Under the pieces are notes generated by a model that had not been told where the DNA came from, ran no database searches, and saw only the letters and a list, made by a program, of their open reading frames with translations. The translations under genes were made by a program, and so were the position numbers. A DNA stretch of 64,000 nt from Arenicellales bacterium (GTDB lineage: Bacteria; Pseudomonadota; Gammaproteobacteria; Arenicellales; JAJDZL01), in contig CBDAUN010000003.1 of NCBI GenBank assembly GCA_965200645.1, positions 519,718 through 583,717 of the forward strand. Direction: 5' to 3'. Below are positions 1 to 64,000 of the stretch, piece by piece; position 1 is the stretch's first letter, and the number at the start of each line of letters is the position of its first letter.

Positions 1-220
1 AGACGCCACAGAGCCAGACATCCATAGGAATGCTGTGTGAACCAATGGTACTGCCCCCAATAATCTCCTACAGCGCTATTTACCCTTGAAAAGGCTCTAA
101 ATCGAATACCCTGTGGGTGTTTACCTCTTTTGGCCAAACACCTTACAGTATTTGTGAGAAGATCTAAGTGTTCAAAGATTCAAGCAAAGTGATTCTTGCT
201 ATGAATCACGAAGCCTCAAT

Positions 221-1024
221 TTAGTTCGCCAGGTCTGGTTCGTAGACAATAGTGGCAGGGGTGCCTGGGTAGATAAACCTATCCTCATAGTTCATACGAA
301 ATACATATGGGTAAGTCGATCCGATTTCTGACGGTGATATCGCAGGTTCTACTTGAGCAGAAAATAACCGATCTGAACCCTCAAAGCGGACGTTGACTTC
401 ACTCACATTCAACAATCCACGCATCACATCATAGGAAACTGGCACTCTAATAACCAGGTCTCCAAATTTTGCCAAAGTCATCAGCACCTGTGGGTCAATC
501 CGACGTGTTAAATACATCCCTTCTACAACGTCCATAGTTTCAACGTATGCATCAAATGGCGCCACTAACTTGGTGCGTTCTAACTTTACCTCAACAATTC
601 TTCGCTTGGCCTCCGCCTCGACCAGTTTCAAGCGAGTCTGTTTGACCTGTCGTTCTACAGATTCGAAGTCAGTCGTAGATAGTGACCCTCTATCATAAAG
701 TTCCAAATTTCTTTCATGTTCGGCTTCCAATTCCTGCAATTCGATCGAAATTCGATCGACTCTGGCTTGCTGAATTTTCAAGGCGGCCTGCTGAATCCTC
801 GAATCCAACTCAACTACTACCGCACCAGCCTCTACAATGTCACCAACTTTAGCATTTACGGCAACTACCTGCCCCTTTCCTGGTGCAACTATCTGAACTC
901 GTGTTCCAAAATCTACCATCCCATGAAGTTCGGCAGCTAAGATGTTGCCACTTACCAGTACTCCCGCCAAGAACGAAAATACGCACTTTAAAATCACTCG
1001 AGTCATTCTAATTTTAGTTTTCAT
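221..1024 (-). CDS. RND-type efflux periplasmic adaptor (membrane fusion protein)
   Basis: Signal peptide, lipoyl-like halves (APGKGQVVAVNAKVGDIVEAGAVVVELD ... LVAPFDAYV) flanking a coiled-coil hairpin; overlaps the end of the TolC-like gene. Confidence 0.85.
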   Translation of the reverse strand: MKTKIRMTRVILKCVFSFLAGVLVSGNILAAELHGMVDFGTRVQIVAPGKGQVVAVNAKVGDIVEAGAVVVELDSRIQQAALKIQQARVDRISIELQELEAEHERNLELYDRGSLSTTDFESVERQVKQTRLKLVEAEAKRRIVEVKLERTKLVAPFDAYVETMDVVEGMYLTRRIDPQVLMTLAKFGDLVIRVPVSYDVMRGLLNVSEVNVRFEGSDRLFSAQVEPAISPSEIGSTYPYVFRMNYEDRFIYPGTPATIVYEPDLAN

Positions 1025-2324
1025 GTGAGAACACCTGCTTTCCCATGAGTAGGTCGAGTTGAGTCCAAACTAAAACCGTTTGAAAATCAACTTGAGATTT
1101 ATCACGCAATGCACCCAATAACTTTGCCTGTGCATCACCAAGATCGGACTTGACTTCAAGCTCGTACAGCGTACGACTGCGGTCTAAGTAGTAATCGCGA
1201 TACTCTGTAGCCACGTCAGCGGCAACTGAAGAAGTCGACAACTCATTTAATTCCAACCATAACTGCAATGTTGTTTCTCGCAGGTCAAATTCAATAGAAG
1301 TTAAATTTGCGTATGACTGTTCGACAGCAATTCTATTCCTTTGCTGAGTGACGCGTTTTTCACTACCCGCGTACAGTGGCACTCGAAGTTCTATAGCAAC
1401 CGTGGCTTCATCCCTTGTACCAATTGGCTGTTGCCACTTCTTTCCTTCAATAATTCCTTGAACACTCGGCTTAAACTTAGCCTCTCGACTTCCCGCTGTG
1501 TGTATAGCCTCTTGGACTTGAAGTTTTGCAATTTCCAGTTCGGGATTGGCATCCAAAACTTTTGCCAATAGGTCATTGTATTCCGGCAATTCCCGCTCTA
1601 AAAACTCTGATAAGTCAGGTAAAGTTAGATCACGAGGAACGTAATCCTCCAATCCCATCGCATTGGCAAGTCGACGTCTTGATGCTTGACGCTCGTAATT
1701 TGCTTTTTGACGAATAACAAATGCTGCTTGATATTTTGCCTGAGATTCCAGAACCTCGACTTGAGTGTAGGTGCCAAAATCGGTGTAACCTTCCTGCAAA
1801 CGACTAAATCTAAGGAAATCCACCGTCATCTCTTCATTCTTCACTCCATAATCCAAATCAGCCAGCAACACTTCTAGATACCGTTGCAGAATCAATAGTC
1901 TATTTTTTTGCAGCTCCTGATCCAGTTGCTTTCTTGCCCGCTGCAACCCAACACTCCTCGCCTTTTTCATTTCACTTCTGCTTCCGAAATCGAACAAATC
2001 TTGAACAATCCGCAAAGTTGCACTGCTGTCATCCCTGGAGTGTTCTAACCCCTCCATTGCTCGGTCAACACGTTCTCCCGTGAGATATAAATCGATTGTG
2101 GGATCAAATGCAGAGGAAACCAAGTCAAGTTCGGCTTGGGCACTATCAATGTTCAAACTGAATGTTCGAAGTGCTGGATTGTCACCATTGGCATAACTCA
2201 AAGCCTGATCCAGCGTTAAAGTGTTTTCTGGTGGTGGTTCAGCAGCGAATCCAATCAGGGAAACACACGCGAATATGCCGCCAATCATCGCCATAACCCA
2301 CTTGAGTTGGCAGTAGCGAATCAT
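1014..2324 (-). CDS. TolC-family outer membrane efflux protein
   Basis: 436 aa, signal peptide, LTLDQALSYA..NP start of mature domain, duplicated helical OEP pattern, adjacent to the adaptor gene. Confidence 0.85.
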   Translation of the reverse strand: MIRYCQLKWVMAMIGGIFACVSLIGFAAEPPPENTLTLDQALSYANGDNPALRTFSLNIDSAQAELDLVSSAFDPTIDLYLTGERVDRAMEGLEHSRDDSSATLRIVQDLFDFGSRSEMKKARSVGLQRARKQLDQELQKNRLLILQRYLEVLLADLDYGVKNEEMTVDFLRFSRLQEGYTDFGTYTQVEVLESQAKYQAAFVIRQKANYERQASRRRLANAMGLEDYVPRDLTLPDLSEFLERELPEYNDLLAKVLDANPELEIAKLQVQEAIHTAGSREAKFKPSVQGIIEGKKWQQPIGTRDEATVAIELRVPLYAGSEKRVTQQRNRIAVEQSYANLTSIEFDLRETTLQLWLELNELSTSSVAADVATEYRDYYLDRSRTLYELEVKSDLGDAQAKLLGALRDKSQVDFQTVLVWTQLDLLMGKQVFSHEN

Positions 2325-2350
2325 TGTTTCGCGGGTACTTCCGATTGGAT

Positions 2351-2920
2351 TTAGGTAGATGTTTGGTCGCGCCGTTCGCGCTTGAACTTTACGAAATTAG
2401 TTCTTTCGTAGTGCTTGTCCACAACAAACTCACCAAGCAACATGAATTCCTCGGCATCCTTGGTAGCACCGGTGTAGCGCATCACCGGCTCGCCTTTTAA
2501 ATCCAAAAATAGAAACACGGGGGTTGCACGAATTCTGTTATATTTCAGCGCAAAATCCTTTTCAGGCACCTCATTTCCTTCAAAATCTACGATCAAATTG
2601 TCGCCTTCGACATTCATCGTGATGATTCGAAAGTTCTTTTGATAGTAATCTTGAACATCTACCTGATTCAATATGGTAACCTTCATACGTTCACACCACG
2701 GACAATCGTTCAATTCAAACATCACCAAGATGCAAACTTGTCCTTCCTCTTGTGCGAGTTCTACCTCTTCTTGAAGGTCACCAAAGGTTTGATGAAAGAA
2801 GTATTCCTCTGGATCGCGGGTTTCGGCTGAGACGATCTGAGAAATTACACAAAGGCAAGCCAGTAGCCAAAAACCAATTCGAACAAAGACTGGTTTAGCA
2901 CTGCTTCGCCTTATCGACAT
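2351..2920 (-). CDS. soxW: SoxW-family periplasmic thioredoxin
   Basis: CPWC motif, RATPVFLF cis-Pro loop, signal peptide, directly downstream of soxB. Confidence 0.8.
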   Translation of the reverse strand: MSIRRSSAKPVFVRIGFWLLACLCVISQIVSAETRDPEEYFFHQTFGDLQEEVELAQEEGQVCILVMFELNDCPWCERMKVTILNQVDVQDYYQKNFRIITMNVEGDNLIVDFEGNEVPEKDFALKYNRIRATPVFLFLDLKGEPVMRYTGATKDAEEFMLLGEFVVDKHYERTNFVKFKRERRDQTST

Positions 2921-2924
2921 AATT

Positions 2925-4661
2925 TCAATTTCCCAATCCAGGATTTGCTCGATCGAGAATTAATTTTGGTTCGTTAATACTGTCAACACGAACAGTTTCT
3001 ACATTCCTAAGGTAATCTGCAACTACATCCCAGACCGGTGGGCCGGGAGAAACTTCTCCTACAGTCGCCCATCCACTAACCGAATACTCCTTACTCGCTT
3101 CGATCAACTCACCAGAATCCAACCGCATATCTGAAATTCTGCTGCCAAATCCCTGATGTGGATCTATCGTGTAACTGAATCCGGACACCCGTACCATATC
3201 GCCGCCCTGTTGGAAAAATGGATCGGGGTTAAATGAATTGTCAGCTACGTCTTCCAAAATCAACTTGAGAGTCTCGCCAGTCATGTTCCGAACATAGGTT
3301 TCGGGGTATGTCATTGCAGTCTGGGCCAGCACATCTTCCATTGTAATCATTTTCCCCGGCAAAACCGAAGTTCCCCATCGGAAGCCGGGAGACAGTGCAA
3401 TTTGAGCGTCACCAACTTGTCTAAGTGCCGCACAAGTCACTTCATCAAAAGATCCATTGAAATTCCCGCGTCGATACAACAATGACTCTGTGACTGCGAG
3501 TTCTTCATCCAGGCGGTCCGTATAGGGTGACCGAGACCGCGCAATGAATTGCGCCATTTCAGGATCCGGATCAAGTTGATTGCTGAAAATCGGCAGGAGC
3601 CGATACTTTACGTCCTTAACGCCACGGTCTGCGAACTCAATATCCGCAACACCCACGAATTTACCGTTAGAACCAGCGTTGGTAACTAGAGTAATACCTT
3701 CAGAGTTTTGCACCTCAATTGGAATCGGTACGGCATCGTGTGTATGACCGCCAAGGATGACATCGATCCCAGTGACCACCCTTGCAAGTTTGATATCCAC
3801 ATCCATCCCGTTGTGTGACAAAAGAATGACTGCGTCAGGTTTTTCATTCTCCCTGATCTTGGTGACCAACTCCTGCATTTCATCGGCTCGTATGCCAAAA
3901 GTCCAATCGGGTACATTGCGTCGCGGATTAGCAATTGGTGTGTACGGAAATGCCTGACCTATAATTGCAAGTTCATAGCCCCCAAGCGACCGCATCGTAT
4001 AAGGTGGAAATGCATGCCCAGTAAATTCGTCGTAGGCTGGCTTTTCGTCGAAAAGCGCATCTTCGGTCAGAAATATGTTTTGTGCAATAAACTCGCTGTT
4101 TGAAGCTGTTAAATTTGATTGAAGCTCTTCAGGTGTATAGGTAAATTCCCAATGTCCTGTTGCCAAGTCCACCCCTAGAATGTTATTTGCCTCAACCATT
4201 TCCATACCGCGGGTCCATAACGCAGTGCCACTACCCTGCCAACTATCTCCACCATCAAGCAATAGCGTTCGTTCCTCGCCATAACTTTGACGCAATTGGT
4301 TGACCAGCATTTTTAGATGGGCATATCCGCCAACCTTACCGTATTGTTCTGCAAGCTCAGCAAAGTTCAAATAGGTAAATGCATATGCTTCTGGAGTAGC
4401 AGCAGTGATGCCGTAGTAGTCAAACAGTGCCTTACCAACTAAGTGAGGCGGAAATCCCCAAGCATCTCCTACACCGAGGTTAATTTGAGGTTCACGATAG
4501 TAGACAGGATTTAACTGGGCGTGGGAGTCGGTAATATGCAGTAATCGAACACTGCCATAATTTTCTGAAGCATAGGCAGCTTCGATTGAAGAGGATGCTC
4601 CAATTCCAGCGACACTTGCTGCTGCAAGAACTTGCAGGAATTCTCGGCGATTAATGTACAA
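2925..4661 (-). CDS. soxB: Thiosulfohydrolase SoxB; true start probably TTG at 4661 rather than ORF-track 4733
   Basis: Tat signal INRREFLQ, LLHITDSHAQL metallophosphatase motif, LYRRGNFNG, 5'-nucleotidase-like C-terminal domain. Confidence 0.95.
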   Translation of the reverse strand: MYINRREFLQVLAAASVAGIGASSSIEAAYASENYGSVRLLHITDSHAQLNPVYYREPQINLGVGDAWGFPPHLVGKALFDYYGITAATPEAYAFTYLNFAELAEQYGKVGGYAHLKMLVNQLRQSYGEERTLLLDGGDSWQGSGTALWTRGMEMVEANNILGVDLATGHWEFTYTPEELQSNLTASNSEFIAQNIFLTEDALFDEKPAYDEFTGHAFPPYTMRSLGGYELAIIGQAFPYTPIANPRRNVPDWTFGIRADEMQELVTKIRENEKPDAVILLSHNGMDVDIKLARVVTGIDVILGGHTHDAVPIPIEVQNSEGITLVTNAGSNGKFVGVADIEFADRGVKDVKYRLLPIFSNQLDPDPEMAQFIARSRSPYTDRLDEELAVTESLLYRRGNFNGSFDEVTCAALRQVGDAQIALSPGFRWGTSVLPGKMITMEDVLAQTAMTYPETYVRNMTGETLKLILEDVADNSFNPDPFFQQGGDMVRVSGFSYTIDPHQGFGSRISDMRLDSGELIEASKEYSVSGWATVGEVSPGPPVWDVVADYLRNVETVRVDSINEPKLILDRANPGLGN

Positions 4662-4708
4662 GTGAACTGTCCAATAAATTACTGAAAATTTAAATGACCA
4701 ATTATTGC

Positions 4709-4734
4709 GATGGGCCCGACGATTCGGGCCCATC
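4709..4734. other. Perfect 11-bp GC-rich hairpin between soxK and soxB
   Basis: GATGGGCCCGA-cgat-TCGGGCCCATC read directly from the sequence; no strong U-tract after it on the minus strand. Confidence 0.8.
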
Positions 4735-4748
4735 TCAGTGATGTAAAA

Positions 4749-5126
4749 CTAACGAATCACCCTGCCTTTCCACAAACTGGATTCACGTTGGGCTTGAATC
4801 AGTGCCTGCTCGCCCTGAAGTTGTGCGGTGGCGACCAAACTCATCGCTTTTTCAAAATCTCCGTCCTCAGCGGACTTTTGCGCGCTTTTCAGCAATTTTG
4901 CTGTATCACGCCATTCATGACCAGAAGCCCTAGCAGCTTTGCGGGCCTCATTCGCCTTTGCAAATGCTGCATTGAATGTTTCGACATCGCTAGCGTGCAC
5001 CAAACTACTACCGACAAATCCAAATAGCGAAATGCCGGCTACAAATACGACCAAGCGTAAGCGTGTCATAGTTACGCAAATTAACGAACTTAGGTCCGTG
5101 AGTGCAGAAAAAATTCTATATTGCAT
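4749..5126 (-). CDS. soxK: SoxXA-binding protein (SoxK/SaxB-like)
   Basis: Small exported helical protein with EWRDT motif between soxA and soxB, the position SoxK occupies in SoxAXK clusters. Confidence 0.7.
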   Translation of the reverse strand: MQYRIFSALTDLSSLICVTMTRLRLVVFVAGISLFGFVGSSLVHASDVETFNAAFAKANEARKAARASGHEWRDTAKLLKSAQKSAEDGDFEKAMSLVATAQLQGEQALIQAQRESSLWKGRVIR

Positions 5127-5139
5127 GTGCCAACCCTCT

Positions 5140-5976
5140 CTATCGACGAACGCCAGGTCCGTTGAATTCTAAACCATTACTCATGTATGTCAGAAAATAT
5201 TCCAAGTTTCGATACTGTGCACTCTGTGCTTTAAACGACTTGGCTCGAACCTGAGAATTACAGCCGCCGAACCGTCGATGCAAAGTGCCAATTTCACCCC
5301 ACTTCAGACGGTATACTGGAAAATGACTTGGGTGTCCTAATGCAGGACTAAGCATTTCGGTTCGAACGGAACCTCCAGATCCACCTACGTGGCAGTCTGA
5401 ACATGCAAAATTCAACTGACCCCGCTTGGTGTAATAAAACTGTTTTCCCTGCTCATAAGCCTCAAGCGCTCGTGGGTCATCGGGAATGACTACATTGATT
5501 GTGTTTCCCCGAGATGTATATGCCATGTAGGCGGAGATAGCAGCTATGTCGCCCTTTTTATATTTTAAAGGTTTTTCACCATTTGCCTCTCGACACTGGT
5601 TGATAGCCAATTCCGCAGTAATGACCATCCCCTGCTCAAGGTCGAAATACGGATAATTTTGACGGATGCCAATGCCACCGTTTTCAAAGCAGTCGGCGTA
5701 AGTTTTCCCATTTGCGAAGGGTATTTCGAAAAGTTCCTGACCTTTGTCTACAGCAATTTCATAAGGTGGGAATTCTTCCAAATCAACCCATTGATCTCGA
5801 GATTGTTCATCAATAGAGTAGATTCCATTAACAAAGTCATCTTTTGGAGTATTCGGAAACTTGGTAAAGTAGTAATTTTCAAATGCTACCCGATCTTCTT
5901 CCGGTGAAGCTAAACCTGCTGTTGACGCAACAGCAATGAAGCATCCACCGATCAAGACCGACAATAATTTCTTCAT
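5140..5976 (-). CDS. soxA: Sulfur oxidation c-type cytochrome SoxA (single CxxCH)
   Basis: CSDCH heme motif, HRRFGGCNSQVRA active-site Cys segment, EYFLTYMSNG C-terminal motif. Confidence 0.95.
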   Translation of the reverse strand: MKKLLSVLIGGCFIAVASTAGLASPEEDRVAFENYYFTKFPNTPKDDFVNGIYSIDEQSRDQWVDLEEFPPYEIAVDKGQELFEIPFANGKTYADCFENGGIGIRQNYPYFDLEQGMVITAELAINQCREANGEKPLKYKKGDIAAISAYMAYTSRGNTINVVIPDDPRALEAYEQGKQFYYTKRGQLNFACSDCHVGGSGGSVRTEMLSPALGHPSHFPVYRLKWGEIGTLHRRFGGCNSQVRAKSFKAQSAQYRNLEYFLTYMSNGLEFNGPGVRR

Positions 5977-6020
5977 GCGATTATGGTCTCCTTTAATCGA
6001 TTGTGTTAATTGACAAGCGA

Positions 6021-6329
6021 CTACTTGATCTGAAAGGTCTGTTCGCCTGACCCGCCTTGATTGTCATTCCACGCGAAATCCAAGCTATCACCGCTCTGTG
6101 GTCCGCTTAATTTGAATGACAAATACGGGTTTTTGGAAATCGCAGGTCCCCAATGCGCACGAAACATCTCATTGCCGTTCCAACTGCAGGTTACCACTTG
6201 AATGTAATGTGCAGGAATCGGATTCCCGGTTTTTCGATCTTTGCGCTGTCCGGTCTCCATAGGATGCTTGATCAGAAGCTTTACTTCGGCTGCATCGCCG
6301 ATCATTCGAGCTTTTGCTTTCATTGTCAT
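6021..6329 (-). CDS. soxZ: Sulfur carrier protein SoxZ
   Basis: VKLLIKHPMETGQRKD and AISKNPYLSF motifs. Confidence 0.95.
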   Translation of the reverse strand: MTMKAKARMIGDAAEVKLLIKHPMETGQRKDRKTGNPIPAHYIQVVTCSWNGNEMFRAHWGPAISKNPYLSFKLSGPQSGDSLDFAWNDNQGGSGEQTFQIK

Positions 6330-6362
6330 ATTAATATCCTCAGATTGTCTATCAAATTTTCT

Positions 6363-6842
6363 TTAACCACCGCATCCGCCGATGGTGACCTTCACTTCAC
6401 GCACTCCCTTCAAAACCTGACCGTTCGCTCTAACAAGTGCGATCACATCAGAGGTTTTACCCATTTTGATTCGCATGGACACTTCCGGAATCGCACCAGG
6501 CTGTAAGTCGTAGGATGAAACCATCGGAGCTGGATTCTCGGGTACGAGAAGTGCGATAGATTCTACATTTTCAATATTCGCCGTCACCTTGATGGGGACA
6601 ACTGCGCCATTTTCTGCAATTTCTGGCGCTTTAATAATGATGCTTTCCGAAGCATCAACCACATTTTCTTCTCCAAATAGTGCATTTAAAGCCGAGTCAA
6701 GTTCCTCAGCATCAAATGCCGACTGAGGACGGGCTGCTGCAAAAGCTTGAGAGGTAAATCCCCACGAAGCCGCAACTCCTACCAGGCTTGCAGCGGCGGC
6801 ACCTTTGAGTACTACCCGTCTTTGCTGATCAAAATTGTTCAT
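6363..6842 (-). CDS. soxY: Sulfur carrier protein SoxY
   Basis: Tat signal (RRVVLK), APEIAENGAVVP, C-terminal VKVTIGGCGG swinging arm. Confidence 0.97.
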   Translation of the reverse strand: MNNFDQQRRVVLKGAAAASLVGVAASWGFTSQAFAAARPQSAFDAEELDSALNALFGEENVVDASESIIIKAPEIAENGAVVPIKVTANIENVESIALLVPENPAPMVSSYDLQPGAIPEVSMRIKMGKTSDVIALVRANGQVLKGVREVKVTIGGCGG

Positions 6843-6854
6843 ATGATTAGTCTC

Positions 6855-7232
6855 CTAGAGTGTGTAGACATATTCGGTGATTTTGTCGATTTCCTCCTCA
6901 GTCAAGATACCGTGTCGACCAAAAGGCGGCATCATCGAATTGGGGTTCGATGCAGTCGCATCGAAAATTCGGTCTCTGAGTTTCTGTTTATCCGGAAATC
7001 TACGTTCCATAAAGATAAGCGGCGGTCCATGGTTCCCGGGAAACTGCCCGTCATCCATAATATGGCAAGCCAAGCAGTTACCTTTGCGTCTATCAAAAGC
7101 AATCTTCTTGCCTTCAGCAATCACCTCAGGTGTTGCATCTGCCAAACCGATTTCGGGTCGAACCACCGAGACTGTGACCAACAGTCCGAAGATCAACATT
7201 GAAACCACTACTGATCCGTAAAATTTCTTCAT
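6855..7232 (-). CDS. soxX: Sulfur oxidation cytochrome SoxX
   Basis: KGNCLACH heme motif, NPNSMMPPFG. Confidence 0.95.
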   Translation of the reverse strand: MKKFYGSVVVSMLIFGLLVTVSVVRPEIGLADATPEVIAEGKKIAFDRRKGNCLACHIMDDGQFPGNHGPPLIFMERRFPDKQKLRDRIFDATASNPNSMMPPFGRHGILTEEEIDKITEYVYTL

Positions 7233-7337
7233 ATTTAAGTCCTTCCACTAAAAATACAATTTATAGTTCTACAGGCGGCAATGAATTAGTTCTTTGCAGC
7301 CTGTCTGCAAATTTAGCTTTCGCTGAGTGCAACCAGG

Positions 7338-7360
7338 TATATTCAAAAATGAGGAATATA
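7338..7360. promoter_or_regulatory. Candidate repressor operator in the soxX/ArsR divergent promoter
   Basis: Perfect inverted repeat TATATTC-N9-GAATATA in an AT-rich intergenic region; resembles ATTC-Nx-GAAT boxes of SqrR-type regulators. Confidence 0.4.
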
Positions 7361-7546
7361 GCACGCAAATTGTAGGAAATGTATTTCAGTTGCAAAATTA
7401 AATTACATTCCGGAATTTTTGGTTCAAAGTTATTATATTTGACCAATGAATTAGAAAGTTGTTGCATATTACATTGAATTTATCAATTCATTAGAAATAT
7501 TTTTTAAATTACTTTTAACTGTAAATTTGAAAATAATTTTTAAAAA

Positions 7547-7897
7547 GTGACCAGTTCAGCAGAAAATTTAAATCAATTCAACTTCAGTACGCCAATACCA
7601 GTTGAAAAAATGAGAGAGTTGGCTCAGGAAGCCAGTAATGTTCTAAAGCAACTTGCGAATGAACAACGGCTGATGGTACTGTGTCATCTTGCTGAAGGAG
7701 AAAAGACGGTCACGGAACTTCAATCTCTTGTTGGAATGGAGCAATCTTCCCTATCACAACATCTTGCCAAACTTCGAAACGAAGGGATAATTCAAGCTAG
7801 ACGGGATTCACAATCCAAGTTTTATTCAATTTCTGATGAAAATGCACTGAAAATAATTGAACTTTTGCACAGTATTTACTGCACTCCTATGGACTAA
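7547..7897 (+). CDS. ArsR/SmtB-family sulfane-sulfur-responsive repressor (SqrR/BigR/SoxR-like)
   Basis: ArsR winged HTH (LANEQRLMVLCHL, SLSQHLAKLR) with the two Cys typical of the BigR/SqrR group (LCHL and C-terminal IYC); divergent from soxX. Confidence 0.85.
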   Translation: MTSSAENLNQFNFSTPIPVEKMRELAQEASNVLKQLANEQRLMVLCHLAEGEKTVTELQSLVGMEQSSLSQHLAKLRNEGIIQARRDSQSKFYSISDENALKIIELLHSIYCTPMD

Positions 7898-8063
7898 TAC
7901 CTGAATTACTATTGACCAATTCATCATCAGTCTTTTTCAATTTAGTACTATACCCTTTGCGTGCACGATTTTTGACTCCTTGCAACCCTAATGTTCTCCG
8001 CCTGAATAGCGTCTCCAAGCGGCTTCAGAACTAGGATAAGCATAAGTGAGGATGCACCTTTCC

Positions 8064-8334
8064 TGAGCCAGGCAAAAACTTGATCAGGATTACAGCCACT
8101 CCAACCGCGGCCAGTAATGTGTCCGTAATCCAGCGTTTGAATTGTCAAACTTTTCAAGATTTCCGATTTTCAATAAACAATCTCGGCGCGATGCCCAGCC
8201 TCGGTCTTTTCCAACTGTTCGCGGGTCACCAAACGGTGCTCGGTCGATTAAACTAAACGAAATACCGCCCGCGCTTGGTGTTCGGACATTCCGGTCCGAC
8301 TGGCTTCGTCGAAGAAATCACTGCGCGCTGTCAT
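8064..8334 (-). pseudogene. Decayed DUF1640/CCDC90-like coiled-coil membrane protein
   Basis: SD plus ATG at 8334; reads MTARSDFFDEASRTGMSEHQARAVFRLV*STEHRLVTREQLEK...Y*KSEILK, then frameshifts to FKRWITDTLLAAVGVAVILIKFL (TM tail); two in-frame stops and a frameshift. Confidence 0.5.
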
Positions 8335-8401
8335 AATATGTATCCTTCCATAGTTGATATAAGAGTTTGTAAGTCAATCAGTCTTCCTTTTTGATGATCT
8401 T

Positions 8402-8743
8402 CTATAGCGTAGGATCGTAGCGATAGAGATGCAGGGTTCGGTATCTGATCAGATCAAATGCTTCGCTAACCTGTTCAGGCAAGACATAAAATTACTCTTG
8501 CGGATGCACTGACTTCCCGAATCTGTTGGTGGTTGTTAGTTTGGACGACCACGCAGTCTCGAAGAAATGGTGTCGCAGGTTCTCGACTTTGGAGTGTTCC
8601 AGATTCTTCAAATTATAGGTCGCGACGATCTCAACCGCTGCACACAGGAATGTCGGGTCGTTCCTCGCGTCTGCAATCCTGCGATTAACGTCTTGAGATG
8701 TGACGCTCACTTTGTGCAGAAACTGATGCACTGATATTATTGG
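8402..8743 (-). pseudogene. C-terminal remnant of a GIY-YIG / T5orf172-domain protein
   Basis: PIISVHQFLHKVSVT...RRIADARNDPTFLCAAVEIVATYNL...NRFGKSVHPQE*FYVLPEQVSEAFDLIR...YRYDP; the frame continues through the TAA at 8492, which sits at the usually conserved Trp (PREWF). Confidence 0.7.
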
Positions 8744-8845
8744 AATTTATCCTTTTTGTGTGGTTGGAATTTTTTCTTGCAAACTGATATTCAATGTCAC
8801 CGATGCGAATAACTTGCTTGCAGTCTATTTACTTGATTGTTTTAT

Positions 8846-11800
8846 ATGGCTAATTTCGCGCCCATAGCGATAATCGGCGCGGCATGCAAGTTTCCCGGTG
8901 ATGCCAATTCACCAACTCAGTTTTGGCAAAACATCGTTTCTGGTTCAGATTCAGTTGAAGCAATTCCATCTGACAGATGGGATCCAAATTACTTCAACAA
9001 TATTCAATCGCAGTCGGCGGTCTTCGCCAAAACGGGTGGGTTCATTCATGACATATTTGACTTTGACCCAGTCTTCTTTGGAATTTCGCCCAGAGAGGCT
9101 GAAGATATTGATCCACAACAACGTTTATTACTTCAACTTGCATGGCGAACCAGTGAAGATGCTGCCACTTCGACTACGGACTTAAGTGCTTGCAGCACTG
9201 GTGTTTTTGTTGGTGTAATCAACCATGACTACGCCAGAGTTCTTCTTTCTGATGCTGATCATATCGGCCCACACACCGGACTGGGTCGGTCGGGAAGTAT
9301 TGCTGCTAACCGAATTTCGTATGCATTTGATTTTTGCGGGCCAAGCGTCGCTATAGACACCGCCTGCTCTTCTTCTTTAGTTGCAGTCGATAAGGCTTGT
9401 CGTGCTCTGCATACCGGAGGCTGTGATGTAGCATTTGCCGGCGGTGCAAACGCCATTTTGCTTCCAGAAAGCTACTTGGAATTTGGTCGTGCGCAAATGC
9501 TCTCTGCGACCGGACGATGTCGAGCATTTGACGCAAAAGCTGACGGTTTCGTACGAGCAGAAGGTGGAGGCATGATTCTGTTGAAGCGGTTGTCAGATGC
9601 GGTTGCAGACGGAGACCGAATCCGTGCGGTGATACTGGCAACAGTTGTTAATCAGGACGGCAAGACACCAGGAATTATGTCCCCCAGTGAAACTGCACAA
9701 ATCGAAATGATGAAACTAGCCATAAATGTAGCAGATATTTCTCCTTCTATCCTGGGTTATGTTGAGGCACATGGTACTGGCACCCAGTCCGGGGATGTCA
9801 TAGAAGCCAGATCCATCGGAACAGCTTACGGCCAAACAGGTGACCATCCTATATCAGTTGGGTCCGTTAAAACAAACATTGGACACACCGAAAGTGCTGC
9901 GGGAATTGCGGGATTGATTAAAGCAATGCTTTCGATAGAACACAACTGCATAGCGCCAAATTTGCATTTTAGTGAACCGAACTCTCAAATCAACTTTGAG
10001 CAATTGAATTTGCATGTTCCTTGCGAGTTGGAGGCTTGGCCAACTCCGAAGAGTCAACCACGTATTGCAGCAATAAATTCATTTGGATTTGGAGGTACGA
10101 ACGCGCACGCAATCATTCGACAATCGCCCTTGGATTTCACTCAGCGAAACCGCTCGAAGTACGAAAGTAATTTGATTCCTTTATCTACCCATTCTCAAGA
10201 GCATTTACACCCGGTTGAAAAGTTTATTTCAAAGCAAGTAACCGAAGGCGTTGACCCAAGAACCGTCAGTTTCGCTGCGCAACGAACTTCAAATTATCCG
10301 TACCGCAGTGCGTTCATTTTTACTGGCGCATCTGCATGCTCCAATCAGTCAAAACTTGATCGTGTCTCGCTTGCCAAATTAGTTGCAAAGACTAGTGAGA
10401 AATCACCACCCAAAGTGGCATTTGTATTTAGTGGGATTGCAGGAAACTGGCACAATACTGGTTGTCAACTATACCAAAGCAATCAAGTATTCAAGTCAGT
10501 TATCGACAATTGTGATGGAATTTTTCGTAACAGATTTGAAAACTCCATTGTTCGGGAGGTCTTGTCTAAAGGAAAGATACCCGACTCCCGCATTCATCAT
10601 CTGCACCCCCTACTCTTTTCGTTTCAAGTTGCTTTATTTGAACTTTGGCGTTCATACGGAGTTGAGCCAGATGTGATTTACGGACACAGTATTGGAGAAG
10701 CCGCCGCAGCCTGTGCATCTGGAGCAATGAGTTTGGACGAGTGTGCAAGAATCATATCAATCCGCTGTGATCGGTTTCAGCACTATGAAAATACCGGCAA
10801 GATGGTTGCGGCAGCAATGAGCTATGTAAATGCAGTTAAAGTTGTTGAAGGTTTCAGTAGAGAACTATTCATCGCCGGAATTAGCGGCCCAAATTCGGTC
10901 ACATTTTCAGGTACAAAGTCAGCAGCTAAGAAACTTATCGAACACCTGGATTTAAATAGGGTGTTTTATCGAGTTTTGGACATTACCGTTCCCTTTCACA
11001 GTCCACTGATTGACGAGGCTCGGTCTGACGTTCTCAGAGCCATTAACTTAGTGTCAACTAGAGACAAAAATAGTAACTGGGTCCCGTCCTTTGGAGACAC
11101 TAAATGCCAACATGATTTCGGAAGTTGTGAATTCTGGTGGAACAACTTCCATGCACCATTTGACTTTGCGCAGACGATCGAAACCACATACACGGAACCG
11201 ACTTTATTTGTTGAGGTTAGTCCTCATCCAAATTTGCTGCATGGCATCAATGAACAAATTAAATTTTTGAAGATTGATGGTATTGCTGTGCCATCACTGA
11301 TGAATAGTAACCAAGAGCTAACTGCATTGCACCACACGTTAGGTACTTTATATGTCAATGGAGTAAACCCAAAGTGGGGCAAGGTTGTTGCAAAATCAGG
11401 CCTTTGTGACTTACCAAAAGTTGAGTTCAATAAACAGCGATATTCAAAAGTCACAAAAAGCGGCCGAACCAATGTGGCGTTTTATGCAGCGACCAGTACC
11501 AGAACCCGCCATGAAGGAAAAGGGATCAGTCAGTCGTATCGGTTCAACTTAGAACACACTGATTGGCTAAGGTCTCATACTGTCCACAAAAAGATAGTCT
11601 TTCCGGCTGCCGGAATCATTGCAATTGCAAATGATTTTGCTCGAAAGCACTTTTTAAAAGAAAGGATTCAAATTCATAACCTTCAACTTAAAAAGTTGAT
11701 TTCGGTCTTCAATTCCGACATTGAAGTCCATTTAGAATTGAAGAATGACGAAAGAAACTTCACTATTACTTCAAATCAAGATGAATCAATCGAAAGTGCT

Positions 11801-14800
11801 TGTGGCGAGATCCTACAGAATTACTCCAAAATTGAATCACTGGACATAACTGCTGCTGCTAAGCGTTGTAACAGTCAAGTACAGTTAAAAGACTACGAGT
11901 CGCGCTTACGAAGCGCCGGATTCAACACTCAGGACGAAACATGCCAAGTCCTAGAAATTCGACATCACAACAATAAAGAGTGTTTTGCAAAAGTTGATCT
12001 CATGGCTACCAGTGAGTGCGACCATAAGTTGCTGATTCATCCTGGCCTCCTCGATACTTGCATTAGAGCCTCATCAATACAGTTAATGTTGAATGGTAAC
12101 TTCTTACCTGTAAGTATTGATAGAATTGCAATATTTAAGTCCGTTGGCAGACACTTTAGATGTCATGCTCACTTAGTCAAAAGATCAATTGCAGAGTCAA
12201 CGGTTGACGTCACAATTGTTGATTCCTCTGATGGTCTAGTTGCACATTTACAAGGTCTTACCATTCGCTATTTAAGTTCTACTTTAACCAAAGAAGAACC
12301 AACTAGTCAGCCTATAAGAATACTTGAACCGACTTGGAATCAACTTCAACTCGATGTTCAATTTGACTTGGAAGATTTAAATCTACGGTTGAATAAGAAA
12401 GCACACTATCTCTGTCACAAGTACAGTCGGGACACCTACTACAGTACCGTCGAACCACTACTAGACCAATTAACTCTTCATCATGTAGTTCAAGCACTTC
12501 ATTCCTTAGACTTAAAATTTGCTTCAGATGACAAATTCAAGATTGAGGAGATTGCCAAACAAATTAAGCTCCCCAAAGAACAAGTCAATCTCTTTCAAAA
12601 TTTATTCTATTTGTTGGCCAAGCATGGCAAAGTCAGAATCGAATCTGAGTTATGTCATGTATTGGAAGATCTCGGTAAAACCAATTCTCCGTTCAACTAT
12701 CGGAAATTCTTGTCGAATTCAGATACTTCGAACTACCTTGCAGAATTCACTTTAATTGAACGGTGTGGAAGTCACCTACCCGAGGTTCTGAATGGCTCAA
12801 CTACTGGATTAGAAGTGCTATTTCCTGATGGGTCAAGTGAATTGCTTGAGAACTTATACTACAGTTCCCCAACTTGCAGGATCTACAACGAGTTGCTAGT
12901 TGATGCAGTAACGCAATTTGTAGAGAGGTCGCCGCAGACGCATCGGTGCAATATTTTAGAAATAGGCGGTGGAACTGGCTCACTGCTTGCAGCGCTTGAA
13001 CCGCTCCTTCGTCTAGGAAAAGTTCGATATACCTTTACCGATATCTCCTCACAATTCGTGAAAAGAGCCAAAATTCGATTCTCACATTTAAACAGAGTTG
13101 AATTTAGTGGGTTGGATATTGATGCAGACCCTTCAGTTCAAGAATTTGAAGCTGAATCCTTCGATCTAGTAATTGCTTCTGACACACTGCACGCTACTCA
13201 CAGCATTCAGCACGCACTTCACAATGTAAAGAAATTATTGCGACCTGATGGCTATTTATTCTTTATTGAACTAACTAATCCACCAGATTGGACGCAGATT
13301 AGTTTTGCAATGCTAAGTAGTTGGTGGAACAATTCAGCAAGCAAAAATCGGAGTAGTTCTCAGTTCAGCACACGTGACGAATGGCTTGAACTCCTAAATG
13401 AAAGCGGATTTCACGAAGTATCTTCAATTACAGACCAAGATAAACATACGGGGTCTTTACATACACTTTTCATTTCAAGGGCAAATTCGGAAGATACTTT
13501 TTTACAACATACCGCCTCGGGGCAAGAAAAAAAGAAATGGCTAATTTTCGGAGACTGCACGTCATTTACACAATCGTTCACGCAACACTTTGGTGAAAAT
13601 CAATTCCACCTCATTCAAGCAGCAGATAATTTTTCAAAATCCAAATCTGGCTACACCATTAATTCCAAAACCTTAGGTGACTATGCCCTGCTGTTTAAGG
13701 CATTAGAAAAGGAAAATTATTTAATTGAAGGCGTGATCTTTCTCTGGACATTGCCTTACAACAATGGAGAATTTCAATTTAAAAATGAATTGAATCACCT
13801 GAAATCTATAACGCTAGCCCTATCCTACCTTTTGCAAGCGGCACAAAGTTCTTCCATTACATTGCCTCGGGTAGTTCTGGTGACGCAAGGCGTGAATAAT
13901 GTCGACCTTGATAAAACCAACCCTTTCAATAGTTTAACTTCAGTTTGTTATGCAATTTCCAAGACGATCAACAATGAATATCCAGCAACCAGTTGCGAAT
14001 TGATGGAAGTTAACTCATCAAACTCTGTATCTATTGAAAGAACTGCCGCATCTATCAAATCAAACGAGATTGATGACGAATCGTCACGCAGTTTTCAGTT
14101 GAAACTAACTCCCCCAAATACAAAATTACAAGCTGTGAATGACGACTATCCAGTTACACTTCAAAGCTCGGATAGTCGGCAGTTGGATGAGTTGGTATTC
14201 ACTAGGAAAGAACTCAAAGACCTTGGTAACAGAGAGATCAGAATAAAAGTTCATGCGTCTTCGTTGAATTTTCGAGATGTAATGATTGCGTTAGGTGCCT
14301 TACCAGATTCGGCGATTTCTAGTGGAAGAGCTGGTCGCTCGCTGGGGATTGAGTGCTCGGGAATTGTAGTCGGTATAGGCAAATTAGTTAGTCGATTTAC
14401 AGTTGGTGATCGAGTAGTAGCTCTTTCGCCAGGCTCGCTTTCAAGTTATGTGACAGCAAATGAACGCTTAGTTTGTTCGATTCCGAGTAGCCTCAGCTTC
14501 GAACAGGCTTGTGGGACACCAACTGTGTATGTGACTGCATTGCTGTGTTTACAGGCTATTTCTGATTTAAGCGCAAACAAGTCTGTTCTGGTTCACACCG
14601 CTTCAGGAGGAGTAGGACTAGCACTGATCAATCTACTCAAGTCTTACGATGCAAAAATTTTTTGTACAGCTGGGTCTGTTAAGAAACGGCAGTTTTTGAA
14701 ACGTCTAGGCGTTTATGCTGTCTTTGATTCTCGGTCTACACATTTCGCAAACGAAGTTCTTAAACTCACAAATTCCCGCGGTGCTGACATCATCATAAAC

Positions 14801-16192
14801 ACACTAGCAGGTAGTGCAGCTTATGAGAACATTCGAGCATTGACTATGGGTGGAACGTTCATTGAACTTGGCAAATTCAGTGAGCGTGAAGATGTAAAAA
14901 ATAAGTTACTGGTGGTCAATCCAACAGCTCGCTATCAGCTTATTGACTTGGATGCACAATGGAAGAGTGACGAAAAGAAAATTTCTTTACAGTTATTCGA
15001 GGTTATCCAGAAAGTTAGTAATGCTTCAATTCCTGCTCTACCGTATCAGACGTTTCCGGTTCATAGAATTACTCAGGCTTTCAAGACGCTAGCCTCAGCG
15101 AAACACATTGGCAAGGTGGTAATTGATTTTGAAGATTTAACTGAAATTCAAGCACATTCTCAACCCGTCATTGACTTCAGCAATGGACCGGTGTTGATCG
15201 TAGGTGGAACTCGTGGATTTGGGTTAGCTACTGCACTTTGGCTAGCGAAAAACGGCGCGAAATCTATCGCTTTGATGAGTCGCTCTAATGACAATTCTAA
15301 GCAGCTGACAAAAGCAGTTAACGAAATGGAACAGCTTGGAGTTTCGGTAACCGTTTCTTTGGTCAATATTGCCGACTTCGATGCGTTACAGTCGTGGCTT
15401 CACACCTATCAAGTAAATAATTCTCCAGTGAAATTCGTGTTTAACTGCGCCATGGTGATCGATGATCGCTTACTTTCAAATATTGATACTGAGAATCTCG
15501 ATAAGGTTTTCGAGCCAAAGATCAACGGCACTTGGAATTTATTCAATGCGTTAAAGCACAATGAGTTAGAAAAGTTTGTGATGTACTCATCCGTTACCTC
15601 TTTAATTGGGCCCGGCGGGCAAGTAGCCTATAGCACGGCTAATGCATTTCAAAATTCTTTTGCCAAATTCGCTCGAAATCACGAAGTTCCCGCAGTCTCA
15701 ATAATCTGGGGGGCTGTGTCAGACCACGGTTACGTTGCTGATATTCCTCAGGCAGTTCACACGATACAGCAAGAAGGATTTCAAGCTGTGGTGGCGGACT
15801 CTTATTTGAATCAACTGCCGGCAATTCTTGGTAATCCTGAAGTGACAGAAGTCGTAGTCGCTGCCGGTGATTCAATGGAAACTGCGTGGACTACCGGTAG
15901 TCTGTCTACACGACACAACTTAATGCCCACAGGCAATCCGAAGAATAAAAGTGAGTCTGGAAACAGCAAGAAATTTAGGAATTCTTCCCAGCGACTCATT
16001 TCCTGTATTGCAAGAGTACTTGACCTAAGTGAGGAGACCATTGACACTCGCAAACCGATTGTAGAATACGGACTAGACAGCCTACTTGCGGTGGAACTAG
16101 CCCATCTAGTCAAAGTTGAATGTGAAGTAGATGTATCGGTGAGTCAATTGCTCGAAAGAGTCACCATCGAAGACCTTTCTGCAACTCAATAA
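8846..16192 (+). CDS. Single-module type I PKS / FAS-like enzyme, KS-AT-DH-cMT-ER-KR-ACP (WcbR/RkpA/SupA-module-like architecture); start ATG 8846 or TTG 8837
   Basis: KS DTACSSS, HGTGT, NIGHTE; AT GHSIGE...R and VPFHS; DH WLRSHTVHKKIVFP and HPGLLD; MT ILEIGGGTGS and TLHAT; ER LNFRDV and HTASGGVG; KR GGTRGFG, VIDD, YSTAN; ACP GLDSL. Confidence 0.95.
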   Translation: MANFAPIAIIGAACKFPGDANSPTQFWQNIVSGSDSVEAIPSDRWDPNYFNNIQSQSAVFAKTGGFIHDIFDFDPVFFGISPREAEDIDPQQRLLLQLAWRTSEDAATSTTDLSACSTGVFVGVINHDYARVLLSDADHIGPHTGLGRSGSIAANRISYAFDFCGPSVAIDTACSSSLVAVDKACRALHTGGCDVAFAGGANAILLPESYLEFGRAQMLSATGRCRAFDAKADGFVRAEGGGMILLKRLSDAVADGDRIRAVILATVVNQDGKTPGIMSPSETAQIEMMKLAINVADISPSILGYVEAHGTGTQSGDVIEARSIGTAYGQTGDHPISVGSVKTNIGHTESAAGIAGLIKAMLSIEHNCIAPNLHFSEPNSQINFEQLNLHVPCELEAWPTPKSQPRIAAINSFGFGGTNAHAIIRQSPLDFTQRNRSKYESNLIPLSTHSQEHLHPVEKFISKQVTEGVDPRTVSFAAQRTSNYPYRSAFIFTGASACSNQSKLDRVSLAKLVAKTSEKSPPKVAFVFSGIAGNWHNTGCQLYQSNQVFKSVIDNCDGIFRNRFENSIVREVLSKGKIPDSRIHHLHPLLFSFQVALFELWRSYGVEPDVIYGHSIGEAAAACASGAMSLDECARIISIRCDRFQHYENTGKMVAAAMSYVNAVKVVEGFSRELFIAGISGPNSVTFSGTKSAAKKLIEHLDLNRVFYRVLDITVPFHSPLIDEARSDVLRAINLVSTRDKNSNWVPSFGDTKCQHDFGSCEFWWNNFHAPFDFAQTIETTYTEPTLFVEVSPHPNLLHGINEQIKFLKIDGIAVPSLMNSNQELTALHHTLGTLYVNGVNPKWGKVVAKSGLCDLPKVEFNKQRYSKVTKSGRTNVAFYAATSTRTRHEGKGISQSYRFNLEHTDWLRSHTVHKKIVFPAAGIIAIANDFARKHFLKERIQIHNLQLKKLISVFNSDIEVHLELKNDERNFTITSNQDESIESACGEILQNYSKIESLDITAAAKRCNSQVQLKDYESRLRSAGFNTQDETCQVLEIRHHNNKECFAKVDLMATSECDHKLLIHPGLLDTCIRASSIQLMLNGNFLPVSIDRIAIFKSVGRHFRCHAHLVKRSIAESTVDVTIVDSSDGLVAHLQGLTIRYLSSTLTKEEPTSQPIRILEPTWNQLQLDVQFDLEDLNLRLNKKAHYLCHKYSRDTYYSTVEPLLDQLTLHHVVQALHSLDLKFASDDKFKIEEIAKQIKLPKEQVNLFQNLFYLLAKHGKVRIESELCHVLEDLGKTNSPFNYRKFLSNSDTSNYLAEFTLIERCGSHLPEVLNGSTTGLEVLFPDGSSELLENLYYSSPTCRIYNELLVDAVTQFVERSPQTHRCNILEIGGGTGSLLAALEPLLRLGKVRYTFTDISSQFVKRAKIRFSHLNRVEFSGLDIDADPSVQEFEAESFDLVIASDTLHATHSIQHALHNVKKLLRPDGYLFFIELTNPPDWTQISFAMLSSWWNNSASKNRSSSQFSTRDEWLELLNESGFHEVSSITDQDKHTGSLHTLFISRANSEDTFLQHTASGQEKKKWLIFGDCTSFTQSFTQHFGENQFHLIQAADNFSKSKSGYTINSKTLGDYALLFKALEKENYLIEGVIFLWTLPYNNGEFQFKNELNHLKSITLALSYLLQAAQSSSITLPRVVLVTQGVNNVDLDKTNPFNSLTSVCYAISKTINNEYPATSCELMEVNSSNSVSIERTAASIKSNEIDDESSRSFQLKLTPPNTKLQAVNDDYPVTLQSSDSRQLDELVFTRKELKDLGNREIRIKVHASSLNFRDVMIALGALPDSAISSGRAGRSLGIECSGIVVGIGKLVSRFTVGDRVVALSPGSLSSYVTANERLVCSIPSSLSFEQACGTPTVYVTALLCLQAISDLSANKSVLVHTASGGVGLALINLLKSYDAKIFCTAGSVKKRQFLKRLGVYAVFDSRSTHFANEVLKLTNSRGADIIINTLAGSAAYENIRALTMGGTFIELGKFSEREDVKNKLLVVNPTARYQLIDLDAQWKSDEKKISLQLFEVIQKVSNASIPALPYQTFPVHRITQAFKTLASAKHIGKVVIDFEDLTEIQAHSQPVIDFSNGPVLIVGGTRGFGLATALWLAKNGAKSIALMSRSNDNSKQLTKAVNEMEQLGVSVTVSLVNIADFDALQSWLHTYQVNNSPVKFVFNCAMVIDDRLLSNIDTENLDKVFEPKINGTWNLFNALKHNELEKFVMYSSVTSLIGPGGQVAYSTANAFQNSFAKFARNHEVPAVSIIWGAVSDHGYVADIPQAVHTIQQEGFQAVVADSYLNQLPAILGNPEVTEVVVAAGDSMETAWTTGSLSTRHNLMPTGNPKNKSESGNSKKFRNSSQRLISCIARVLDLSEETIDTRKPIVEYGLDSLLAVELAHLVKVECEVDVSVSQLLERVTIEDLSATQ

Positions 16193-16243
16193 TTGCTGCG
16201 CGAGAAATTGACACGTGTACACAGTCTTTCTATATAGCCGTTA

Positions 16244-17308
16244 CTACTTCCAAATATCTACATCGATACCCTGTTCGATAAAGTGATCAGCACGATCGGA
16301 AATATAGCGCTGAAAATTAGCTTCAGTTTGGAACGACTGACTCGACACGTAAGCAAATAAAGACTGAGTATGAAAAATTTTGAACCAAGCTTCTGACCGA
16401 ATGACCTCTTTGCCCTGCGTATCGAATAGAATAATCGTGGGTGCGTAAGCTATACCGAGATTAGTAGCCCACTGTCGAGCTGTAGTCTTATTCCCATCAG
16501 GGGTAATTAGTTCAGTATTTTTCCACATATCCAACTGAACTACATCAAAAGCTGAGATTTCACTCCGAGTATCCGCATCGGTTAACACTAAAGAGTGCAG
16601 AGTTTCGCAATTCGGACAATCCGCTTGTTCAAAAAATACCGCGATTGGTTTACCTTCAGACTTGGACCGATCCAAGTTGTAAGGGAGTTCCATAAAGAAA
16701 GGTTCTGTAATTAACTTTCTCGTAGAAGGCGTAACTGGCTGGTTATTGCTGACATACTCTCGAAACGAAATTGACCGGTCTGCGCGATTCGCAACATACT
16801 CCAATGCTAATTTGAATTGCTGCGGAGGCAGGTAACCATTGAGTCGCAATACTTTGCTTGCCTGTTCATCGTAAAAAATCATGGTAGGCGTAAATTGCAC
16901 AGCTAATTCATCGGCAAACTCCTTTTCCGTCAGTTCCGTGCCATCCTCACGAGTCACTTCTCGGTCACCCCAAATATTTAATTCCACCACATCAAAGTTG
17001 CTACGAATGGACTCTACGATGTCCTTTTGACTGAGATTTCGCTCAACCAGGGCATTGCAATACGGACAACCGTCTTGATGAAAGAAGTAAATTAGCCTCC
17101 TCCCCTCTTGTGCCGCTTCTGCAACATCTTCGTTGATATCAAGAAAACTATCTTTGAACCACTCTGGATAAGTGGTTAACTTTGCACCAGAAAATGTTCC
17201 TTGAGAGGATGGTTCAGAACTGCTCTGAGCCATCAATTTGAAAGGTAAAGTAAACAGCAACAAACTGCAGGTACTAACAATTACTACTGATCGTATAAAA
17301 GCATTCAT
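16244..17308 (-). CDS. Tandem thioredoxin-fold (double SoxW-like) periplasmic protein
   Basis: Signal peptide; two Trx-like domains with CPYC and CPNC, each followed by a FTPT/YAPT cis-Pro loop. Confidence 0.8.
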   Translation of the reverse strand: MNAFIRSVVIVSTCSLLLFTLPFKLMAQSSSEPSSQGTFSGAKLTTYPEWFKDSFLDINEDVAEAAQEGRRLIYFFHQDGCPYCNALVERNLSQKDIVESIRSNFDVVELNIWGDREVTREDGTELTEKEFADELAVQFTPTMIFYDEQASKVLRLNGYLPPQQFKLALEYVANRADRSISFREYVSNNQPVTPSTRKLITEPFFMELPYNLDRSKSEGKPIAVFFEQADCPNCETLHSLVLTDADTRSEISAFDVVQLDMWKNTELITPDGNKTTARQWATNLGIAYAPTIILFDTQGKEVIRSEAWFKIFHTQSLFAYVSSQSFQTEANFQRYISDRADHFIEQGIDVDIWK

Positions 17309-17411
17309 ATTTCGCTATAGACTTGTTTGATTAGAGGCCATCCACCTTAAGCAGCGTCCAACACATTCAATGAGACAATTTGCATAAGAATCATTCCCAA
17401 TGAAGTTGATT

Positions 17412-18191
17412 CTAGGCTTCTTCCAAGGCTTCCACAGACTCCGGAATAGTCTGTCCGCCATCTACCACTATAGTTTGACCAGTGATGTAACCCGCTTCTT
17501 TGGAAGCAAAAAACAGAGCTGCGTTTCCGATGTCATCCACGGAACCCAGTCGCTTCAATGGTATTGACGCTGCCATAGTTTCCAGGTAGTCGGCTCCAAG
17601 CCCCTCTAGCCCTTCCGTGATGATGTTGCCTGGCATAACCGCATTGACAGTAATTCCATACTTTGCGAATTCCATACAGGCGGTCTTCATAAATCCAAGT
17701 TGACCCGACTTACTCGCTCCGTAATGAGTCCACCCGGGATACCCAGTTATGGGACCCGTAATAGAGGAGGTCAAAATTATTCGCCCGCCATCACTCTCTT
17801 TCAAATGCGGCAAGCAGCTCTTAATCGCAAGAAAAGTTCCCTTTAAATTAACTCCGAGTACAAGGTCCCACTCGTCGCTGGACATATTCTCTAAGTGACT
17901 CTGGGGGAAAATGCCTGCGTTCGAGCATAGCACATCAATACCTCCGAATCGTTCGGCGGCCGCTTGTGCCATTGCATCCATATCGTTAGGGTTGGCGACA
18001 TCAGCAGAAAACGCTGAAGCCGTACCGCCTTGTGCATTAATTTCACTTGCAGTTGCTTCTGCATCTGACATGCCTCTAGCTACGATTAGTACCTTGGCAC
18101 CATGCATGGCAAAAACCTTGGCAATCCCCTTACCAATACCCTTGCTAGATCCGGTTACAACAACTGATTTGTCCTTTACGCTTGTCAACAT
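17412..18191 (-). CDS. SDR, 1-amino-2-propanol dehydrogenase / aminoacetone reductase-like
   Basis: TGSSKGIG, NAGIFP, TSSITGPITGYPGWTHYGASKSGQLGF, PGNIITEGL..LG..YL..M...IP; this pattern matches my recollection of actinobacterial aminoalcohol dehydrogenases of RMM/AAU loci. Confidence 0.8.
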   Translation of the reverse strand: MLTSVKDKSVVVTGSSKGIGKGIAKVFAMHGAKVLIVARGMSDAEATASEINAQGGTASAFSADVANPNDMDAMAQAAAERFGGIDVLCSNAGIFPQSHLENMSSDEWDLVLGVNLKGTFLAIKSCLPHLKESDGGRIILTSSITGPITGYPGWTHYGASKSGQLGFMKTACMEFAKYGITVNAVMPGNIITEGLEGLGADYLETMAASIPLKRLGSVDDIGNAALFFASKEAGYITGQTIVVDGGQTIPESVEALEEA

Positions 18192-18382
18192 GTTAAGTCT
18201 CCCACTAGATCATCATGAATTTTTCTAATAATGGCGCGTGCACTCAACACGCCATCTAAAATCTGCACAGTGCAATATCAATAATATGCTTTCAACTGTC
18301 AAGTTTTTTACCACAGATGAAATTATCGTAATCGCATATTCAGTGAAATTATGCCATTGTTGCAGCTTCTGAGGAGGACAAC

Positions 18383-19666
18383 ATGAGTGAAACCAAGCAG
18401 GAATTTCTAGAAAGAACAAAAGAATACTGGAATCCCGGAAAGACCGAGGATTGGCAGAACTTTGGTGTCGATTTGGTAATCGATCGTCGTGAAGGCTACT
18501 ATCTATACGACTTGGATGGTAAACGTTTGATTGATGTACACCTAAACGGGGGAACCTACAACCTGGGGCATCGAAATCCCGAAGTTGTGGCTGCTGTCAG
18601 AGAGGGAATGAAGTATTTTGACATCGGAAATCACCACTTCCCTTCCCTAATGCGTACTCATGTTGCGGAAATGCTGGCAAACTGTACACCGGAAGGACTT
18701 CAATACACGATTTATGCTTCCGGCGGAGGCGAAGCAATCGATATCGCGTTGAAGTGCGCCCGACATACAACCAAACGACGTAAGTTTATCTGCATCGACC
18801 ACTGTTATCACGGACATACCGGACTTGCAGTTCAGGTTGGAGACGAAAGATTCGCCAAACTGTTTCTAAGCGATGCTCCACAATCAGATGTAGTTAAAGT
18901 CTCATTCAACGACCTCGATGCCATACGACAGGAAATTAGAAAGGGAGATTCAGCATGTGTCATTATGGAAACCATTCCTGCAACCTATGGATTTCCGATG
19001 CCACAGGAAGGTTATTTAATGGAAATAAAGAAGGAATGTGAAAAGCATGATGTCCTCTACATTGCCGACGAGGTGCAAACAGGTCTGATGAGGTGCGGAG
19101 AGATGTGGGGGGTAGATACCTATGGCATACAACCTGACATTTTGGTTACAGGCAAAGGACTGTCGGGCGGAATCTATCCTATTGGCGCTGTCATCGTTAA
19201 CGAACGGGCGGGAGCTTGGTTAAAGGAAGACGGCTGGGGACACATGTCAACATTTGGTGGTGCGGAACTAGGATGTATTGCTGCTGCCAAAGTGTTGGAA
19301 ATTTCCCAGCGCCCAGAGGTCCGCTCCATGGTGCACTACATCGCCCAATATGTTCGAGATGGTCTAGAGCAACTCAAGGGTAATCATTCCGATTTCTTTG
19401 TTGGTATACGTCAACGGGGAGTTGTGATGGGACTGGAGTTCAACCATCCTCAGGGCGCCATTCATGTAATGAAGGCATTATTTGATAATGGAGTTTGGGC
19501 TATATTCTCCTCACTTGACCCAAAGGTATTACAATTTAAGCCCGGAATACTTGTTGATAAGGAACTTTGTGATGAAGTTCTGAATCGACTGGATTCTGCA
19601 CTGAGTAAAGCCCGCATGGTAGCACATAATTCCAATAATCAATCTGAGCTGGCTGATGCAGCATAA
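18383..19666 (+). CDS. Class III aminotransferase-fold PLP enzyme, probable aminopropanol-phosphate phospho-lyase (BMC signature enzyme)
   Basis: IADEVQTGLMRCG, PLP lysine in VTGKGLSGG, HLNGGTYNLGHRNP; next to kinase and SDR; SD GAGGAGG before the ATG. Confidence 0.75.
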   Translation: MSETKQEFLERTKEYWNPGKTEDWQNFGVDLVIDRREGYYLYDLDGKRLIDVHLNGGTYNLGHRNPEVVAAVREGMKYFDIGNHHFPSLMRTHVAEMLANCTPEGLQYTIYASGGGEAIDIALKCARHTTKRRKFICIDHCYHGHTGLAVQVGDERFAKLFLSDAPQSDVVKVSFNDLDAIRQEIRKGDSACVIMETIPATYGFPMPQEGYLMEIKKECEKHDVLYIADEVQTGLMRCGEMWGVDTYGIQPDILVTGKGLSGGIYPIGAVIVNERAGAWLKEDGWGHMSTFGGAELGCIAAAKVLEISQRPEVRSMVHYIAQYVRDGLEQLKGNHSDFFVGIRQRGVVMGLEFNHPQGAIHVMKALFDNGVWAIFSSLDPKVLQFKPGILVDKELCDEVLNRLDSALSKARMVAHNSNNQSELADAA

Positions 19667-19675
19667 GGAATTAAT

Positions 19676-20695
19676 ATGACGACATTTGAAGCACTTTCCC
19701 ACGACCAGCAACTGGAACTACTTGAAGCCACAGCTAGACTCGCTGTCCCTTACTACGATTTGCCGTCGGACGCACAAGTTGTTCTGATCAACCTGTCTGA
19801 AAATGCGACTTATTGTGTTGATTCACCTTCAACTGGAATGAAATGGGCATTGCGGGTTCATCGCGAAGGATATCATTCACATGCAGCCATTTCGTCCGAA
19901 CATGCCTGGACAGACGCACTTAGAGAAGACGCAGGGGTCATCACTCCAACAATTGTCCCAGGCAAGAATGGAGAAAATATTCAGATGGTCCACGCTGATG
20001 GTATGCCTAGCGGTTCACGTCATGTGGTTATCTTCAACTGGGAATCCGGTGAAGAACCGCCTGAAGATGATCTTCACGGCCCCTTCGAACTGTTAGGCAG
20101 TGTTTCGGCACAAATGCATAAGCACTCAATGAACTGGCAACGACCACCGTGGTTCGAGCGCTATACCTGGGATTATGAAACCAGCCTCGGCGCAAAACCT
20201 CACTGGGGACGTTGGCAGGATGGAATGGGAATGAATGCTGAACGCGAAGTTCTTTTTGGCAGGACTGCAGAACTGATTCAGGCGAGACTCCTGAAGTTTG
20301 GTCAACACCCAGAACGTTGGGGATTAGTGCATTGCGACATTAGACTTGCCAATTTACTCATTGAAGGCAATATAACCAAAGTCATTGACTTTGATGATTG
20401 TGGGTTTAGTTGGTTCATGTACGATTGTGCTACTGCCTTGAGTTTTATGGAAGCTCGAGAGGATGTGCCCGAATTGATCAATCAATGGGTTCGAGGATAC
20501 CGCTCCATCATGAGTCTTTCCGAGGAAGATGAGTACGAAATTCCTACATTTGTAATGTTGCGGCGACTGCTGCTAGTTGCGTGGATTGGCTCTCACAGCG
20601 AAACAGACTTAGCCCAATCAATGGGCCTACCCTACACCGAGGAGACAGTAGGGCTTTGTGAAAATTATCTGGATAAGTTCAAAACGACAGTTTGA
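19676..20695 (+). CDS. APH/choline-kinase-fold phosphotransferase, probable aminopropanol kinase
   Basis: NLSENATY, ALRVHREGYH, HCDIRLANLL (Brenner motif), IDFDDCG. Confidence 0.8.
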   Translation: MTTFEALSHDQQLELLEATARLAVPYYDLPSDAQVVLINLSENATYCVDSPSTGMKWALRVHREGYHSHAAISSEHAWTDALREDAGVITPTIVPGKNGENIQMVHADGMPSGSRHVVIFNWESGEEPPEDDLHGPFELLGSVSAQMHKHSMNWQRPPWFERYTWDYETSLGAKPHWGRWQDGMGMNAEREVLFGRTAELIQARLLKFGQHPERWGLVHCDIRLANLLIEGNITKVIDFDDCGFSWFMYDCATALSFMEAREDVPELINQWVRGYRSIMSLSEEDEYEIPTFVMLRRLLLVAWIGSHSETDLAQSMGLPYTEETVGLCENYLDKFKTTV

Positions 20696-20719
20696 GTCGC
20701 TTTACTTGAGTCAAACACT

Positions 20720-22693
20720 CTAAGCAATTCCGTACATTTTCTTACGGCGTTCTGCCCACTCAACCAACAGTCGGTCTGCCGTCAGACCAATAAAGGCTAC
20801 GCATAAACCTATGACTAAACCCTTTCCGCCATCGTTGAACGTGAGGGCTCGAAAGATTTCCTGTGATAAGTCGACAGTTCCGATAAATCCAGCAATCATT
20901 ACCATAAACAATCCAAACATAAGCGTTTGATTGAGACCAAGCACAATCTCCGGAAAAGCCAAAGGCATTCTGATTTTCCACAATAACTGCCGTTCTGTGC
21001 ATCCTGAAGTTATTGCCGCCTCAACAATTTCCTTTGGGACATTTCTTAAGCCAAAAATCGTGTAACGCGTGATTGGAATCATGGCATAAATAATGATTGC
21101 GAAAATGGCTGAGACATCACTAATTTGAAACAACATGACGACCGGCAACAAATATATAAATGACGGAAAAGTCTGAAAGGTATCGCAAAGATTTTGCACA
21201 AATTTGGTAGACCAGTCGCGACGCGCCGCCCATATCCCTAATGGAATTCCAAGCAGTGCACAAACGATTAAGGAAACTAACACCATATAGACGGTAATCA
21301 TTGCCCGTACCCAGTATCCCGAAGCAGCAATGAAGAACACAAAACTGACGACGACAAGTGCCAGTTTCCAACCTCCCATACGCCACCCAAGGCAACCAAT
21401 AAGCACGATAGTTGCGATCCAAGGAATTGAGGTAATCCAGGATCTAATAGGAATCAAAAAGTAAACTAAAAATGAATCACGAAATACCGCCACTGGACCG
21501 TAGAAATGCAACGTGATGTAGTCCACCATTGCATCCCATACAACAGAAGTTGAAATCGTTAAATGCTCAGGAAAAGTTCCGATATAGGATGTAACAAATG
21601 ACAGTAGAAAAATTGTCACGGTAAAGCCCAGTGCTACCGTCATGTAGGGCTTTCTAACCCAAAATGCTCCCCGTCGAATATGATCCGGCTGCTTGGTTGC
21701 CACCGCCTGACTAAATCGATCGAGTGCGATAGCTATAAAAACTACTGCGATACCGACTTCTATGGCCTGACCTATAGCTAGGCGCTGCAAGCGAGTCAAC
21801 AGGTCGTGTCCTAGTCCGGACTGACCAATGAATGAAGCAATGACAACCATCGCCAGACACTGCATGATCACCTGATTCACACCTAGCATCAGTTCTGATC
21901 TGGCAGCGGGAAGTTCAACTCGAAACAACATTTGCCTGGGCGTGCATCCCGCCATTGCACCCGCTTCAATTATTTCGGGCGAAATTCCCCGTATTCCGAG
22001 AATTGTCAGTCGAGTCATTGGAGGAAATGCAAAAATTATCGTTGCGATGACACCAGCCTTGGAACCGACTCCGAAGAAAATCGCAACAATGATGAGATAG
22101 GAAAAGTGCGGCAGCGATTGAAGAACATTTAGAATTGGCCATATTGCTCTTTCAAATCGAACATACTTTACTGCAAGAATGCCGAGAGTAAGTCCGATGA
22201 TTCCGGCCAGTGGGACCGAAACAGAGATCGCAGAAAGGGTCTGCATCGATAGTTCCCAGATGCCACGTTTGCTGAACAAAGCCAAGTAAAAAAAACAGCC
22301 ACCACCCAGCAGCGCGAGGCGCCAGCCCTTTAGATACAGTCCATAAATGGCGGTTAAACCGACCAGCAACAACCACGAAACGGGAGGAATATTGATATCT
22401 GAAAATCCCTTGTGCAGCAGTGCTTCAGAAAAATCCAAGGGAATATCAATTGCATTAGCTAGCGCCCTGGTGATGTCCTTGAAGGTAAATGCGCCAAAGA
22501 ATTCATATTTGCGTAGAAAGTTGATGATAGCATTCACCCAATCTACAAAAGGAATAATCCCATCTATTGTGGCACATCCAGCCAAACAACTTTTTGGTGG
22601 AGTTATCAACCATTGCGGTAAAACTGGGGTCAATGCAACCAGTGCGACGAAAGGTAAAAATACCAGTAAGAACTTAAATCGTGCAGCGTTCAT
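20720..22693 (-). CDS. tmoV: Quaternary-amine ABC permease with duplicated ProW-like domains (TmoV-like)
   Basis: 657 aa, two BPD_transp_1 repeats with EAA loops (IIEAGAMAGCT, IVEAAITSGCT); adjacent to tmoX-like gene. Confidence 0.75.
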   Translation of the reverse strand: MNAARFKFLLVFLPFVALVALTPVLPQWLITPPKSCLAGCATIDGIIPFVDWVNAIINFLRKYEFFGAFTFKDITRALANAIDIPLDFSEALLHKGFSDINIPPVSWLLLVGLTAIYGLYLKGWRLALLGGGCFFYLALFSKRGIWELSMQTLSAISVSVPLAGIIGLTLGILAVKYVRFERAIWPILNVLQSLPHFSYLIIVAIFFGVGSKAGVIATIIFAFPPMTRLTILGIRGISPEIIEAGAMAGCTPRQMLFRVELPAARSELMLGVNQVIMQCLAMVVIASFIGQSGLGHDLLTRLQRLAIGQAIEVGIAVVFIAIALDRFSQAVATKQPDHIRRGAFWVRKPYMTVALGFTVTIFLLSFVTSYIGTFPEHLTISTSVVWDAMVDYITLHFYGPVAVFRDSFLVYFLIPIRSWITSIPWIATIVLIGCLGWRMGGWKLALVVVSFVFFIAASGYWVRAMITVYMVLVSLIVCALLGIPLGIWAARRDWSTKFVQNLCDTFQTFPSFIYLLPVVMLFQISDVSAIFAIIIYAMIPITRYTIFGLRNVPKEIVEAAITSGCTERQLLWKIRMPLAFPEIVLGLNQTLMFGLFMVMIAGFIGTVDLSQEIFRALTFNDGGKGLVIGLCVAFIGLTADRLLVEWAERRKKMYGIA

Positions 22694-22870
22694 AAATTCA
22701 GTGTAGCAGACTTTATAGGCCTGAAAATGATACTTAGAAATTTAGATTGTCAGTTGCTGTTCTGGTGATGCTTGCCACATCGATTTTATTACTTTAATTA
22801 AGTAAATTAAATGTGTACAATTAGACCTTTTTTGCATTCATAAAATTTAATTAGGAGAGAATAATAGAAT

Positions 22871-23812
22871 ATGAAGGTTCTAAAATCTATTTCCATCGCG
22901 GCAGTTGCCGCAATTTCCCTAACGGTATTTTCTTCCGTTAGCGCCGACTCGATCAAAATACCAACTCATAACTGGTCTAGCCAATTAGTAGGTGCCCAAA
23001 TAGTAGGTAAATTGTTCGAAATGGTCGGCGAAGAAGTGGAATATGTCCCAATTGATAGCCAAACTGTTTACCAATCAATGTGCGAAAACGACATCGACAT
23101 CGTGCATGAAGTGTGGCAAGGTGCATTTGGTGCTGCCTTTGAAAAAGTAGTAGACGAAGGTTGCATTATCGATCTAGTCACTCATGATGCCAAGACTAGA
23201 GAAGAGTGGTGGTATCCGCTACATGTTAAGGAGCATTGCCCCGGACTGCCAGACTGGAAAGCCCTTGATGCTTGTTCAGAAAAGTTCGCGCGTGCAGATT
23301 CAGACGGTAAAGGCGTATTCATCGGCGGTCCCGTGGACTGGTTGAAGCATGACGCTGAAAAAGTCGAAGCTCTAGGTATGAATTTTCAGGTTCGCAATGC
23401 CGGTTCTGCAGCAGCGATCTGGGCCGAACTTGAAGCTGGAATCAAACAGAATAAGCCAGTAGTTATCTTTAACTGGACACCAAACTTTATTGAAGCGCTT
23501 TATGAAGGCGAGTTTGTAGAGTTTCCAGAACACGAAGCCGCCTGTACTACAGATGCCTCGTGGGGTGTCAATTCAGATATGCTCTACGACTGTGGAAACC
23601 CAAAAGACGGATACCTCAAGATTGGTATTTCCATGCGCCTGAAAGATGAATTTCCTAAAGCATATAACGTCGCAAGCCAAATTAACTTCACCAACCTAGA
23701 CATCGCAAAGCAGTCTAACTACGTCGATACAGACGGAATGGAAGTTGAAGCTGCCGCCGACCGCTGGTTGGAAGAACATAAAGAAAAGTGGCAAGCCTGG
23801 GTACAAATGTAG
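22871..23812 (+). CDS. tmoX: TMAO-binding protein TmoX-like (OpuAC family)
   Basis: IPTHNWSSQ, EVWQGAFGA, TREEWWYP, CPGLPDWKAL, GPVDWLKH, NAGSAAAIWAE, FNWTPNF, LYDCGNP: motifs I recognise from Ruegeria/SAR11 TmoX. Confidence 0.85.
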   Translation: MKVLKSISIAAVAAISLTVFSSVSADSIKIPTHNWSSQLVGAQIVGKLFEMVGEEVEYVPIDSQTVYQSMCENDIDIVHEVWQGAFGAAFEKVVDEGCIIDLVTHDAKTREEWWYPLHVKEHCPGLPDWKALDACSEKFARADSDGKGVFIGGPVDWLKHDAEKVEALGMNFQVRNAGSAAAIWAELEAGIKQNKPVVIFNWTPNFIEALYEGEFVEFPEHEAACTTDASWGVNSDMLYDCGNPKDGYLKIGISMRLKDEFPKAYNVASQINFTNLDIAKQSNYVDTDGMEVEAAADRWLEEHKEKWQAWVQM

Positions 23813-23855
23813 TCAGCAATGTACACTGATCAGCGGCTTTAGTGTCGCACTGACT

Positions 23856-23893
23856 AAAAGGCCGATCAAGTAATCACAGATCGGCCTTTTTTT
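23856..23893 (+). terminator. Intrinsic terminator after tmoX
   Basis: AAAAGGCCGATC-N11-GATCGGCCTTTT followed by further Ts. Confidence 0.85.
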
Positions 23894-24021
23894 ATCTCTC
23901 CACATCAGCCATTACAATTATATTCATTTGATTATGGTGACCCAAACCGCAACAAGCTACTTTATATAACGACGTTGAATTTTTAATTTAGCAAAATTGA
24001 AATAACATATACGCAAAATGA

Positions 24022-25071
24022 ATGACCGAGACTGACATGGATAGAAGTGTAAAAATTGCTTGTGAAAACGTGACCAAACTCTACGGTAAAAATCCCGAAG
24101 AGTTTCTTCGCGCACACAACTTCGACCCAGACGCTGAAACGATAAAGTCAAACGGATACATTTCAGCGGTTAGAAATGCCAACTTTGAAGTGTACGAAGG
24201 GGAGATTCTAATCATCATGGGACTTAGCGGGTCAGGTAAGTCAACACTTGTTCGATGCCTGACAAGGCTGGTTCAACCTACTCATGGCAAGGTCATGTTC
24301 GATGGTATAGATCTACTGCAGGCGAGTAAGTCCGAACTAATCGATATCCGCCGCCACAAAATGGGAATGGTGTTTCAACATTTCGCCCTTTTCCCACATC
24401 GTACTGTATTGCAAAACATTGCATTTCCGTTGGAAGTTCAAGGCGTTGAAAAGGGAACTCGGGAGGCCAAGGCTCGTGAAATCATTCAGATTGTTGGCCT
24501 GGAAGGCCGCGAAGACTATTATCCTAGAGAACTTTCAGGCGGTCAGCAACAAAGAGTTGGTATTGGCAGGTCCTTGGCAGTGGAGCCTGATGTTTGGTTC
24601 CTGGACGAACCGTTTTCTGCACTTGACCCACTTATTCGTAAGGAAATGCAGGATGAATTTATTAGACTACAGTCAGTTCTAAACAAAACAATCGTATTCA
24701 TTACTCACGACTTTGACGAAGCCATCAAACTGGCCGACCGAATTGTGATTATGTACGAAGGATTGATCGTTCAGATTGGGACTGCTGAAGAACTGATTAC
24801 AAATCCAGCAAATGATTATGTTGGTGAGTTCACGAAGAACGTATCTCGGTCGAAGTTGCTGTCTGTGAATAGTATGATGTCCCCTCTCAACGGTGACACC
24901 CATCCCAACATTACTGTAAACAAGAATGATAGGATCGCAAAAATTGCAGCTAAGGTATTAGAGACTAATCAAGATGTCCGTGTGGTTGGAGATAATAACG
25001 AAGTTGTGGGTTCTCTAAAAAGGCAGAAATTGATGGAGATCCTATTTCAAGATGGCTACGATCCAAAGTGA
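24022..25071 (+). CDS. tmoW: ProV-like ABC ATPase (TmoW-like)
   Basis: GLSGSGKST Walker A, LSGGQQQRV signature, FLDEPFSALDPLIR, degenerate CBS tail. Confidence 0.8.
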   Translation: MTETDMDRSVKIACENVTKLYGKNPEEFLRAHNFDPDAETIKSNGYISAVRNANFEVYEGEILIIMGLSGSGKSTLVRCLTRLVQPTHGKVMFDGIDLLQASKSELIDIRRHKMGMVFQHFALFPHRTVLQNIAFPLEVQGVEKGTREAKAREIIQIVGLEGREDYYPRELSGGQQQRVGIGRSLAVEPDVWFLDEPFSALDPLIRKEMQDEFIRLQSVLNKTIVFITHDFDEAIKLADRIVIMYEGLIVQIGTAEELITNPANDYVGEFTKNVSRSKLLSVNSMMSPLNGDTHPNITVNKNDRIAKIAAKVLETNQDVRVVGDNNEVVGSLKRQKLMEILFQDGYDPK

Positions 25072-25127
25072 CGCCAACCTACATCATGGCGATTGGTTAG
25101 ATTGATACCAAATACCGCTTTGACCGA

Positions 25128-25760
25128 CTAATGCTCCCGTCCCGGGAGCTGAGAAAACTTGTCGAGAACATGCTCGAGTGCACGATTGATGTCCTGCTCA
25201 TCTCCAGAAATAAATACTCTACCTGACACACCAATCATCTGAACATTGACAAGTACATTGTTCGGTGCGGCCTTTTCGGCTTCGTTTGCCGCCGCAGCGG
25301 CAAATAGTGCCGGTGCCACTTCAAGCAGGAATAACGATTCACCTGGATAGATCATGGAGGCCTCACGCTGGCGATTCACAATCACTGCGTGATAGTCCGT
25401 TACATCTTTGATCATGTCGGAGTACAGCACTCTTGGTCTCAATTGGTCTTCAGACTTTAAATTGAATCCTTCTAAAACGGCAGACCCAGCCTGTTCCAAA
25501 TCGTCAGCATTGCGACTGTGTAGCTCCAAGATTCCAAACTGGCGTTCAACATACAGCAAGCCCGGTTCAACCTCGGGCACGGACTTTAGTGCAAGGTCTA
25601 TCACTCGATGCACCGCTAATGCGGGTGCAATTTCAATGATCAGAGAGTGCATTCCCCGTAATGGAACATACCCACGCGCACGCAACGCAGCAGCCATATA
25701 GGATGCAAATTGCGTCTGCAGATCGTCCACCCGCAGATACACTCTCAACTCAGCCATCAC
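25128..25760 (-). CDS. BMC-T shell protein, CcmP-like (BMC-Tdp)
   Basis: ELRVYLRVDDLQTQFASY, VERQFGILELHS, LEVAPA...AANEAEKAA, GRVFISG tandem permuted BMC domains. Confidence 0.9.
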   Translation of the reverse strand: MMAELRVYLRVDDLQTQFASYMAAALRARGYVPLRGMHSLIIEIAPALAVHRVIDLALKSVPEVEPGLLYVERQFGILELHSRNADDLEQAGSAVLEGFNLKSEDQLRPRVLYSDMIKDVTDYHAVIVNRQREASMIYPGESLFLLEVAPALFAAAAANEAEKAAPNNVLVNVQMIGVSGRVFISGDEQDINRALEHVLDKFSQLPGREH

Positions 25761-25811
25761 AAAGTCGTAGCTTAGATCAAGTTATCAATTGAAGTCGTTG
25801 AAAAGTCTATT

Positions 25812-26102
25812 CTATTTGCCAGACTTAACGTCGGCAGCACCAAATTTATCGATTGCATCGGCATGCGGTCGTGGAATCACGTGTACCGATACCACCTCAC
25901 CAACTGAACCTGCTGCTTCGGAGCCAGCTTCTGTCGCCGCCTTAACAGCGCCAACATCGCCACGAACCAAAACTGAAACAAGTCCTGCACCAACCTGTTC
26001 ACGTCCCAGAATTTCTACATTTGCAGCTTTGACCATAGCGTCGGCCGCGGTAAACGCTGCAACATAACCGCGAGTTTCTATAAATCCAATAGCGTTTGAC
26101 AT
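25812..26102 (-). CDS. BMC-H hexameric shell protein
   Basis: [43 protein letters not shown]. Confidence 0.97.
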
Positions 26103-26125
26103 TTCAATCTCCTATGTTTGATAAA

Positions 26126-26389
26126 TTAATCACCGCTTGCTTGTTCATCGACGATACCAATGACCAAAGCATCCACAACGGCATTCCCAGTTTCGAACCA
26201 CCCTTTTGCTACAGAACCTTGAGTGACAATGACCCTTTCATCCCGTCCTGCTCCTAGTGGATCAAATGCAAGAATTCTTTCTACACTATTGTCCTGTTCG
26301 ACAATATCTATTTCCAACAGGGCACCATTTGGCAAGTCATTCAGACGCCTGGTTGCCCAAATTTTTCCGGCTACAGTTCCTACTTTCAT
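26126..26389 (-). CDS. BMC-P pentameric vertex protein (EutN/CcmL family)
   Basis: MKVGTVAGKIWATRR, AFDPLGAGRDERVIVTQGSVA, VDALVIGIVD. Confidence 0.95.
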   Translation of the reverse strand: MKVGTVAGKIWATRRLNDLPNGALLEIDIVEQDNSVERILAFDPLGAGRDERVIVTQGSVAKGWFETGNAVVDALVIGIVDEQASGD

Positions 26390-26391
26390 TT

Positions 26392-26889
26392 TTAATGCCT
26401 CAAAATTTTGATGTTCACACTTCTTGCTCGATCCTTTGCCAATGGAGTTAGCACAACTTTTGGACCAAGCACGATCTGCTGATGCTGCTTGGCAAGCTTC
26501 AAAACAGCTGATTCAGTCAAGACTCCGCTATCCATAAAATAATCAGAACAAGAGATTTCCGAGTTAGCACTCGTATGGTTTGGTCGGCTGCTTCGTTTTG
26601 GTGCAGTTGCTTTGTTTCTAAGCTCAAAGCGTAATTGCCCTCTTCTGCACGCTAGCTTAATTTTGTCGTCCTCCATACACATAGACAGTTCCTTAACAAA
26701 CTCATTCAATTCTCTTGAAGAACCAATGGCCACCTCTACGGGTGAATGCGACCGTGTCATTGCTCTACGAAGTTTTCTGGCAAACTCGCTATCCAAGCTT
26801 GAGATTTCCTGCTGCTGTGGGACTGGCAGGGATTCACGAAGTGCATCTCGCACCGCTGCTCTAATCTGCTCTTTGGAATACTCAGGCAT
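26392..26889 (-). CDS. BMC-associated hypothetical protein with N-terminal encapsulation-peptide-like helix
   Basis: Inside the shell operon; EQIRAAVRDALRE amphipathic N-terminus; C-terminal VLTPLAKDRAR motif seen in BMC accessory proteins. Confidence 0.7.
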   Translation of the reverse strand: MPEYSKEQIRAAVRDALRESLPVPQQQEISSLDSEFARKLRRAMTRSHSPVEVAIGSSRELNEFVKELSMCMEDDKIKLACRRGQLRFELRNKATAPKRSSRPNHTSANSEISCSDYFMDSGVLTESAVLKLAKQHQQIVLGPKVVLTPLAKDRARSVNIKILRH

Positions 26890-26895
26890 TCTTCT

Positions 26896-27501
26896 TTATA
26901 CTCTCGCCTCTAATGTTTCTTCGGCTGCTCTGGCAGCGGCTCGAACATCACTTTCCGCACCACTGAGATAAACCCGCCCAGTCGCTCCAATCATTCTGTA
27001 ATCAACTACTTTAACGTCTGCCGCCTTTTCCGCTTCGTTAGCAGCAAGTATTGCAAAAGAAGCTGGTTGCATTTCCAGGACAAATAGTGACTCTCCGGGA
27101 TGAATCATAGAACCAATCTTGTTTCGATTGATTAAAAAGGCATGGTAGTCATCAATACGTTTCACAATCCTCGAGGCGAGAATTTCCGGTGCCATAGCAT
27201 CAGCCGCGGTTGCACCCAACACGTCGAGTACGGCTTCTCCTCCGGCACGAACATCACCGGTGTCGTAGGAATGAAATTCCAAATAGCCAAATTGTCTTTC
27301 GACCACCAATATTCCTGGCTGTACGTTGACACTTTTTAGGGCTATGTCCGTAATTCCTTCAATGTGCAATCCAGGAACTACTTCAATGACCATTGCCGCC
27401 ATGTTTGTTCGAGGCAAGCAACCTCGAATCCAACTACCCAGATAGCACATTGTCTTTGGCTGAAGCTGATCAATGAAGATGTAGGAGCGAAGATTGGCCA
27501 T
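26896..27501 (-). CDS. Second CcmP-like BMC-T shell protein
   Basis: LRSYIFIDQLQP, VERQFGYLEFHS, LEMQPA...AANEAEKAA, GRVYLSG. Confidence 0.9.
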   Translation of the reverse strand: MANLRSYIFIDQLQPKTMCYLGSWIRGCLPRTNMAAMVIEVVPGLHIEGITDIALKSVNVQPGILVVERQFGYLEFHSYDTGDVRAGGEAVLDVLGATAADAMAPEILASRIVKRIDDYHAFLINRNKIGSMIHPGESLFVLEMQPASFAILAANEAEKAADVKVVDYRMIGATGRVYLSGAESDVRAAARAAEETLEARV

Positions 27502-29075
27502 TATTCTCTCTTTTCTTCGGTGACGAGGTGGAGAGACTTAATCTCTTCAATAATAATTTCGTGAATCATCGCACGTAGATCCTGACCTGATGCTGCGATT
27601 GAAACGGTTCCTGTATGACCGGTATCAATACCATCCTTAGGAGTAAAGGAGTAGTCAATGGCACCCTTAAGTGAACGATCAACTTCGCATTCAGGTAGCT
27701 GAATGTCATTGAACTGACTTAAGTCATATGCCTTGTTCTTGTTGTATGCCATTCGCACCCATTGAACTAGATGCTGTGGACCGACATTTTCTCCTACAGA
27801 ACTTCGACCATAGAATCCCGTTCCTACCGTCATCGTCGGTGCCAGGTTGGTGTCAAATCCTGAAGCACCCGTACTGCAACCAGCATTAACTGCTATCCTC
27901 AGTACATTCATTTCCGAACCGAAGCGGAATATCATCTCTTCGTCTTTGCAATGAATTGCTGCAGAGTGACCGCCGCCGGTGTGACGGGTCATAGCGGTAC
28001 AGGCCTTCATTGCTGAATCACGGCTATCTACTATGAAATATCCCAGTACTGGACAGAGTTTTTCTGTGCTTAACGGGTAGTCATCACCAATTCGCTCCAG
28101 CGGCACAACCAGTACTTCAGTGTTTGCGGGTAAGCGGATCCTCGCCTTTTCCCCAATCCACTCAGCCGACTGACCAACCACCGCAATGTCAAATTTTCCT
28201 TCAGGAAATAAAACTTCAGCAACACGGTCCCGTTCTTGCTCACTACAGAAGTAGCAACCATTCTTTTGCATTGCCAAAACTAACTGATCGCTTACTTTTT
28301 TATTGGCAATCACAGCGGACTCGTTGGTACACAAAATGCTGCGATCAAATGCCTTGCTTTGCGCAATTTCCTTAGCTGCATGTTCTATATCAGCTGATTT
28401 ATCGACATAGGCTGGACAGTTTCCAGGGCCCACTCCGAGCGCCGGATTTCCTGAACTGTAGGCAGCACGTACCATCAATGACCCGCCGGTTGCTAGAATC
28501 AAGTCGATTCTGTCGGAATGCATGATTGTTTCGATAATCGGAAGCTTAGGTTCCTCGATTACTTGGACGATGCCATCAGGAGCACCAGCTGCTTGTGCAA
28601 CTTCGGCAATTTGGTTTACGGCGTCCGTACAGCATTCTTTAGCAGCCGGATGAGGACTAATCACAACAGCGTTTCTAGTTAGCAGGCACAGCAAAGCTTT
28701 AAAAAAAACGGAACAAACCGGATTAGTTGATGGAGTAAGAGCAAAAATGACTCCTGCAGGTCGTGGAATTTCAATAATCCCCTTCTCTTCATTGACCCTT
28801 TGACTGATGAAGTCCTGATCCTTGTAGTATTCGTAAATTCCTTCACTACACAGCCGATTTTTGACTTCCTTATGGTCTGGATTACCGAATCCAGTTTCGT
28901 CTACCGCCCAATCAGCGTAGAAACGCGCAGTTTCAGCTCCAAGGTCAGCCACGGCTTTTGCAATTCGTAGTACATCAGCTCGTCTGTAATTCGAGTAAAT
29001 GCTCGCAGCCCAACGTGCTCGTTCAACGACACGGGCTGCCTGAAACTCGGGCATTTTGGCGAAATTCATAGTCAT
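27501..29075 (-). CDS. CoA-acylating aldehyde dehydrogenase (EutE/PduP-like) with C-terminal encapsulation-peptide-like helix
   Basis: PSTNP, ATGG, GVGPGNCP, catalytic LCTNES, EKLCPVL; long linker then DLRAMIHEIIIEEIKSL. Confidence 0.92.
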   Translation of the reverse strand: MTMNFAKMPEFQAARVVERARWAASIYSNYRRADVLRIAKAVADLGAETARFYADWAVDETGFGNPDHKEVKNRLCSEGIYEYYKDQDFISQRVNEEKGIIEIPRPAGVIFALTPSTNPVCSVFFKALLCLLTRNAVVISPHPAAKECCTDAVNQIAEVAQAAGAPDGIVQVIEEPKLPIIETIMHSDRIDLILATGGSLMVRAAYSSGNPALGVGPGNCPAYVDKSADIEHAAKEIAQSKAFDRSILCTNESAVIANKKVSDQLVLAMQKNGCYFCSEQERDRVAEVLFPEGKFDIAVVGQSAEWIGEKARIRLPANTEVLVVPLERIGDDYPLSTEKLCPVLGYFIVDSRDSAMKACTAMTRHTGGGHSAAIHCKDEEMIFRFGSEMNVLRIAVNAGCSTGASGFDTNLAPTMTVGTGFYGRSSVGENVGPQHLVQWVRMAYNKNKAYDLSQFNDIQLPECEVDRSLKGAIDYSFTPKDGIDTGHTGTVSIAASGQDLRAMIHEIIIEEIKSLHLVTEEKRE

Positions 29076-29179
29076 CAGTGACTGTCTTTATCAATTCGTA
29101 GTCATAATTCTGGATTTTCGGTTGTAAGTGTAGACGCAATCAAGCCAATAACTCTTGACACTAAACGGCAAAATTTTGA

Positions 29180-29210
29180 CTTTTCAACAAAAGTTGTCCT
29201 GGTTGAAAAG
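29180..29210. promoter_or_regulatory. Inverted repeat in the BMC operon/AraC divergent promoter
   Basis: CTTTTCAAC-N13-GTTGAAAAG, a perfect 9-bp inverted repeat. Confidence 0.4.
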
Positions 29211-29449
29211 CATCGAAGAAACAGTACTTGAATAAATGACTCGAAGGTTAAAAGTTGAAGTTGTTGCACATATTGGAATTTTTAAGACAACAATTTCAAT
29301 AAATCAGCTGTTTGAATAATCCAATACTACAATTTTTGTGTTGTTTGAAAAACTTCTCAGTTTAAGACTGAATAGCGTGTAGTAACACTTGATGATTAAT
29401 TTATGTAATAATTTCAACTCATTAAAAGTCGCAATGGCACACTAGCGAT

Positions 29450-30529
29450 ATGAATGCTGAAATCTATGCTCGGACTTCGTCATTTTCTAACCCGATAAAT
29501 GGTGATTCCGATTCTGAGCCGCATGTTCTGGCACCGGCTGCTACAGGTGTAGATGAATTCATTAACCAACACGGTGGTGATGTCGACCGTGTATTCGGAG
29601 AAGCTGAAGTTGACTTAAACTGCATTGGCAATCCAACAGCTGGAATGGAGCTGAAGTCGTTTTGCGGACTTTTCGAATCAGCATCCAAACATACCCGTAA
29701 CGATAACTTTGGACTGTGGTTTGGCAATCAATTCACTCCAAGCGATTTAGGCCTTTGGGGATATGCCGCGATTTCATCTCCAACCCTTGGAGCCGCTTTA
29801 GATAATCTGATAGATTTATTTCGGTTTCACCAACAATGCTCCTTGCTAAGACTAACAAAATCTTCCTATGCCGGGATGCTGCAACTTGAGTATCAAGTTC
29901 GTGACCCTCAAATCATACAACGGCGGCAAGACGCTGAATTGTCGTTGGGTATGTTTTTGAATGTGTTTCGCAATTGCTATGGTCAACACTGGCATCCTGA
30001 AGAAGTGTATTTTGAACACCCAAAACCAGAAAACTGCAACGAACATCAAACTGCGTTCAACGCTCCGGTATTCTTTAACCAAAACGTAAACGCAATCGTG
30101 TTTAAGGAAAAAGAATTGGAACGTAGAATGCCTCAATGCGACCTTAAGTTGATGTCGATGATGCGAGTTTGTCTTGAGACACTGGGCAATGGTACTCCAC
30201 TGACACAGAACTTAATTGATCGCATTCGAAATGTGATTCGCGCGAATCTATCGAGCAGTTGTCCTTCTCTTGAGCAAGTAGCCGAAGCGATGCATATGAG
30301 TGCAAGCGCAGTCCAACGAAATCTCGCATGGGAGGGATTGTCATACACCGATCTTGTCGAAGAAACTAGACAAAATTTGGCGCAAATTTACTTAAGACAA
30401 CGTAATCTCTCACTATCCGAAATCGCATACCTACTCGGATATTCGGAATTAAGCGCCTTTAGCCGTGCCTTTCGCAGATGGACTGGCCAGTCTCCACGTA
30501 GCCACAGAGGCGGCCATCAAGATAAGTGA
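29450..30529 (+). CDS. AraC-family transcriptional regulator
   Basis: N-terminal Arabinose_bd_2-like domain; C-terminal double HTH (LSEIAYLLGYSELSAFSRAFRRWTGQSP); divergent from the BMC operon. Confidence 0.92.
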   Translation: MNAEIYARTSSFSNPINGDSDSEPHVLAPAATGVDEFINQHGGDVDRVFGEAEVDLNCIGNPTAGMELKSFCGLFESASKHTRNDNFGLWFGNQFTPSDLGLWGYAAISSPTLGAALDNLIDLFRFHQQCSLLRLTKSSYAGMLQLEYQVRDPQIIQRRQDAELSLGMFLNVFRNCYGQHWHPEEVYFEHPKPENCNEHQTAFNAPVFFNQNVNAIVFKEKELERRMPQCDLKLMSMMRVCLETLGNGTPLTQNLIDRIRNVIRANLSSSCPSLEQVAEAMHMSASAVQRNLAWEGLSYTDLVEETRQNLAQIYLRQRNLSLSEIAYLLGYSELSAFSRAFRRWTGQSPRSHRGGHQDK

Positions 30530-30544
30530 TATTGTCGTTCAAGC

Positions 30545-31348
30545 TTATGCACGATTGTGAACTCGCCTGACGATCTTTAGAACTACATATAGTATCAACA
30601 CGATTGCAGCGGCACCGGTCATTGTCAACGAACCTAAGGTTGGCACCATCGGTGTATAACCGGAAACCATCTTCGCATACAGCCACTCCGGAATAGTTTG
30701 ATCCGCACCAGTGGTAAACAATGACAAGGGGAAATTACCCCAAGACAATAGAAACGCAAAAATCGCTCCTGAAATTATGCCAGGTGACAATATGGGCAAA
30801 GTTATCTCCCGAAATACCTGCCAGCGTGAAGCCCCCAAGTCGAAGGCGGCTTCTTCCCACACAGGGTCAAAACTGTACACTTGAATCGACATAATCAAAG
30901 TCACTATCGGTAAAATCCAGATCATGTGGGCAAAGACAGCCGTGTGCCAACTGGTAATGATTCCAATGGAAGAAAACCATAGAAGAAGCGCTAATCCAAG
31001 CACTGCTTGAGGAAAGAATATGGGCAGCATAATCAGTCTTTGATACATCTTGCGACCTTTCCAGTCATAACGAGCAAATGCCAATGCCCCAAAAAAAGCG
31101 AGCACAACCGACAGCAACGTAACTAATGCAGCAACTGAAAAGGATGTCCAAAACAAATCCCGTACAGACAGCGAACTAAAGGCTTTTTCATACCACCTCG
31201 TATCCCAGAACTTTATCGGAAACTGGAAATAACGCTGCTTGGTAAACGATGCGAGAATGACCGAAAACAGTGGCATGTAAAGAAACAGAATTACTGCTCC
31301 CGTCCACAGCGCAATCAGATTGCGAGCAATACGCTTTTTACTATCCAT
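30545..31348 (-). CDS. PotC-like ABC permease
   Basis: LFLYMPL, WEEAAFDLGASRWQVFREITLP EAA loop. Confidence 0.88.
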   Translation of the reverse strand: MDSKKRIARNLIALWTGAVILFLYMPLFSVILASFTKQRYFQFPIKFWDTRWYEKAFSSLSVRDLFWTSFSVAALVTLLSVVLAFFGALAFARYDWKGRKMYQRLIMLPIFFPQAVLGLALLLWFSSIGIITSWHTAVFAHMIWILPIVTLIMSIQVYSFDPVWEEAAFDLGASRWQVFREITLPILSPGIISGAIFAFLLSWGNFPLSLFTTGADQTIPEWLYAKMVSGYTPMVPTLGSLTMTGAAAIVLILYVVLKIVRRVHNRA

Positions 31349-31351
31349 ATC

Positions 31352-32212
31352 CTACCTTCGCCCGATCACTTGATCCAAATCGATGCGCCGAAAGAGAAAG
31401 AAAATAATCGCACCGCAGAGTGCAATTAACAAAACTGAAAGAACCGATCCCCGAGGCCAGTTTTGCGCAAAAGTAAAGGCCGACTCAATATCATCTGAAA
31501 TCATTACGATTACTTGTCCGCCAAGGATTTTTGATTCCGCTAATGAGCCAAGAGCCAAAATAAACGTCAGCATACTTCCAATTAAAATTCCGGGCATTGA
31601 AAGCGGAACTTCAACCTCTTTGAATATCTGAAATCGATTCGCACCCAAATCTGCCGCTGCTTCCTTCAGAGTATCTGGAACCATAGACATGCCGATTACT
31701 AGCGGGAACAACATAAATGGCAGATAGACATATACAAGACCCAGGATAACTGCCGGAACCGTATATAGCATTCCCGATAGGCTGACTCCAAAAATGGCCT
31801 GCAAAGACCCGTCAATAATGCCGTTTTTCAGTAGAAGCAAGACCCAACCAAAAAGACGAATGTTTTCTGAAATAAGCAATGGTAATGCTATAAGCACGGT
31901 CAAAAGTGTTGCCCATCTTCCGAACAACTTTGTCATTCCATAGGCAATTGGATAAGTGACCAACAATAAGAGCAGGACAGTAATCAGTGCTAAAAATAGT
32001 GACCAGGAAAAAGATATGTAATAGCTCTCTGTGACAACGGAAAGATAGTTATCCAGAGTCGGAGCCTGCTTGAGAGAAAAAGTCTTGGGTGGCATAAAGC
32101 TGTATGCCACGACAAGAGCAAGAGGGCCTGCAAATCCAATCAGTAGAAAAACACTTGACGGTAACGCCGCCAGTACGCCTGGCTGTCTTAACCAGCGGTT
32201 TAAGTTCTTCAT
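31352..32212 (-). CDS. PotB-like ABC permease
   Basis: YVYLPFM, LKEAAADLGANRFQIF EAA loop. Confidence 0.88.
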   Translation of the reverse strand: MKNLNRWLRQPGVLAALPSSVFLLIGFAGPLALVVAYSFMPPKTFSLKQAPTLDNYLSVVTESYYISFSWSLFLALITVLLLLLVTYPIAYGMTKLFGRWATLLTVLIALPLLISENIRLFGWVLLLLKNGIIDGSLQAIFGVSLSGMLYTVPAVILGLVYVYLPFMLFPLVIGMSMVPDTLKEAAADLGANRFQIFKEVEVPLSMPGILIGSMLTFILALGSLAESKILGGQVIVMISDDIESAFTFAQNWPRGSVLSVLLIALCGAIIFFLFRRIDLDQVIGRR

Positions 32213-33285
32213 TCGCTGACTAAAATACAGTCTTGCGGATGCCAGCCGACACTGACCTGATCTCCCTGTTCACCGCGAAAAGGTTCATCTTGTAACCGCT
32301 CTATCAGCCAGTGCTCCTCTCCATCGGTACTGCGAACTTGATATTGAATTCGAGAACCCAAAGCGTAGTCATTAAACAGCACACCATTTAATTTGTTTGG
32401 GAGTGATTCTGCTGCTGGACCAATCTTCATCACTTCAGGTCGTATGATGAGGTATCCCTCCTCAAAATTTTCTAAACCGTTTGCGACTTCGTAACGCATA
32501 TCGCTGACAACATCACGAACGAATTTTGAATCCGCTCGCCTGACAGCCATTGTGTTAACTTCTCCCATAAATTGAGCAACAAACTTATTGAGCGGACGAC
32601 TGTAAATGTCATCCGGTGTTCCGATCTGAATCAGTCCGCCTTGGTTGAGAATGCCAATTCGGTCACTCATCACCATTGCTTCTTCAAGGGAGTGAGTAAT
32701 GTAGACAAAGGTTTTGCCTGTTTCTCGATGAATGTCCTTAAGTTCCTTCTCCAATGTCTTTCGTAGTCGATAATCCAATGCAGACAACGGTTCATCAAAA
32801 AAGAGAATTTCCGGGTCGAAGGCTAAAGCACGCGCCAGTGCAATTCGCTGCTGCTCGCCACCAGAACACTGACTGATGCGCTTACCATAAAAGTCAGCAG
32901 GCAAGCGCAACAGTTCAAGTAACTCAATCGCCCGTTTGCGGCGTACATCGGCAGCAACCCCGGCAATCTTCATTGCGAATTCGATGTTTTGCCCAACGGA
33001 CTTATGCGGGAACAGGGCGAGATTTTGAAAGACCATACACGTCGGCCGTTTGCTGGCCGGTACGTGATTGACTGTTTCGCCCTTTAAAACGACATCGCCA
33101 CTGGTGGGGCTGTCCATCCCCACCAGTATGCGAATCAAAGTGGTTTTTCCACTTCCTGAGGGCCCGACAAGTGTGAAAAATTCGCCTTCCGATATACTAA
33201 GATTTACATTTTTTAGTGCGGTAAACTCACCGAACTGCTTTGTAATATCGCGCAACTCTAGAAATTCCGCAAAACCACCACTCAT
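32209..33285 (-). CDS. PotA-like ABC ATPase
   Basis: GPSGSGKTT, CSGGEQQRIALAR, FFDEPLSALD, TOBE tail. Confidence 0.92.
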   Translation of the reverse strand: MSGGFAEFLELRDITKQFGEFTALKNVNLSISEGEFFTLVGPSGSGKTTLIRILVGMDSPTSGDVVLKGETVNHVPASKRPTCMVFQNLALFPHKSVGQNIEFAMKIAGVAADVRRKRAIELLELLRLPADFYGKRISQCSGGEQQRIALARALAFDPEILFFDEPLSALDYRLRKTLEKELKDIHRETGKTFVYITHSLEEAMVMSDRIGILNQGGLIQIGTPDDIYSRPLNKFVAQFMGEVNTMAVRRADSKFVRDVVSDMRYEVANGLENFEEGYLIIRPEVMKIGPAAESLPNKLNGVLFNDYALGSRIQYQVRSTDGEEHWLIERLQDEPFRGEQGDQVSVGWHPQDCILVSE

Positions 33286-33340
33286 TGTTTTGCAATCAGT
33301 CTAGAGTTTGTGAATCAGATTACGAAATAGTTAACGCCAA

Positions 33341-34495
33341 TTAAGACGATTCACGTCCACGTTTGGCAGCTGAATATAGATCATACATAGCTGCATAATC
33401 CGGATTAATGTTGTAGTCTACAGACCTAGACATCTCATCCTCTAGGGTATCCCATTGAATGGCATCAAGTTCTTCACTATCAAAGGCACTAAGCACTTCT
33501 GGGTCACCCATTTGAGTTACAGGATTGTATGTCCCTTCCGCGAAAGCGACATTCTTACTCACATCAGGTCGCTGAATGTATGCAAGGAATTCCTCTGCCA
33601 ACGGGGAAACTTCAGGATTGTTGACGACTGAAGTCAACTCAATCCAAACGATTCCACCTTTGCCATCCATCGGTCCTGATTTAGGGGTAATGCCTCGAAC
33701 GTTGTTGAAACCATCATACCGTGCAGGCGAAGCTGTATAGGTTCCGCCGGTGAAGTATGCATCAATTTCTCCATTGATCAATGCGAGATTCATTTGAACC
33801 AAATCGTCCGTCAGTATTTTTGCACCATTAAAAATCTGCTGTGCAACATCTCCAACTGCAGCAATTTCATCTGCTGTGTGGGATCTGAACGGATCGATAC
33901 CTGCGGTGACGCACATGTGAAAAATATTCCAGTTGTCGTACGTCAATACGCCGTAACGTTGATTCATGCTCGAATCCAAAAACAGGTTGAATCCTTGATC
34001 CTCGGCCATTTCCCTAGAAATTTTGTCAGTATTTACTACAAAATTAAACGGACCAAATCGTTGCGTTACACCAAGCAGATGCTCACCTGTTTTGTCCATG
34101 GCCCAAGGATATGGCGGATGGAAAGCCGGCATCATCTTTTCAAAAAATGGTTCAAACCGGTCACGAGGAATGGGCTTAATCAAGCCTTCTGGAAACATCT
34201 GTTCCCTGGCCCACGGATTGTTTACATTAATCAAATCCCAAACCTTGGTTTCACCAGCACGAAGTCGGTTAACCGCATCAGGATCGGATGTCAAACCTTC
34301 TGCCCGAACTGTAGCATCAAATTCTGCACGAAAAGGATCCAATACATCATCTGAGTTGTATCCTTCCCAGCAGTAGATGTTCAGTTCCTTTTCCCGTGCT
34401 GCATATGATAGATTCGGTAGTGTCCCCAACGAATACGCCGCAGCAAATGCTCCGGTGGTTTTGAGAAAATTACGTCTTGTTTGTTTGATCGCCAT
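33341..34495 (-). CDS. PotD/PotF-like amine-binding protein with Tat signal; start probably ATG 34495
   Basis: TRRNFLK twin-arginine motif, LNIYCWEGY, head of a pot-like operon. Confidence 0.85.
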   Translation of the reverse strand: MAIKQTRRNFLKTTGAFAAAYSLGTLPNLSYAAREKELNIYCWEGYNSDDVLDPFRAEFDATVRAEGLTSDPDAVNRLRAGETKVWDLINVNNPWAREQMFPEGLIKPIPRDRFEPFFEKMMPAFHPPYPWAMDKTGEHLLGVTQRFGPFNFVVNTDKISREMAEDQGFNLFLDSSMNQRYGVLTYDNWNIFHMCVTAGIDPFRSHTADEIAAVGDVAQQIFNGAKILTDDLVQMNLALINGEIDAYFTGGTYTASPARYDGFNNVRGITPKSGPMDGKGGIVWIELTSVVNNPEVSPLAEEFLAYIQRPDVSKNVAFAEGTYNPVTQMGDPEVLSAFDSEELDAIQWDTLEDEMSRSVDYNINPDYAAMYDLYSAAKRGRESS

Positions 34496-34710
34496 AACAA
34501 TCCTCCTAGAAAAATTGAGCAAATTACACCAATGCTTTAACTGAGCATTGAATTAATTTAAAAAGCAACTGGTGTAGGAATAGAATCCCTGCCCCAATTG
34601 CCTTCAAATTCTATTATTAAGTAATTCAATATTACTCGAGACGCACTATGTTATCAATTTTTTGAGAAATAGAATGTCTATGCAACAATTCTCACTCTCT
34701 ACCAATAAAT

Positions 34711-35742
34711 TTACTTTCTCTGGAGTTTTCGATATTCACGAACCGCTACTTGGTGGTCCTCAAAATTATCCGAAAATTGATGCGTCCCATCTCCTTTAGC
34801 CACAAAGTACAACGCCGATGTTGTCTCAGGTTGCAAGGCTGCCCGAATCGCCGCAAGCCCAGGCATTGCTATTGGGGTTGGAGGTAACCCGTATCGAGTG
34901 TAGGTGTTGTATTCGGTATCTCGTTTTAAATCGGACTTTTTGATCTTTCCGGTGTAGTCATCACCTAATCCATAGATTACGGTTGGATCCATCTGCAAGC
35001 GCATTCCGCGCCGAAGACGATTGACTATCACCCCTGAAATTGTTGCAAATTCGGATTCGACGCCTGATTCCTTTTGAATAATTGACGCGGCAATTAATCC
35101 TTCATAGATATTTTCATAAGGCAACTCCGGTGCACGACTTTCCCACTCACTAGATAGTGTTTGAAGCATTGCTTCATGTGACTGGGTCAACAATGCGGTA
35201 TCGAGCTGATCTTTTGTATACCTATAAGTATCGGGAAAAAACCAACCTTCAGGGTTACTTTGCTTAATCCCAAGAGTCGAAAGAAAGTCAGTATGAGGGG
35301 ATTCATCCAAGGTTTGTTGGAGATTCTTTTTGGTTGCTATTTCGGCCAAAATATCCTTGTAAGTCCAGCCTTCTATAAATGTTATCTTATAGGTAAGCGA
35401 CTTACCTTTTACAACTGTCTCAAGAACATCGATGATGCTGGATTGATCTTTAAAGCGATACTCTCCAGCCTTGAGATTACGAGAGTAACCGCCCCACTTC
35501 GCTGTGAGATCGAACAGTTTGGTTTGAGAGATTACACCATCTTCATAAAGAGCAATGGCAAGGTCACCGGAATTTTGACCCCGCTCGAGAAGGTAAACTT
35601 TATCAGGCGGAAAATGCAGTGGGCGGGTAATTTGCCAAGCAACATAAAGGACTGCTGTGGTTGCCAGCAGAATCGCCGTCAATGTAGCCGACACTACAAT
35701 AATTGGGCGTTTTTTCTTTGTGCCTTTTTGAGAATCAGTCAA
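34711..35742 (-). CDS. mltG: Endolytic murein transglycosylase MltG
   Basis: PEGWFFPDTY, ASIIQKES, LQMDPTVIYG, YNTYTRYGLPPTPI. Confidence 0.95.
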   Translation of the reverse strand: MTDSQKGTKKKRPIIVVSATLTAILLATTAVLYVAWQITRPLHFPPDKVYLLERGQNSGDLAIALYEDGVISQTKLFDLTAKWGGYSRNLKAGEYRFKDQSSIIDVLETVVKGKSLTYKITFIEGWTYKDILAEIATKKNLQQTLDESPHTDFLSTLGIKQSNPEGWFFPDTYRYTKDQLDTALLTQSHEAMLQTLSSEWESRAPELPYENIYEGLIAASIIQKESGVESEFATISGVIVNRLRRGMRLQMDPTVIYGLGDDYTGKIKKSDLKRDTEYNTYTRYGLPPTPIAMPGLAAIRAALQPETTSALYFVAKGDGTHQFSDNFEDHQVAVREYRKLQRK

Positions 35743-35823
35743 ATTGACAGGAAAGTTCTCTTCCCAACTCCATGCTATATATTGCTAAACCATAGCAAAA
35801 CCAAAGAGAACTGATCAAATCGA

Positions 35824-37065
35824 TCAATGAAATCGTTTAAATGCAATGCATCCGTTAGTCCCCCCAAATCCAAATGAATTCGAAACGGCATTTTCTATTT
35901 TCATTGAACGAGCTTCTTTTGGTACATAGTCTAAATCACACTCTGGGTCAGGGTTATCCAAATTGATTGTAGGAGGGGCAACCTGGTGATGAACTGCAAG
36001 GGCTGTATAGACGGCTTCTATCCCACCAGCTGCTCCAAGCAGATGTCCTACCATCGATTTTGTACCACTGATGGCAAGATGCTTTGCTTGATCACCAAAC
36101 GCCTGCTTAATTGCCTTCGTCTCAGCAATATCTCCGAGTGGTGTCGAGGTGCCATGGGCATTAACATAGTCAAACTCAGACGGGTCGGTCTTGCTGTTTC
36201 GAATAGCATTTTGCATGCAGCGAAGTGCACCATTTCCTCCAGGCGCAGGAGCTGTAACATGATGCGCATCACCACTCATTCCGAATCCGGTTAATTCTGC
36301 ATAAATCTTTGCACCACGCTTTATTGCAAACTCCAGTTCTTCCAAAACTAACAAGCCCGCACCTTCGCCTAAAACAAAGCCGTTACGCTCTCGATCAAAT
36401 GGACGACTAGCCTTGGATGGTTCGTCATTACTCCGACTGAGTGCCTGTGCGTTAGCAAATCCGGCAACGGAGGTGGGTGTGATCGCTGCCTCCGTACCGC
36501 CGGCAACCATCACATCAGCATCTCCGTACTCAATAAACCGTGCAGCATCTCCAATTGCATGAGTTCCAGTGGTACAGGCTGTCGACACTGCCAAATTCGG
36601 GCCTGCAAAACCGTGTTGTATCGACAGATTACCTGCCGCCATGTTGATAATCGATCCTGGTACATAGAATGGAGATACGCGTCGATGTCCACGCTCATGG
36701 TAGGCCAGAGTCGTATTTTCAATCCAATTTACACCACCAATACCTGCACCGACGTAAACCCCCATTCGATGAGCGTTGCTCTCGTCTGCAACTATTCCGG
36801 AATCAACTATAGCCTCGGCACCAGCGATTAAGCACAGTTGTATAAATCGGTCGGTCTGCCTAACTTGCTTAGCCGGCAAGTAATCCGTTGGGTTCAGTGA
36901 AGTAACTTCGCCGGCAATTTTGGCAGGCAATGCCGATGCGTCAAAAAGGGTAATTTCGGAAATTCCACTTTTGCCGGCGACTAAATTTTCCCAATTCTCC
37001 TGAACGTTGTGTCCGATGGGCGAAATCGCACCTAAACCGGTCACCACTACTCGACGTCTACTCAT
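35824..37065 (-). CDS. fabF: Beta-ketoacyl-ACP synthase II
   Basis: RRVVVTGLG, STACTTG, NAHGTST, SNSFGFGGTN. Confidence 0.96.
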   Translation of the reverse strand: MSRRRVVVTGLGAISPIGHNVQENWENLVAGKSGISEITLFDASALPAKIAGEVTSLNPTDYLPAKQVRQTDRFIQLCLIAGAEAIVDSGIVADESNAHRMGVYVGAGIGGVNWIENTTLAYHERGHRRVSPFYVPGSIINMAAGNLSIQHGFAGPNLAVSTACTTGTHAIGDAARFIEYGDADVMVAGGTEAAITPTSVAGFANAQALSRSNDEPSKASRPFDRERNGFVLGEGAGLLVLEELEFAIKRGAKIYAELTGFGMSGDAHHVTAPAPGGNGALRCMQNAIRNSKTDPSEFDYVNAHGTSTPLGDIAETKAIKQAFGDQAKHLAISGTKSMVGHLLGAAGGIEAVYTALAVHHQVAPPTINLDNPDPECDLDYVPKEARSMKIENAVSNSFGFGGTNGCIAFKRFH

Positions 37066-37098
37066 GAACGAATCAAGTCATTCTTTTTCTGGATCATT

Positions 37099-37120
37099 GG
37101 GCCTCAATTGATTGAGACCC
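37099..37120 (-). other. Stem-loop between acpP and fabF
   Basis: On the minus strand GGGUCUCAA-ucaa-UUGAGGCCC (one G-U pair); no U-tract. Confidence 0.45.
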
Positions 37121-37150
37121 TGCTCCCAAAGTAATGGATGTAGCAGCGTT

Positions 37151-37405
37151 TTAACTCAACGCTTGCTCAATGTGATCGACCGCTTCTCCCACCGTGTTGA
37201 TTTGAACGGATTCGTCTGGAATCTCTAAATCAAACTCTTCTTCAAGCTTCATTACGAGTTCTACGGTATCGAGCGAATCCGCATTAAGGTCATTGACAAA
37301 TGAGGTGTCACGCGTAATTTCAGCATCTGGGTTATCAGCACATAATTGTTCAATTACAAGACGAATCACACGACTCTCTATGCTGCCTTGATCACTGTCA
37401 TCCAT
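37151..37405 (-). CDS. acpP: Acyl carrier protein
   Basis: [23 protein letters not shown]; position between fabG and fabF. Confidence 0.93.
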
Positions 37406-37565
37406 TAAATTGTCCTCCGACTGATTTAATTATTTGTTAAAGAGAAATAAAACAATACGATGTACATAAATGTTGGCCACCGCTAAACGCCATAGTTTAT
37501 CACTTACAAGGAAAATCATTTCCTCACTTTGTCGATTTGTACTCTTGATTCAGCACCAAGGCCGA

Positions 37566-38315
37566 TCACTTTCTTACCATTCCGCCATCCACCAGTATTG
37601 AAGTTCCGGTTATATAGGAACTGTGTGGTGAGGCGAGAAATAAGACTACGTGTGCCACTTCCTGTGCTGTTCCCATTCTGCCAGCGGGAATGGTAGTTAG
37701 AATATTTTCCTTTACCACATCAGATAAGGCCTCAGTCATATCCGTGTCAATGTATCCCGGCAACACACTATTGACAGTGATATTGCGACTGGCCACCTCA
37801 ACAGCTAATGACTTTGAAAATCCAATCACTCCTGCCTTTGCAGCGGCATAGTGAGTTTGGCCAATGTTGCCAGCCACTCCGACGACAGATGAAATGTTTA
37901 TGACTCGCCCATCTCTGAGCTTCATCATGTCGCGGATGAATTTCTTGGTGAGTCTATAAACAGAAGTTAGGTTGGTATCAATCAGCGTAGCCCAATCCTC
38001 TTCCTTCATTCTCATCATGAGACTATCTTTGGAGATCCCGGCATTGTTCACGAGAATTGAGACGGCGCCATAATTTTTAGCAATTTCCTGACCCAGTGAG
38101 TCCACGCTTGCAGAATCAGTGACATCTAGCACCAATCCTTGTCCCTTGACATCCAAATCCTTTAGATATTGAGTAATTCGGTCTGCCCCTTCTTGAGTCG
38201 TTGCAGTCCCGATTACAGTACCGCTGTTTTGGGCCAATAACTCGGCAATTGCGCGTCCGATTCCCCGCGACGCACCGGTCACCAAGCAAATTTTTTCTTG
38301 TAATAATTTTGACAT
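37566..38315 (-). CDS. fabG: 3-oxoacyl-ACP reductase
   Basis: TGASRGIG, NNAGI, YAAAK; fab operon position. Confidence 0.95.
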   Translation of the reverse strand: MSKLLQEKICLVTGASRGIGRAIAELLAQNSGTVIGTATTQEGADRITQYLKDLDVKGQGLVLDVTDSASVDSLGQEIAKNYGAVSILVNNAGISKDSLMMRMKEEDWATLIDTNLTSVYRLTKKFIRDMMKLRDGRVINISSVVGVAGNIGQTHYAAAKAGVIGFSKSLAVEVASRNITVNSVLPGYIDTDMTEALSDVVKENILTTIPAGRMGTAQEVAHVVLFLASPHSSYITGTSILVDGGMVRK

Positions 38316-38321
38316 TTCGTT

Positions 38322-39290
38322 TTAGTAAGTAAATAGGGCTGCACCCCAGGTAAAGCCACCGCCAAATCCATTGATCAACACCTTTTGACCTCGTTGAATT
38401 CTGCCGTCTCTTACGGCACTATCCAATGCCAGCGGAATTGAAGCTGCTGAGGTATTACCGTGTTCTGCCACCGTAACTACCACCTTTTCCATTGGAACAC
38501 CAAGCTGACTAGCGGTGGTTTTCAGAATTCTGTAGTTCGCCTGATGCGGCACAAGCCAATCGACTTCGCTTACATCTATGCCACTAGTAGTGAGTGCCTC
38601 GCTCGCTACTTCCCCCATACATTTTACCGCGAGCCGAAAGACTTCACTGCCTCGCATTCGCGTATATGCCGTGCCATTGACCACGCTGTCGTATTGGTTT
38701 GAGACTCCTACCGGAACACACAGCAAATCCTTGTATCGCCCATTTGCATGTAGGTGTGAAGAGTGAATTCCAGGTTTATCAGATGCTTCCAGCACTAGTG
38801 CTCCGGCCCCATCTCCAAACAGTACACAGGTTTCACGGTCGGTCCAGTCGATAATTCTAGAGAAAGTTTCGGCTCCGATTACCAGTGCTCTTTGGGCACT
38901 CCCGGTACGAAGGAATTTGTCGGCCACATCGACTGCATACATGAATCCAGCACATACCGCCTGAACGTCGAAGGCAGGTGACCCCGCAATTCCCAGACGT
39001 TCTTGCAGCAAACAGGCTGAACTGGGGAAAACTTGATCGGCTGTAGTTGTGGCAAAAACGACCAGATCAATGTCGGAAGCATCAAGCTCACCAAACTTTA
39101 ACGCGTTTCTTGATGCTATTTCCGCTAAATCACAAGTGGTTTCCCCATCTTCAGCAATATGTCTTTCTTTAATTCCGGTGCGAGAGACAATCCACTCATC
39201 GCTCGTTTCTACCTGATTTTCCAAATCATGATTGGTAACTACTTTGCTTGGAAGGTAGCTGCCGGTTGAACGAACGCGAGAATAAATCAT
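38322..39290 (-). CDS. fabH: Beta-ketoacyl-ACP synthase III
   Basis: QAVCAGF, LFGDGAGA, PHQAN, GNTSAAS. Confidence 0.96.
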   Translation of the reverse strand: MIYSRVRSTGSYLPSKVVTNHDLENQVETSDEWIVSRTGIKERHIAEDGETTCDLAEIASRNALKFGELDASDIDLVVFATTTADQVFPSSACLLQERLGIAGSPAFDVQAVCAGFMYAVDVADKFLRTGSAQRALVIGAETFSRIIDWTDRETCVLFGDGAGALVLEASDKPGIHSSHLHANGRYKDLLCVPVGVSNQYDSVVNGTAYTRMRGSEVFRLAVKCMGEVASEALTTSGIDVSEVDWLVPHQANYRILKTTASQLGVPMEKVVVTVAEHGNTSAASIPLALDSAVRDGRIQRGQKVLINGFGGGFTWGAALFTY

Positions 39291-40303
39291 GCTTGACTAT
39301 CTGAAAGTTGAATTAACTCATCCCGAATTCGAGCATTTACGCCATATTCGACATCCCAGACTGCCTTTTTGATTGCAGTTTTATAGGCTAGAGTATCTGC
39401 ATTGCCGTGGCTTTTGAAAACAGAGCCCCTAAGACCGAGCAAGGCTCCTCCGTTGTAAACACGTGGGTCGATACGCTTGCGAAAACCACGCAGGGAAGGC
39501 ATGGCAAGCAGACCAGATATTTTTCTAAAACTATTTTGCTGAAACTCAGCCTTCATTGCGTGTTGAATCAATTTTGAAACACCTTCACTAGTTTTCAGCG
39601 CTATGTTCCCTAAAAATCCATCACAGACAATGACATCCACGTCTTTAGTGGTATAGATGCCGTCTCCTTCGATGTATCCGCAAAAATTCAAAGAACTGCC
39701 GCGAAACAACTCTGCAGCTTCCTTGATTACCTTGGTGCCTTTTTCATCCTCTGAACCAATGTTTAACAGAGCCACTTTAGGCGAAGATAATCGATTCGTG
39801 TATTTTACAAATGTTGCACCCATGATGCCAAACTGCAACAGCACTCGTGGTGGACTATCTACATTGGCACCCAAATCGAGCATATGCACGTGTCCATGCG
39901 TGGTTGGCATTTGGCCGATGATCGCTGGTCGTTCAATACCGGGATAGGTATTGAGGACATACTTAGCAGTGACCATAAGAGCTCCAGTGTTACCAGCACT
40001 TATGCAAGCCTGAACTTCATTCGATTCGAGCAAGTTCAAGGCGATTCTCATGGAAGAACGCCGCTTCCTGCGTAAAGCATGAATTGGGGCATCCGCCATC
40101 TCTACAACCTGTTCTGCGTGCTCAATACGCACCCGCTGAGAGTCAAATCCCTTATGCCTGTTTAACTCCGTTTGTACGACTTCGGAATCGCCGGCAAAAA
40201 CAACATGGATGCGTTCGTCTTCCTGCATCGCCAAAAGTGTCCCCGGAATTGTGACACTTGGACCAAAATCTCCGCCCATTGCATCAACGGAAATGGAAAT
40301 CAT
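39287..40303 (-). CDS. plsX: Phosphate acyltransferase PlsX
   Basis: VDAMGGDFGP, SAGNTGA, LDLGAN, VCDGFLGN, KSHG. Confidence 0.96.
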   Translation of the reverse strand: MISISVDAMGGDFGPSVTIPGTLLAMQEDERIHVVFAGDSEVVQTELNRHKGFDSQRVRIEHAEQVVEMADAPIHALRRKRRSSMRIALNLLESNEVQACISAGNTGALMVTAKYVLNTYPGIERPAIIGQMPTTHGHVHMLDLGANVDSPPRVLLQFGIMGATFVKYTNRLSSPKVALLNIGSEDEKGTKVIKEAAELFRGSSLNFCGYIEGDGIYTTKDVDVIVCDGFLGNIALKTSEGVSKLIQHAMKAEFQQNSFRKISGLLAMPSLRGFRKRIDPRVYNGGALLGLRGSVFKSHGNADTLAYKTAIKKAVWDVEYGVNARIRDELIQLSDSQA

Positions 40304-40342
40304 AGGTAGAATGTTCGGAATGAATCGCAGGCCTTAGCCAAA

Positions 40343-40373
40343 AATCGTTCTTTCGATTATCGAACCGAAAGAA
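40343..40373 (-). terminator. Probable intrinsic terminator after rpmF
   Basis: Minus strand TTCTTTCG-N10-CGAAAGAA followed by CGATTTTT. Confidence 0.5.
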
Positions 40374-40384
40374 GAATATAGAGG

Positions 40385-40576
40385 TTATTCTTCGACTGCT
40401 TCCGGTCCGTAGGGAACGACCCGTTTACCTCGGTAGTATCCGGTTGGCGTGACGTGATGTCTAAGATGCAGTTCTCCAGTTTCCTGGTCAATGGAGATTG
40501 CGGGATTACTTAAGGCGTTGTGTGAACGACGCATATTTCGCCTTGATTTTGATTTCTTTCTCTGTTGAACGGCCAT
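40385..40576 (-). CDS. rpmF: 50S ribosomal protein L32
   Basis: [19 protein letters not shown]...HLRHHV...GYYRG. Confidence 0.97.
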
Positions 40577-40774
40577 TATTAATAAACCCCAAGACGTAAC
40601 TTCAGCGATTTACGTCAGCGCAATGATTTAGGTTTGTTTTGATGAAATTATTTAGTTTATCGCAGAACTGCAATTCTCTAGAATTAAAGCGATAATTTTA
40701 CTTTTCGGCAGCCACTTTGTCAAAATATGAACTGGACCGAATAAAACACAAACACACGGAAAAAATACTAGGCA

Positions 40775-41374
40775 ATGGCAAAATCAAACCATGAGCACCC
40801 ACCATTAGTTTTAGCCTCCTCATCTCCTACGAGGCGGACCGTACTTGAAAAGCTTAGGATTCCATTTCAAGTCGTGGCGCCACACACGGATGAAACCCCA
40901 TTACCGAAAGAAAAACCTGAAGCTCTAGTTCAGCGTCTCGCGACCGATAAAGCCAGGTCTGTTGCCAGTAGTTGTTCCAGTCATTTAATTATTGGCTGTG
41001 ATCAAGTTGCAGTTATTGGTGACGATATTCATGGTAAACCACGCAACCGAGAACATGCGATTGTGCAATTACAAACAGCTTCTGGACAATCCATATTGCT
41101 CCAAACTGGAATTATGCTACTGAATTCTGAATCCGGTAACGAGCAACTGGATGTTGTAAATTATCGAGTTGAATTCAGAAAGTTAACGCAATCAATGATC
41201 GAAAATTACATTGATGCTGATCAACCATACGATTGCGGAGGGAGTCTGCGCTCTGAAAGCCTTGGAATTGCCTTACTCAAGAAGTTTGATGGTGACGACC
41301 CGAACGCCCTGCTCGGACTTCCGTTAATCCGACTGCTTGATATGCTTGCAAATGAGGGAGTTTATCCACTTTAA
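40775..41374 (+). CDS. maf: Maf-family nucleotide pyrophosphatase (YceF-like)
   Basis: LVLASSSPTRR, IIGCDQV, GKP, GDDPNALLGLPL; divergent from rpmF. Confidence 0.92.
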   Translation: MAKSNHEHPPLVLASSSPTRRTVLEKLRIPFQVVAPHTDETPLPKEKPEALVQRLATDKARSVASSCSSHLIIGCDQVAVIGDDIHGKPRNREHAIVQLQTASGQSILLQTGIMLLNSESGNEQLDVVNYRVEFRKLTQSMIENYIDADQPYDCGGSLRSESLGIALLKKFDGDDPNALLGLPLIRLLDMLANEGVYPL

Positions 41375-41416
41375 AACAAGACAGTTCTAGTCAAAGTAGA
41401 AATAGTTTGACTTGTA

Positions 41417-41815
41417 TCAAGTATGTGGTGTTGATTCAGGGGCATCACAAACAACGAACAACTCGTCCGCAAGCACCACGTAACCATCTTGTTCATCCAT
41501 CGACAATTGAATCAATTTTCCACCGTAACATGGGCCGTTGATACACAGTCCGGTGTCTGGTTCATACATTGCTCCATGATTACAACACACCAGGTACTCA
41601 CCCGCCGTATCAAAAAATTCAGAATTCCCATAATCCAATTGAAGCATGAGATGTGCACAGCGATTCAAGTAGCCATATACACTATTTTTGAAGCGCACGA
41701 CAAAGGCTGGGTGCGCCATACCGCCACGGGTTACATGAAACTTGTAGCCAATCCCTCCCGAATCAATTTCTTCGGATTTACAGACAATCTTTGAATTACT
41801 CATAGATAAATTCAA
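41417..41815 (-). CDS. Rieske [2Fe-2S] domain protein
   Basis: NRCAH and CCNHGAMY Rieske ligands. Confidence 0.88.
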   Translation of the reverse strand: MNLSMSNSKIVCKSEEIDSGGIGYKFHVTRGGMAHPAFVVRFKNSVYGYLNRCAHLMLQLDYGNSEFFDTAGEYLVCCNHGAMYEPDTGLCINGPCYGGKLIQLSMDEQDGYVVLADELFVVCDAPESTPHT

Positions 41816-41909
41816 TAGTTTTAAACTAGTTATTGTTAATGATAATTAATTGCTGTGAACTTAATTGAACACTTTTACCTCGGTAAAATATTTAACCATC
41901 AAGAAGATA

Positions 41910-42860
41910 TTACGACTGATGTAATTGATTAAGAACTTCTGTTAACTCAGTTGGCAGTCTTGATTTGATGTCAACTAGCTGGTTTGTTCTCGGATGAACA
42001 ACTCTCAATCTTGAGGCGTGCAGAAACATTCTCTTTAAACCTCTTTTGCGCATTGAATCATTAAACTGCCTATCTCCATATCGTTTGTCTCCTGCAATTG
42101 GATGCCCTATGTGTTTGGCATGCCGTCTTGCTTGATGCGTCCGCCCTGTCTTCAACAATACATCTACCAATGTGCAGTGTTGCAGTCGTCGTTCCACAGC
42201 TATCTCACTGAGTGAATGAATTGAAGGTCGCTTAATCTGCTTGTAACCCTGCATACGTGAGTTCATGTGGCGGCTCGTTTCCTCAAGTTCAACGCGATAA
42301 ACTCTCTTAGCAAGTTTTCCGTCCAGCAACGCAGTGTAGTTTTTGATCAGACTTTCATGTGATTTTTGCAGCCACAGATTATGCAATTCTCTTAAGAATA
42401 ATCTGTCCTTGCATAGAATCAAAATTCCCGAAGTATCTTTATCCAGTCGATGAGCCAGCTCCAAAAATTTTGTATCTGAACGAATATTTCTGATTGCTTC
42501 AATCAATCCGTAACTATGTCGAGTACCTCCATGCACAGTGATGCCTGCTGGTTTATCGAGTGCAACCATGAACTCGTCTTCAAACAACACCTGTTGAGCG
42601 GCATGCAGCATTTGTTGATCAGGTGAAATAGCCTGAGATGGCGCGTTTTCCATATTTATTGGTGGGACTCTGATGTTGTCACCAACCTGAATTCTCTGTT
42701 TTGGTTTGGCTCTAGACCCATTCACCCTAACCTGTCCGGTTCGGATAATGTTGTAAATACGACTATGTGGAATTTTCGGCAAAGTAGACATTAGAAAATT
42801 GTCTAGCCGACGGTCACTAGAACCTGAATCTACGATAAGATGTTGGACAGAAGTTTTCAT
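41910..42860 (-). CDS. rluC: 23S rRNA pseudouridine synthase RluC
   Basis: S4 domain (RRLDNFL, IRTGQVRVN), HRLDKDTSG, TGRTHQ, RMFLHA. Confidence 0.92.
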   Translation of the reverse strand: MKTSVQHLIVDSGSSDRRLDNFLMSTLPKIPHSRIYNIIRTGQVRVNGSRAKPKQRIQVGDNIRVPPINMENAPSQAISPDQQMLHAAQQVLFEDEFMVALDKPAGITVHGGTRHSYGLIEAIRNIRSDTKFLELAHRLDKDTSGILILCKDRLFLRELHNLWLQKSHESLIKNYTALLDGKLAKRVYRVELEETSRHMNSRMQGYKQIKRPSIHSLSEIAVERRLQHCTLVDVLLKTGRTHQARRHAKHIGHPIAGDKRYGDRQFNDSMRKRGLKRMFLHASRLRVVHPRTNQLVDIKSRLPTELTEVLNQLHQS

Positions 42861-43532
42861 TACCTACATGCGTTACACTCTGCTCTTTGCGGGGTGTTAT
42901 AGCACCCTTTCATGATGCTTGGGAGCGTGACAGTTTCGGTGGCATAAATTTAGTAACAGTGGCTGGATTCAACACTGTATAGCGATTATTGCATAGACGG
43001 TAGATTGAATTGATGTCGTCAAACGTCATTAATTGAAAATTACAGCACTACACTTTACAAATAGTACTTGTCGGTTGCTTTGTAATTGAGTGTGGTAATC
43101 AGATAAATTGCTCTTATGACCCTATTCTATGTCTCAAAAATATGATTTTCCGAACAAAGATTGCGATGTCTATGGATACCTGTTTCGCTACAGAATCCAT
43201 TGAACTGTGCTCTTAACACTTCGCTAAATAGGATAAAAACAGTTAGTTGAGTTTACTGTTGGATTGACCATCCGAATACTGAGAGGTTTTCGGGTGCTGT
43301 AGCGTGATGATTTAACTGTTGTTTTCAATGGTTTAATTTTTCGTTTACCCCACAAAATGGGCATTTTGACCGGGTTTTAGCCGGTTTTAGGCACTTCACC
43401 GCAAAAGCCACCCCACAGCCTCCGAAGGCACCACTATCAAACACTTAAGCGATTGATATGGCTTCATCAAATGCCGCGTCTTCAGTAGCATGGATACTCG
43501 AATAATCAAACCACCACCCACCCGGTGCGGCA

Positions 43533-43785
43533 ATGATCAATAATACGCTGTTTTCCTGGCACCTGTTCGATACGCACAGTGACCTGTCACGTTTAACGAT
43601 GGTGGTCGAAACGATGGAACTTGACGACCTCGTCCATGAGATTAACCTGCGGCGCCGAGGCACGCGCTGCGAATGGCCCGCCCAGGCGATGCTCACCGCA
43701 CTGCTAGCCAGCTGCGTCTATCAACATTTTTCGATTGAGTCCTTGCACCGGGAGTTAGCGCGCAATCCATCGTTAATGCACGGCA
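43533..43785 (+). mobile_element. N-terminal remnant of IS5/IS1182-like transposase
   Basis: LFSWHLF...DLSRL..VVE...RRGTRCEWPAQAML..LLA..VYQHFSIESLHRELARNPSL (DUF772-like); homology stops near 43785; visibly GC-richer than the flanks. Confidence 0.7.
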
Positions 43786-43806
43786 TCGTATGGACAAGAC
43801 GGAAAA

Positions 43807-43989
43807 GCACTATCTCGTCAAGCAATATCGCAACATTTAGACATGCTCGAACGAGCGGGGTTGATTAAAGTAACGTGGCAAGGTCGTACTAAGATACACT
43901 CAATAAACGAGGAACCGTTGCGCAACACAATTGAGATGTTAACGAACAATTCATTTAGGAGGATTGAGAATGAAAATATACGTCACTAG
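43807..43989 (+). pseudogene. 5'-truncated ArsR-family regulator remnant
   Basis: Frame absent from the ORF track reads ALSRQAISQHLDMLERAGLIKVTWQGRTKIHSINEEPL, the C-terminal half of an ArsR wHTH, running into the VOC gene. Confidence 0.75.
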
Positions 43990-44377
43990 TGTGTTTGTGG
44001 ATGATCAGACACGTGCTCATGATTTCTACACCGAAAAACTTGGATTTGTCGTGAAAAATGATATCCCAATGGGAGAACACCGTTGGTTGACTGTCGTCTC
44101 ACCCGAACAGCTAGAAGGCACCGAATTATTGCTTGAGCCAAGCGAACACCCTGCGGTCAAACCTTACAAGACAGCGCTTGTGTCTGATAGCATTCCTGCC
44201 ACGTCCTTCCAAGTCGATAATCTGGATACTGAGTACGAACGCCTGAGCGGTCTCGGTGTGACATTCACCCAGCAGCCGATGGATGCGGGTCCTGTTCGAA
44301 TGGCCGTTCTTGACGATACATGTGGAAACCTAATTCAACTTGTGCAAATGGAAGTCACATCTAGTTCAACCTCGTAG
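43970..44377 (+). CDS. VOC/glyoxalase-family protein; ATG 43970 with AGGAGGA SD
   Basis: MKIYVTSVFVDDQ..A..FYTEKLGF, RWLTVVSP, DDTCGNLIQL. Confidence 0.9.
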   Translation: MKIYVTSVFVDDQTRAHDFYTEKLGFVVKNDIPMGEHRWLTVVSPEQLEGTELLLEPSEHPAVKPYKTALVSDSIPATSFQVDNLDTEYERLSGLGVTFTQQPMDAGPVRMAVLDDTCGNLIQLVQMEVTSSSTS

Positions 44378-44646
44378 TCGATGCCATCGGGTATGGGATC
44401 AATACTGATAAGGTAGTTGATACAGTTGACCAGATGATAGCTACTCACAATTACGTCTCTTTCTTCTCCGTCTATGTATGTCCAGATACATGCAGGATCA
44501 CATTTGCGAACATATTCTAGTTCCTGACCGTAGGTTTCAAAGAAGCAGCCGTTCCATCCCACATTATCGTCATATGGGTTTGTAACAAGCCTAAACTGCT
44601 GTTCACATTCTTGTTCGGTCAATTTGATAAATTTACGTTTTGTCAT
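44335..44646 (-). CDS. Hypothetical protein of a mobile-element-associated type
   Basis: 103 aa, AAGGA SD, FETYGQELEYVR...IWTYIDG...YHLVN motif string; function unknown; 3' overlap with the VOC gene. Confidence 0.55.
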   Translation of the reverse strand: MTKRKFIKLTEQECEQQFRLVTNPYDDNVGWNGCFFETYGQELEYVRKCDPACIWTYIDGEERDVIVSSYHLVNCINYLISIDPIPDGIDYEVELDVTSICTS

Positions 44647-44865
44647 AGCTTTTCTTTCCTTATAAAAAAGGAAAGCAGCGTGTAAGCCACTTCCCTGAAT
44701 TGGGGTAAATCAAGTTGCTATTTGAAGTTCACGATCTGCATAGAACAGCTTGGCTTCTTCGATCAAATCTGGCATTCCCTGAAGTGCAAATTTGTGCACC
44801 TCCCGCACAACTTTCTCCGTCACTCGTTTACAGGGTGTTGATGCAATTCCACCTTTATAAAAATC

Positions 44866-45161
44866 ACCAAAAGGTGCCGATGGTGCGCGTAAAGTTTGAT
44901 GAGAACCATCTTCGCACCATCGGCACCTTGCCACGCATCACCTATCAGTGGCAGCGGCTGTACCAGACACGCACTGCCCTTGAGCGCATCAATGCCCGAT
45001 CGGCCACAGACTTCAATCTGCATCACCACTGAATCAGAGGACTTAACACCATGTAGCTGGCGGTGGATCTTTCACTACTGACCATGCAAGCACTCACGAT
45101 CAGTGCAATTCGCAGTCATCAACCGGCACGAATGCGCTCGTTAGTACGGGCGGCGGCCTGA
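44866..45161 (+). mobile_element. C-terminal remnant of the same type of IS transposase (stops/frameshift)
   Basis: LPRITYQWQRLYQTRTALERINAR...HH*IRGL..M*LAV...QPARMRSLVRAAA*; GC-rich. Confidence 0.7.
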
Positions 45162-45785
45162 CACGCAACTGGCCTGATCACTGACGTCGCCCGAAAGGGG
45201 CGGCACCGCCAGGCGTGTACTTTTTCTTTTCTGCACATTGTCGTCCATCGGCACTGTTCGGCGACCAATTAGCGCCGGATCCGATAATTTTCACCAAAAT
45301 CGCACGGATGACCCGCCAGTATTCCTTCCAATTTAGCCCCGCTTGGGCGAAATATCGACTTTTAGAGTTGTAGAATGATTTCAGACGGGAAACTCTCTTC
45401 GCTTAATTTTGACTTTGGAATCTAATCGTCGATGCGGTATAATCCACTTGCCCGCCGAATAAATAATTTTTTCAATAAACAAAATGTTTTGGCGTTCAAC
45501 AATTGCGATGGCATGAGTACTAATCAAGCCGCATTAGTTGAGCACATAACCTAAATTGTGGCATCAACTAAATCTTCAGACGCAAGAAAGGCGAGCTGAA
45601 GAACGCAAGAAGTAATTTCGGGCAGGTTTAGGAAGAATAGGCCTTACGAATCCAAAACAATTTCAAAATGTAGCGTAACCTGTTGAAAACAAGAATGTTT
45701 ACTAGACAACAACAAATTTCAATGTTTGAAATAGTTCCAGACAAGCATCAAAAACCGGTTGCATTGCAGTACCTGGTACACTTTC

Positions 45786-47795
45786 ATGAAACGAATGTTA
45801 TTCAATGCAACTCATTCAGAAGAGTTGCGCATTGCCGTTGTAGACGGCCAAACACTGGTTAACCTTGATATCGATTATGTAGATAGCAAAAACAAGAAAG
45901 GAAATATTTATCGAGGAAAAATCACAAAAATCGAGCCGAGTCTCGAAGCTGCGTTTGTAGACTTCGGCGCTAGCAGACACGGCTTTTTGTCAGTAAAGGA
46001 CATATCTAGAAAATACTTTTCGAAACAATCTGAGTCTACCCCGCTTTCCGACATACGCATTCAAGATGTTGTCAGTGTCGGTGATTCGCTAATCGTTCAA
46101 GTTGAAAAGGAAGAACGCGGCAATAAAGGTGCTGCGCTTACTTCATTTATCAGCCTGGCGGGCCGCTACCTAGTCTTGTTACCAAATAATTCACGCGGTG
46201 GTGGAATTTCTCGTCAGATTGAAGGGAAAAATCGACATGAACTCAAGGAAATTATGTCGCAACTTGAAATCCCTACGGAACACTCCGTCATCGCACGAAC
46301 AGCTGGGATTGGACAATCGGTTGAGAATTTTCAGACGGACCTGAAATACCTTTTGAACTTGTGGCGAGCCATAGAAAACGCTGCAGAACAAAACTCTGAT
46401 CCATTTCTCATCTATCAAGAGAGCAGTCTAATTATTCGAACTCTGCGTGACTATCTCAGAGACGAAATCGGACAAATCCTCATTGATAACAAAGAGTTGT
46501 ATGAACGAACATTGCAGTTTGTTCAAGATGTCATGCCAAACTCGGGTGTGACAGTACGTTACTACAACGACTCTGTACCGTTGTTCTCCAGATTTCAAAT
46601 TGAGCATCAAATAAAGGATGTCTTTGAACGAAAGGTTGACCTACCCAATGGCGGAGCAATCGTAATCGATCAGACAGAAGCACTCGTCACTATTGATGTA
46701 AATTCAGCTCGCGCCACCAAGGGGGCGGACATTGAAGAAACCGCTCTAAAGACTAACCTTGAGGCTGTAGAGCAAATTGCGAAGCAACTACGCATTCGTG
46801 ATATCGGCGGCCTGATCGTAATCGATCTAATTGATATGTCTTCCCAACACGATAAAAGAAGTGTTGAGAATCAGTTTGCAGAAGCGCTTAGGTCAGACCG
46901 AGCACGGGTTAGAGTCGGACGCATATCCAAATTTGGGTTACTCGAAATGTCTCGCCAACGTTTGCGGTCATCGATTGAAGAGTCAAGTCATGATGTGTGT
47001 CCTCGCTGTCAAGGCAGAGGTTTTATTCGAAACGTGACCTCCAGCGGATTGAGTATCTTAAGAATCCTTGAAGAAGATGCCTTGAAAGAAAATACCGAAC
47101 TCATTCATGCTCACCTGCCTATAGAAATCGCAACTTTCCTGCTCAACGACAAACGACATGAACTAAACAAAATTGAACAACGATTTGCTACCCGAATCAT
47201 TATTGTTCCCAATAACACGCTTAAAACTCCAGATCATCGTATTTTGCGTTTTAAGGCAAGTGAAGTTGAAAAGAATTCGGGGGTTCTCAGTTACAACCTG
47301 CAATATCCAAATCAAGTGAACGAGGTATTCAATTTTGTTGGTGGTGGGGCCGGAAATAGCGGTGCCCAGCCAGCAGTTTCGCACGAGGAAATGAAGTCAG
47401 CAAGCGAAGAAGCAAAGCGCACCGGAGATTCTTTCTTAGGGAAGATGGTATCTGCGGTATTTGGTAGCGGTAAGCCCAAAGCCGCACCTGAGATTGTAGT
47501 GGAAGAAAAAAAGTCAACTCCCACACGTCGAAAGCCAGCGAGACGCAATACTAGACAGGTAACATCTGATAAACAGGGTCGACCAAATTCAAGGCGCGGT
47601 GCCTCACATGGCAGGCCAATGGGTCAAGACGATAGACCTCGTCGCCGACCAAATCCAAAAACCAGAACTAGTCGGGGTGCAAATGGAATACCGAAGAAAG
47701 AGACAGATTCCAGGCGAGGCCCCCCTCGAAGGAGAAATGTAAGGAAGCAGCCAGAATCACAAAAGAACGTTTCTACACCACCGCCTTCACCCTAA
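45786..47795 (+). CDS. rne: Ribonuclease E; start ATG 45786
   Basis: MKRMLFNAT..EELRIAVVDG, KGNIY, IDVNSAR, CPRCQG zinc link, Arg-rich C-terminal tail. Confidence 0.96.
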   Translation: MKRMLFNATHSEELRIAVVDGQTLVNLDIDYVDSKNKKGNIYRGKITKIEPSLEAAFVDFGASRHGFLSVKDISRKYFSKQSESTPLSDIRIQDVVSVGDSLIVQVEKEERGNKGAALTSFISLAGRYLVLLPNNSRGGGISRQIEGKNRHELKEIMSQLEIPTEHSVIARTAGIGQSVENFQTDLKYLLNLWRAIENAAEQNSDPFLIYQESSLIIRTLRDYLRDEIGQILIDNKELYERTLQFVQDVMPNSGVTVRYYNDSVPLFSRFQIEHQIKDVFERKVDLPNGGAIVIDQTEALVTIDVNSARATKGADIEETALKTNLEAVEQIAKQLRIRDIGGLIVIDLIDMSSQHDKRSVENQFAEALRSDRARVRVGRISKFGLLEMSRQRLRSSIEESSHDVCPRCQGRGFIRNVTSSGLSILRILEEDALKENTELIHAHLPIEIATFLLNDKRHELNKIEQRFATRIIIVPNNTLKTPDHRILRFKASEVEKNSGVLSYNLQYPNQVNEVFNFVGGGAGNSGAQPAVSHEEMKSASEEAKRTGDSFLGKMVSAVFGSGKPKAAPEIVVEEKKSTPTRRKPARRNTRQVTSDKQGRPNSRRGASHGRPMGQDDRPRRRPNPKTRTSRGANGIPKKETDSRRGPPRRRNVRKQPESQKNVSTPPPSP

Positions 47796-47806
47796 ATATC
47801 AACTAG

Positions 47807-48631
47807 TTACAAACTTCGCTTCCATTGTTGGAGAAATTCTTGCATATGCGGCTGGTCTGAGACTTCCAGCCAGTTGCGAATTTCGTCGGTCACTTGAAGG
47901 TATTTGTCTTCAGTAAAGATCCCGCGAATATACTCTAACCGAAGAAAAATCAACAATGTATTCAGCGCATCTAGTTCACAATAGGAGCGAATAGACTTTA
48001 AGTTCCCGTCCAAATATGCTTTGAAAATATTTTCTTGGCCAACCTGGTCGACACGAACTTTTCCAGGTAAACCGAGTAACTTAGCGATTTCGTCGAGGGC
48101 CGCCATCCCTCTCATTTGATAGCGTGCTAGATAGTCCATGATGTCGAAGTGCTTATCGTGATATCTACCATGATAGTTGTTCCACTTCGCTTCTCGGTCA
48201 AATTGACCTGTGTCCCAATATGTTTTGCTTTGCACGCCATGAATTAGTGCGCGGTATTGCAACACCGGTAAATCGAATCCGTTACCGTTCCAGGATACCA
48301 GTGTTGGTTTACTGTCATCGATTCCCCTGAAGAATTCGCTAATCAGTTGTTTTTCAGTCGAATCAATGTTACCTAAAGATTTCGTTTTAAATCCACCCCT
48401 ATCAGACAAAACCGCCACAGATATAGCCACAACTCGATGTTGATGCAGGGGTAGAAAGGTGGCGTCTGGAACCTTAAGACGTCTGGTAGCTAACATAGCT
48501 TTGGCGACTTCCTCAGGACCAAGCCCGTCGAGGTCATATATGGCTTTCCCAGATCCAACGTCAGGAATGGTTTCTATATCAAATGCAACAATCATTTCCA
48601 TCTCAGAGTTGACATATAACAATTTACTCAA
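47807..48631 (-). CDS. PolB-like 3'-5' exonuclease domain protein; true start may be 48601 or 48595
   Basis: AFDIETIPD, SWNGNGFDLPVL, YCELDALNT DEDD motifs. Confidence 0.85.
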   Translation of the reverse strand: MSKLLYVNSEMEMIVAFDIETIPDVGSGKAIYDLDGLGPEEVAKAMLATRRLKVPDATFLPLHQHRVVAISVAVLSDRGGFKTKSLGNIDSTEKQLISEFFRGIDDSKPTLVSWNGNGFDLPVLQYRALIHGVQSKTYWDTGQFDREAKWNNYHGRYHDKHFDIMDYLARYQMRGMAALDEIAKLLGLPGKVRVDQVGQENIFKAYLDGNLKSIRSYCELDALNTLLIFLRLEYIRGIFTEDKYLQVTDEIRNWLEVSDQPHMQEFLQQWKRSL

Positions 48632-50372
48632 CTATTTCCAAATATTCGATCATCATATTTGCTGATTTAATAGACCGATACTCTCTCAATTCTAATCTGT
48701 AAACTAATCTATAGGACGCTCCATATTTTGGAGGTTCTGTGTAATTTTGAAAATACCTCATATACACCGCACTACAAGAGCGTCCAGTTTCTTCAGCTTG
48801 GCATTTCAGACGCAGATGCACTTCTTTAAAGATTGAGAAATCAAGAATTTTGAACACTCCATCGAACAGCGGCTGCGGAAAACCCTGCCCCCACGGACCA
48901 CCATAACGAATTAGTTCGGCATTCTCTATGCTGATCTCTTCAAGCTCACCGTCTGTATGGATGACCGGCTCGACGTTCTTGTTGCCGAGCACAGTGGTAA
49001 CTTGCCTTTCAAAGTTGTCTTTGAATTCAAGCAATTTACTGCCGTTCATCGTCAAACCGGCTGCCATGGCATGCCCGCCGAACTTAGTAATTGTTCCTGG
49101 GGAGGCAGCATTGATGTCAACTAAGACATCCCGAATATTTATTCCAGAAATTGAGCGACAAGATCCTCGCAGACTGCCATCTTCATCAGGCGCAAAGGCA
49201 ACTGTTGGCTTTCCAGTCAACTCCACGACTCTGGAGGCTATTAACCCTACTACACCGTGATGCCAGTTTTCCCGAAACAGGCAATAGCCCGAAACCTCCT
49301 TGTCAAAACTATCATTTATCCTATCTAATTCTTTGGTGGCTTCTGCAAACATGCTTTGCTGGATTTCTTTTCGAGTGTCGTTGAAACGATTTAATTTCTC
49401 GACATATTCGTTCACTTGCTTTTGATTGTTCGATACCAAACTCTTGATACCGATTGAAATGTCGTCTAGCCTACCTGCAGCATTAATACGGGGTGCAACT
49501 ACAAATGACAAATCTTGCTCCGTAATCTTTCCAATATGACGTCTCCCTGATTCAAGTAATGTCCGAATTCCTTTTCTGCATCTACCACCGTTGATTCTTG
49601 ATAAACCTTGCTGAACCAGTGCCCTATTGTTTCGGTCAAGCACAACCAAGTCCGCCACTGTGCCAAGGGCTACCAGGTCAAGATAGTCCGCCATATTGGG
49701 AACTTGTATAGATTCTCGCTCGAACCAGCCCTTTTGCTTGAGTTTCGCACGTACCACTGACATCACGTAGAAGATCACTCCAACTCCTGCGAGATTCTTA
49801 CTTGGGAATTTGTCTCCGGGTAATCTTGGATTCACAATTGCATCTGCCAACGGCAACTCCGCACCAGGTAAATGATGATCGGTGATGATGACAGTAATGC
49901 CGAACTGCTGAGCGAGCTTTACCCCTGCAACACTAGTAATTCCATTGTCAACGGTTATCAGTAAATCGGGAGTAGCTTCGGACAGAAATTCGACTGCCTG
50001 TTCACTCAATCCATAGCCAAATTTAAATCGGTCTGGTGCAAAGAAGTCGACATGTCGAGCACCGAAGGCCCTTAACGCCAGACATGCCAGCGCACATCCA
50101 GTTGCTCCATCAGCATCATAATCACCAAATATTAAAATGTTGGCATTGGCAGCTATTGCATCGACAATAATTTCAGATGCTTCATCAATTCCGGTTAGTC
50201 CATCAGGAACGCATAAGTTTGCCAACGAATACTTCACTTCTTCAGGTCTTTTGACCCCGCGTTGGCGATAAAGTTTATCTAGTACTGTGGGCTGGTCTGT
50301 GATGGGAGGGCCGTGAACTACTTCTCGGCGTACAATCTTTTTTCGAAGAGGCGTTTGAATTGCGAAAGACAC
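48624..50372 (-). CDS. recJ: ssDNA exonuclease RecJ
   Basis: GDYDADG, TVDNG, TDHH (DHH), LGTVAD, APRINAAGRL, GGHAMAAG. Confidence 0.96.
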   Translation of the reverse strand: MSFAIQTPLRKKIVRREVVHGPPITDQPTVLDKLYRQRGVKRPEEVKYSLANLCVPDGLTGIDEASEIIVDAIAANANILIFGDYDADGATGCALACLALRAFGARHVDFFAPDRFKFGYGLSEQAVEFLSEATPDLLITVDNGITSVAGVKLAQQFGITVIITDHHLPGAELPLADAIVNPRLPGDKFPSKNLAGVGVIFYVMSVVRAKLKQKGWFERESIQVPNMADYLDLVALGTVADLVVLDRNNRALVQQGLSRINGGRCRKGIRTLLESGRRHIGKITEQDLSFVVAPRINAAGRLDDISIGIKSLVSNNQKQVNEYVEKLNRFNDTRKEIQQSMFAEATKELDRINDSFDKEVSGYCLFRENWHHGVVGLIASRVVELTGKPTVAFAPDEDGSLRGSCRSISGINIRDVLVDINAASPGTITKFGGHAMAAGLTMNGSKLLEFKDNFERQVTTVLGNKNVEPVIHTDGELEEISIENAELIRYGGPWGQGFPQPLFDGVFKILDFSIFKEVHLRLKCQAEETGRSCSAVYMRYFQNYTEPPKYGASYRLVYRLELREYRSIKSANMMIEYLEIVE

Positions 50373-50428
50373 TGTGTCACCAAAATGTGATTTAAGTGAA
50401 GTTGGGTGGTAACAGTACTAAAAGAAAG

Positions 50429-51739
50429 TTAATTGGCTACCTCCATTCGTATTCTCGTAATTGGGCCCTTAACCATTGGTAATTCCTCAAGTTGCGCAAG
50501 TGCACTGTTCATGTTCCTTTCAAGTGTCTGTTGTGTCACGATGATCACCGGAAGAATTTCCTCCCGTCTACTGGATCCCTTTTGTAGAATTGATTCAATA
50601 CTGATACCTAAATCCCCCAGAATTTTCGTTACTTCAGCCAGTACGCCGGCACGGTTTACCGCATTCATTCTGAGGTAGTTTGCAGTTGATACATCATCCA
50701 TCGGCACGATGGGAATATCGCTGAGTGACTGTGACTGAAACGCTAAATGCGGCACTCTGTTTTCTGGGTCTGTGGTGAGGGTTCGAACCACATCAACCAA
50801 ATCTGCAACTACTGCCGACGCTGTAGGATCCGACCCGGCGCCGGCGCCATAGAATAATGTTTCTCCTACAGCATCTCCGTTGACCAACACAGCATTCATC
50901 ACACCATTGACGTTTGCGATCATATCCTTTCGTGGAATCATACATGGATGAACTCGCATCTCAATGTCGCTACCATTATTTTTGGTTATTGCCATTGGCT
51001 TTATGGTAAATCCAAGTTCAGTCGCATACTGCATGTCCAGATAGGTGATATTGCCAATTCCTTCACGGAAAACTTTGGAATATTGCAATGGAATTCCAAA
51101 GGCAATCGCTGCGAGAATGGTCAGTTTATGCACCGCATCGATGCCTTCAACATCAAAGGTCGGATCAGCTTCGGCATATCCCAACTGCTGAGCCTCCTTA
51201 AGCACTTCCTCAAAGGAACTCCCCTTGTCCTTCATGGCTGTCAGAATGTAGTTGCTAGTACCATTGATAATTCCCATCAATGACTGAATTCGATTTCCGG
51301 TCAGACCTTCACGCAGTGCCTTAATTATTGATATTCCCCCACCCACTGCAGCTTCAAAGGCAACTACAACAGATGCTTCCTGTGCAAATTTGAACAGTTC
51401 GTTGCCGTGAAGTGCAATCAATTCCTTATTTGCAGTCACTACATGTTTGCCATTATTGATGGCCCGAACAGCATAGTCGTGGGCTGGATTTTCTCCACCA
51501 ATCAATTCGACTACCACGTCAATTTCCGGATCATCCAAAATCGTATATGAATCATCCGTTATTGCAATTGAATCAAGTGCTAAATTGCGCTGCTTTGATG
51601 TATCCCGAACCGCAGCTTTTTTTACGACAATTTGGCGACCTGCGCGACGTGTTATTTCCTCGCAGTTTCTAGAGAGTACACTCAAGGTGCCGCAACCCAC
51701 GGTCCCCAAGCCAAGAATTCCTACTCGTACTGGTTCCAT
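50429..51739 (-). CDS. hom: Homoserine dehydrogenase with ACT domain
   Basis: GLGTVG, VVTANK, FEAAVGGG, GYAEADPTFDVEG. Confidence 0.96.
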   Translation of the reverse strand: MEPVRVGILGLGTVGCGTLSVLSRNCEEITRRAGRQIVVKKAAVRDTSKQRNLALDSIAITDDSYTILDDPEIDVVVELIGGENPAHDYAVRAINNGKHVVTANKELIALHGNELFKFAQEASVVVAFEAAVGGGISIIKALREGLTGNRIQSLMGIINGTSNYILTAMKDKGSSFEEVLKEAQQLGYAEADPTFDVEGIDAVHKLTILAAIAFGIPLQYSKVFREGIGNITYLDMQYATELGFTIKPMAITKNNGSDIEMRVHPCMIPRKDMIANVNGVMNAVLVNGDAVGETLFYGAGAGSDPTASAVVADLVDVVRTLTTDPENRVPHLAFQSQSLSDIPIVPMDDVSTANYLRMNAVNRAGVLAEVTKILGDLGISIESILQKGSSRREEILPVIIVTQQTLERNMNSALAQLEELPMVKGPITRIRMEVAN

Positions 51740-51882
51740 TTATGCTCTACTGCTCCGTATTGAAATACCTTGCAAATCGCGGGCATTTTATAATGCCTTG
51801 CAAAATTGAATTTTCAGATATCTGCACATTATTCTACGTTCGACTATACCTTCCGTTTCTATAACGTTGTTGGATTAAACTC

Positions 51883-52257
51883 ATGAAACTCCACCGAATG
51901 GATTCAGATAATGTCAATTTTGTGACTAGATTTGGTCCAGACAGTTTGTCAATCAACGGTCAATCCTACAAGCACAGTATTATTCTGTCTGCTCAAACCA
52001 TCGAAAAATGGAAGCCTGATACCTTTGAAGATTTCATAGCCGACGATTTTCAGCATCTGGCCAAATTCGATGCGGAAATTGTCATTATAGGTACTGGACA
52101 AAAAATTCGATTTCCAAATTCCCAACTTCTGGAACCGCTACGCCAACAAAAATGCGGTTTTGAAGTAATGGATAGCAAAGCCGCATGCCGCACCTACAAC
52201 GTACTGGTGGGTGATGACCGAAAGGTTGTAGCTGGAATTTTGCTGGACGCTGTTTAA
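51883..52257 (+). CDS. Mth938/DUF498-like protein
   Basis: IVIIGTG, FEVMDSKAACRTYNVL. Confidence 0.88.
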   Translation: MKLHRMDSDNVNFVTRFGPDSLSINGQSYKHSIILSAQTIEKWKPDTFEDFIADDFQHLAKFDAEIVIIGTGQKIRFPNSQLLEPLRQQKCGFEVMDSKAACRTYNVLVGDDRKVVAGILLDAV

Positions 52258-52263
52258 TCAATT

Positions 52264-53106
52264 TCACGACTGTGGTAAATAACGTGTTGGATCGACTGGT
52301 TTGCCGTCTACGCGAATTTCAAAATGAAGTTTGACTCGGTCAGAGTCGGTGCTACCCATCTCAGCAATCTTCTGTCCTGTGCTTACAGAACTGCCCTCTT
52401 GCACGACCAGGCGTGAATTGTGCGCATAAGCACTCAGGAATCTCTCATCATGCTTGACTATGATCATTCGGCCATAGCCTGGTAATCCATTGCCCGAATA
52501 AACCACCTCGCCACCGCGTGCTGCGTGCACCGGCTGTCCAACAGTCCCTTCGATATCGATTCCATTGAAGTTATTTGCTTCAGAAAACCTTTGAGTCAAA
52601 TGACCCGTAGTTGGCCATGTCCAACCCGATTTCGACTTCACTGCCGTTGTTGGAGTATTAGACTTGGGGGCAGGAGCCGCTGTGACAGTCGTACTGAGAA
52701 TCTCAGGTTCCGGCTCAAGAGAAAAACTGGTAGCGGTAGATTTTCCTGAATAGGTTACTTTTTGATTAACAACCTTTGCCTTCCCTCCGGGTGGATAAAG
52801 CTTGATTTCCTGGCCTACATAAATAGGTTTATTGGGATCGATTTTGTTCCACCTGGCAACATCCAGGTAATTTTCGCCCGCTTCAAATGAAATTGAGTAC
52901 AAATTATCACCAGAACGCACAATTGTAGTGCGTCCCGTATAAGTGGTTACTGGCGTACTAAGCGGCTGCTTATTGATGGCAACGGATGTAACCTTGGCTT
53001 TGTGTTTAGGGTCTGCACAAGAGGACAAAAACGTCCCGAACAAAAGTGCAAACGCACAGAATAGCCAGTTATAACGTCCAGTAAATGATTGCGACAACGA
53101 GAACAA
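52264..53106 (-). CDS. nlpD: LysM/M23 lipoprotein NlpD-like
   Basis: Lipobox LSSC, LysM (GDNLYSIS), M23 (NGIDI, YAHN, LHFEIR). Confidence 0.85.
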   Translation of the reverse strand: MFSLSQSFTGRYNWLFCAFALLFGTFLSSCADPKHKAKVTSVAINKQPLSTPVTTYTGRTTIVRSGDNLYSISFEAGENYLDVARWNKIDPNKPIYVGQEIKLYPPGGKAKVVNQKVTYSGKSTATSFSLEPEPEILSTTVTAAPAPKSNTPTTAVKSKSGWTWPTTGHLTQRFSEANNFNGIDIEGTVGQPVHAARGGEVVYSGNGLPGYGRMIIVKHDERFLSAYAHNSRLVVQEGSSVSTGQKIAEMGSTDSDRVKLHFEIRVDGKPVDPTRYLPQS

Positions 53107-53650
53107 TGCTTATCGTCCAGCCTACTGGTGTTGCATATCGTCTAATAAAATGATGAACAGAGTCTCCGGCCCATCTGCACAATGCTGATACCATGAAGAA
53201 TCTTAATCCCCGCCCCATAGTTGACATCAGCACGTACAGCATAAAGTCCATCGAAAATGCACCTGATGCGATCGTAAAAAGCTTATATGGGATAGGTGTG
53301 AACCCGGAAATCAGCACGACCAGAGCACCGTGGTCATCATACCACGATTGTAGTGTATTAAACTCTTCGCCCAAACCATAGAATTGAATTACAGGCCAGC
53401 CCAAAGCATCCAGCAAATACACCCCTATAAAATAACCTACGACTCCACCAGCTACTGAGGATACGGTTGTGATGGTTGCAAAGAGCCAGGCCTTAGCCCG
53501 CTGTGCCAGCACCATCGGAATCAACATTGTGTCCGGAGGTATTGGTAAAAATATCGCCTCCGACAGACTCAGTGCGCCAAGCCATGCTGGAGCAGACTTG
53601 TGCGCTGCAAGTTCGATTACACGATCATAGAGTCTGGTAAATGACACCAC
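53069..53650 (-). CDS. yqaA: YqaA/DedA-family membrane protein
   Basis: LSEAIFLPIPPD, GFTPIPYKLFTIASG, RGLRFF. Confidence 0.9.
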   Translation of the reverse strand: MVSFTRLYDRVIELAAHKSAPAWLGALSLSEAIFLPIPPDTMLIPMVLAQRAKAWLFATITTVSSVAGGVVGYFIGVYLLDALGWPVIQFYGLGEEFNTLQSWYDDHGALVVLISGFTPIPYKLFTIASGAFSMDFMLYVLMSTMGRGLRFFMVSALCRWAGDSVHHFIRRYATPVGWTISIVLVVAIIYWTL

Positions 53651-53701
53651 ACACTATACGCCAGCAATAAACATACAATTCCTTTTGCAGAAAACTACAA
53701 G

Positions 53702-54835
53702 TTACTCAACTGGTCTGACTTGCGTTCCAGGAACTTGATTTGGAAAATAGTCTTCGCAATCACCTTCGCGATAAACATCGGCGGTGGCACAATGTAATCC
53801 ACCACCAAAAGCGTACGCATCACGAAATGGGACCGGAATAACTTCGAAATTAAGCGCATCGAATTGCTCCAATTGATGCACTTCGCTCGCTTCGACACAT
53901 ACTGTCTTGGTATCCAACATCAGTACATTCATCGAAAGCCACACACTTGAATAACAAAGCGGCGGAGATTTTTCGTGGGCGGGCTGTGCTGCATCAATAA
54001 TTTCCCAATCATTGGCTTCGAAGATGGTTCTTTGTGCACTGGGTAAGGGACGTTCGGGATTGTTCATAATCAACCCTGGACGCAATGGTACAAACGTCGC
54101 ATCAATGTGAATTGGGTGCGGATCATCCGGAAAGTTAACCGAATGAACTCGATGCTCCGGAAAGTGACGTTGCAGCCACTCCATTGCCCTTCTATTGGTG
54201 GTAAAACTATGCTGACAAAACAAATCCTTGCCAAGTCGCATCACATCCGCAGCATCGAACAACGGTTCGTGTTCGGTTGTAACAAAGTCCAAATCTTTAG
54301 TTCGCACTAACAAAGTTTCAGTTGTGATGTTGTCAAAGTAACCGGGCTTGTATGAAGCGTCTGTAAGTCGCGGTCGTGGGGCTTGCTCCCAACGAAAATT
54401 TGGATCTGCATCAAAGTAGGACTGCATAAGTGAGTGATAGGCTAAATACTCAAAATACCTACAACGAAATGCCATCGGTGTGTTGAGAATTTCACTGCCC
54501 ACTGTCAACAGGATGTCCCTCGGCGGCATGCAGGTAAACATTGTGTCAGTCACAAAGTCTGGCGTTCCGACTGATCTATTCCATTGCAGCGGTGTCGGTC
54601 GGTCTACCCGAATTCCTCGAGATTCCAAAATTGAAGCAAACTCATCGAGCTGAGCAACTGCCTTTTCCACCGACTCAAGACTTCGTGGTCCCCAATATCC
54701 ATATAGGTCACTTTCTTTGTCTATTTTGGCTTCCAGTGCGGGCTCCCAGCCGGGCACACAGGAGTGTTCCGCCCTACCTAAAATTATGTGCCGTAATGGA
54801 CTGAAATCATCCCACGAAGATACTTTAGTCTCCAT
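53702..54835 (-). CDS. L-arginine amidinotransferase (glycine amidinotransferase-like); true start ATG 54835
   Basis: VSSWDDFSPLRHIILGR, PRDILL, FDAAD (Asp), HIDAT (His), GGGLHCAT (Cys); the ORF-track extension to 54949 runs into the tRNA. Confidence 0.9.
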   Translation of the reverse strand: METKVSSWDDFSPLRHIILGRAEHSCVPGWEPALEAKIDKESDLYGYWGPRSLESVEKAVAQLDEFASILESRGIRVDRPTPLQWNRSVGTPDFVTDTMFTCMPPRDILLTVGSEILNTPMAFRCRYFEYLAYHSLMQSYFDADPNFRWEQAPRPRLTDASYKPGYFDNITTETLLVRTKDLDFVTTEHEPLFDAADVMRLGKDLFCQHSFTTNRRAMEWLQRHFPEHRVHSVNFPDDPHPIHIDATFVPLRPGLIMNNPERPLPSAQRTIFEANDWEIIDAAQPAHEKSPPLCYSSVWLSMNVLMLDTKTVCVEASEVHQLEQFDALNFEVIPVPFRDAYAFGGGLHCATADVYREGDCEDYFPNQVPGTQVRPVE

Positions 54836-54878
54836 GTAAACTACCTGCGAATTAATCGGAACAAAACTGAAAATGAGA

Positions 54879-54955
<77 letters not shown>

Positions 54956-54981
54956 TCAGTCAAGAAATATTACCTTTTGCT

Positions 54982-55350
54982 TCAATCGTTCGACAACGAA
55001 TCTCGCACCTGATTGAGATTACTGATCGCTTGTTGGATTCTTCGTTTTATTGATTCACCGATTTGCGGTGGAGATTTTGCTTCCTGTTTCAAATAGTCTC
55101 GAGCACCGCCAATCGTATAACCCTTATCCTTTAGCAGGAACTTTATCTTCAAAATAAGATGAATATCCTGTCGGGTGTAGTAGCGACGATTTCCACTACG
55201 TCGCATCGGATTTAGAGCTTCGAATTGACCTTCCCAATAACGCAGTACATGAGGCTCCGTTTTGCAAAGTTTGCTAACGTCACCTATGCCAAAGTATCGC
55301 GTATCTGGAATTGGGGGTAGTTCAAACTCGACTCTTTGTTGGTCAGACAT
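54982..55350 (-). CDS. MerR-family regulator of the ihfA-associated type
   Basis: [36 protein letters not shown]; between ihfA and tRNA-Pro. Confidence 0.92.
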
Positions 55351-55359
55351 TGGTGAGTG

Positions 55360-55656
55360 CTAGTTCAGACCTCGTAAACGTGCTCGCATCTTGTTGCTAG
55401 CCTTGAATGTAACGACATGACGTTCGGATATTTTTGCAGGTTCTCCTGTCTTGGGATTTCGTCCTTCTCGCGAATCCTTGTGATGAACTCGATAGTTTCC
55501 AAATCCTGAAAGTTTTACATCTTCGTGAGCTTCCAGTGCGCAGCGAATTTCCTCAAAAAATAAATTAACAAACTCTCTTGCTTCTCTTTGATTCAAACCT
55601 AGTTTTTTTGTGATTTCATTCACCAGATCAGATTTGACGATTACGGAGTCTCCCAT
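55360..55656 (-). CDS. ihfA: Integration host factor alpha
   Basis: VKLSGFGNY, GRNPKTGE, VVTFKAS; follows pheT. Confidence 0.93.
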   Translation of the reverse strand: MGDSVIVKSDLVNEITKKLGLNQREAREFVNLFFEEIRCALEAHEDVKLSGFGNYRVHHKDSREGRNPKTGEPAKISERHVVTFKASNKMRARLRGLN

Positions 55657-55669
55657 ATCACACTCTACA

Positions 55670-58039
55670 CTATGTTCTTAGTTGTACCTTTAATGTTGTT
55701 TGCAAACAGTTCACGATTTCGTTGATTTTGAAATCAACTTCAGAATCCGTGAGTGTGCGTGACTTTAACCGAAATTTTAACCTATAGGCCAAACTTTTCC
55801 TATTAGAATCAATACCTACACCCGAATATACATCAAACAACTTTAACGTCTCCAATGCATCCCCAGCAGAATCAATGATAACCTCGCTCACTTTTCCCGC
55901 CTGCACATTGTTATCTACTACAATCGAAATATCCCGCATTATTGGCGGAAACTTGGAAATAGAGGAGTACTTGCTCACCGGACGTTCAGAAATAGAGCCT
56001 AAGGTAATCTCAAATACATAAATTAATTCTTCTATTCCATCTTCGCGTAATACATCAGGATGAAGTTGACCAGCAGCTCCAATCTTTTGATCATCCAAGT
56101 AAATGCCTGCACTGCAACCCGGGTGAAGCCCGTCGCAAGCCTCTGTCCTAAACTCCACCAAATCAATAATTCCTGCTAAATCAAATAGTTTCGAAACATC
56201 GTTCTTAATATCGTAGAAGTCAATTGAACGATTCGAAACTCCCCAGTGATCCTCAACATAACTACCGGATGCTAGGCCACTGAGCATGTTGTGTTCTCCG
56301 TCTGGATGAAAGATTCGCCCAATTTCGTAGAGTCGAACACTCTTTTGCAATCTACGATAATTCTCACAATATGCTTGAACTAATCCAGGCCAAATACTTG
56401 TTCTCATTACAGACATATTGCTTGCAATTGGATTAGCCAACGATTTGGCTTGGATTGATGGGCGTATTTTTTTTTGCAGCCGAGGATCTACAAAACTGTA
56501 GGTGATGGCTTCAAAATATCCAGACTGCTCCATGCAGTGACGAATCGTTGACTCCTTTAATACGGATTCCGCAATTCTTGTCGGCCTGGTTTGCCCAAAT
56601 CGAACTGAACTTGGAATTGAATCGTAACCGCTGATACGGGCTATTTCTTCTATTTGATCGTGCTCTGCGTCCAAGTCAAATCGATACGAGGGCGGTCGCA
56701 CACTCCAACCCCCTTGCACATTCTTTACGTCTTCATTAACCTGTTCTAGAATCGAATGAATTTCATCACCGGATAACTTGATACCTAGCACACGTTCAAC
56801 ACGAGATGCTCTAACATTGCACCGAGATTTTTGCGGGAAGTACTCTTCGTTTGAAATATTTTGTAGCGGTGCTGGAGTTCCCCCTGCGACTTGTAAAATC
56901 AGATCAGTTGCACGTTCCATTGCTTTGACCTGAAGAACAGGATCAACTCCACGTTCAAAACGGTGCGATGCATCAGTGTGAAGTCCAAAACTTGCAACGG
57001 AATGCCTGATGGTTAGCGGTGAAAAAAATGCCGCCTCGAGAAACACATTCTGAGTTGAACTTGATATCGCACTGGACTTACCACCTTTCACGCCAGCCAA
57101 TCCAATTGGCTTATCCGGATCTGCTATCAGTAACGACCCATCCTTCAAATCGAGCTCCTCGCCATCCAGCAAGGTCAATTTTTCACCCTTTTTGGATAAC
57201 CGAACCACGATTTCAGCAGGATCGAGCAAATCCATGTCAAACGCATGCATGGGTTGACCCAACTCCAGCATGACATAGTTGGTAATATCTACGATAGGAT
57301 GAATGCAGCGCAAATTACTTCGTTGCAGCCTTTGTTTTATCCAATCAGGCGTCACTGCATCCAGTCGAATGTTCTCAATGACCCGACCGACATATCTTGG
57401 GCAATCTGCTGGCGCTTGGATATCAATCGGCATGGTGTTGTTGGATTGGGCAGGAACTGCAATTTCCAATGGTGCCTTCATACACTGGCCACTGATTATT
57501 GCAACTTCCCTGGCAACACCAATAACACTGTTGCAATCGGAGCGATTTGGCGTAAGAGACAAATCGAATATAGAGTCATTCAACTGCAAATACTCATTCA
57601 CTGTGATACCGATTGGCGCATCTGCATGAAATTCAGCAACCCCATCTGCAATGTCCCCTATTCCGAGCTCAGCCTCTGAACAGAGCATCCCACTTGACTC
57701 TACTCCTTGAATTGTTGTCGGTTTGACCGACCTGCCATCGCCAACCACACTTCCCGCAAGAGCTACGGCACCCTTCATATGAGTGCGGACATTGTTAGCA
57801 CCGCAAACTACCTGGACTACTTCATCACTTCCGACAGCAACCTCGCAGATTAGGAGTTTTGATGAACTTTCGTGTGGGCGTCTTGACCTCACTTGTCCTA
57901 CGACAACACGAGGGTCACATAGATTAACTGGTGTGAGCTGCTCTACTTCCAGTCCAGCCATAGTAAGTTGTGCGGACAAATCCTCAAGTGATAGTCCGTG
58001 GTCGACCCACTGTTGAAGCCATTGCGCACTAATTTGCAT
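55670..58039 (-). CDS. pheT: Phenylalanine-tRNA ligase beta subunit
   Basis: CGANN, SSGMLCSEAELG, LTPNRSD, RFERGVD, RDISIVV ferredoxin-like tail. Confidence 0.97.
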   Translation of the reverse strand: MQISAQWLQQWVDHGLSLEDLSAQLTMAGLEVEQLTPVNLCDPRVVVGQVRSRRPHESSSKLLICEVAVGSDEVVQVVCGANNVRTHMKGAVALAGSVVGDGRSVKPTTIQGVESSGMLCSEAELGIGDIADGVAEFHADAPIGITVNEYLQLNDSIFDLSLTPNRSDCNSVIGVAREVAIISGQCMKAPLEIAVPAQSNNTMPIDIQAPADCPRYVGRVIENIRLDAVTPDWIKQRLQRSNLRCIHPIVDITNYVMLELGQPMHAFDMDLLDPAEIVVRLSKKGEKLTLLDGEELDLKDGSLLIADPDKPIGLAGVKGGKSSAISSSTQNVFLEAAFFSPLTIRHSVASFGLHTDASHRFERGVDPVLQVKAMERATDLILQVAGGTPAPLQNISNEEYFPQKSRCNVRASRVERVLGIKLSGDEIHSILEQVNEDVKNVQGGWSVRPPSYRFDLDAEHDQIEEIARISGYDSIPSSVRFGQTRPTRIAESVLKESTIRHCMEQSGYFEAITYSFVDPRLQKKIRPSIQAKSLANPIASNMSVMRTSIWPGLVQAYCENYRRLQKSVRLYEIGRIFHPDGEHNMLSGLASGSYVEDHWGVSNRSIDFYDIKNDVSKLFDLAGIIDLVEFRTEACDGLHPGCSAGIYLDDQKIGAAGQLHPDVLREDGIEELIYVFEITLGSISERPVSKYSSISKFPPIMRDISIVVDNNVQAGKVSEVIIDSAGDALETLKLFDVYSGVGIDSNRKSLAYRLKFRLKSRTLTDSEVDFKINEIVNCLQTTLKVQLRT

Positions 58040-58059
58040 AATTCTATCTGACTGACAAC

Positions 58060-59130
<1,071 letters not shown>

Positions 59131-59157
59131 TTAGAATGTTACAGAAGTATGCGCCCG

Positions 59158-59517
59158 TCAATTACTGAGCGCAAACTTAGCTTTATCCGCTAAATGGGAA
59201 AAAGTCTCCTTATCTGTAACTGCAATGTAAGCTAGGGTTTTGCGGTCCAGGTCAATGCTGGAGCGTTTTAAACCATTCATAAAAGAACTGTAATTCAAGC
59301 CGCACTCGCGCGCTGCGGCATTGATGCGCATGATCCAAAGAGATCGAAAATCGCGCTTTTTGCGACGACGATCACGATAGGCATATTGCCCAGCTTTAGT
59401 GACGGCTTGTTTCGCTACCCGAAATACATTTTTTCGGGCACCACGATAACCTTTCGCCTGAGCAATGACTTTCTTATGTTTCGCTCTTGCCGTGACTCCA
59501 CGTTTGACCCTTGGCAT
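59158..59517 (-). CDS. rplT: 50S ribosomal protein L20
   Basis: [24 protein letters not shown]. Confidence 0.98.
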
Positions 59518-59535
59518 AACAGTTCCTCAGTGGCG

Positions 59536-59733
59536 TTAAGCGTACGGAAGCATGCGTTGCACCCGATCAGTATCGCTGGGATGCATAATTGCTCCTTTCC
59601 TCAAATTACGCTTTCGTTTAGGTGATTTTTTTGTAAGTATGTGCGACGTATGCGACTGCGAACGCTTGAATTTTCCGCTCGCTGTTTTCTTAAATCGCTT
59701 GGCGGCGCCACGCTTTGTCTTAATCTTTGGCAT
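59536..59733 (-). CDS. rpmI: 50S ribosomal protein L35
   Basis: [17 protein letters not shown]. Confidence 0.98.
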
Positions 59734-59763
59734 TTTTCGAACTAATGTGTTTAACTAATTTTC

Positions 59764-60288
59764 TTACTTCTTTTGTTTCAACGGTACGAAAATCATGATT
59801 AATTGTCTACCTTCCAAAGCCGGTCCGTGTTCTACCTGGGCTTCCTCGGCCAAATCGCTCTCTACGCGCCTTAACATATCGTGCCCAAGATCCTGGTGGA
59901 CTAACTCTCGGCCACGAAAACGCATCGTGACCTTAACTTTGTGACCATCAGACAGAAATGTCTTAAGCCGTTTTACCTTTACGTCATAGTCGCCTATGTC
60001 AGTGCCGGGGCGGAACTTGATTTCTTTCAGAACGAACTGCTTTTGTTTGCGCTTTTGCTCATGGCGCTTTTTGCTGGCTGCATATCGGAACTTTCCATAA
60101 TCCATTAACCGACACACAGGTGGTTCTGCTTTAGGTGAAATTTCAACTAGATCCAAATCAACTTCTGTTGCATGATTGATCGCTTCTTCGAGCGACATCA
60201 CCCCTACCTGATTTCCATTTTCACCAATCAATCTCACAGTATCTACAGAAATCTGCTCATTGACTCGGTGTAATCTTTCAGTGGCCGT
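59764..60288 (-). CDS. infC: Translation initiation factor IF-3; predicted non-canonical ACG start at 60288
   Basis: KEIKFRP, KVKVTMRFRGRE; in-frame upstream extension (T)ATERLHRVNEQI; GGAGG at 60296-60300, 7 nt before ACG. Confidence 0.93.
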   Translation of the reverse strand, partial: TATERLHRVNEQISVDTVRLIGENGNQVGVMSLEEAINHATEVDLDLVEISPKAEPPVCRLMDYGKFRYAASKKRHEQKRKQKQFVLKEIKFRPGTDIGDYDVKVKRLKTFLSDGHKVKVTMRFRGRELVHQDLGHDMLRRVESDLAEEAQVEHGPALEGRQLIMIFVPLKQKK

Positions 60289-60315
60289 TGTATATCCTCC
60301 AATAAATAAACAAAA

Positions 60316-62217
60316 TTAAAGTCTTATCTCGTTGTGAATCAAACTCGCAAGGGAATCGAGCGACATTGTTCCTAGATCTTTTCCATCTCTTGTGCGTACA
60401 GCAACGACGTCATCGGAAACCTCGCGATCTCCAATCACAACTAGATATGGAATCTTCTGCATGGTTTGCTCTCTTATCTTAAAGCCAATCTTCTCATTTC
60501 GCAAGTCTAATATTGCTCTAAAGCCCAATTTTTTCAAGTTTTTCAGCACCTTTGTAGAATATTCGCTTTGCTTTTCAGAAATATTCAGCACAGCAACCTG
60601 AACAGGTGCCAGCCACACCGGAAACTTTCCAGCATGCTCTTCAATCAATATGCCAACAAATCGCTCCAAGGAACCAAGTATGGCTCGATGAATCATTACC
60701 GGCACTTGCTTGCTACCATCAGATTCAATGTATTCCGCTCCGAGTCTGCCCGGCATGGAGAAATCAAGTTGGATGGTGCCACACTGCCACTTTCTTCCGA
60801 TGCAGTCGTTCAACACAAAATCAATCTTCGGCCCATAAAATGCACCCTCGCCTTCTTGGGTCACGAATTCAATGCCACCTTCACGTAGCACTTCATCCAG
60901 AGCCGATTCCGCTCGATCCCACAACTCATCACTTCCAACTCTTTTTTCAGGTCGAGTAGATAGTGCAACCGCAATATCCTGAAAACCAAAATCTCGATAA
61001 ACACGAAATGCAATTTCAATCAGTTGTTCTACCTCTCGCTTAATTTGATCTTCAGTGCAAAATACGTGCGCGTCATCTTGGGTAAACCTGCGAACTCGCA
61101 ATAATCCGTGCAATGTTCCTGAAGCTTCGTAGCGGTGCACGACACCAAACTCCGCAATTTTCAACGGCAGATTTCGGTAGCTGCGTAGGCCTTGATTGAA
61201 GACTTGAACATGTCCGGGACAGTTCATTGGCTTTAAGGCATAAGCACGTTCTTCAATTTCCGTTGTGAACATGTTTTCCTTGAAAGTCTCCCAGTGACCT
61301 GATCTTTCCCACAGAGATCGATCGATTAACTGAGGAGTGTGCACTTCTATGTATCCGTAATCGGAGATCAAACCGCGCATATAGGTCTCAACGCGGCGAA
61401 ACAATTGCCAGCCACGTTCATGCCAAAAAACCATTCCAGGTGCTTCATCCTGAAAATGAAACAAATCCAGTTCTCGGCCAAGTCTGCGGTGGTCACGTCG
61501 CTGTGCTTCTTCAAGCTGATGCAGATATTGCTTTAGGTCGGATTCGGTTGACCATGCAGTACCATAAATTCGCTGCAGCATTTCATTATTAGAATCACCA
61601 CGCCAATAAGCACCGGCCACTTTCGTAAGTTTAAATGCCTTTAGGTGACTGGTATTTGGTACGTGTGGGCCACGACACAAATCCACGAAATCTCCTTGTT
61701 CATAAAAGGATATTTGTTCACCTTCAGGGAGGTCACGAATGATCTCAGCCTTGTATTTCTCTCCCATCTGCTGAAACTTATTAATCGCCTCTTCCCTTGG
61801 CAGTACGAATCGATTGACTTCGAATCCTTCGGCTGCTAATGACTTCATCCGTTGTTCAATTTTGACTAAATCTTCTTCCGTGAATCCACGTTCATAGGCA
61901 AAATCGTAGTAAAAACCATCTTCAATAACTGGACCAATAGTTACCTGAGCGGATGGATAAAGTTGCTTGGTTGCATGCGCTAGCAAATGGGCAGTTGAAT
62001 GACGGATTATCTCAAGCCCTACTTGGTCTTTTCTGGTCAATATTGACAAGTTTGCGTCGTCATCTATTGGATACGACAAATCCACGACTTTATTATCTAC
62101 ACAGCCAGCCAATGCTGCCTTGTGCAGTCCAGGACCAATATCCGCAGCAACGTCTCCGACAGTTACGCTTGCTGCGTAACTTCGTTCAGATCCATCTGGT
62201 AATGTAATGAGCGGCAT
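60316..62217 (-). CDS. thrS: Threonine-tRNA ligase
   Basis: ITLPDGS TGS domain, [32 protein letters not shown]. Confidence 0.98.
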
Positions 62218-62257
62218 TGTTAGTCTTTTAATTAAGTTTTCTTACTAAAATAATAAT

Positions 62258-62287
62258 CCGGGCAATCAGAACTCTGTTCTCGCCCGG
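62258..62287 (-). terminator. Hairpin between tRNA-Val and thrS (possible terminator or processing site)
   Basis: CCGGGC..AGAAC-tct-GTTCT..GCCCGG bulged stem, followed on the minus strand by ATTATTATTTT. Confidence 0.4.
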
Positions 62288-62317
62288 AGAATAGTCACTA
62301 AATTCAATCAGATAAAG

Positions 62318-62392
62318 TGGTAGGCGCGAGTGGAGTTGAACCACCGACCACTACCATGTCAAGGTAGTGCTCTACCACTGAGCTACGCGCCT
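62318..62392 (-). tRNA. tRNA-Val(GAC)
   Basis: AGGCGCG acceptor stem, CTACC-TTGACAT-GGTAG anticodon arm, GGTTCAACTCC T-loop, encoded CCA; 75 nt. Confidence 0.97.
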
Positions 62393-62531
62393 GTAGGAGC
62401 GAGAAATATACCACTTTCAGCTTGCCCAATCAAGACGCAAACCCTGCCTCAATCGACAACAGAGCCATGTATCAATTGGACTAGATCGAGTGGTCTGAAC
62501 TTATTCAAACACTGAAGTCTAAAAAAGAATC

Positions 62532-64000
62532 TTAACCGACCTCTAACACTCTGCTTCGTAGATCCCGAATCCGGTCCCGAACATCAGCTGCAGCTTCAAA
62601 CTCTAAGTTTGCAGCATGTTTATTCATCTGTTTTTCAAGTTTATTGAGTTCCTTCGAAACCCCTGCCGAATCACTCAAGTCAATAGCTTCATACCTTCTT
62701 TCAGAGTGCCTTTCAGTTTGCAGATTTTTTCCGCCTCTGCGCCTGCCAGTGCTACGCCACTGAACCCCTTCAATAATGTCTTTAACTTCCTTAACGACGG
62801 ATTTTGGTGTTATTTGGTGAATCTCGTTATGTTGCTTTTGCTTTTCTCTACGGCGGTCGGTTTCCTTTATCGCCATGCGCATCGAATCCGTGATGACGTC
62901 GGCATAAAGTATTGCTCTACCATTAACGTTTCTTGCAGTGCGGCCGATCGTTTGAATCAATGAACGTGACGACCTAAGAAATCCCTCCTTGTCTGCATCA
63001 AGAATGGCAACAAGTGATACTTCCGGAAGGTCCAGACCTTCTCTGAGCAAATTAATCCCAACCAAAACATCGAACACACCACTTCTAAGATCGCGCAATA
63101 TTTCAACCCGTTCTACTGTGTCGATATCAGAATGTAAATACCGGACTCGAACATCATGCTCGGACAAATAGTCCGTCAAGTCTTCAGCCATCCGTTTGGT
63201 AAGCGTCGTGGCTAATACTCTTTCACCCTTTTGTGCTCGCTCATTGATTTCTGAAAGCAAGTCATCTACTTGAGTGTAGGCGCTACGTACCTCAACTTCC
63301 GGATCAACCAAGCCGGTCGGTCTGACAACCTGATCAACAAAGTCAGGCGCCTTGTCCATCTCATACGGACCTGGAGTTGCAGACATGAATATGCACTGGG
63401 GCGCCTTCTGTTCAAATTCTTCAAACATAAGCGGACGATTGTCCAATGCCGAACGCAACCTAAATCCGAACTCCACCAGCGTTTCCTTGCGTGACCGGTC
63501 ACCCTTGTACATTGCCCTTAGCTGTGGAATCGTGACGTGGCTTTCATCAACAACCAGCAACGCATCAGAAGGCAAATAATCGATCAACGTGTCCGGGGCT
63601 TCTCCAACTGAGCGTTCCGATAGATGCAGCGAATAGTTTTCGATTCCTGCACAGTAGCCTGTCTCCCTCAGCATTTCTATGTCGTAAGCGGTTCGGTCAG
63701 ATAACCGCTGCGCTTCAACAAGTTTGCCGCGTGCATTGAGTTCATTCAACCTGCTCAACAGTTCACGCTCTATGCGTTCAATCGCCCTATCTATGTTCTC
63801 TCGTGTTGTGACGTAGTGCGTCTTTGGATAGATGGTATAGCGAACTATTTCGTTTCCTACCTCTCCTGTCAAAGGATCAAATAATGATAGATTTTCAATC
63901 TCGTCGTCAAATAGTTCCAGTCTTAAAACAAATCTATCGGAGTCTGCTGGGAAAATGTCGATTATTTCCCCTCTCACCCGGAAAGTTCCGCGGCGTAACT
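62532..64000 (-). CDS. uvrB: Excinuclease ABC subunit B, 5' part outside the window
   Basis: [53 protein letters not shown] tail; the frame stays open to the window edge. Confidence 0.97.

Follow-up and report, generated by a model that had tools for sequence, protein, structure and literature searches.

A predicted C-methylating, release-domain-less polyketide synthase gene conserved behind soxR in one Arenicellales family

What is a large, fully reducing and C-methylating polyketide synthase (PKS) doing among the sulfur-oxidation genes of an Arenicellales bacterium, and is its position there accidental? The 64,000-nucleotide stretch of genome analysed here (the window; Table 1) carries such a gene, which a sequence-only reading had described as an orphan in an unusual context. 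The part of that description that places the gene between sulfur-oxidation genes is accurate: the gene is flanked by the sox operon and soxR on one side and by a gene for a SoxS-like double thioredoxin on the other. The labels "orphan" and "unusual" do not hold, as the PKS is a single-copy core gene of its family and its place beside soxR and sox is the ancestral layout there. The enzyme type is already known; the conserved soxR-linked context is new.

Table 1. Positions in the window of the PKS gene, its domains and its neighbours; residue numbers in the domain rows are those of the PKS protein.
Feature	Position	Strand	Remarks
sox operon	2925-7232	-	divergent from soxR and the PKS gene
soxB	2925-4733	-	sox operon
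SAXB	4749-5126	-	sox operon
soxA	5140-5976	-	sox operon
soxZ	6021-6329	-	sox operon
soxY	6363-6842	-	sox operon
soxX	6855-7232	-	sox operon
soxR	7547-7897	+	ArsR-family sulfane-sulfur sensor of SqrR/BigR/SoxR type; 116 aa; Cys46 and Cys112 (Pfam HTH_5)
Spacer with gene debris	7898-8845		948 bp, peculiar to this genome; relatives have about 100 bp
T5orf172-like remnant	8495-8746	-	inside the debris spacer; weak Pfam match, E 0.0045
PKS gene	8846-16192	+	single-module type I, 2448 aa, KS-AT-DH-cMT-(pseudoKR)-ER-KR-ACP (ORF, translation, Pfam)
KS	8861-9970	+	residues 6-375; C174/H309/H347; DPQQR at 89, HGTGT at 309 (Pfam; residues by position)
AT	10421-11353	+	residues 526-836; GHS615IGE, R640, VPF717H; malonyl-type signature (Pfam)
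DH	11516-12280	+	residues 891-1145; H911, P920, D1070 (Pfam)
cMT	12410-13414	+	residues 1189-1523; LEIGGGTG, H1449 (LHAT), E1475 (Pfam)
Pseudo-KR region, structural	13538-14023	+	residues 1565-1726; match to PF21394 under its cut-off
ER	14228-15127	+	residues 1795-2094; GGVG at 1921-1924 (Pfam)
KR	15188-15721	+	residues 2115-2292; K2225/S2248/Y2262/N2266 (Pfam; residues by position)
ACP	15989-16183	+	residues 2382-2446; LDS2412L, phosphopantetheine Ser2412; the protein ends there (Pfam)
Double thioredoxin, periplasmic	16244-17308	-	signal peptide, CPYC and CPNC; SoxS/DsbD-gamma-like; convergent with the PKS gene

The PKS reading frame opens with an ATG at 8846 and runs without an internal stop over its 2448 residues; a TTG at 8837, upstream of this ATG, is a possible alternative start. 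The intact KS, AT, DH, cMT, ER, KR and ACP motifs listed in the sequence-only reading were checked by position, and every catalytic residue is present. Across 14 aligned orthologues from the family, whose overall identity is only 34-44%, none of these residues varies, a sign of purifying selection on catalysis. The DH is the fastest-evolving domain, with 14-27% identity inside the family. The nearest solved structures for the KS-AT part, in which a linker of residues 378-489 joins the two domains (Pfam), are 7ZMA, CurL (4MZ0) and the Mas-like 5BP1; the AT motifs GHSIGE and VPFH align to GHSVGE/HAFH of CurL and not to GHSQGE/YASH of DEBS. The best solved match of the cMT is the CurJ C-MT (5THY, E 2e-50), with both the His and the Glu aligned. 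Pfam finds no domain beyond the ACP at the C-terminus, and no release domain.

These features make it probable that the PKS is an iterative, Sup-like and FAS-like, highly reducing type I enzyme that makes methyl-branched acyl chains, and they support the earlier proposal of an iterative, fully reducing, SAM-methylating enzyme that has no linked off-loading partner: the AT is malonyl-type, the cMT is CurJ-like, and there is one module and no TE. In the proposed cycle, the AT would load malonyl units and the KS would extend a short or FAS-derived acyl primer; the cMT would place a SAM-derived methyl group on the beta-ketoacyl intermediate in some or all cycles; and KR, DH and ER would then complete the reduction, so that the C-terminal ACP would carry a methyl-branched, saturated acyl chain. 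The combination of a malonyl-type AT with the CurJ-type His/Glu pair of the cMT implies that the methyl branches should come from SAM, and a single module without flanking PKS genes implies either iteration or one extension only. Given that the protein has no TE, R or C domain, chain removal would have to be the work of an unlinked hydrolase or acyltransferase, which would most plausibly transfer the chain into envelope lipids.

The domain order, cMT included, is identical to that of fungal highly reducing PKSs such as LovB, which is also among the solved matches, and of cMT-bearing cis-AT modules such as CurJ. The window PKS differs from both in being a bacterial, stand-alone protein with a functional-looking ER, and it lacks a partner enoyl reductase, a C domain and downstream modules. 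Mycobacterial Mas-like PKSs (Mas, Pks2, Pks5) are likewise single modules without a TE and are among the top solved-structure and NCBIfam matches. They are iterative KS-AT-DH-ER-KR-ACP enzymes producing fatty acids with several methyl branches, which a separate acyltransferase off-loads; Mas is described as lacking a cMT and drawing its branches from methylmalonyl-CoA. The window PKS, in contrast, has a malonyl-type AT (VPFH, GHSIGE) and a SAM-dependent cMT, scores 951 bits against the NCBIfam Pks2 model (cut-off 2400), and is encoded in a genome in which no PapA5-like or other condensation-family acyltransferase was found.

Partner genes were sought both near the PKS and genome-wide. The sequence-only reading had listed TE, PPTase, acyl ligase, capsule and aminotransferase genes as missing from the neighbourhood; this is correct within 10 kb for the first four, but a class-III aminotransferase gene is present (18383-19666). 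It lies, together with genes for an APH-type kinase and an SDR, 1.2-3.5 kb downstream of the PKS. We considered these three as off-loading or tailoring partners and dropped them: they are assigned to a microcompartment locus, and they are not beside the PKS in either congener (G001, G002). The genome search for a PPTase that the sequence-only reading had proposed returned a single enzyme of 256 aa, of Sfp type, encoded about 0.9 Mb from the PKS; this PPTase would activate the ACP. Genome-wide, the search for a thioesterase returned generic alpha/beta hydrolases alone, as weak matches at the margin of the TE cut-off. The genome also encodes a type II FAS (FabF, AcpP, FabG and a FabB-like gene); replacement of the primary FAS by the PKS was therefore dropped as a role, and the PKS is better regarded as an accessory lipid synthase.

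Comparison with other genomes shows that the PKS belongs to the core of one Arenicellales family of sulfur-oxidising bacteria, in which it is inherited vertically and kept in single copy. All 36 family genomes sampled have a full-length orthologue (35-45% identity), and none of 25 genomes across 13 sister families has one. In a KS tree, from which two mistranslated rows (L049 and L076, branch length 10) are to be disregarded, the family orthologues form one clade, with the three congeners grouped; this clade has a long stem and is separate from all other PKSs retrieved. The nearest relatives beyond the clade are only 28-37% identical. One KS PCR amplicon (P0138, which has an early UniParc number) falls within the clade, beside the genus of the window. 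The PKS is 44% identical to that of the closest congener, compared with 75-85% for SoxB and SoxA; it is thus diverging far faster than its neighbours, which could reflect relaxed constraint. A foreign origin judged from base composition was dropped, the GC content of the gene (42.7%, vs. 45.6% for the genome) being unremarkable.

The position of the gene is conserved as well. An orthologue of soxR, the single match in each genome, precedes the PKS by 98-130 bp, on the same strand, in 30 of the 36 family genomes; the divergent soxXYZA-SAXB-soxB operon is found in 29 of the 36, at a soxZ-PKS distance of 1.2-8 kb; and the double-thioredoxin gene adjoins the 3' end of the PKS in about 20 genomes and lies at most 12 kb away in about 30. 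The location of the PKS, preceded by soxR and flanked by the sox operon, is therefore a conserved ancestral and still prevalent arrangement, not a displaced island. The double thioredoxin was ruled out as an obligatory partner, since its gene is displaced, absent or stop-bearing in several genomes. The coupling to soxR is not obligatory either, as the soxR orthologue is not beside the PKS in six of the 36.

SoxR itself resembles the known SoxR/SqrR/BigR repressors (PMC10451225, PMC13122954; 6O8K-6O8O) in its fold, in both sensing cysteines and in its place next to a divergently transcribed sox operon. Among solved structures it matches SqrR best (6O8L, E 6.5e-25), in which Cys41 and Cys107, numbered as in the literature, align with Cys46 and Cys112 of the window protein. 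Against the NCBIfam BigR equivalog model it scores 88.4 bits and does not pass the cut-off of 155, so that it is a relative of BigR and not an orthologue. SoxR proteins have been shown experimentally to be sulfane-sulfur-responsive repressors of sox genes (PMC10451225), and the window protein is predicted to be a two-cysteine repressor of this kind acting on the divergent sox operon. The known SoxR and SqrR regulons contain sulfur-oxidation and detoxification genes (PMC10451225, PMC13122954), and we found no report in the literature of a PKS directly downstream of a SoxR/SqrR-type sensor gene.

Co-transcription of the PKS with soxR, or a control region common to the two, is probable, and lipid synthesis may in that case be tied to the availability of reduced sulfur. 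The strongest form of this idea, which we regard as less likely than not, is that throughout the family SoxR directly gates the release-domain-less, SAM-methylating PKS through co-transcription or a shared operator, so that methyl-branched envelope lipids would be made specifically when reduced sulfur is being oxidised. In H. denitrificans, however, soxR is itself outside the set of SoxR-controlled genes (PMC10451225), and co-transcription with soxR alone would not mean induction by sulfur.

A possible alternative, which we still regard as doubtful, is that the enzyme is the same and its sox/soxR neighbourhood is simply inherited gene order: the ancestor of the family would have acquired the PKS by one insertion between soxR and the soxS-like thioredoxin gene, and the PKS would make a housekeeping branched lipid from its own promoter, independently of sulfur. 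The exceptions to the arrangement fit this account. The sox block has moved off without the PKS in six to seven genomes, and leuCD flanks the region both in this genome (G000) and in two relatives (G009, G022), which suggests that the sox block was simply excised; the six genomes with no soxR orthologue beside the PKS point the same way. An alignment of 10 soxR-PKS spacers contains no conserved block that would mark an operator or RNA element, and the PKS of this genome is intact with soxR about 950 bp away. A 34-nt motif has three copies around soxR in the window and is not visible in the spacer of one congener (G002). The pattern of separations, on the other hand, argues against mere inheritance: at every separation of sox from the PKS, soxR remains with the PKS and not with the sox operon, as it does in the six of the 30 genomes where the sox operon is not adjacent; the spacing of about 100 bp is held in those 30 genomes, whereas the outer flanks vary even among congeners; and neither a promoter nor a terminator is predicted in the spacers of the four relatives checked.

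The product could also be a specialised metabolite, such as a polymethylated alkyl chain or a derivative of one with unlinked tailoring, used in interaction with an animal host or a competitor and not as a bulk membrane lipid; we think this unlikely. In its favour, the PKS diverges rapidly compared with its neighbours, a pattern seen more typically in specialised metabolism than in core metabolism; family relatives bear additional PKS clusters, including the swf type; and PKSs of Sup type count as hallmark genes in the microbiomes of sponges (PMC4245539, PMC9426513). Against it, tailoring, export or resistance genes are linked to the PKS in none of the genomes inspected (the window, G001, G002, G009, G022), and its strict single copy in every family member resembles a physiological function.

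The synthase of methyl-branched acyl chains in the preferred reading would be a Sup-like one. The Sup ("sponge symbiont ubiquitous") PKSs, said to go back to Fieseler et al. 2007 and Hochmuth et al. 2010, have pAPKS18 and pSW1H8 as their reference SupA sequences. By architecture and description, the window PKS resembles SupA in being a small stand-alone single-module PKS of KS-AT-DH-MT-ER-KR-ACP order, and it retains DPQQR (89) and HGTGT (309), the targets of the DPQQ/HGTG KS primers. No protein named SupA is among the matches to queries with the full-length PKS, the KS-amplicon length or the cMT region, and the comparison is reasonable on architecture alone. The product proposed for Sup PKSs of uncultivated symbionts is methyl-branched fatty acids, and SUP-like clusters have been reported from Proteobacteria, among other carriers (PMC4245539, PMC3908369, PMC9426513). 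The partner genes differ: neither SupE, a 557-aa permease (PMC3908369), nor any other sup partner has a counterpart adjacent to the PKS here or in G001, G002, G009 and G022, where the conserved partners are soxR and the thioredoxin gene.

The Swf system (SwfA/SwfB/SwfC) of sponge symbionts (Della Sala et al. 2013; PMC3908369) shares with the window PKS a mono-modular, FAS-like synthase without a TE. SwfA, however, has no MT, carries DPQ(I/V)R and HATGT and is followed by swfB (R+ST), whereas the window PKS combines DPQQR and HGTGT with a cMT and lacks SwfB. Relatives of this genome carry swf-type clusters (a 2393-aa KS-AT-DH-ER-KR-ACP protein, then an 841-aa reductase-sulfotransferase), this genome has none, and Swf-like KS domains are a distant outgroup to the Arenicellales KS clade.

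It is improbable that the PKS of this particular genome is silent or being lost, cut off from its promoter by the insertion behind soxR. The debris-filled spacer is peculiar to this genome, a weak terminator-like hairpin lies in it (8714-8731), and the genome, at 2.6 Mb, is the smallest in the family; a stop-free frame of 7.3 kb with all catalytic residues intact nevertheless argues for continuing selection. The debris does part soxR from the PKS, and the sulfur link may be weakened here.

Finally, although a Gram-negative PKS that has one module and lacks a TE recalls the WcbR/RkpA-type synthases of lipid anchors for capsular polysaccharide, a displaced system of this type with its wcb/rkp cluster elsewhere in the genome, the outcome that the sequence-only reading had named as counting against its own proposal, is very improbable, as the genome has no match to KpsC/KpsS-type capsule genes (PF05159) and no second type I PKS, the published WcbR/RkpA comparisons do not list a cMT, and capsule genes adjoin the orthologue in none of the neighbourhoods inspected (G001, G002, G009, G022).

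Since the mid-2000s, single-module, MT-containing PKSs of Sup type have been the dominant finding of KS surveys in sponge microbiomes, and to our knowledge their products, producers and biological role are still unproven. The Arenicellales family offers a clean case, with closed or near-closed genomes that each hold one vertically inherited copy of the PKS, a normal FAS and one Sfp-type enzyme; and conservation of the PKS behind a sensor with a known and easily supplied ligand, sulfane sulfur, makes both its product and its switch-on directly testable. If the sulfur link is real, a lipid-remodelling arm would be added to the SoxR/SqrR regulons; and if SoxR gating is true, a physiological trigger would for the first time be known for the Sup-type PKSs of sponges, together with a bacterium that makes them.

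The PKS is an open frame of 2448 codons, and Pfam assigns to its product a KS, a KS-AT linker, an AT, a DH, a cMT with an N-terminal helical lid, a pseudo-KR, an ER, a KR and an ACP. Every catalytic residue listed by the sequence-only reading is present at its expected position, and none of them varies among 14 aligned orthologues whose overall identity is only 34–44%; frame, domains and residues together confirm that reading's description of the gene, coordinates included. Our orthologue search covered 60 related genomes (the window's family, n = 36, three genera; 13 further families within its order, n = 25). The gene had been called an orphan, but all 36 family genomes carry an orthologue, whereas none was found in the 25 genomes from the other families. 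Full-length copies have 2450–2500 aa, no stops and 35–45% identity; the copies in G030 and G034 (a 63%-complete genome) are truncated or fragmentary, and that in G033 (7% contamination) is split into two frames, residues 5–867 and 900–2446, by either a frameshift or gene disruption. All 16 family sequences in the KS tree group as a single long-stemmed clade (bootstrap 83, SH-aLRT 99), in which the window KS clusters with its two congeners (97/99); this topology fits vertical descent. The genome of the window, G000, has no second type I PKS. The PKS gene is thus genuine and intact, and it belongs to the core genes of the whole family.

The PKS diverges far faster than neighbouring genes, yet its chemistry is kept. 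Between G000 and its congener G002, identity is 85% for SoxA, 77% for SoxR, 75% for SoxB and 63% for the double thioredoxin, vs. 44% for the PKS overall (its closest orthologue); by domain, it is 65% for KS, 54% for KR, 48% for AT and for ER, 45% for cMT, 43% for ACP, 27% for DH and 24% for pseudo-KR, the last two thus falling under 30% within one genus.

Alignment to solved structures places the AT motifs (GHSIGE and VPFH) with those of malonyl-specific CurL (GHSVGE, HAFH) rather than with the GHSQGE and YASH of the DEBS and polyene ATs, which are methylmalonyl-specific. The cMT best matches the CurJ C-methyltransferase (5THY, E 2e-50), with which its LHAT histidine and downstream glutamate, both invariant in the family, align. 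Given a malonyl-type AT and a CurJ-like cMT, methyl branches should derive from SAM rather than methylmalonyl-CoA, which sets the PKS apart from Mas-type synthases. In NCBIfam it comes closest to the mycobacterial Pks2/Mas-type models and to those for generic type I PKSs, but scores far under their cut-offs. As the KS stands at the very start of the protein and the ACP at the very end, with no Pfam domain C-terminal to it in the full protein, priming and release would depend on other proteins. Most likely the PKS acts iteratively and makes saturated acyl chains with methyl branches from SAM.

The proposed genome search for a phosphopantetheinyl transferase detected exactly one in G000, a two-lobed, Sfp/AASDHPPT-type protein of 256 aa. 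No AcpS was detected there, so this enzyme presumably serves AcpP and the PKS alike; Pseudomonas aeruginosa, with PcpS, is likewise not known to have an AcpS-type gene. G000 also encodes type II FAS, with FabF, AcpP and FabG in the window itself and a FabB-like gene on contig C2, but no convincing thioesterase or condensation-type acyltransferase.

Published accounts of the Sup PKS from sponge symbionts describe a PKS of small size and one module that carries an MT domain and DPQQ and HGTG motifs and is proposed to make methyl-branched fatty acids (PMC4245539, PMC3908369); SUP-like clusters have been reported from Proteobacteria and other phyla (PMC9426513). The published architecture and motifs agree with the window PKS. 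As the likeness rests on those descriptions, and the closest relatives outside the family are 28–37% identical, several being modules of multi-gene PKSs, we regard the PKS as Sup-like, not as a Sup member. One KS-tree sequence, P0138 (230 aa, with an early UniParc number), falls within the window's genus-level clade; its ends resemble the usual degenerate KS primers, so PCR surveys have probably sampled this lineage.

A Swf identity was rejected, since swf-type KS domains of relatives form a distant outgroup in the KS tree. About half of the family has swf-type genes; G000 has none. G002 carries a 2393-aa KS-AT-DH-ER-KR-ACP protein paired with an 841-aa reductase-sulfotransferase, the arrangement described for SwfA/SwfB of sponge symbionts, and has two such clusters, each a ~2370–2390-aa PKS followed directly by a ~835-aa thioester-reductase and sulfotransferase protein. 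A WcbR/RkpA-like context is dismissed, as G000 has no KpsC/KpsS capsule gene. Separately, a 1134-aa product of G002 matches squalene-epoxidase/FAD-binding and squalene-hopene/oxidosqualene cyclase families and looks like a fused epoxidase-cyclase; if so, a sterol-type pathway in an Arenicellales bacterium is possible.

Coordinates of features in the window (no prefix) and in G000 and related genomes
Feature	Position	Strand	Remark
Thioredoxin, outer-membrane factor (OEP), short HlyD-type adaptor	221-2920	-	beyond soxB
soxX, soxY, soxZ, soxA, SAXB (SoxAX-binding protein), soxB	upstream of PKS	-	soxB matches TIGR04486, 806 bits
34-nt motif	7438-7471, 7478-7511, 7911-7944		
soxR, ArsR family, 116 aa	7547-7897	+	divergent from soxX
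soxR-PKS spacer	7898-8845		948 bp, no credible gene
Short coiled-coil-type fragment	around 8170-8373	-	by eye
T5orf172/GIY-YIG-like C-terminal piece	8495-8746	-	weak Pfam match, E 0.0045
PKS	8846-16192	+	
Exported double thioredoxin (CPYC, CPNC), 354 aa	16244-17308	-	downstream of PKS, convergent
FabF, AcpP, FabG	~35.8-38.3 kb		
Sfp-type PPTase (G000)	C3:1437904-1438674 (= L001:1390-2160)	-	
Split PKS (G033)	C1:2645558-2652963		
swf-type clusters (G002)	L118:6535-16189; L119:6633-16424		
1134-aa gene (G002)	L002:19931-23335	-	
BREX genes (G001)	L003:20275-27377		BrxL, PglZ, methyltransferase
AbiEi/AbiEii pair (G009)	L027:14944-16744		
Thioredoxin genes with in-frame stops	G014:C1:587258-588234; G008:C1:1289887-1290786		

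Among solved structures, SoxR matches the persulfide sensor SqrR best (6O8L, E 6.5e-25), with HlyU and BigR next; Cys46 and Cys112 of SoxR align with both sensing cysteines. SoxR repressors encoded beside sox genes have been characterised experimentally: a sulfur bridge between two cysteines leads to DNA release (PMC10451225; PMC13122954). In 30 genomes a soxR orthologue (one match per genome) lies on the same strand, 98–130 bp upstream of the PKS; none was found in six family genomes (both g2 species, G004, G019, G025 and G034), and G003 has soxX and the PKS immediately next to each other in divergent orientation. In 29 of the 36 family genomes soxZ lies on the opposite strand 1.2–8 kb from the PKS start. 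soxR stays upstream of the PKS even where the sox operon is elsewhere (G009, G013, G022, G032, G033 and G035). G009 and G022 have the order leuC-leuD-soxR-PKS, then the convergent thioredoxin gene, and in G000 leuCD lies immediately outside the sox block, which argues that the block was excised in those relatives and soxR retained with the PKS. G035 (10% contamination) has two complete soxR-PKS-thioredoxin copies. Beyond soxB, the order thioredoxin, OEP, HlyD-type adaptor is repeated in both congeners, G001 and G002; in the window no inner-membrane pump gene lies beside these genes, and EamA, HAD and MFS genes come next.

Among 31 loci, G000 alone has a soxR-PKS spacing above ~130 bp: the conserved neighbourhood is broken there by 950 bp of debris that contains remnants of one or more dead genes. 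The spacer sequence lacks conservation among family genomes, and neither a terminator nor a sigma-70-like promoter was predicted in that of four relatives. Upstream of soxR, a 34-nt motif (core TTGACCAAT[G/T][A/C]AT) is present as two tandem copies spaced by 40 nt, and a third copy directly follows the soxR stop codon. The motif, which was not detected in the spacer of G002, is a possible operator or promoter element.

The double thioredoxin resembles DsbD-gamma and SoxS. About 20 genomes have its gene no more than 150 bp from the 3′ end of the PKS, and ~30 have it no more than 12 kb away; it is elsewhere in three and missing in three. In-frame stops interrupt it in G014 and G008, where it looks like a pseudogene unless recoding or assembly errors are responsible. 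Because it is displaced, missing or stop-bearing in several genomes, we reject it as an obligatory PKS partner. Past it in the window come an SDR, a class-III aminotransferase (so the claim of no aminotransferase nearby does not hold to the letter) and an APH-type kinase; these three genes are not retained beside the PKS in the two congeners. Directly past the thioredoxin gene, G001 has BREX genes and G009 an AbiEi/AbiEii pair; the flank of the conserved block is a variable region, with defence islands in relatives.

Our literature search found no paper connecting a PKS to either sensor, SoxR or SqrR. The conserved position of soxR suggests that SoxR may control the PKS; the PKS is a known enzyme type, and it is the conserved regulatory neighbourhood that is new and of moderate interest.

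Follow-up and report, generated by a model that had tools for sequence, protein, structure and literature searches.

To our knowledge, everything established by experiment about the RMM organelle comes from Mycobacterium smegmatis. The EUT microcompartment is built on the same principle: an amino alcohol is turned into a volatile aldehyde, and inside a shell of BMC-H and BMC-P an acylating aldehyde dehydrogenase (AldDH) captures it as acyl-CoA. EUT relies on the B12-dependent ammonia-lyase EutBC, and a phosphotransacylase (PTAC) and an alcohol dehydrogenase recycle the cofactors. A shell-less aminopropanol pathway is also known: kinase and phospho-lyase activities were reportedly found in Pseudomonas by Turner and co-workers, and its genes are said to have been discussed by Mallette and Kimber in 2018. 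In the microcompartment catalogue of Sutter et al. (2021, Nat Commun 12:3809; PMC8217296), Supplementary Data 2 assigns RMM1/AAUM1 to both Actinobacteria and Proteobacteria. For RMM2/AAUM2 it has 32 loci, from "a variety of Proteobacteria and Ca. Marinimicrobia"; their gene order is unlike that of RMM1. RMM2 is described there as being without satellite loci and always the sole BMC type. The supplementary text files of the catalogue that were searched contain no mention of Arenicellales.

The window, a stretch of 64,000 nucleotides from a sponge-associated, Sox-positive Arenicellales gammaproteobacterium, probably encodes a metabolosome of the RMM/AAUM family, of the proteobacterial RMM2/AAUM2-like kind (Table 1). 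This placement is based on the gene set, the layout, and the text and tree labels of the catalogue (Sutter et al., 2021). As far as RMM2/AAUM2 is described there, the locus shares with it the host phylum, the set of one BMC-H, one BMC-P, two BMC-T(dp), AldDH, class-III PLP enzyme, APH kinase and SDR, and an arrangement of genes unlike RMM1; the co-occurrence of MIC2, the scattered modules of its relatives and the insertion of an unrelated OpuA-type importer set it apart. A preliminary description of this DNA had named the SDR, the PLP enzyme, the kinase, the shell block and the AldDH; all were found where it had placed them. All reading frames of the enzyme trio and of the shell and AldDH genes are intact, with starts and stops overlapping or closely abutting, as seen from open reading frames and domains. 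The host had also been called sulfur-oxidising, which is supported by SoxB at positions 2961-4652 of the window. Metatranscriptome contigs from a sponge sample cover the locus; these are assembled contigs, in which carry-over of genomic DNA is possible.

Table 1. Features of the Arenicellales locus, with positions in the window.
Feature	Position	Strand	Evidence or detail
SDR	17412-18191	-	Pfam adh_short_C2, E 3e-61
Class-III PLP enzyme	18383-19666	+	PF00202, E 3e-72
APH-fold kinase	19676-20695	+	PF01636, E 3e-21
OpuA/ChoXWV-type ABC importer	20720-25071	mixed	fused permease 20720-22693 (-)
OpuAC binding protein, same importer	22871-23812	+	
ProV-type ATPase, same importer	24022-25071	+	
BMC-T (double-stacking, CcmP-like), MSM0271 orthologue	25128-25760	-	NF053796, E 1e-58
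BMC-H, hexamer shell protein	25812-26102	-	PF00936, E 8e-28
BMC-P, pentamer vertex protein	26126-26389	-	PF03319, E 2e-19
Hypothetical protein (hyp), 165 aa, conserved, RMM-specific	26392-26889	-	homologue at same RHA1 operon position
Second BMC-T (double-stacking), MSM0275 orthologue	26896-27501	-	PDB match 5l39
CoA-acylating-type AldDH	27501-29075	-	TIGR02518 / AdhE N-domain type
AraC-family regulator (QhpR-like, amine-responsive type)	29450-30529	+	NF049968 QhpR, 313 bits (cut-off 250)
Pot-like ABC importer	30545-34522	-	PotC-like 30545-31348, PotB-like 31352-32212, PotA-like 32209-33285
Tat-signal binding protein of Pot-like importer	33341-34522 (probable start 34495)	-	twin-arginine signal RRNFLK

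The shell set is complete: one BMC-H, one BMC-P and two non-equivalent double-stacking BMC-T proteins are encoded. The BMC-T paralogues pair one-to-one with MSM0271 and MSM0275 of M. smegmatis, each match being far above that of the other paralogue. The best PDB match of the first is 5suh (MSM0271, E 8e-77); that of the second is 5l39 ("RMM microcompartment shell protein MSM0275", E 4e-87), followed by HO-type trimers at E-56. Compared with RMM1/AAUM1 (MSMEG_0269-0277 in M. smegmatis, pRHL2 in Rhodococcus jostii RHA1), the shell is orthologous: identities with RHA1 amount to 61% and 65% for the two BMC-T, 72% for BMC-H and 44% for BMC-P. The second BMC-T is also 64-77% identical to alphaproteobacterial proteins and has 3870 relatives in public data (E<=1e-30). 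The shell genes, the hyp gene and the AldDH gene form a single minus-strand block, and its core order, AldDH-T-hyp-P-H-T, is the same as on pRHL2. The set T-H-P-hyp-T-AldDH had been listed correctly in the preliminary description but in the wrong direction, as transcription runs from AldDH through T, hyp, P and H to T. Its assignment to the RMM/AAU type was borne out: the shell paralogues, kinase, SDR, hyp and AldDH all best match components of M. smegmatis or R. jostii. The enzymes (kinase 39%, AldDH 42%) are far more diverged from RMM1/AAUM1 than the shell.

The AldDH resembles most closely an acetylating AldDH (PDB 5j78, E 1e-95). Its C-terminal encapsulation peptide (residues ~499-517, positions 27525-27581), the helix DLRAMIHEIIIEEIKSLHL, is of the same kind as in RMM1/AAUM1: all shell-linked orthologues, RHA1 and a further RMM1 locus (L089) included, share it in the form LRxEIRRIIxEEL. 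The peptide is absent from the AldDH of a shell-less locus (L046) and is thus kept only where a shell is present. The hyp protein, for which no Pfam match was found, is homologous to its counterparts in RHA1 (31% identity, E 3e-14) and L089. An amphipathic N-terminal helix (residues 6-20, positions 26830-26874) is conserved in the alignment, and a C-terminal TPLA.DRAR motif is invariant. Its AF2 model (pLDDT 73) gave no PDB fold match with an E value below 0.1.

The SDR best matches 6ci8 and 6ci9 (E 5e-90), presumably the M. smegmatis RMM aminopropanol dehydrogenase, and is a probable (S)-1-amino-2-propanol/aminoacetone dehydrogenase. Orthologues with 86-92% identity occupy this position in Arenicellales MAGs; those in alphaproteobacterial loci are 61-76% identical. 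The kinase gene starts 9 nt past the stop of the PLP gene. Over nearly its full length, the kinase matches 6ef6 (E 9e-83; next best, 8e-16), which we take to be the M. smegmatis aminopropanol kinase, and it probably acts as a 1-amino-2-propanol kinase. It belongs to the same family as the RMM1 kinase, with 39-40% identity to two actinobacterial kinases; the gene of one diverges from the RMM1 operon of RHA1, the other belongs to a non-BMC locus (L091). The M. smegmatis enzyme is, reportedly from the 2018 work of Mallette and Kimber, only moderately specific, so some other amino alcohol might be used in nature.

The class-III PLP enzyme separates the locus from RMM1/AAUM1. There, the enzyme is of the ETNPPL type (5g4i, E 2e-94; 6tor, E 1e-87), is encoded in the shell operon and carries an encapsulation peptide like that of the AldDH, whereas the Arenicellales enzyme is encoded in a separate unit, has no recognisable terminal encapsulation peptide and falls, with a support of 100/100, in a clade apart from the actinobacterial RMM1 enzymes. 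It is just 23-25% identical to those of RHA1 and L089. Moreover, VLQ[FWY]K stands in place of the transaminase IRIE, the canonical Arg being replaced by Gln, in 59 of 59 orthologues (the kinase-linked ones recovered from related loci). Judged by identity, tree and substitution, the protein is not an orthologue of the actinobacterial ETNPPL-type phospholyase. No ETNPPL-type enzyme was found elsewhere in the genome. The locus enzyme, whose gene remains paired with that of the kinase in most related loci, is regarded as a candidate amino-alcohol-phosphate phospho-lyase of a distinct clade. Lyase activity is put forward as a prediction, because the enzyme is closer to putrescine aminotransferase (its best PDB match, E 2.5e-50) than to any characterised phospholyase; and, as it is not the actinobacterial orthologue, the pathway is assigned by analogy at the lyase step. 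Of the enzyme set from aminoacetone to propionyl-CoA that had been claimed for this DNA, the SDR, the kinase and the AldDH are supported by their matches; the PLP enzyme is not the RMM1 one.

RMM1 loci (RHA1 and L089) have a GntR regulator and a secondary permease for amino acids or ethanolamine; here, these are an AraC regulator, divergent from the shell operon, and an ABC importer. Orthologues of the regulator are 49-58% identical in most alphaproteobacterial loci that reach that far and 72% in another Arenicellales locus (L025). Those of the Pot-like importer (59-80%) come after the SDR gene in most alphaproteobacterial loci. In the Arenicellales family of the host, 11 of 12 relatives encode the Pot-like binding protein, with 64-86% identity. 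The position of the shell is known for 9 of them, and in 8 of these its distance from the shell genes is 10-50 kb. The regulator and this importer are conserved parts of proteobacterial loci. The same layout as in the window (PLP-kinase / shell operon / AraC / Pot importer) is seen in alphaproteobacterial loci, for example L032. The preliminary description had confined the system to positions 17412-29075 and had seen the separate transcription units, regulator and transporters as a peculiarity of the lineage. The genes are indeed there, but the system reaches on to the AraC regulator and the Pot-like importer, and this combination is the ordinary proteobacterial layout. The OpuA-type importer between the modules is probably incidental and not part of the system. 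It is absent from that position in every related locus, and where relatives do encode an orthologue of its binding protein (80-86% identity), the gene is remote from those of the shell. Their spacer holds YHS-domain proteins, DUF4143 ATPases and IS605 OrfB instead.

The most likely pathway, as predicted from the encoded proteins, leads from aminoacetone/aminopropanol via a phosphate ester and propionaldehyde to propionyl-CoA. The Pot-like system would import a small amino alcohol or aminoacetone, and the AraC regulator would sense the substrate. The SDR would interconvert aminoacetone and 1-amino-2-propanol, the kinase would form the O-phosphate ester, and the PLP enzyme, from a class-III clade that is coupled to the kinase and lacks the ancestral carboxylate-binding Arg, would eliminate phosphate and ammonia to give propionaldehyde. 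The encapsulated AldDH would trap this as propionyl-CoA, which could exit to the methylmalonyl-CoA pathway; methylmalonyl-CoA mutase is present in the genome. The route differs from EUT by its use of a kinase and a PLP enzyme. The genome as a whole gave no match to PF06130, the domain of PduL-type PTACs, and the locus encodes no alcohol dehydrogenase; the metabolosome core is thus incomplete with respect to the recycling of NAD+ and CoA.

The main substrate of the same organelle might instead be ethanolamine or another amino alcohol of the host sponge, used in a B12-independent route from phosphoethanolamine over acetaldehyde to acetyl-CoA, with aminopropanol/aminoacetone on the side. This is unlikely: the SDR, which would have no role there, is a conserved part of nearly all loci, and both SDR and kinase best match the entries taken here as the M. 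smegmatis aminopropanol enzymes. Nevertheless, the AldDH is nearest to acetylating acetaldehyde dehydrogenases, the characterised class-III phospholyases (5g4i and 6tor, the matches of the actinobacterial enzyme) use phosphoethanolamine, an ethanolamine permease flanks the RHA1 locus, and the PLP clade at the locus is uncharacterised. A true aminotransferase would turn aminoacetone into methylglyoxal or aminopropanol into lactaldehyde, from which the AldDH would form pyruvyl- or lactoyl-CoA. Axen et al. (2014) were the first to propose such a route for RMM, and the best structural relatives of the PLP enzyme are transaminases (YgjG, ArgD). However, in all the orthologues Gln takes the place of the Arg in the transaminase motif IRIEPPL, and the adjacent kinase would be left without a function, which makes an aminotransferase very unlikely.

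It is rather unlikely, too, that the trio works independently in the cytosol and is loosely coupled to a shell enclosing only the AldDH (with hyp) as a general aldehyde trap. Shell-less kinase-PLP-SDR loci do occur, among others in Mesorhizobium and Hyphomicrobium, frequently accompanied by this Pot-like importer, in the manner of the shell-less aminopropanol pathway; they have no shell genes, and their AldDH is missing or without encapsulation peptide (L046). In the tree, shell-less PLP enzymes nest among shell-linked ones. Together with the missing peptide of the locus enzyme, distances of up to ~1 Mb between the modules in relatives (they are dispersed in 7 MAGs) would fit a cytosolic trio. 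On the other side, the PLP gene shares an operon with the AldDH and shell genes in many alphaproteobacterial loci, and an aldehyde produced outside the shell would defeat the known purpose of a metabolosome. Moreover, the link between trio and shell made in the preliminary description held up, as both were found together in 19 of 19 Arenicellales genomes checked, even when far apart. The preliminary description had further seen here a candidate for an undescribed system, a catabolic organelle best known from actinobacteria and rearranged in the host. That the organelle is undescribed and was newly acquired from actinobacteria is hardly credible. Shell proteins 60-72% identical to actinobacterial ones are compatible with an old horizontal transfer, but both RMM1 and RMM2 are listed for Proteobacteria in the catalogue (Sutter et al., 2021), relatives number in the thousands in public data, kinase relatives are encoded in at least 592 species genomes, and about half of 80 retrieved loci carry the shell block. 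Catalogue and survey together refute an undescribed or newly transferred organelle.

The locus thus adds a member to a known organelle type, and the system itself is not new; as a catalogue entry it is ordinary, RMM/AAUM having been catalogued in Proteobacteria in 2021 and being very common in public data. What may be new are the PLP enzyme clade, the separation of the modules by as much as ~1 Mb with constant co-retention, and the co-occurrence with MIC2. A tentative proposal, for which the chances are somewhat less than even, is that in the proteobacterial AAUM2 type the ETNPPL phospholyase is replaced by the kinase-coupled PLP clade without peptide, and that in sponge-associated Arenicellales the cargo, shell and transport modules are scattered and strictly co-retained, along with MIC2. 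With the signature enzyme replaced by an analogous or different one and no encapsulation peptide present, cargo would be loaded in another way, perhaps via the conserved hyp protein. If this is true, the signature lyase of M. smegmatis is not used by the far more numerous proteobacterial loci, and the M. smegmatis model may therefore not transfer at the key step. A PLP enzyme without encapsulation peptide would also make the contents of the RMM shell and the supply of four cofactors directly testable.

The MIC2 locus lies ~150 kb away, outside the window. Its assignment follows from the genes of locus L005, which fit the description in the catalogue word for word (Sutter et al., 2021). RMM-type and MIC2 loci are both present in 9 of 12 genomes of the host's family and probably in 7 further MAGs; this runs contrary to the catalogue, in which RMM2 occurs alone. 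If the above proposal is true, a family of sponge-associated sulfur-oxidisers with genomes of 2.6-4.2 Mb maintains two amine-related organelles, which would suggest that small amines or amino alcohols from the host supply carbon and nitrogen to these symbionts.

The locus consists of two modules: an enzyme trio, formed by an SDR, a class-III PLP enzyme and an APH-fold kinase, and a shell block transcribed in the order AldDH, BMC-T (T2), hypothetical protein (hyp), BMC-P, BMC-H, BMC-T (T1), with stops and starts that overlap or abut. Every gene that the preliminary description had listed for 17412-29075 is present with an intact frame. A promoter and terminator scan of 17000-35000 returned fewer promoter-like sites than shuffled sequence. 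Just upstream of the locus lie a single large ORF and a gene for a thioredoxin-like protein with two Thioredoxin_2 domains; most Arenicellales relatives have an orthologue of the latter (51-62% identity) upstream of SDR, an association by synteny alone.

Genes and loci of the RMM-type system and its surroundings (window numbering unless a comparison locus, L, or genome, G, is named)
Feature	Position	Strand	Identity to RHA1 protein	Remark
SoxB	2961-4652	-		
2451-aa ORF	8837-16192	+		
Thioredoxin-like protein	16244-17308	-		
SDR	17412-18191	-		
Class-III PLP enzyme	18383-19666	+		427 aa
APH-fold kinase	19676-20695	+	39%	start 9 nt past PLP stop
OpuA/ChoXWV-type ABC importer	20720-25071			fused double permease; between the two modules
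BMC-T (T1)	25128-25760	-	61%	
BMC-H	25812-26102	-	72%	
BMC-P	26126-26389	-	44%	
hyp	26392-26889	-	31% (E 3e-14)	165 aa
BMC-T (T2)	26896-27501	-	65%	
AldDH	27501-29075	-	42%	CoA-acylating type
AraC regulator	29450-30529			divergent from shell operon; past the end of the preliminary description
Pot-like ABC importer	30545-34522			past the end of the preliminary description
MIC2-type locus	L005 4515-14017 = G000:C3:~694500-704000			same genome, outside the window, about 150 kb away
Duplicated block, RHA1 pRHL2	L088 9001-14490			
PLP enzymes ending in ...AA	18383-19666 (C-terminus); L006-L032, L039, L064, L067, L078			window enzyme and orthologues
Dispersed MAGs	L010, L011, L012, L014, L016, L022, L024 (G084-G090)			trio far from AldDH/shell operon, both always present
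Spacer genes in relatives	L006 11126-16684; L013 12265-12909; L015 11227-15121; L021 11387-15817			
Shell-less loci	L043, L046, L059, L074, L075, L081-L084			

The two BMC-T paralogues pair one to one with the two RMM trimers of Mycobacterium smegmatis. T2 has as its best match 5l39, "RMM microcompartment shell protein MSM0275" (E 4e-87), the next-best shell trimers, of HO-type, standing at E-56, and T1 matches 5suh, MSM0271 (E 8e-77). The closest solved structure to the kinase is 6ef6 (E 9e-83, runner-up 8e-16), and those closest to the SDR are 6ci8/6ci9 (E 5e-90). For these entries the PDB search output gave generic protein names only; we take them to be the M. smegmatis aminopropanol kinase (6ef6) and aminopropanol dehydrogenase (6ci8/6ci9), presumably those of Mallette & Kimber 2018. 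For direct comparison, the annotated RMM locus on plasmid pRHL2 of Rhodococcus jostii RHA1 was used. Its operon, AldDH-T-hyp-P-H-T-aminotransferase, shares the core order of the window, and a second actinobacterial RMM1 locus (L089) agrees with this picture. Because of the BMC-T, kinase and SDR matches and the operon comparison, membership in the RMM/AAUM family is well supported, and the preliminary reading named the organelle family correctly. In the RHA1 locus, the T-hyp-P-H block occurs as an exact tandem duplicate, with identical protein accessions listed twice.

The system is not an undescribed one, as had been proposed: the type was catalogued in Proteobacteria in 2021, and relatives are very common in public data. 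[quoted passage not shown] 2021, PMC8217296). The RMM2 members in its BMC-T tree include Pelagicola, Rhodobacter, Notoacmeibacter, Verminephrobacter, an unclassified alphaproteobacterium and a marine MAG labelled Acidiferrobacter (PMC8217296). More than 6700 kinase relatives at E<=1e-20 were counted among the candidates scored. T2 has 3870 relatives at E<=1e-30 in public data, many with 76-87% identity. With each species represented by a single genome, at least 592 genomes encode a kinase relative. The window locus is of the proteobacterial RMM2/AAUM2-like type, an already known kind of organelle. Three features go beyond the descriptions found: the signature step is assigned to a PLP enzyme that is non-orthologous and has no encapsulation peptide, the modules are dispersed yet strictly co-retained, and MIC2 co-occurs. 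A literature search on Arenicellales and sponge microcompartments, AAUM/RMM2 and aminopropanol kinase/phospho-lyase returned nothing useful.

The RHA1 PLP enzyme (535 aa) matches two phospholyases of characterised function, 5g4i (E 2e-94) and the human ETNPPL, 6tor (E 1e-87), and its C-terminus is the same amphipathic peptide as that of the RHA1 AldDH; the same holds for L089. The window enzyme, by contrast, is only 23-25% identical to the RHA1 and L089 enzymes. Its best match is a putrescine aminotransferase (E 2.5e-50), and no terminal extension was found on it. A maximum-likelihood tree unites it with every other kinase-linked enzyme from Proteobacteria in one clade (100/100), distinct from the ETNPPL-like clade (also 100/100) to which the RMM1 enzymes belong. 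Moreover, the 13 class-III paralogues of the genome include no ETNPPL-like enzyme. Judged by sequence, the window enzyme is not an orthologue of the actinobacterial one.

The motif V-L-Q-F-K-P-G-I of the window enzyme stands at the position of T-I-R-I-E-P-P-L in the transaminase YgjG, whose Arg is the carboxylate-binding residue of class-III enzymes. Phospholyases have V-x-K-x-R-P-P-L at this position, and both the Gln and the Lys of the window motif are kept in all PLP orthologues (59/59). The loss of the Arg, the basic residue two positions on and the invariant coupling to the kinase favour a phosphate-ester lyase over a 2-oxoacid transaminase. In many of the PLP enzymes linked to a kinase, the last two residues are AA (ELADAA, RQSAA, PKAA), which resembles an ssrA-like degradation tag; those of the shell-less Mesorhizobium loci have a different ending.

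The nearest relatives are Arenicellales MAGs (kinase 72-78% identity). Trio and shell occur together in 19/19 Arenicellales genomes, against the refutation set beforehand, namely that relatives would never have both. The shell lies within 10 kb of the kinase in 12 of the 19 loci long enough to judge, and in the other seven genomes the T2/T1 pair is present elsewhere, ~60 kb to >1 Mb away. In this lineage, therefore, the two modules are strictly co-retained without being linked. A T2 orthologue with a T1 partner was detected in 24 of 81 sampled genomes of the order and, with the window's genome counted, in 11 of 12 of its own family.

The AldDH ends in DLRAMIHEIIIEEIKSLHL. Every shell-linked orthologue has an equivalent helix (LRxEIRRIIxEEL), as do the AldDHs of the two actinobacterial loci; in the shell-less locus L046, the AldDH is without it. 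No such amphipathic peptides were found on the SDR, the kinase or the PLP enzyme. In the hyp protein, which has two small domains, the amphipathic helix at the N-terminus is conserved and the TPLA.DRAR motif at the C-terminus is invariant; a Foldseek search of its AF2 model (pLDDT 73) against the PDB gave no match below E 0.1. The whole genome contains no PduL-type phosphotransacylase and no true PrpB, and there is no alcohol dehydrogenase within the RMM locus. An outlet for propionyl-CoA is present in the form of a methylmalonyl-CoA mutase (781 bits).

A second microcompartment locus of the same genome (L005) encodes a GS-like protein, BMC-P, BMC-H, a 6PGDH-like protein, AldDH, BMC-T, an L/MDH with an N-terminal extension and RidA, as well as a Liv-type ABC importer, a GntR regulator and a divergent FAD oxidoreductase. 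A carboxysome would be plausible in a sulfur oxidiser; it is ruled out by the GS-like, 6PGDH-like, L/MDH-like and AldDH genes, and the gene content is, feature for feature, that of the catalogue's MIC2 type. According to the catalogue, MIC2 genomes are without another BMC type and RMM2 always occurs alone (Sutter et al. 2021, PMC8217296). The window genome, on the contrary, carries both MIC2 and an RMM-type locus. The same combination is found in 9 of 12 genomes sampled from the family and probably in 7 further MAGs, all of which have, besides the T2/T1 pair, a BMC-T of the MIC2 kind.

The genome comprises 2.6 Mb in 3 contigs. The proposed Sox-type sulfur oxidiser is confirmed by a SoxB gene inside the window (806 bits, above the curated cut-off). 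Near-identical sequence was found in sponge metagenomes. In a metatranscriptome run of the same sponge study, contigs span the locus from end to end, interrupted in two intergenic stretches (23854-24050 and 29058-29354), and the contig with the AraC and Pot genes is 4-5 times deeper. The depth of this run is similar to that of the DNA runs and it includes a 56-kb contig, so DNA carry-over is possible. Because of this, and because the contigs are assembled, the RNA support for expression in the sponge sample is suggestive, not proof.

When the window proteins were mapped onto 80 fetched loci, the shell block was present in about half, and three recurrent layouts were recognized among the proteobacterial loci. 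For example, L032 (PLP-KIN / opposite-strand T-H-P-hyp-T-AldDH / AraC / SDR-PotCBA-binding protein) is arranged like the window except for the position of the SDR. By their recurrence in proteobacterial loci, the AraC regulator (49-58% identity) and the Pot-like importer (59-80%) are regular members of these loci. The binding protein of this importer, encoded at 33341-34495, has a twin-arginine signal. Of 12 relatives in the family, 11 encode it (64-86% identity); shell position is known for 9, and in 8 of these the distance between its gene and the shell is 10-50 kb. The OpuA-type importer was found between the modules in no relative among the 80 loci, and synteny rules it out as a component; it is probably incidental and unrelated to the RMM system, since orthologues of its binding protein (80-86% identity) are located elsewhere in the relatives' genomes.

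In Mesorhizobium, Hyphomicrobium and other Hyphomicrobiales, the kinase, the SDR and the PLP enzyme form a shell-less version of the pathway, in many cases accompanied by the same Pot-like importer. In the tree, the shell-less PLP enzymes are nested among shell-linked ones, so gain or loss of shells has happened repeatedly. The spacer between kinase and shell in relatives holds a conserved YHS-domain protein adjoining BMC-T, plus DUF4143 AAA ATPases or IS605 OrfB/TnpB, and looks like an insertion hot spot.
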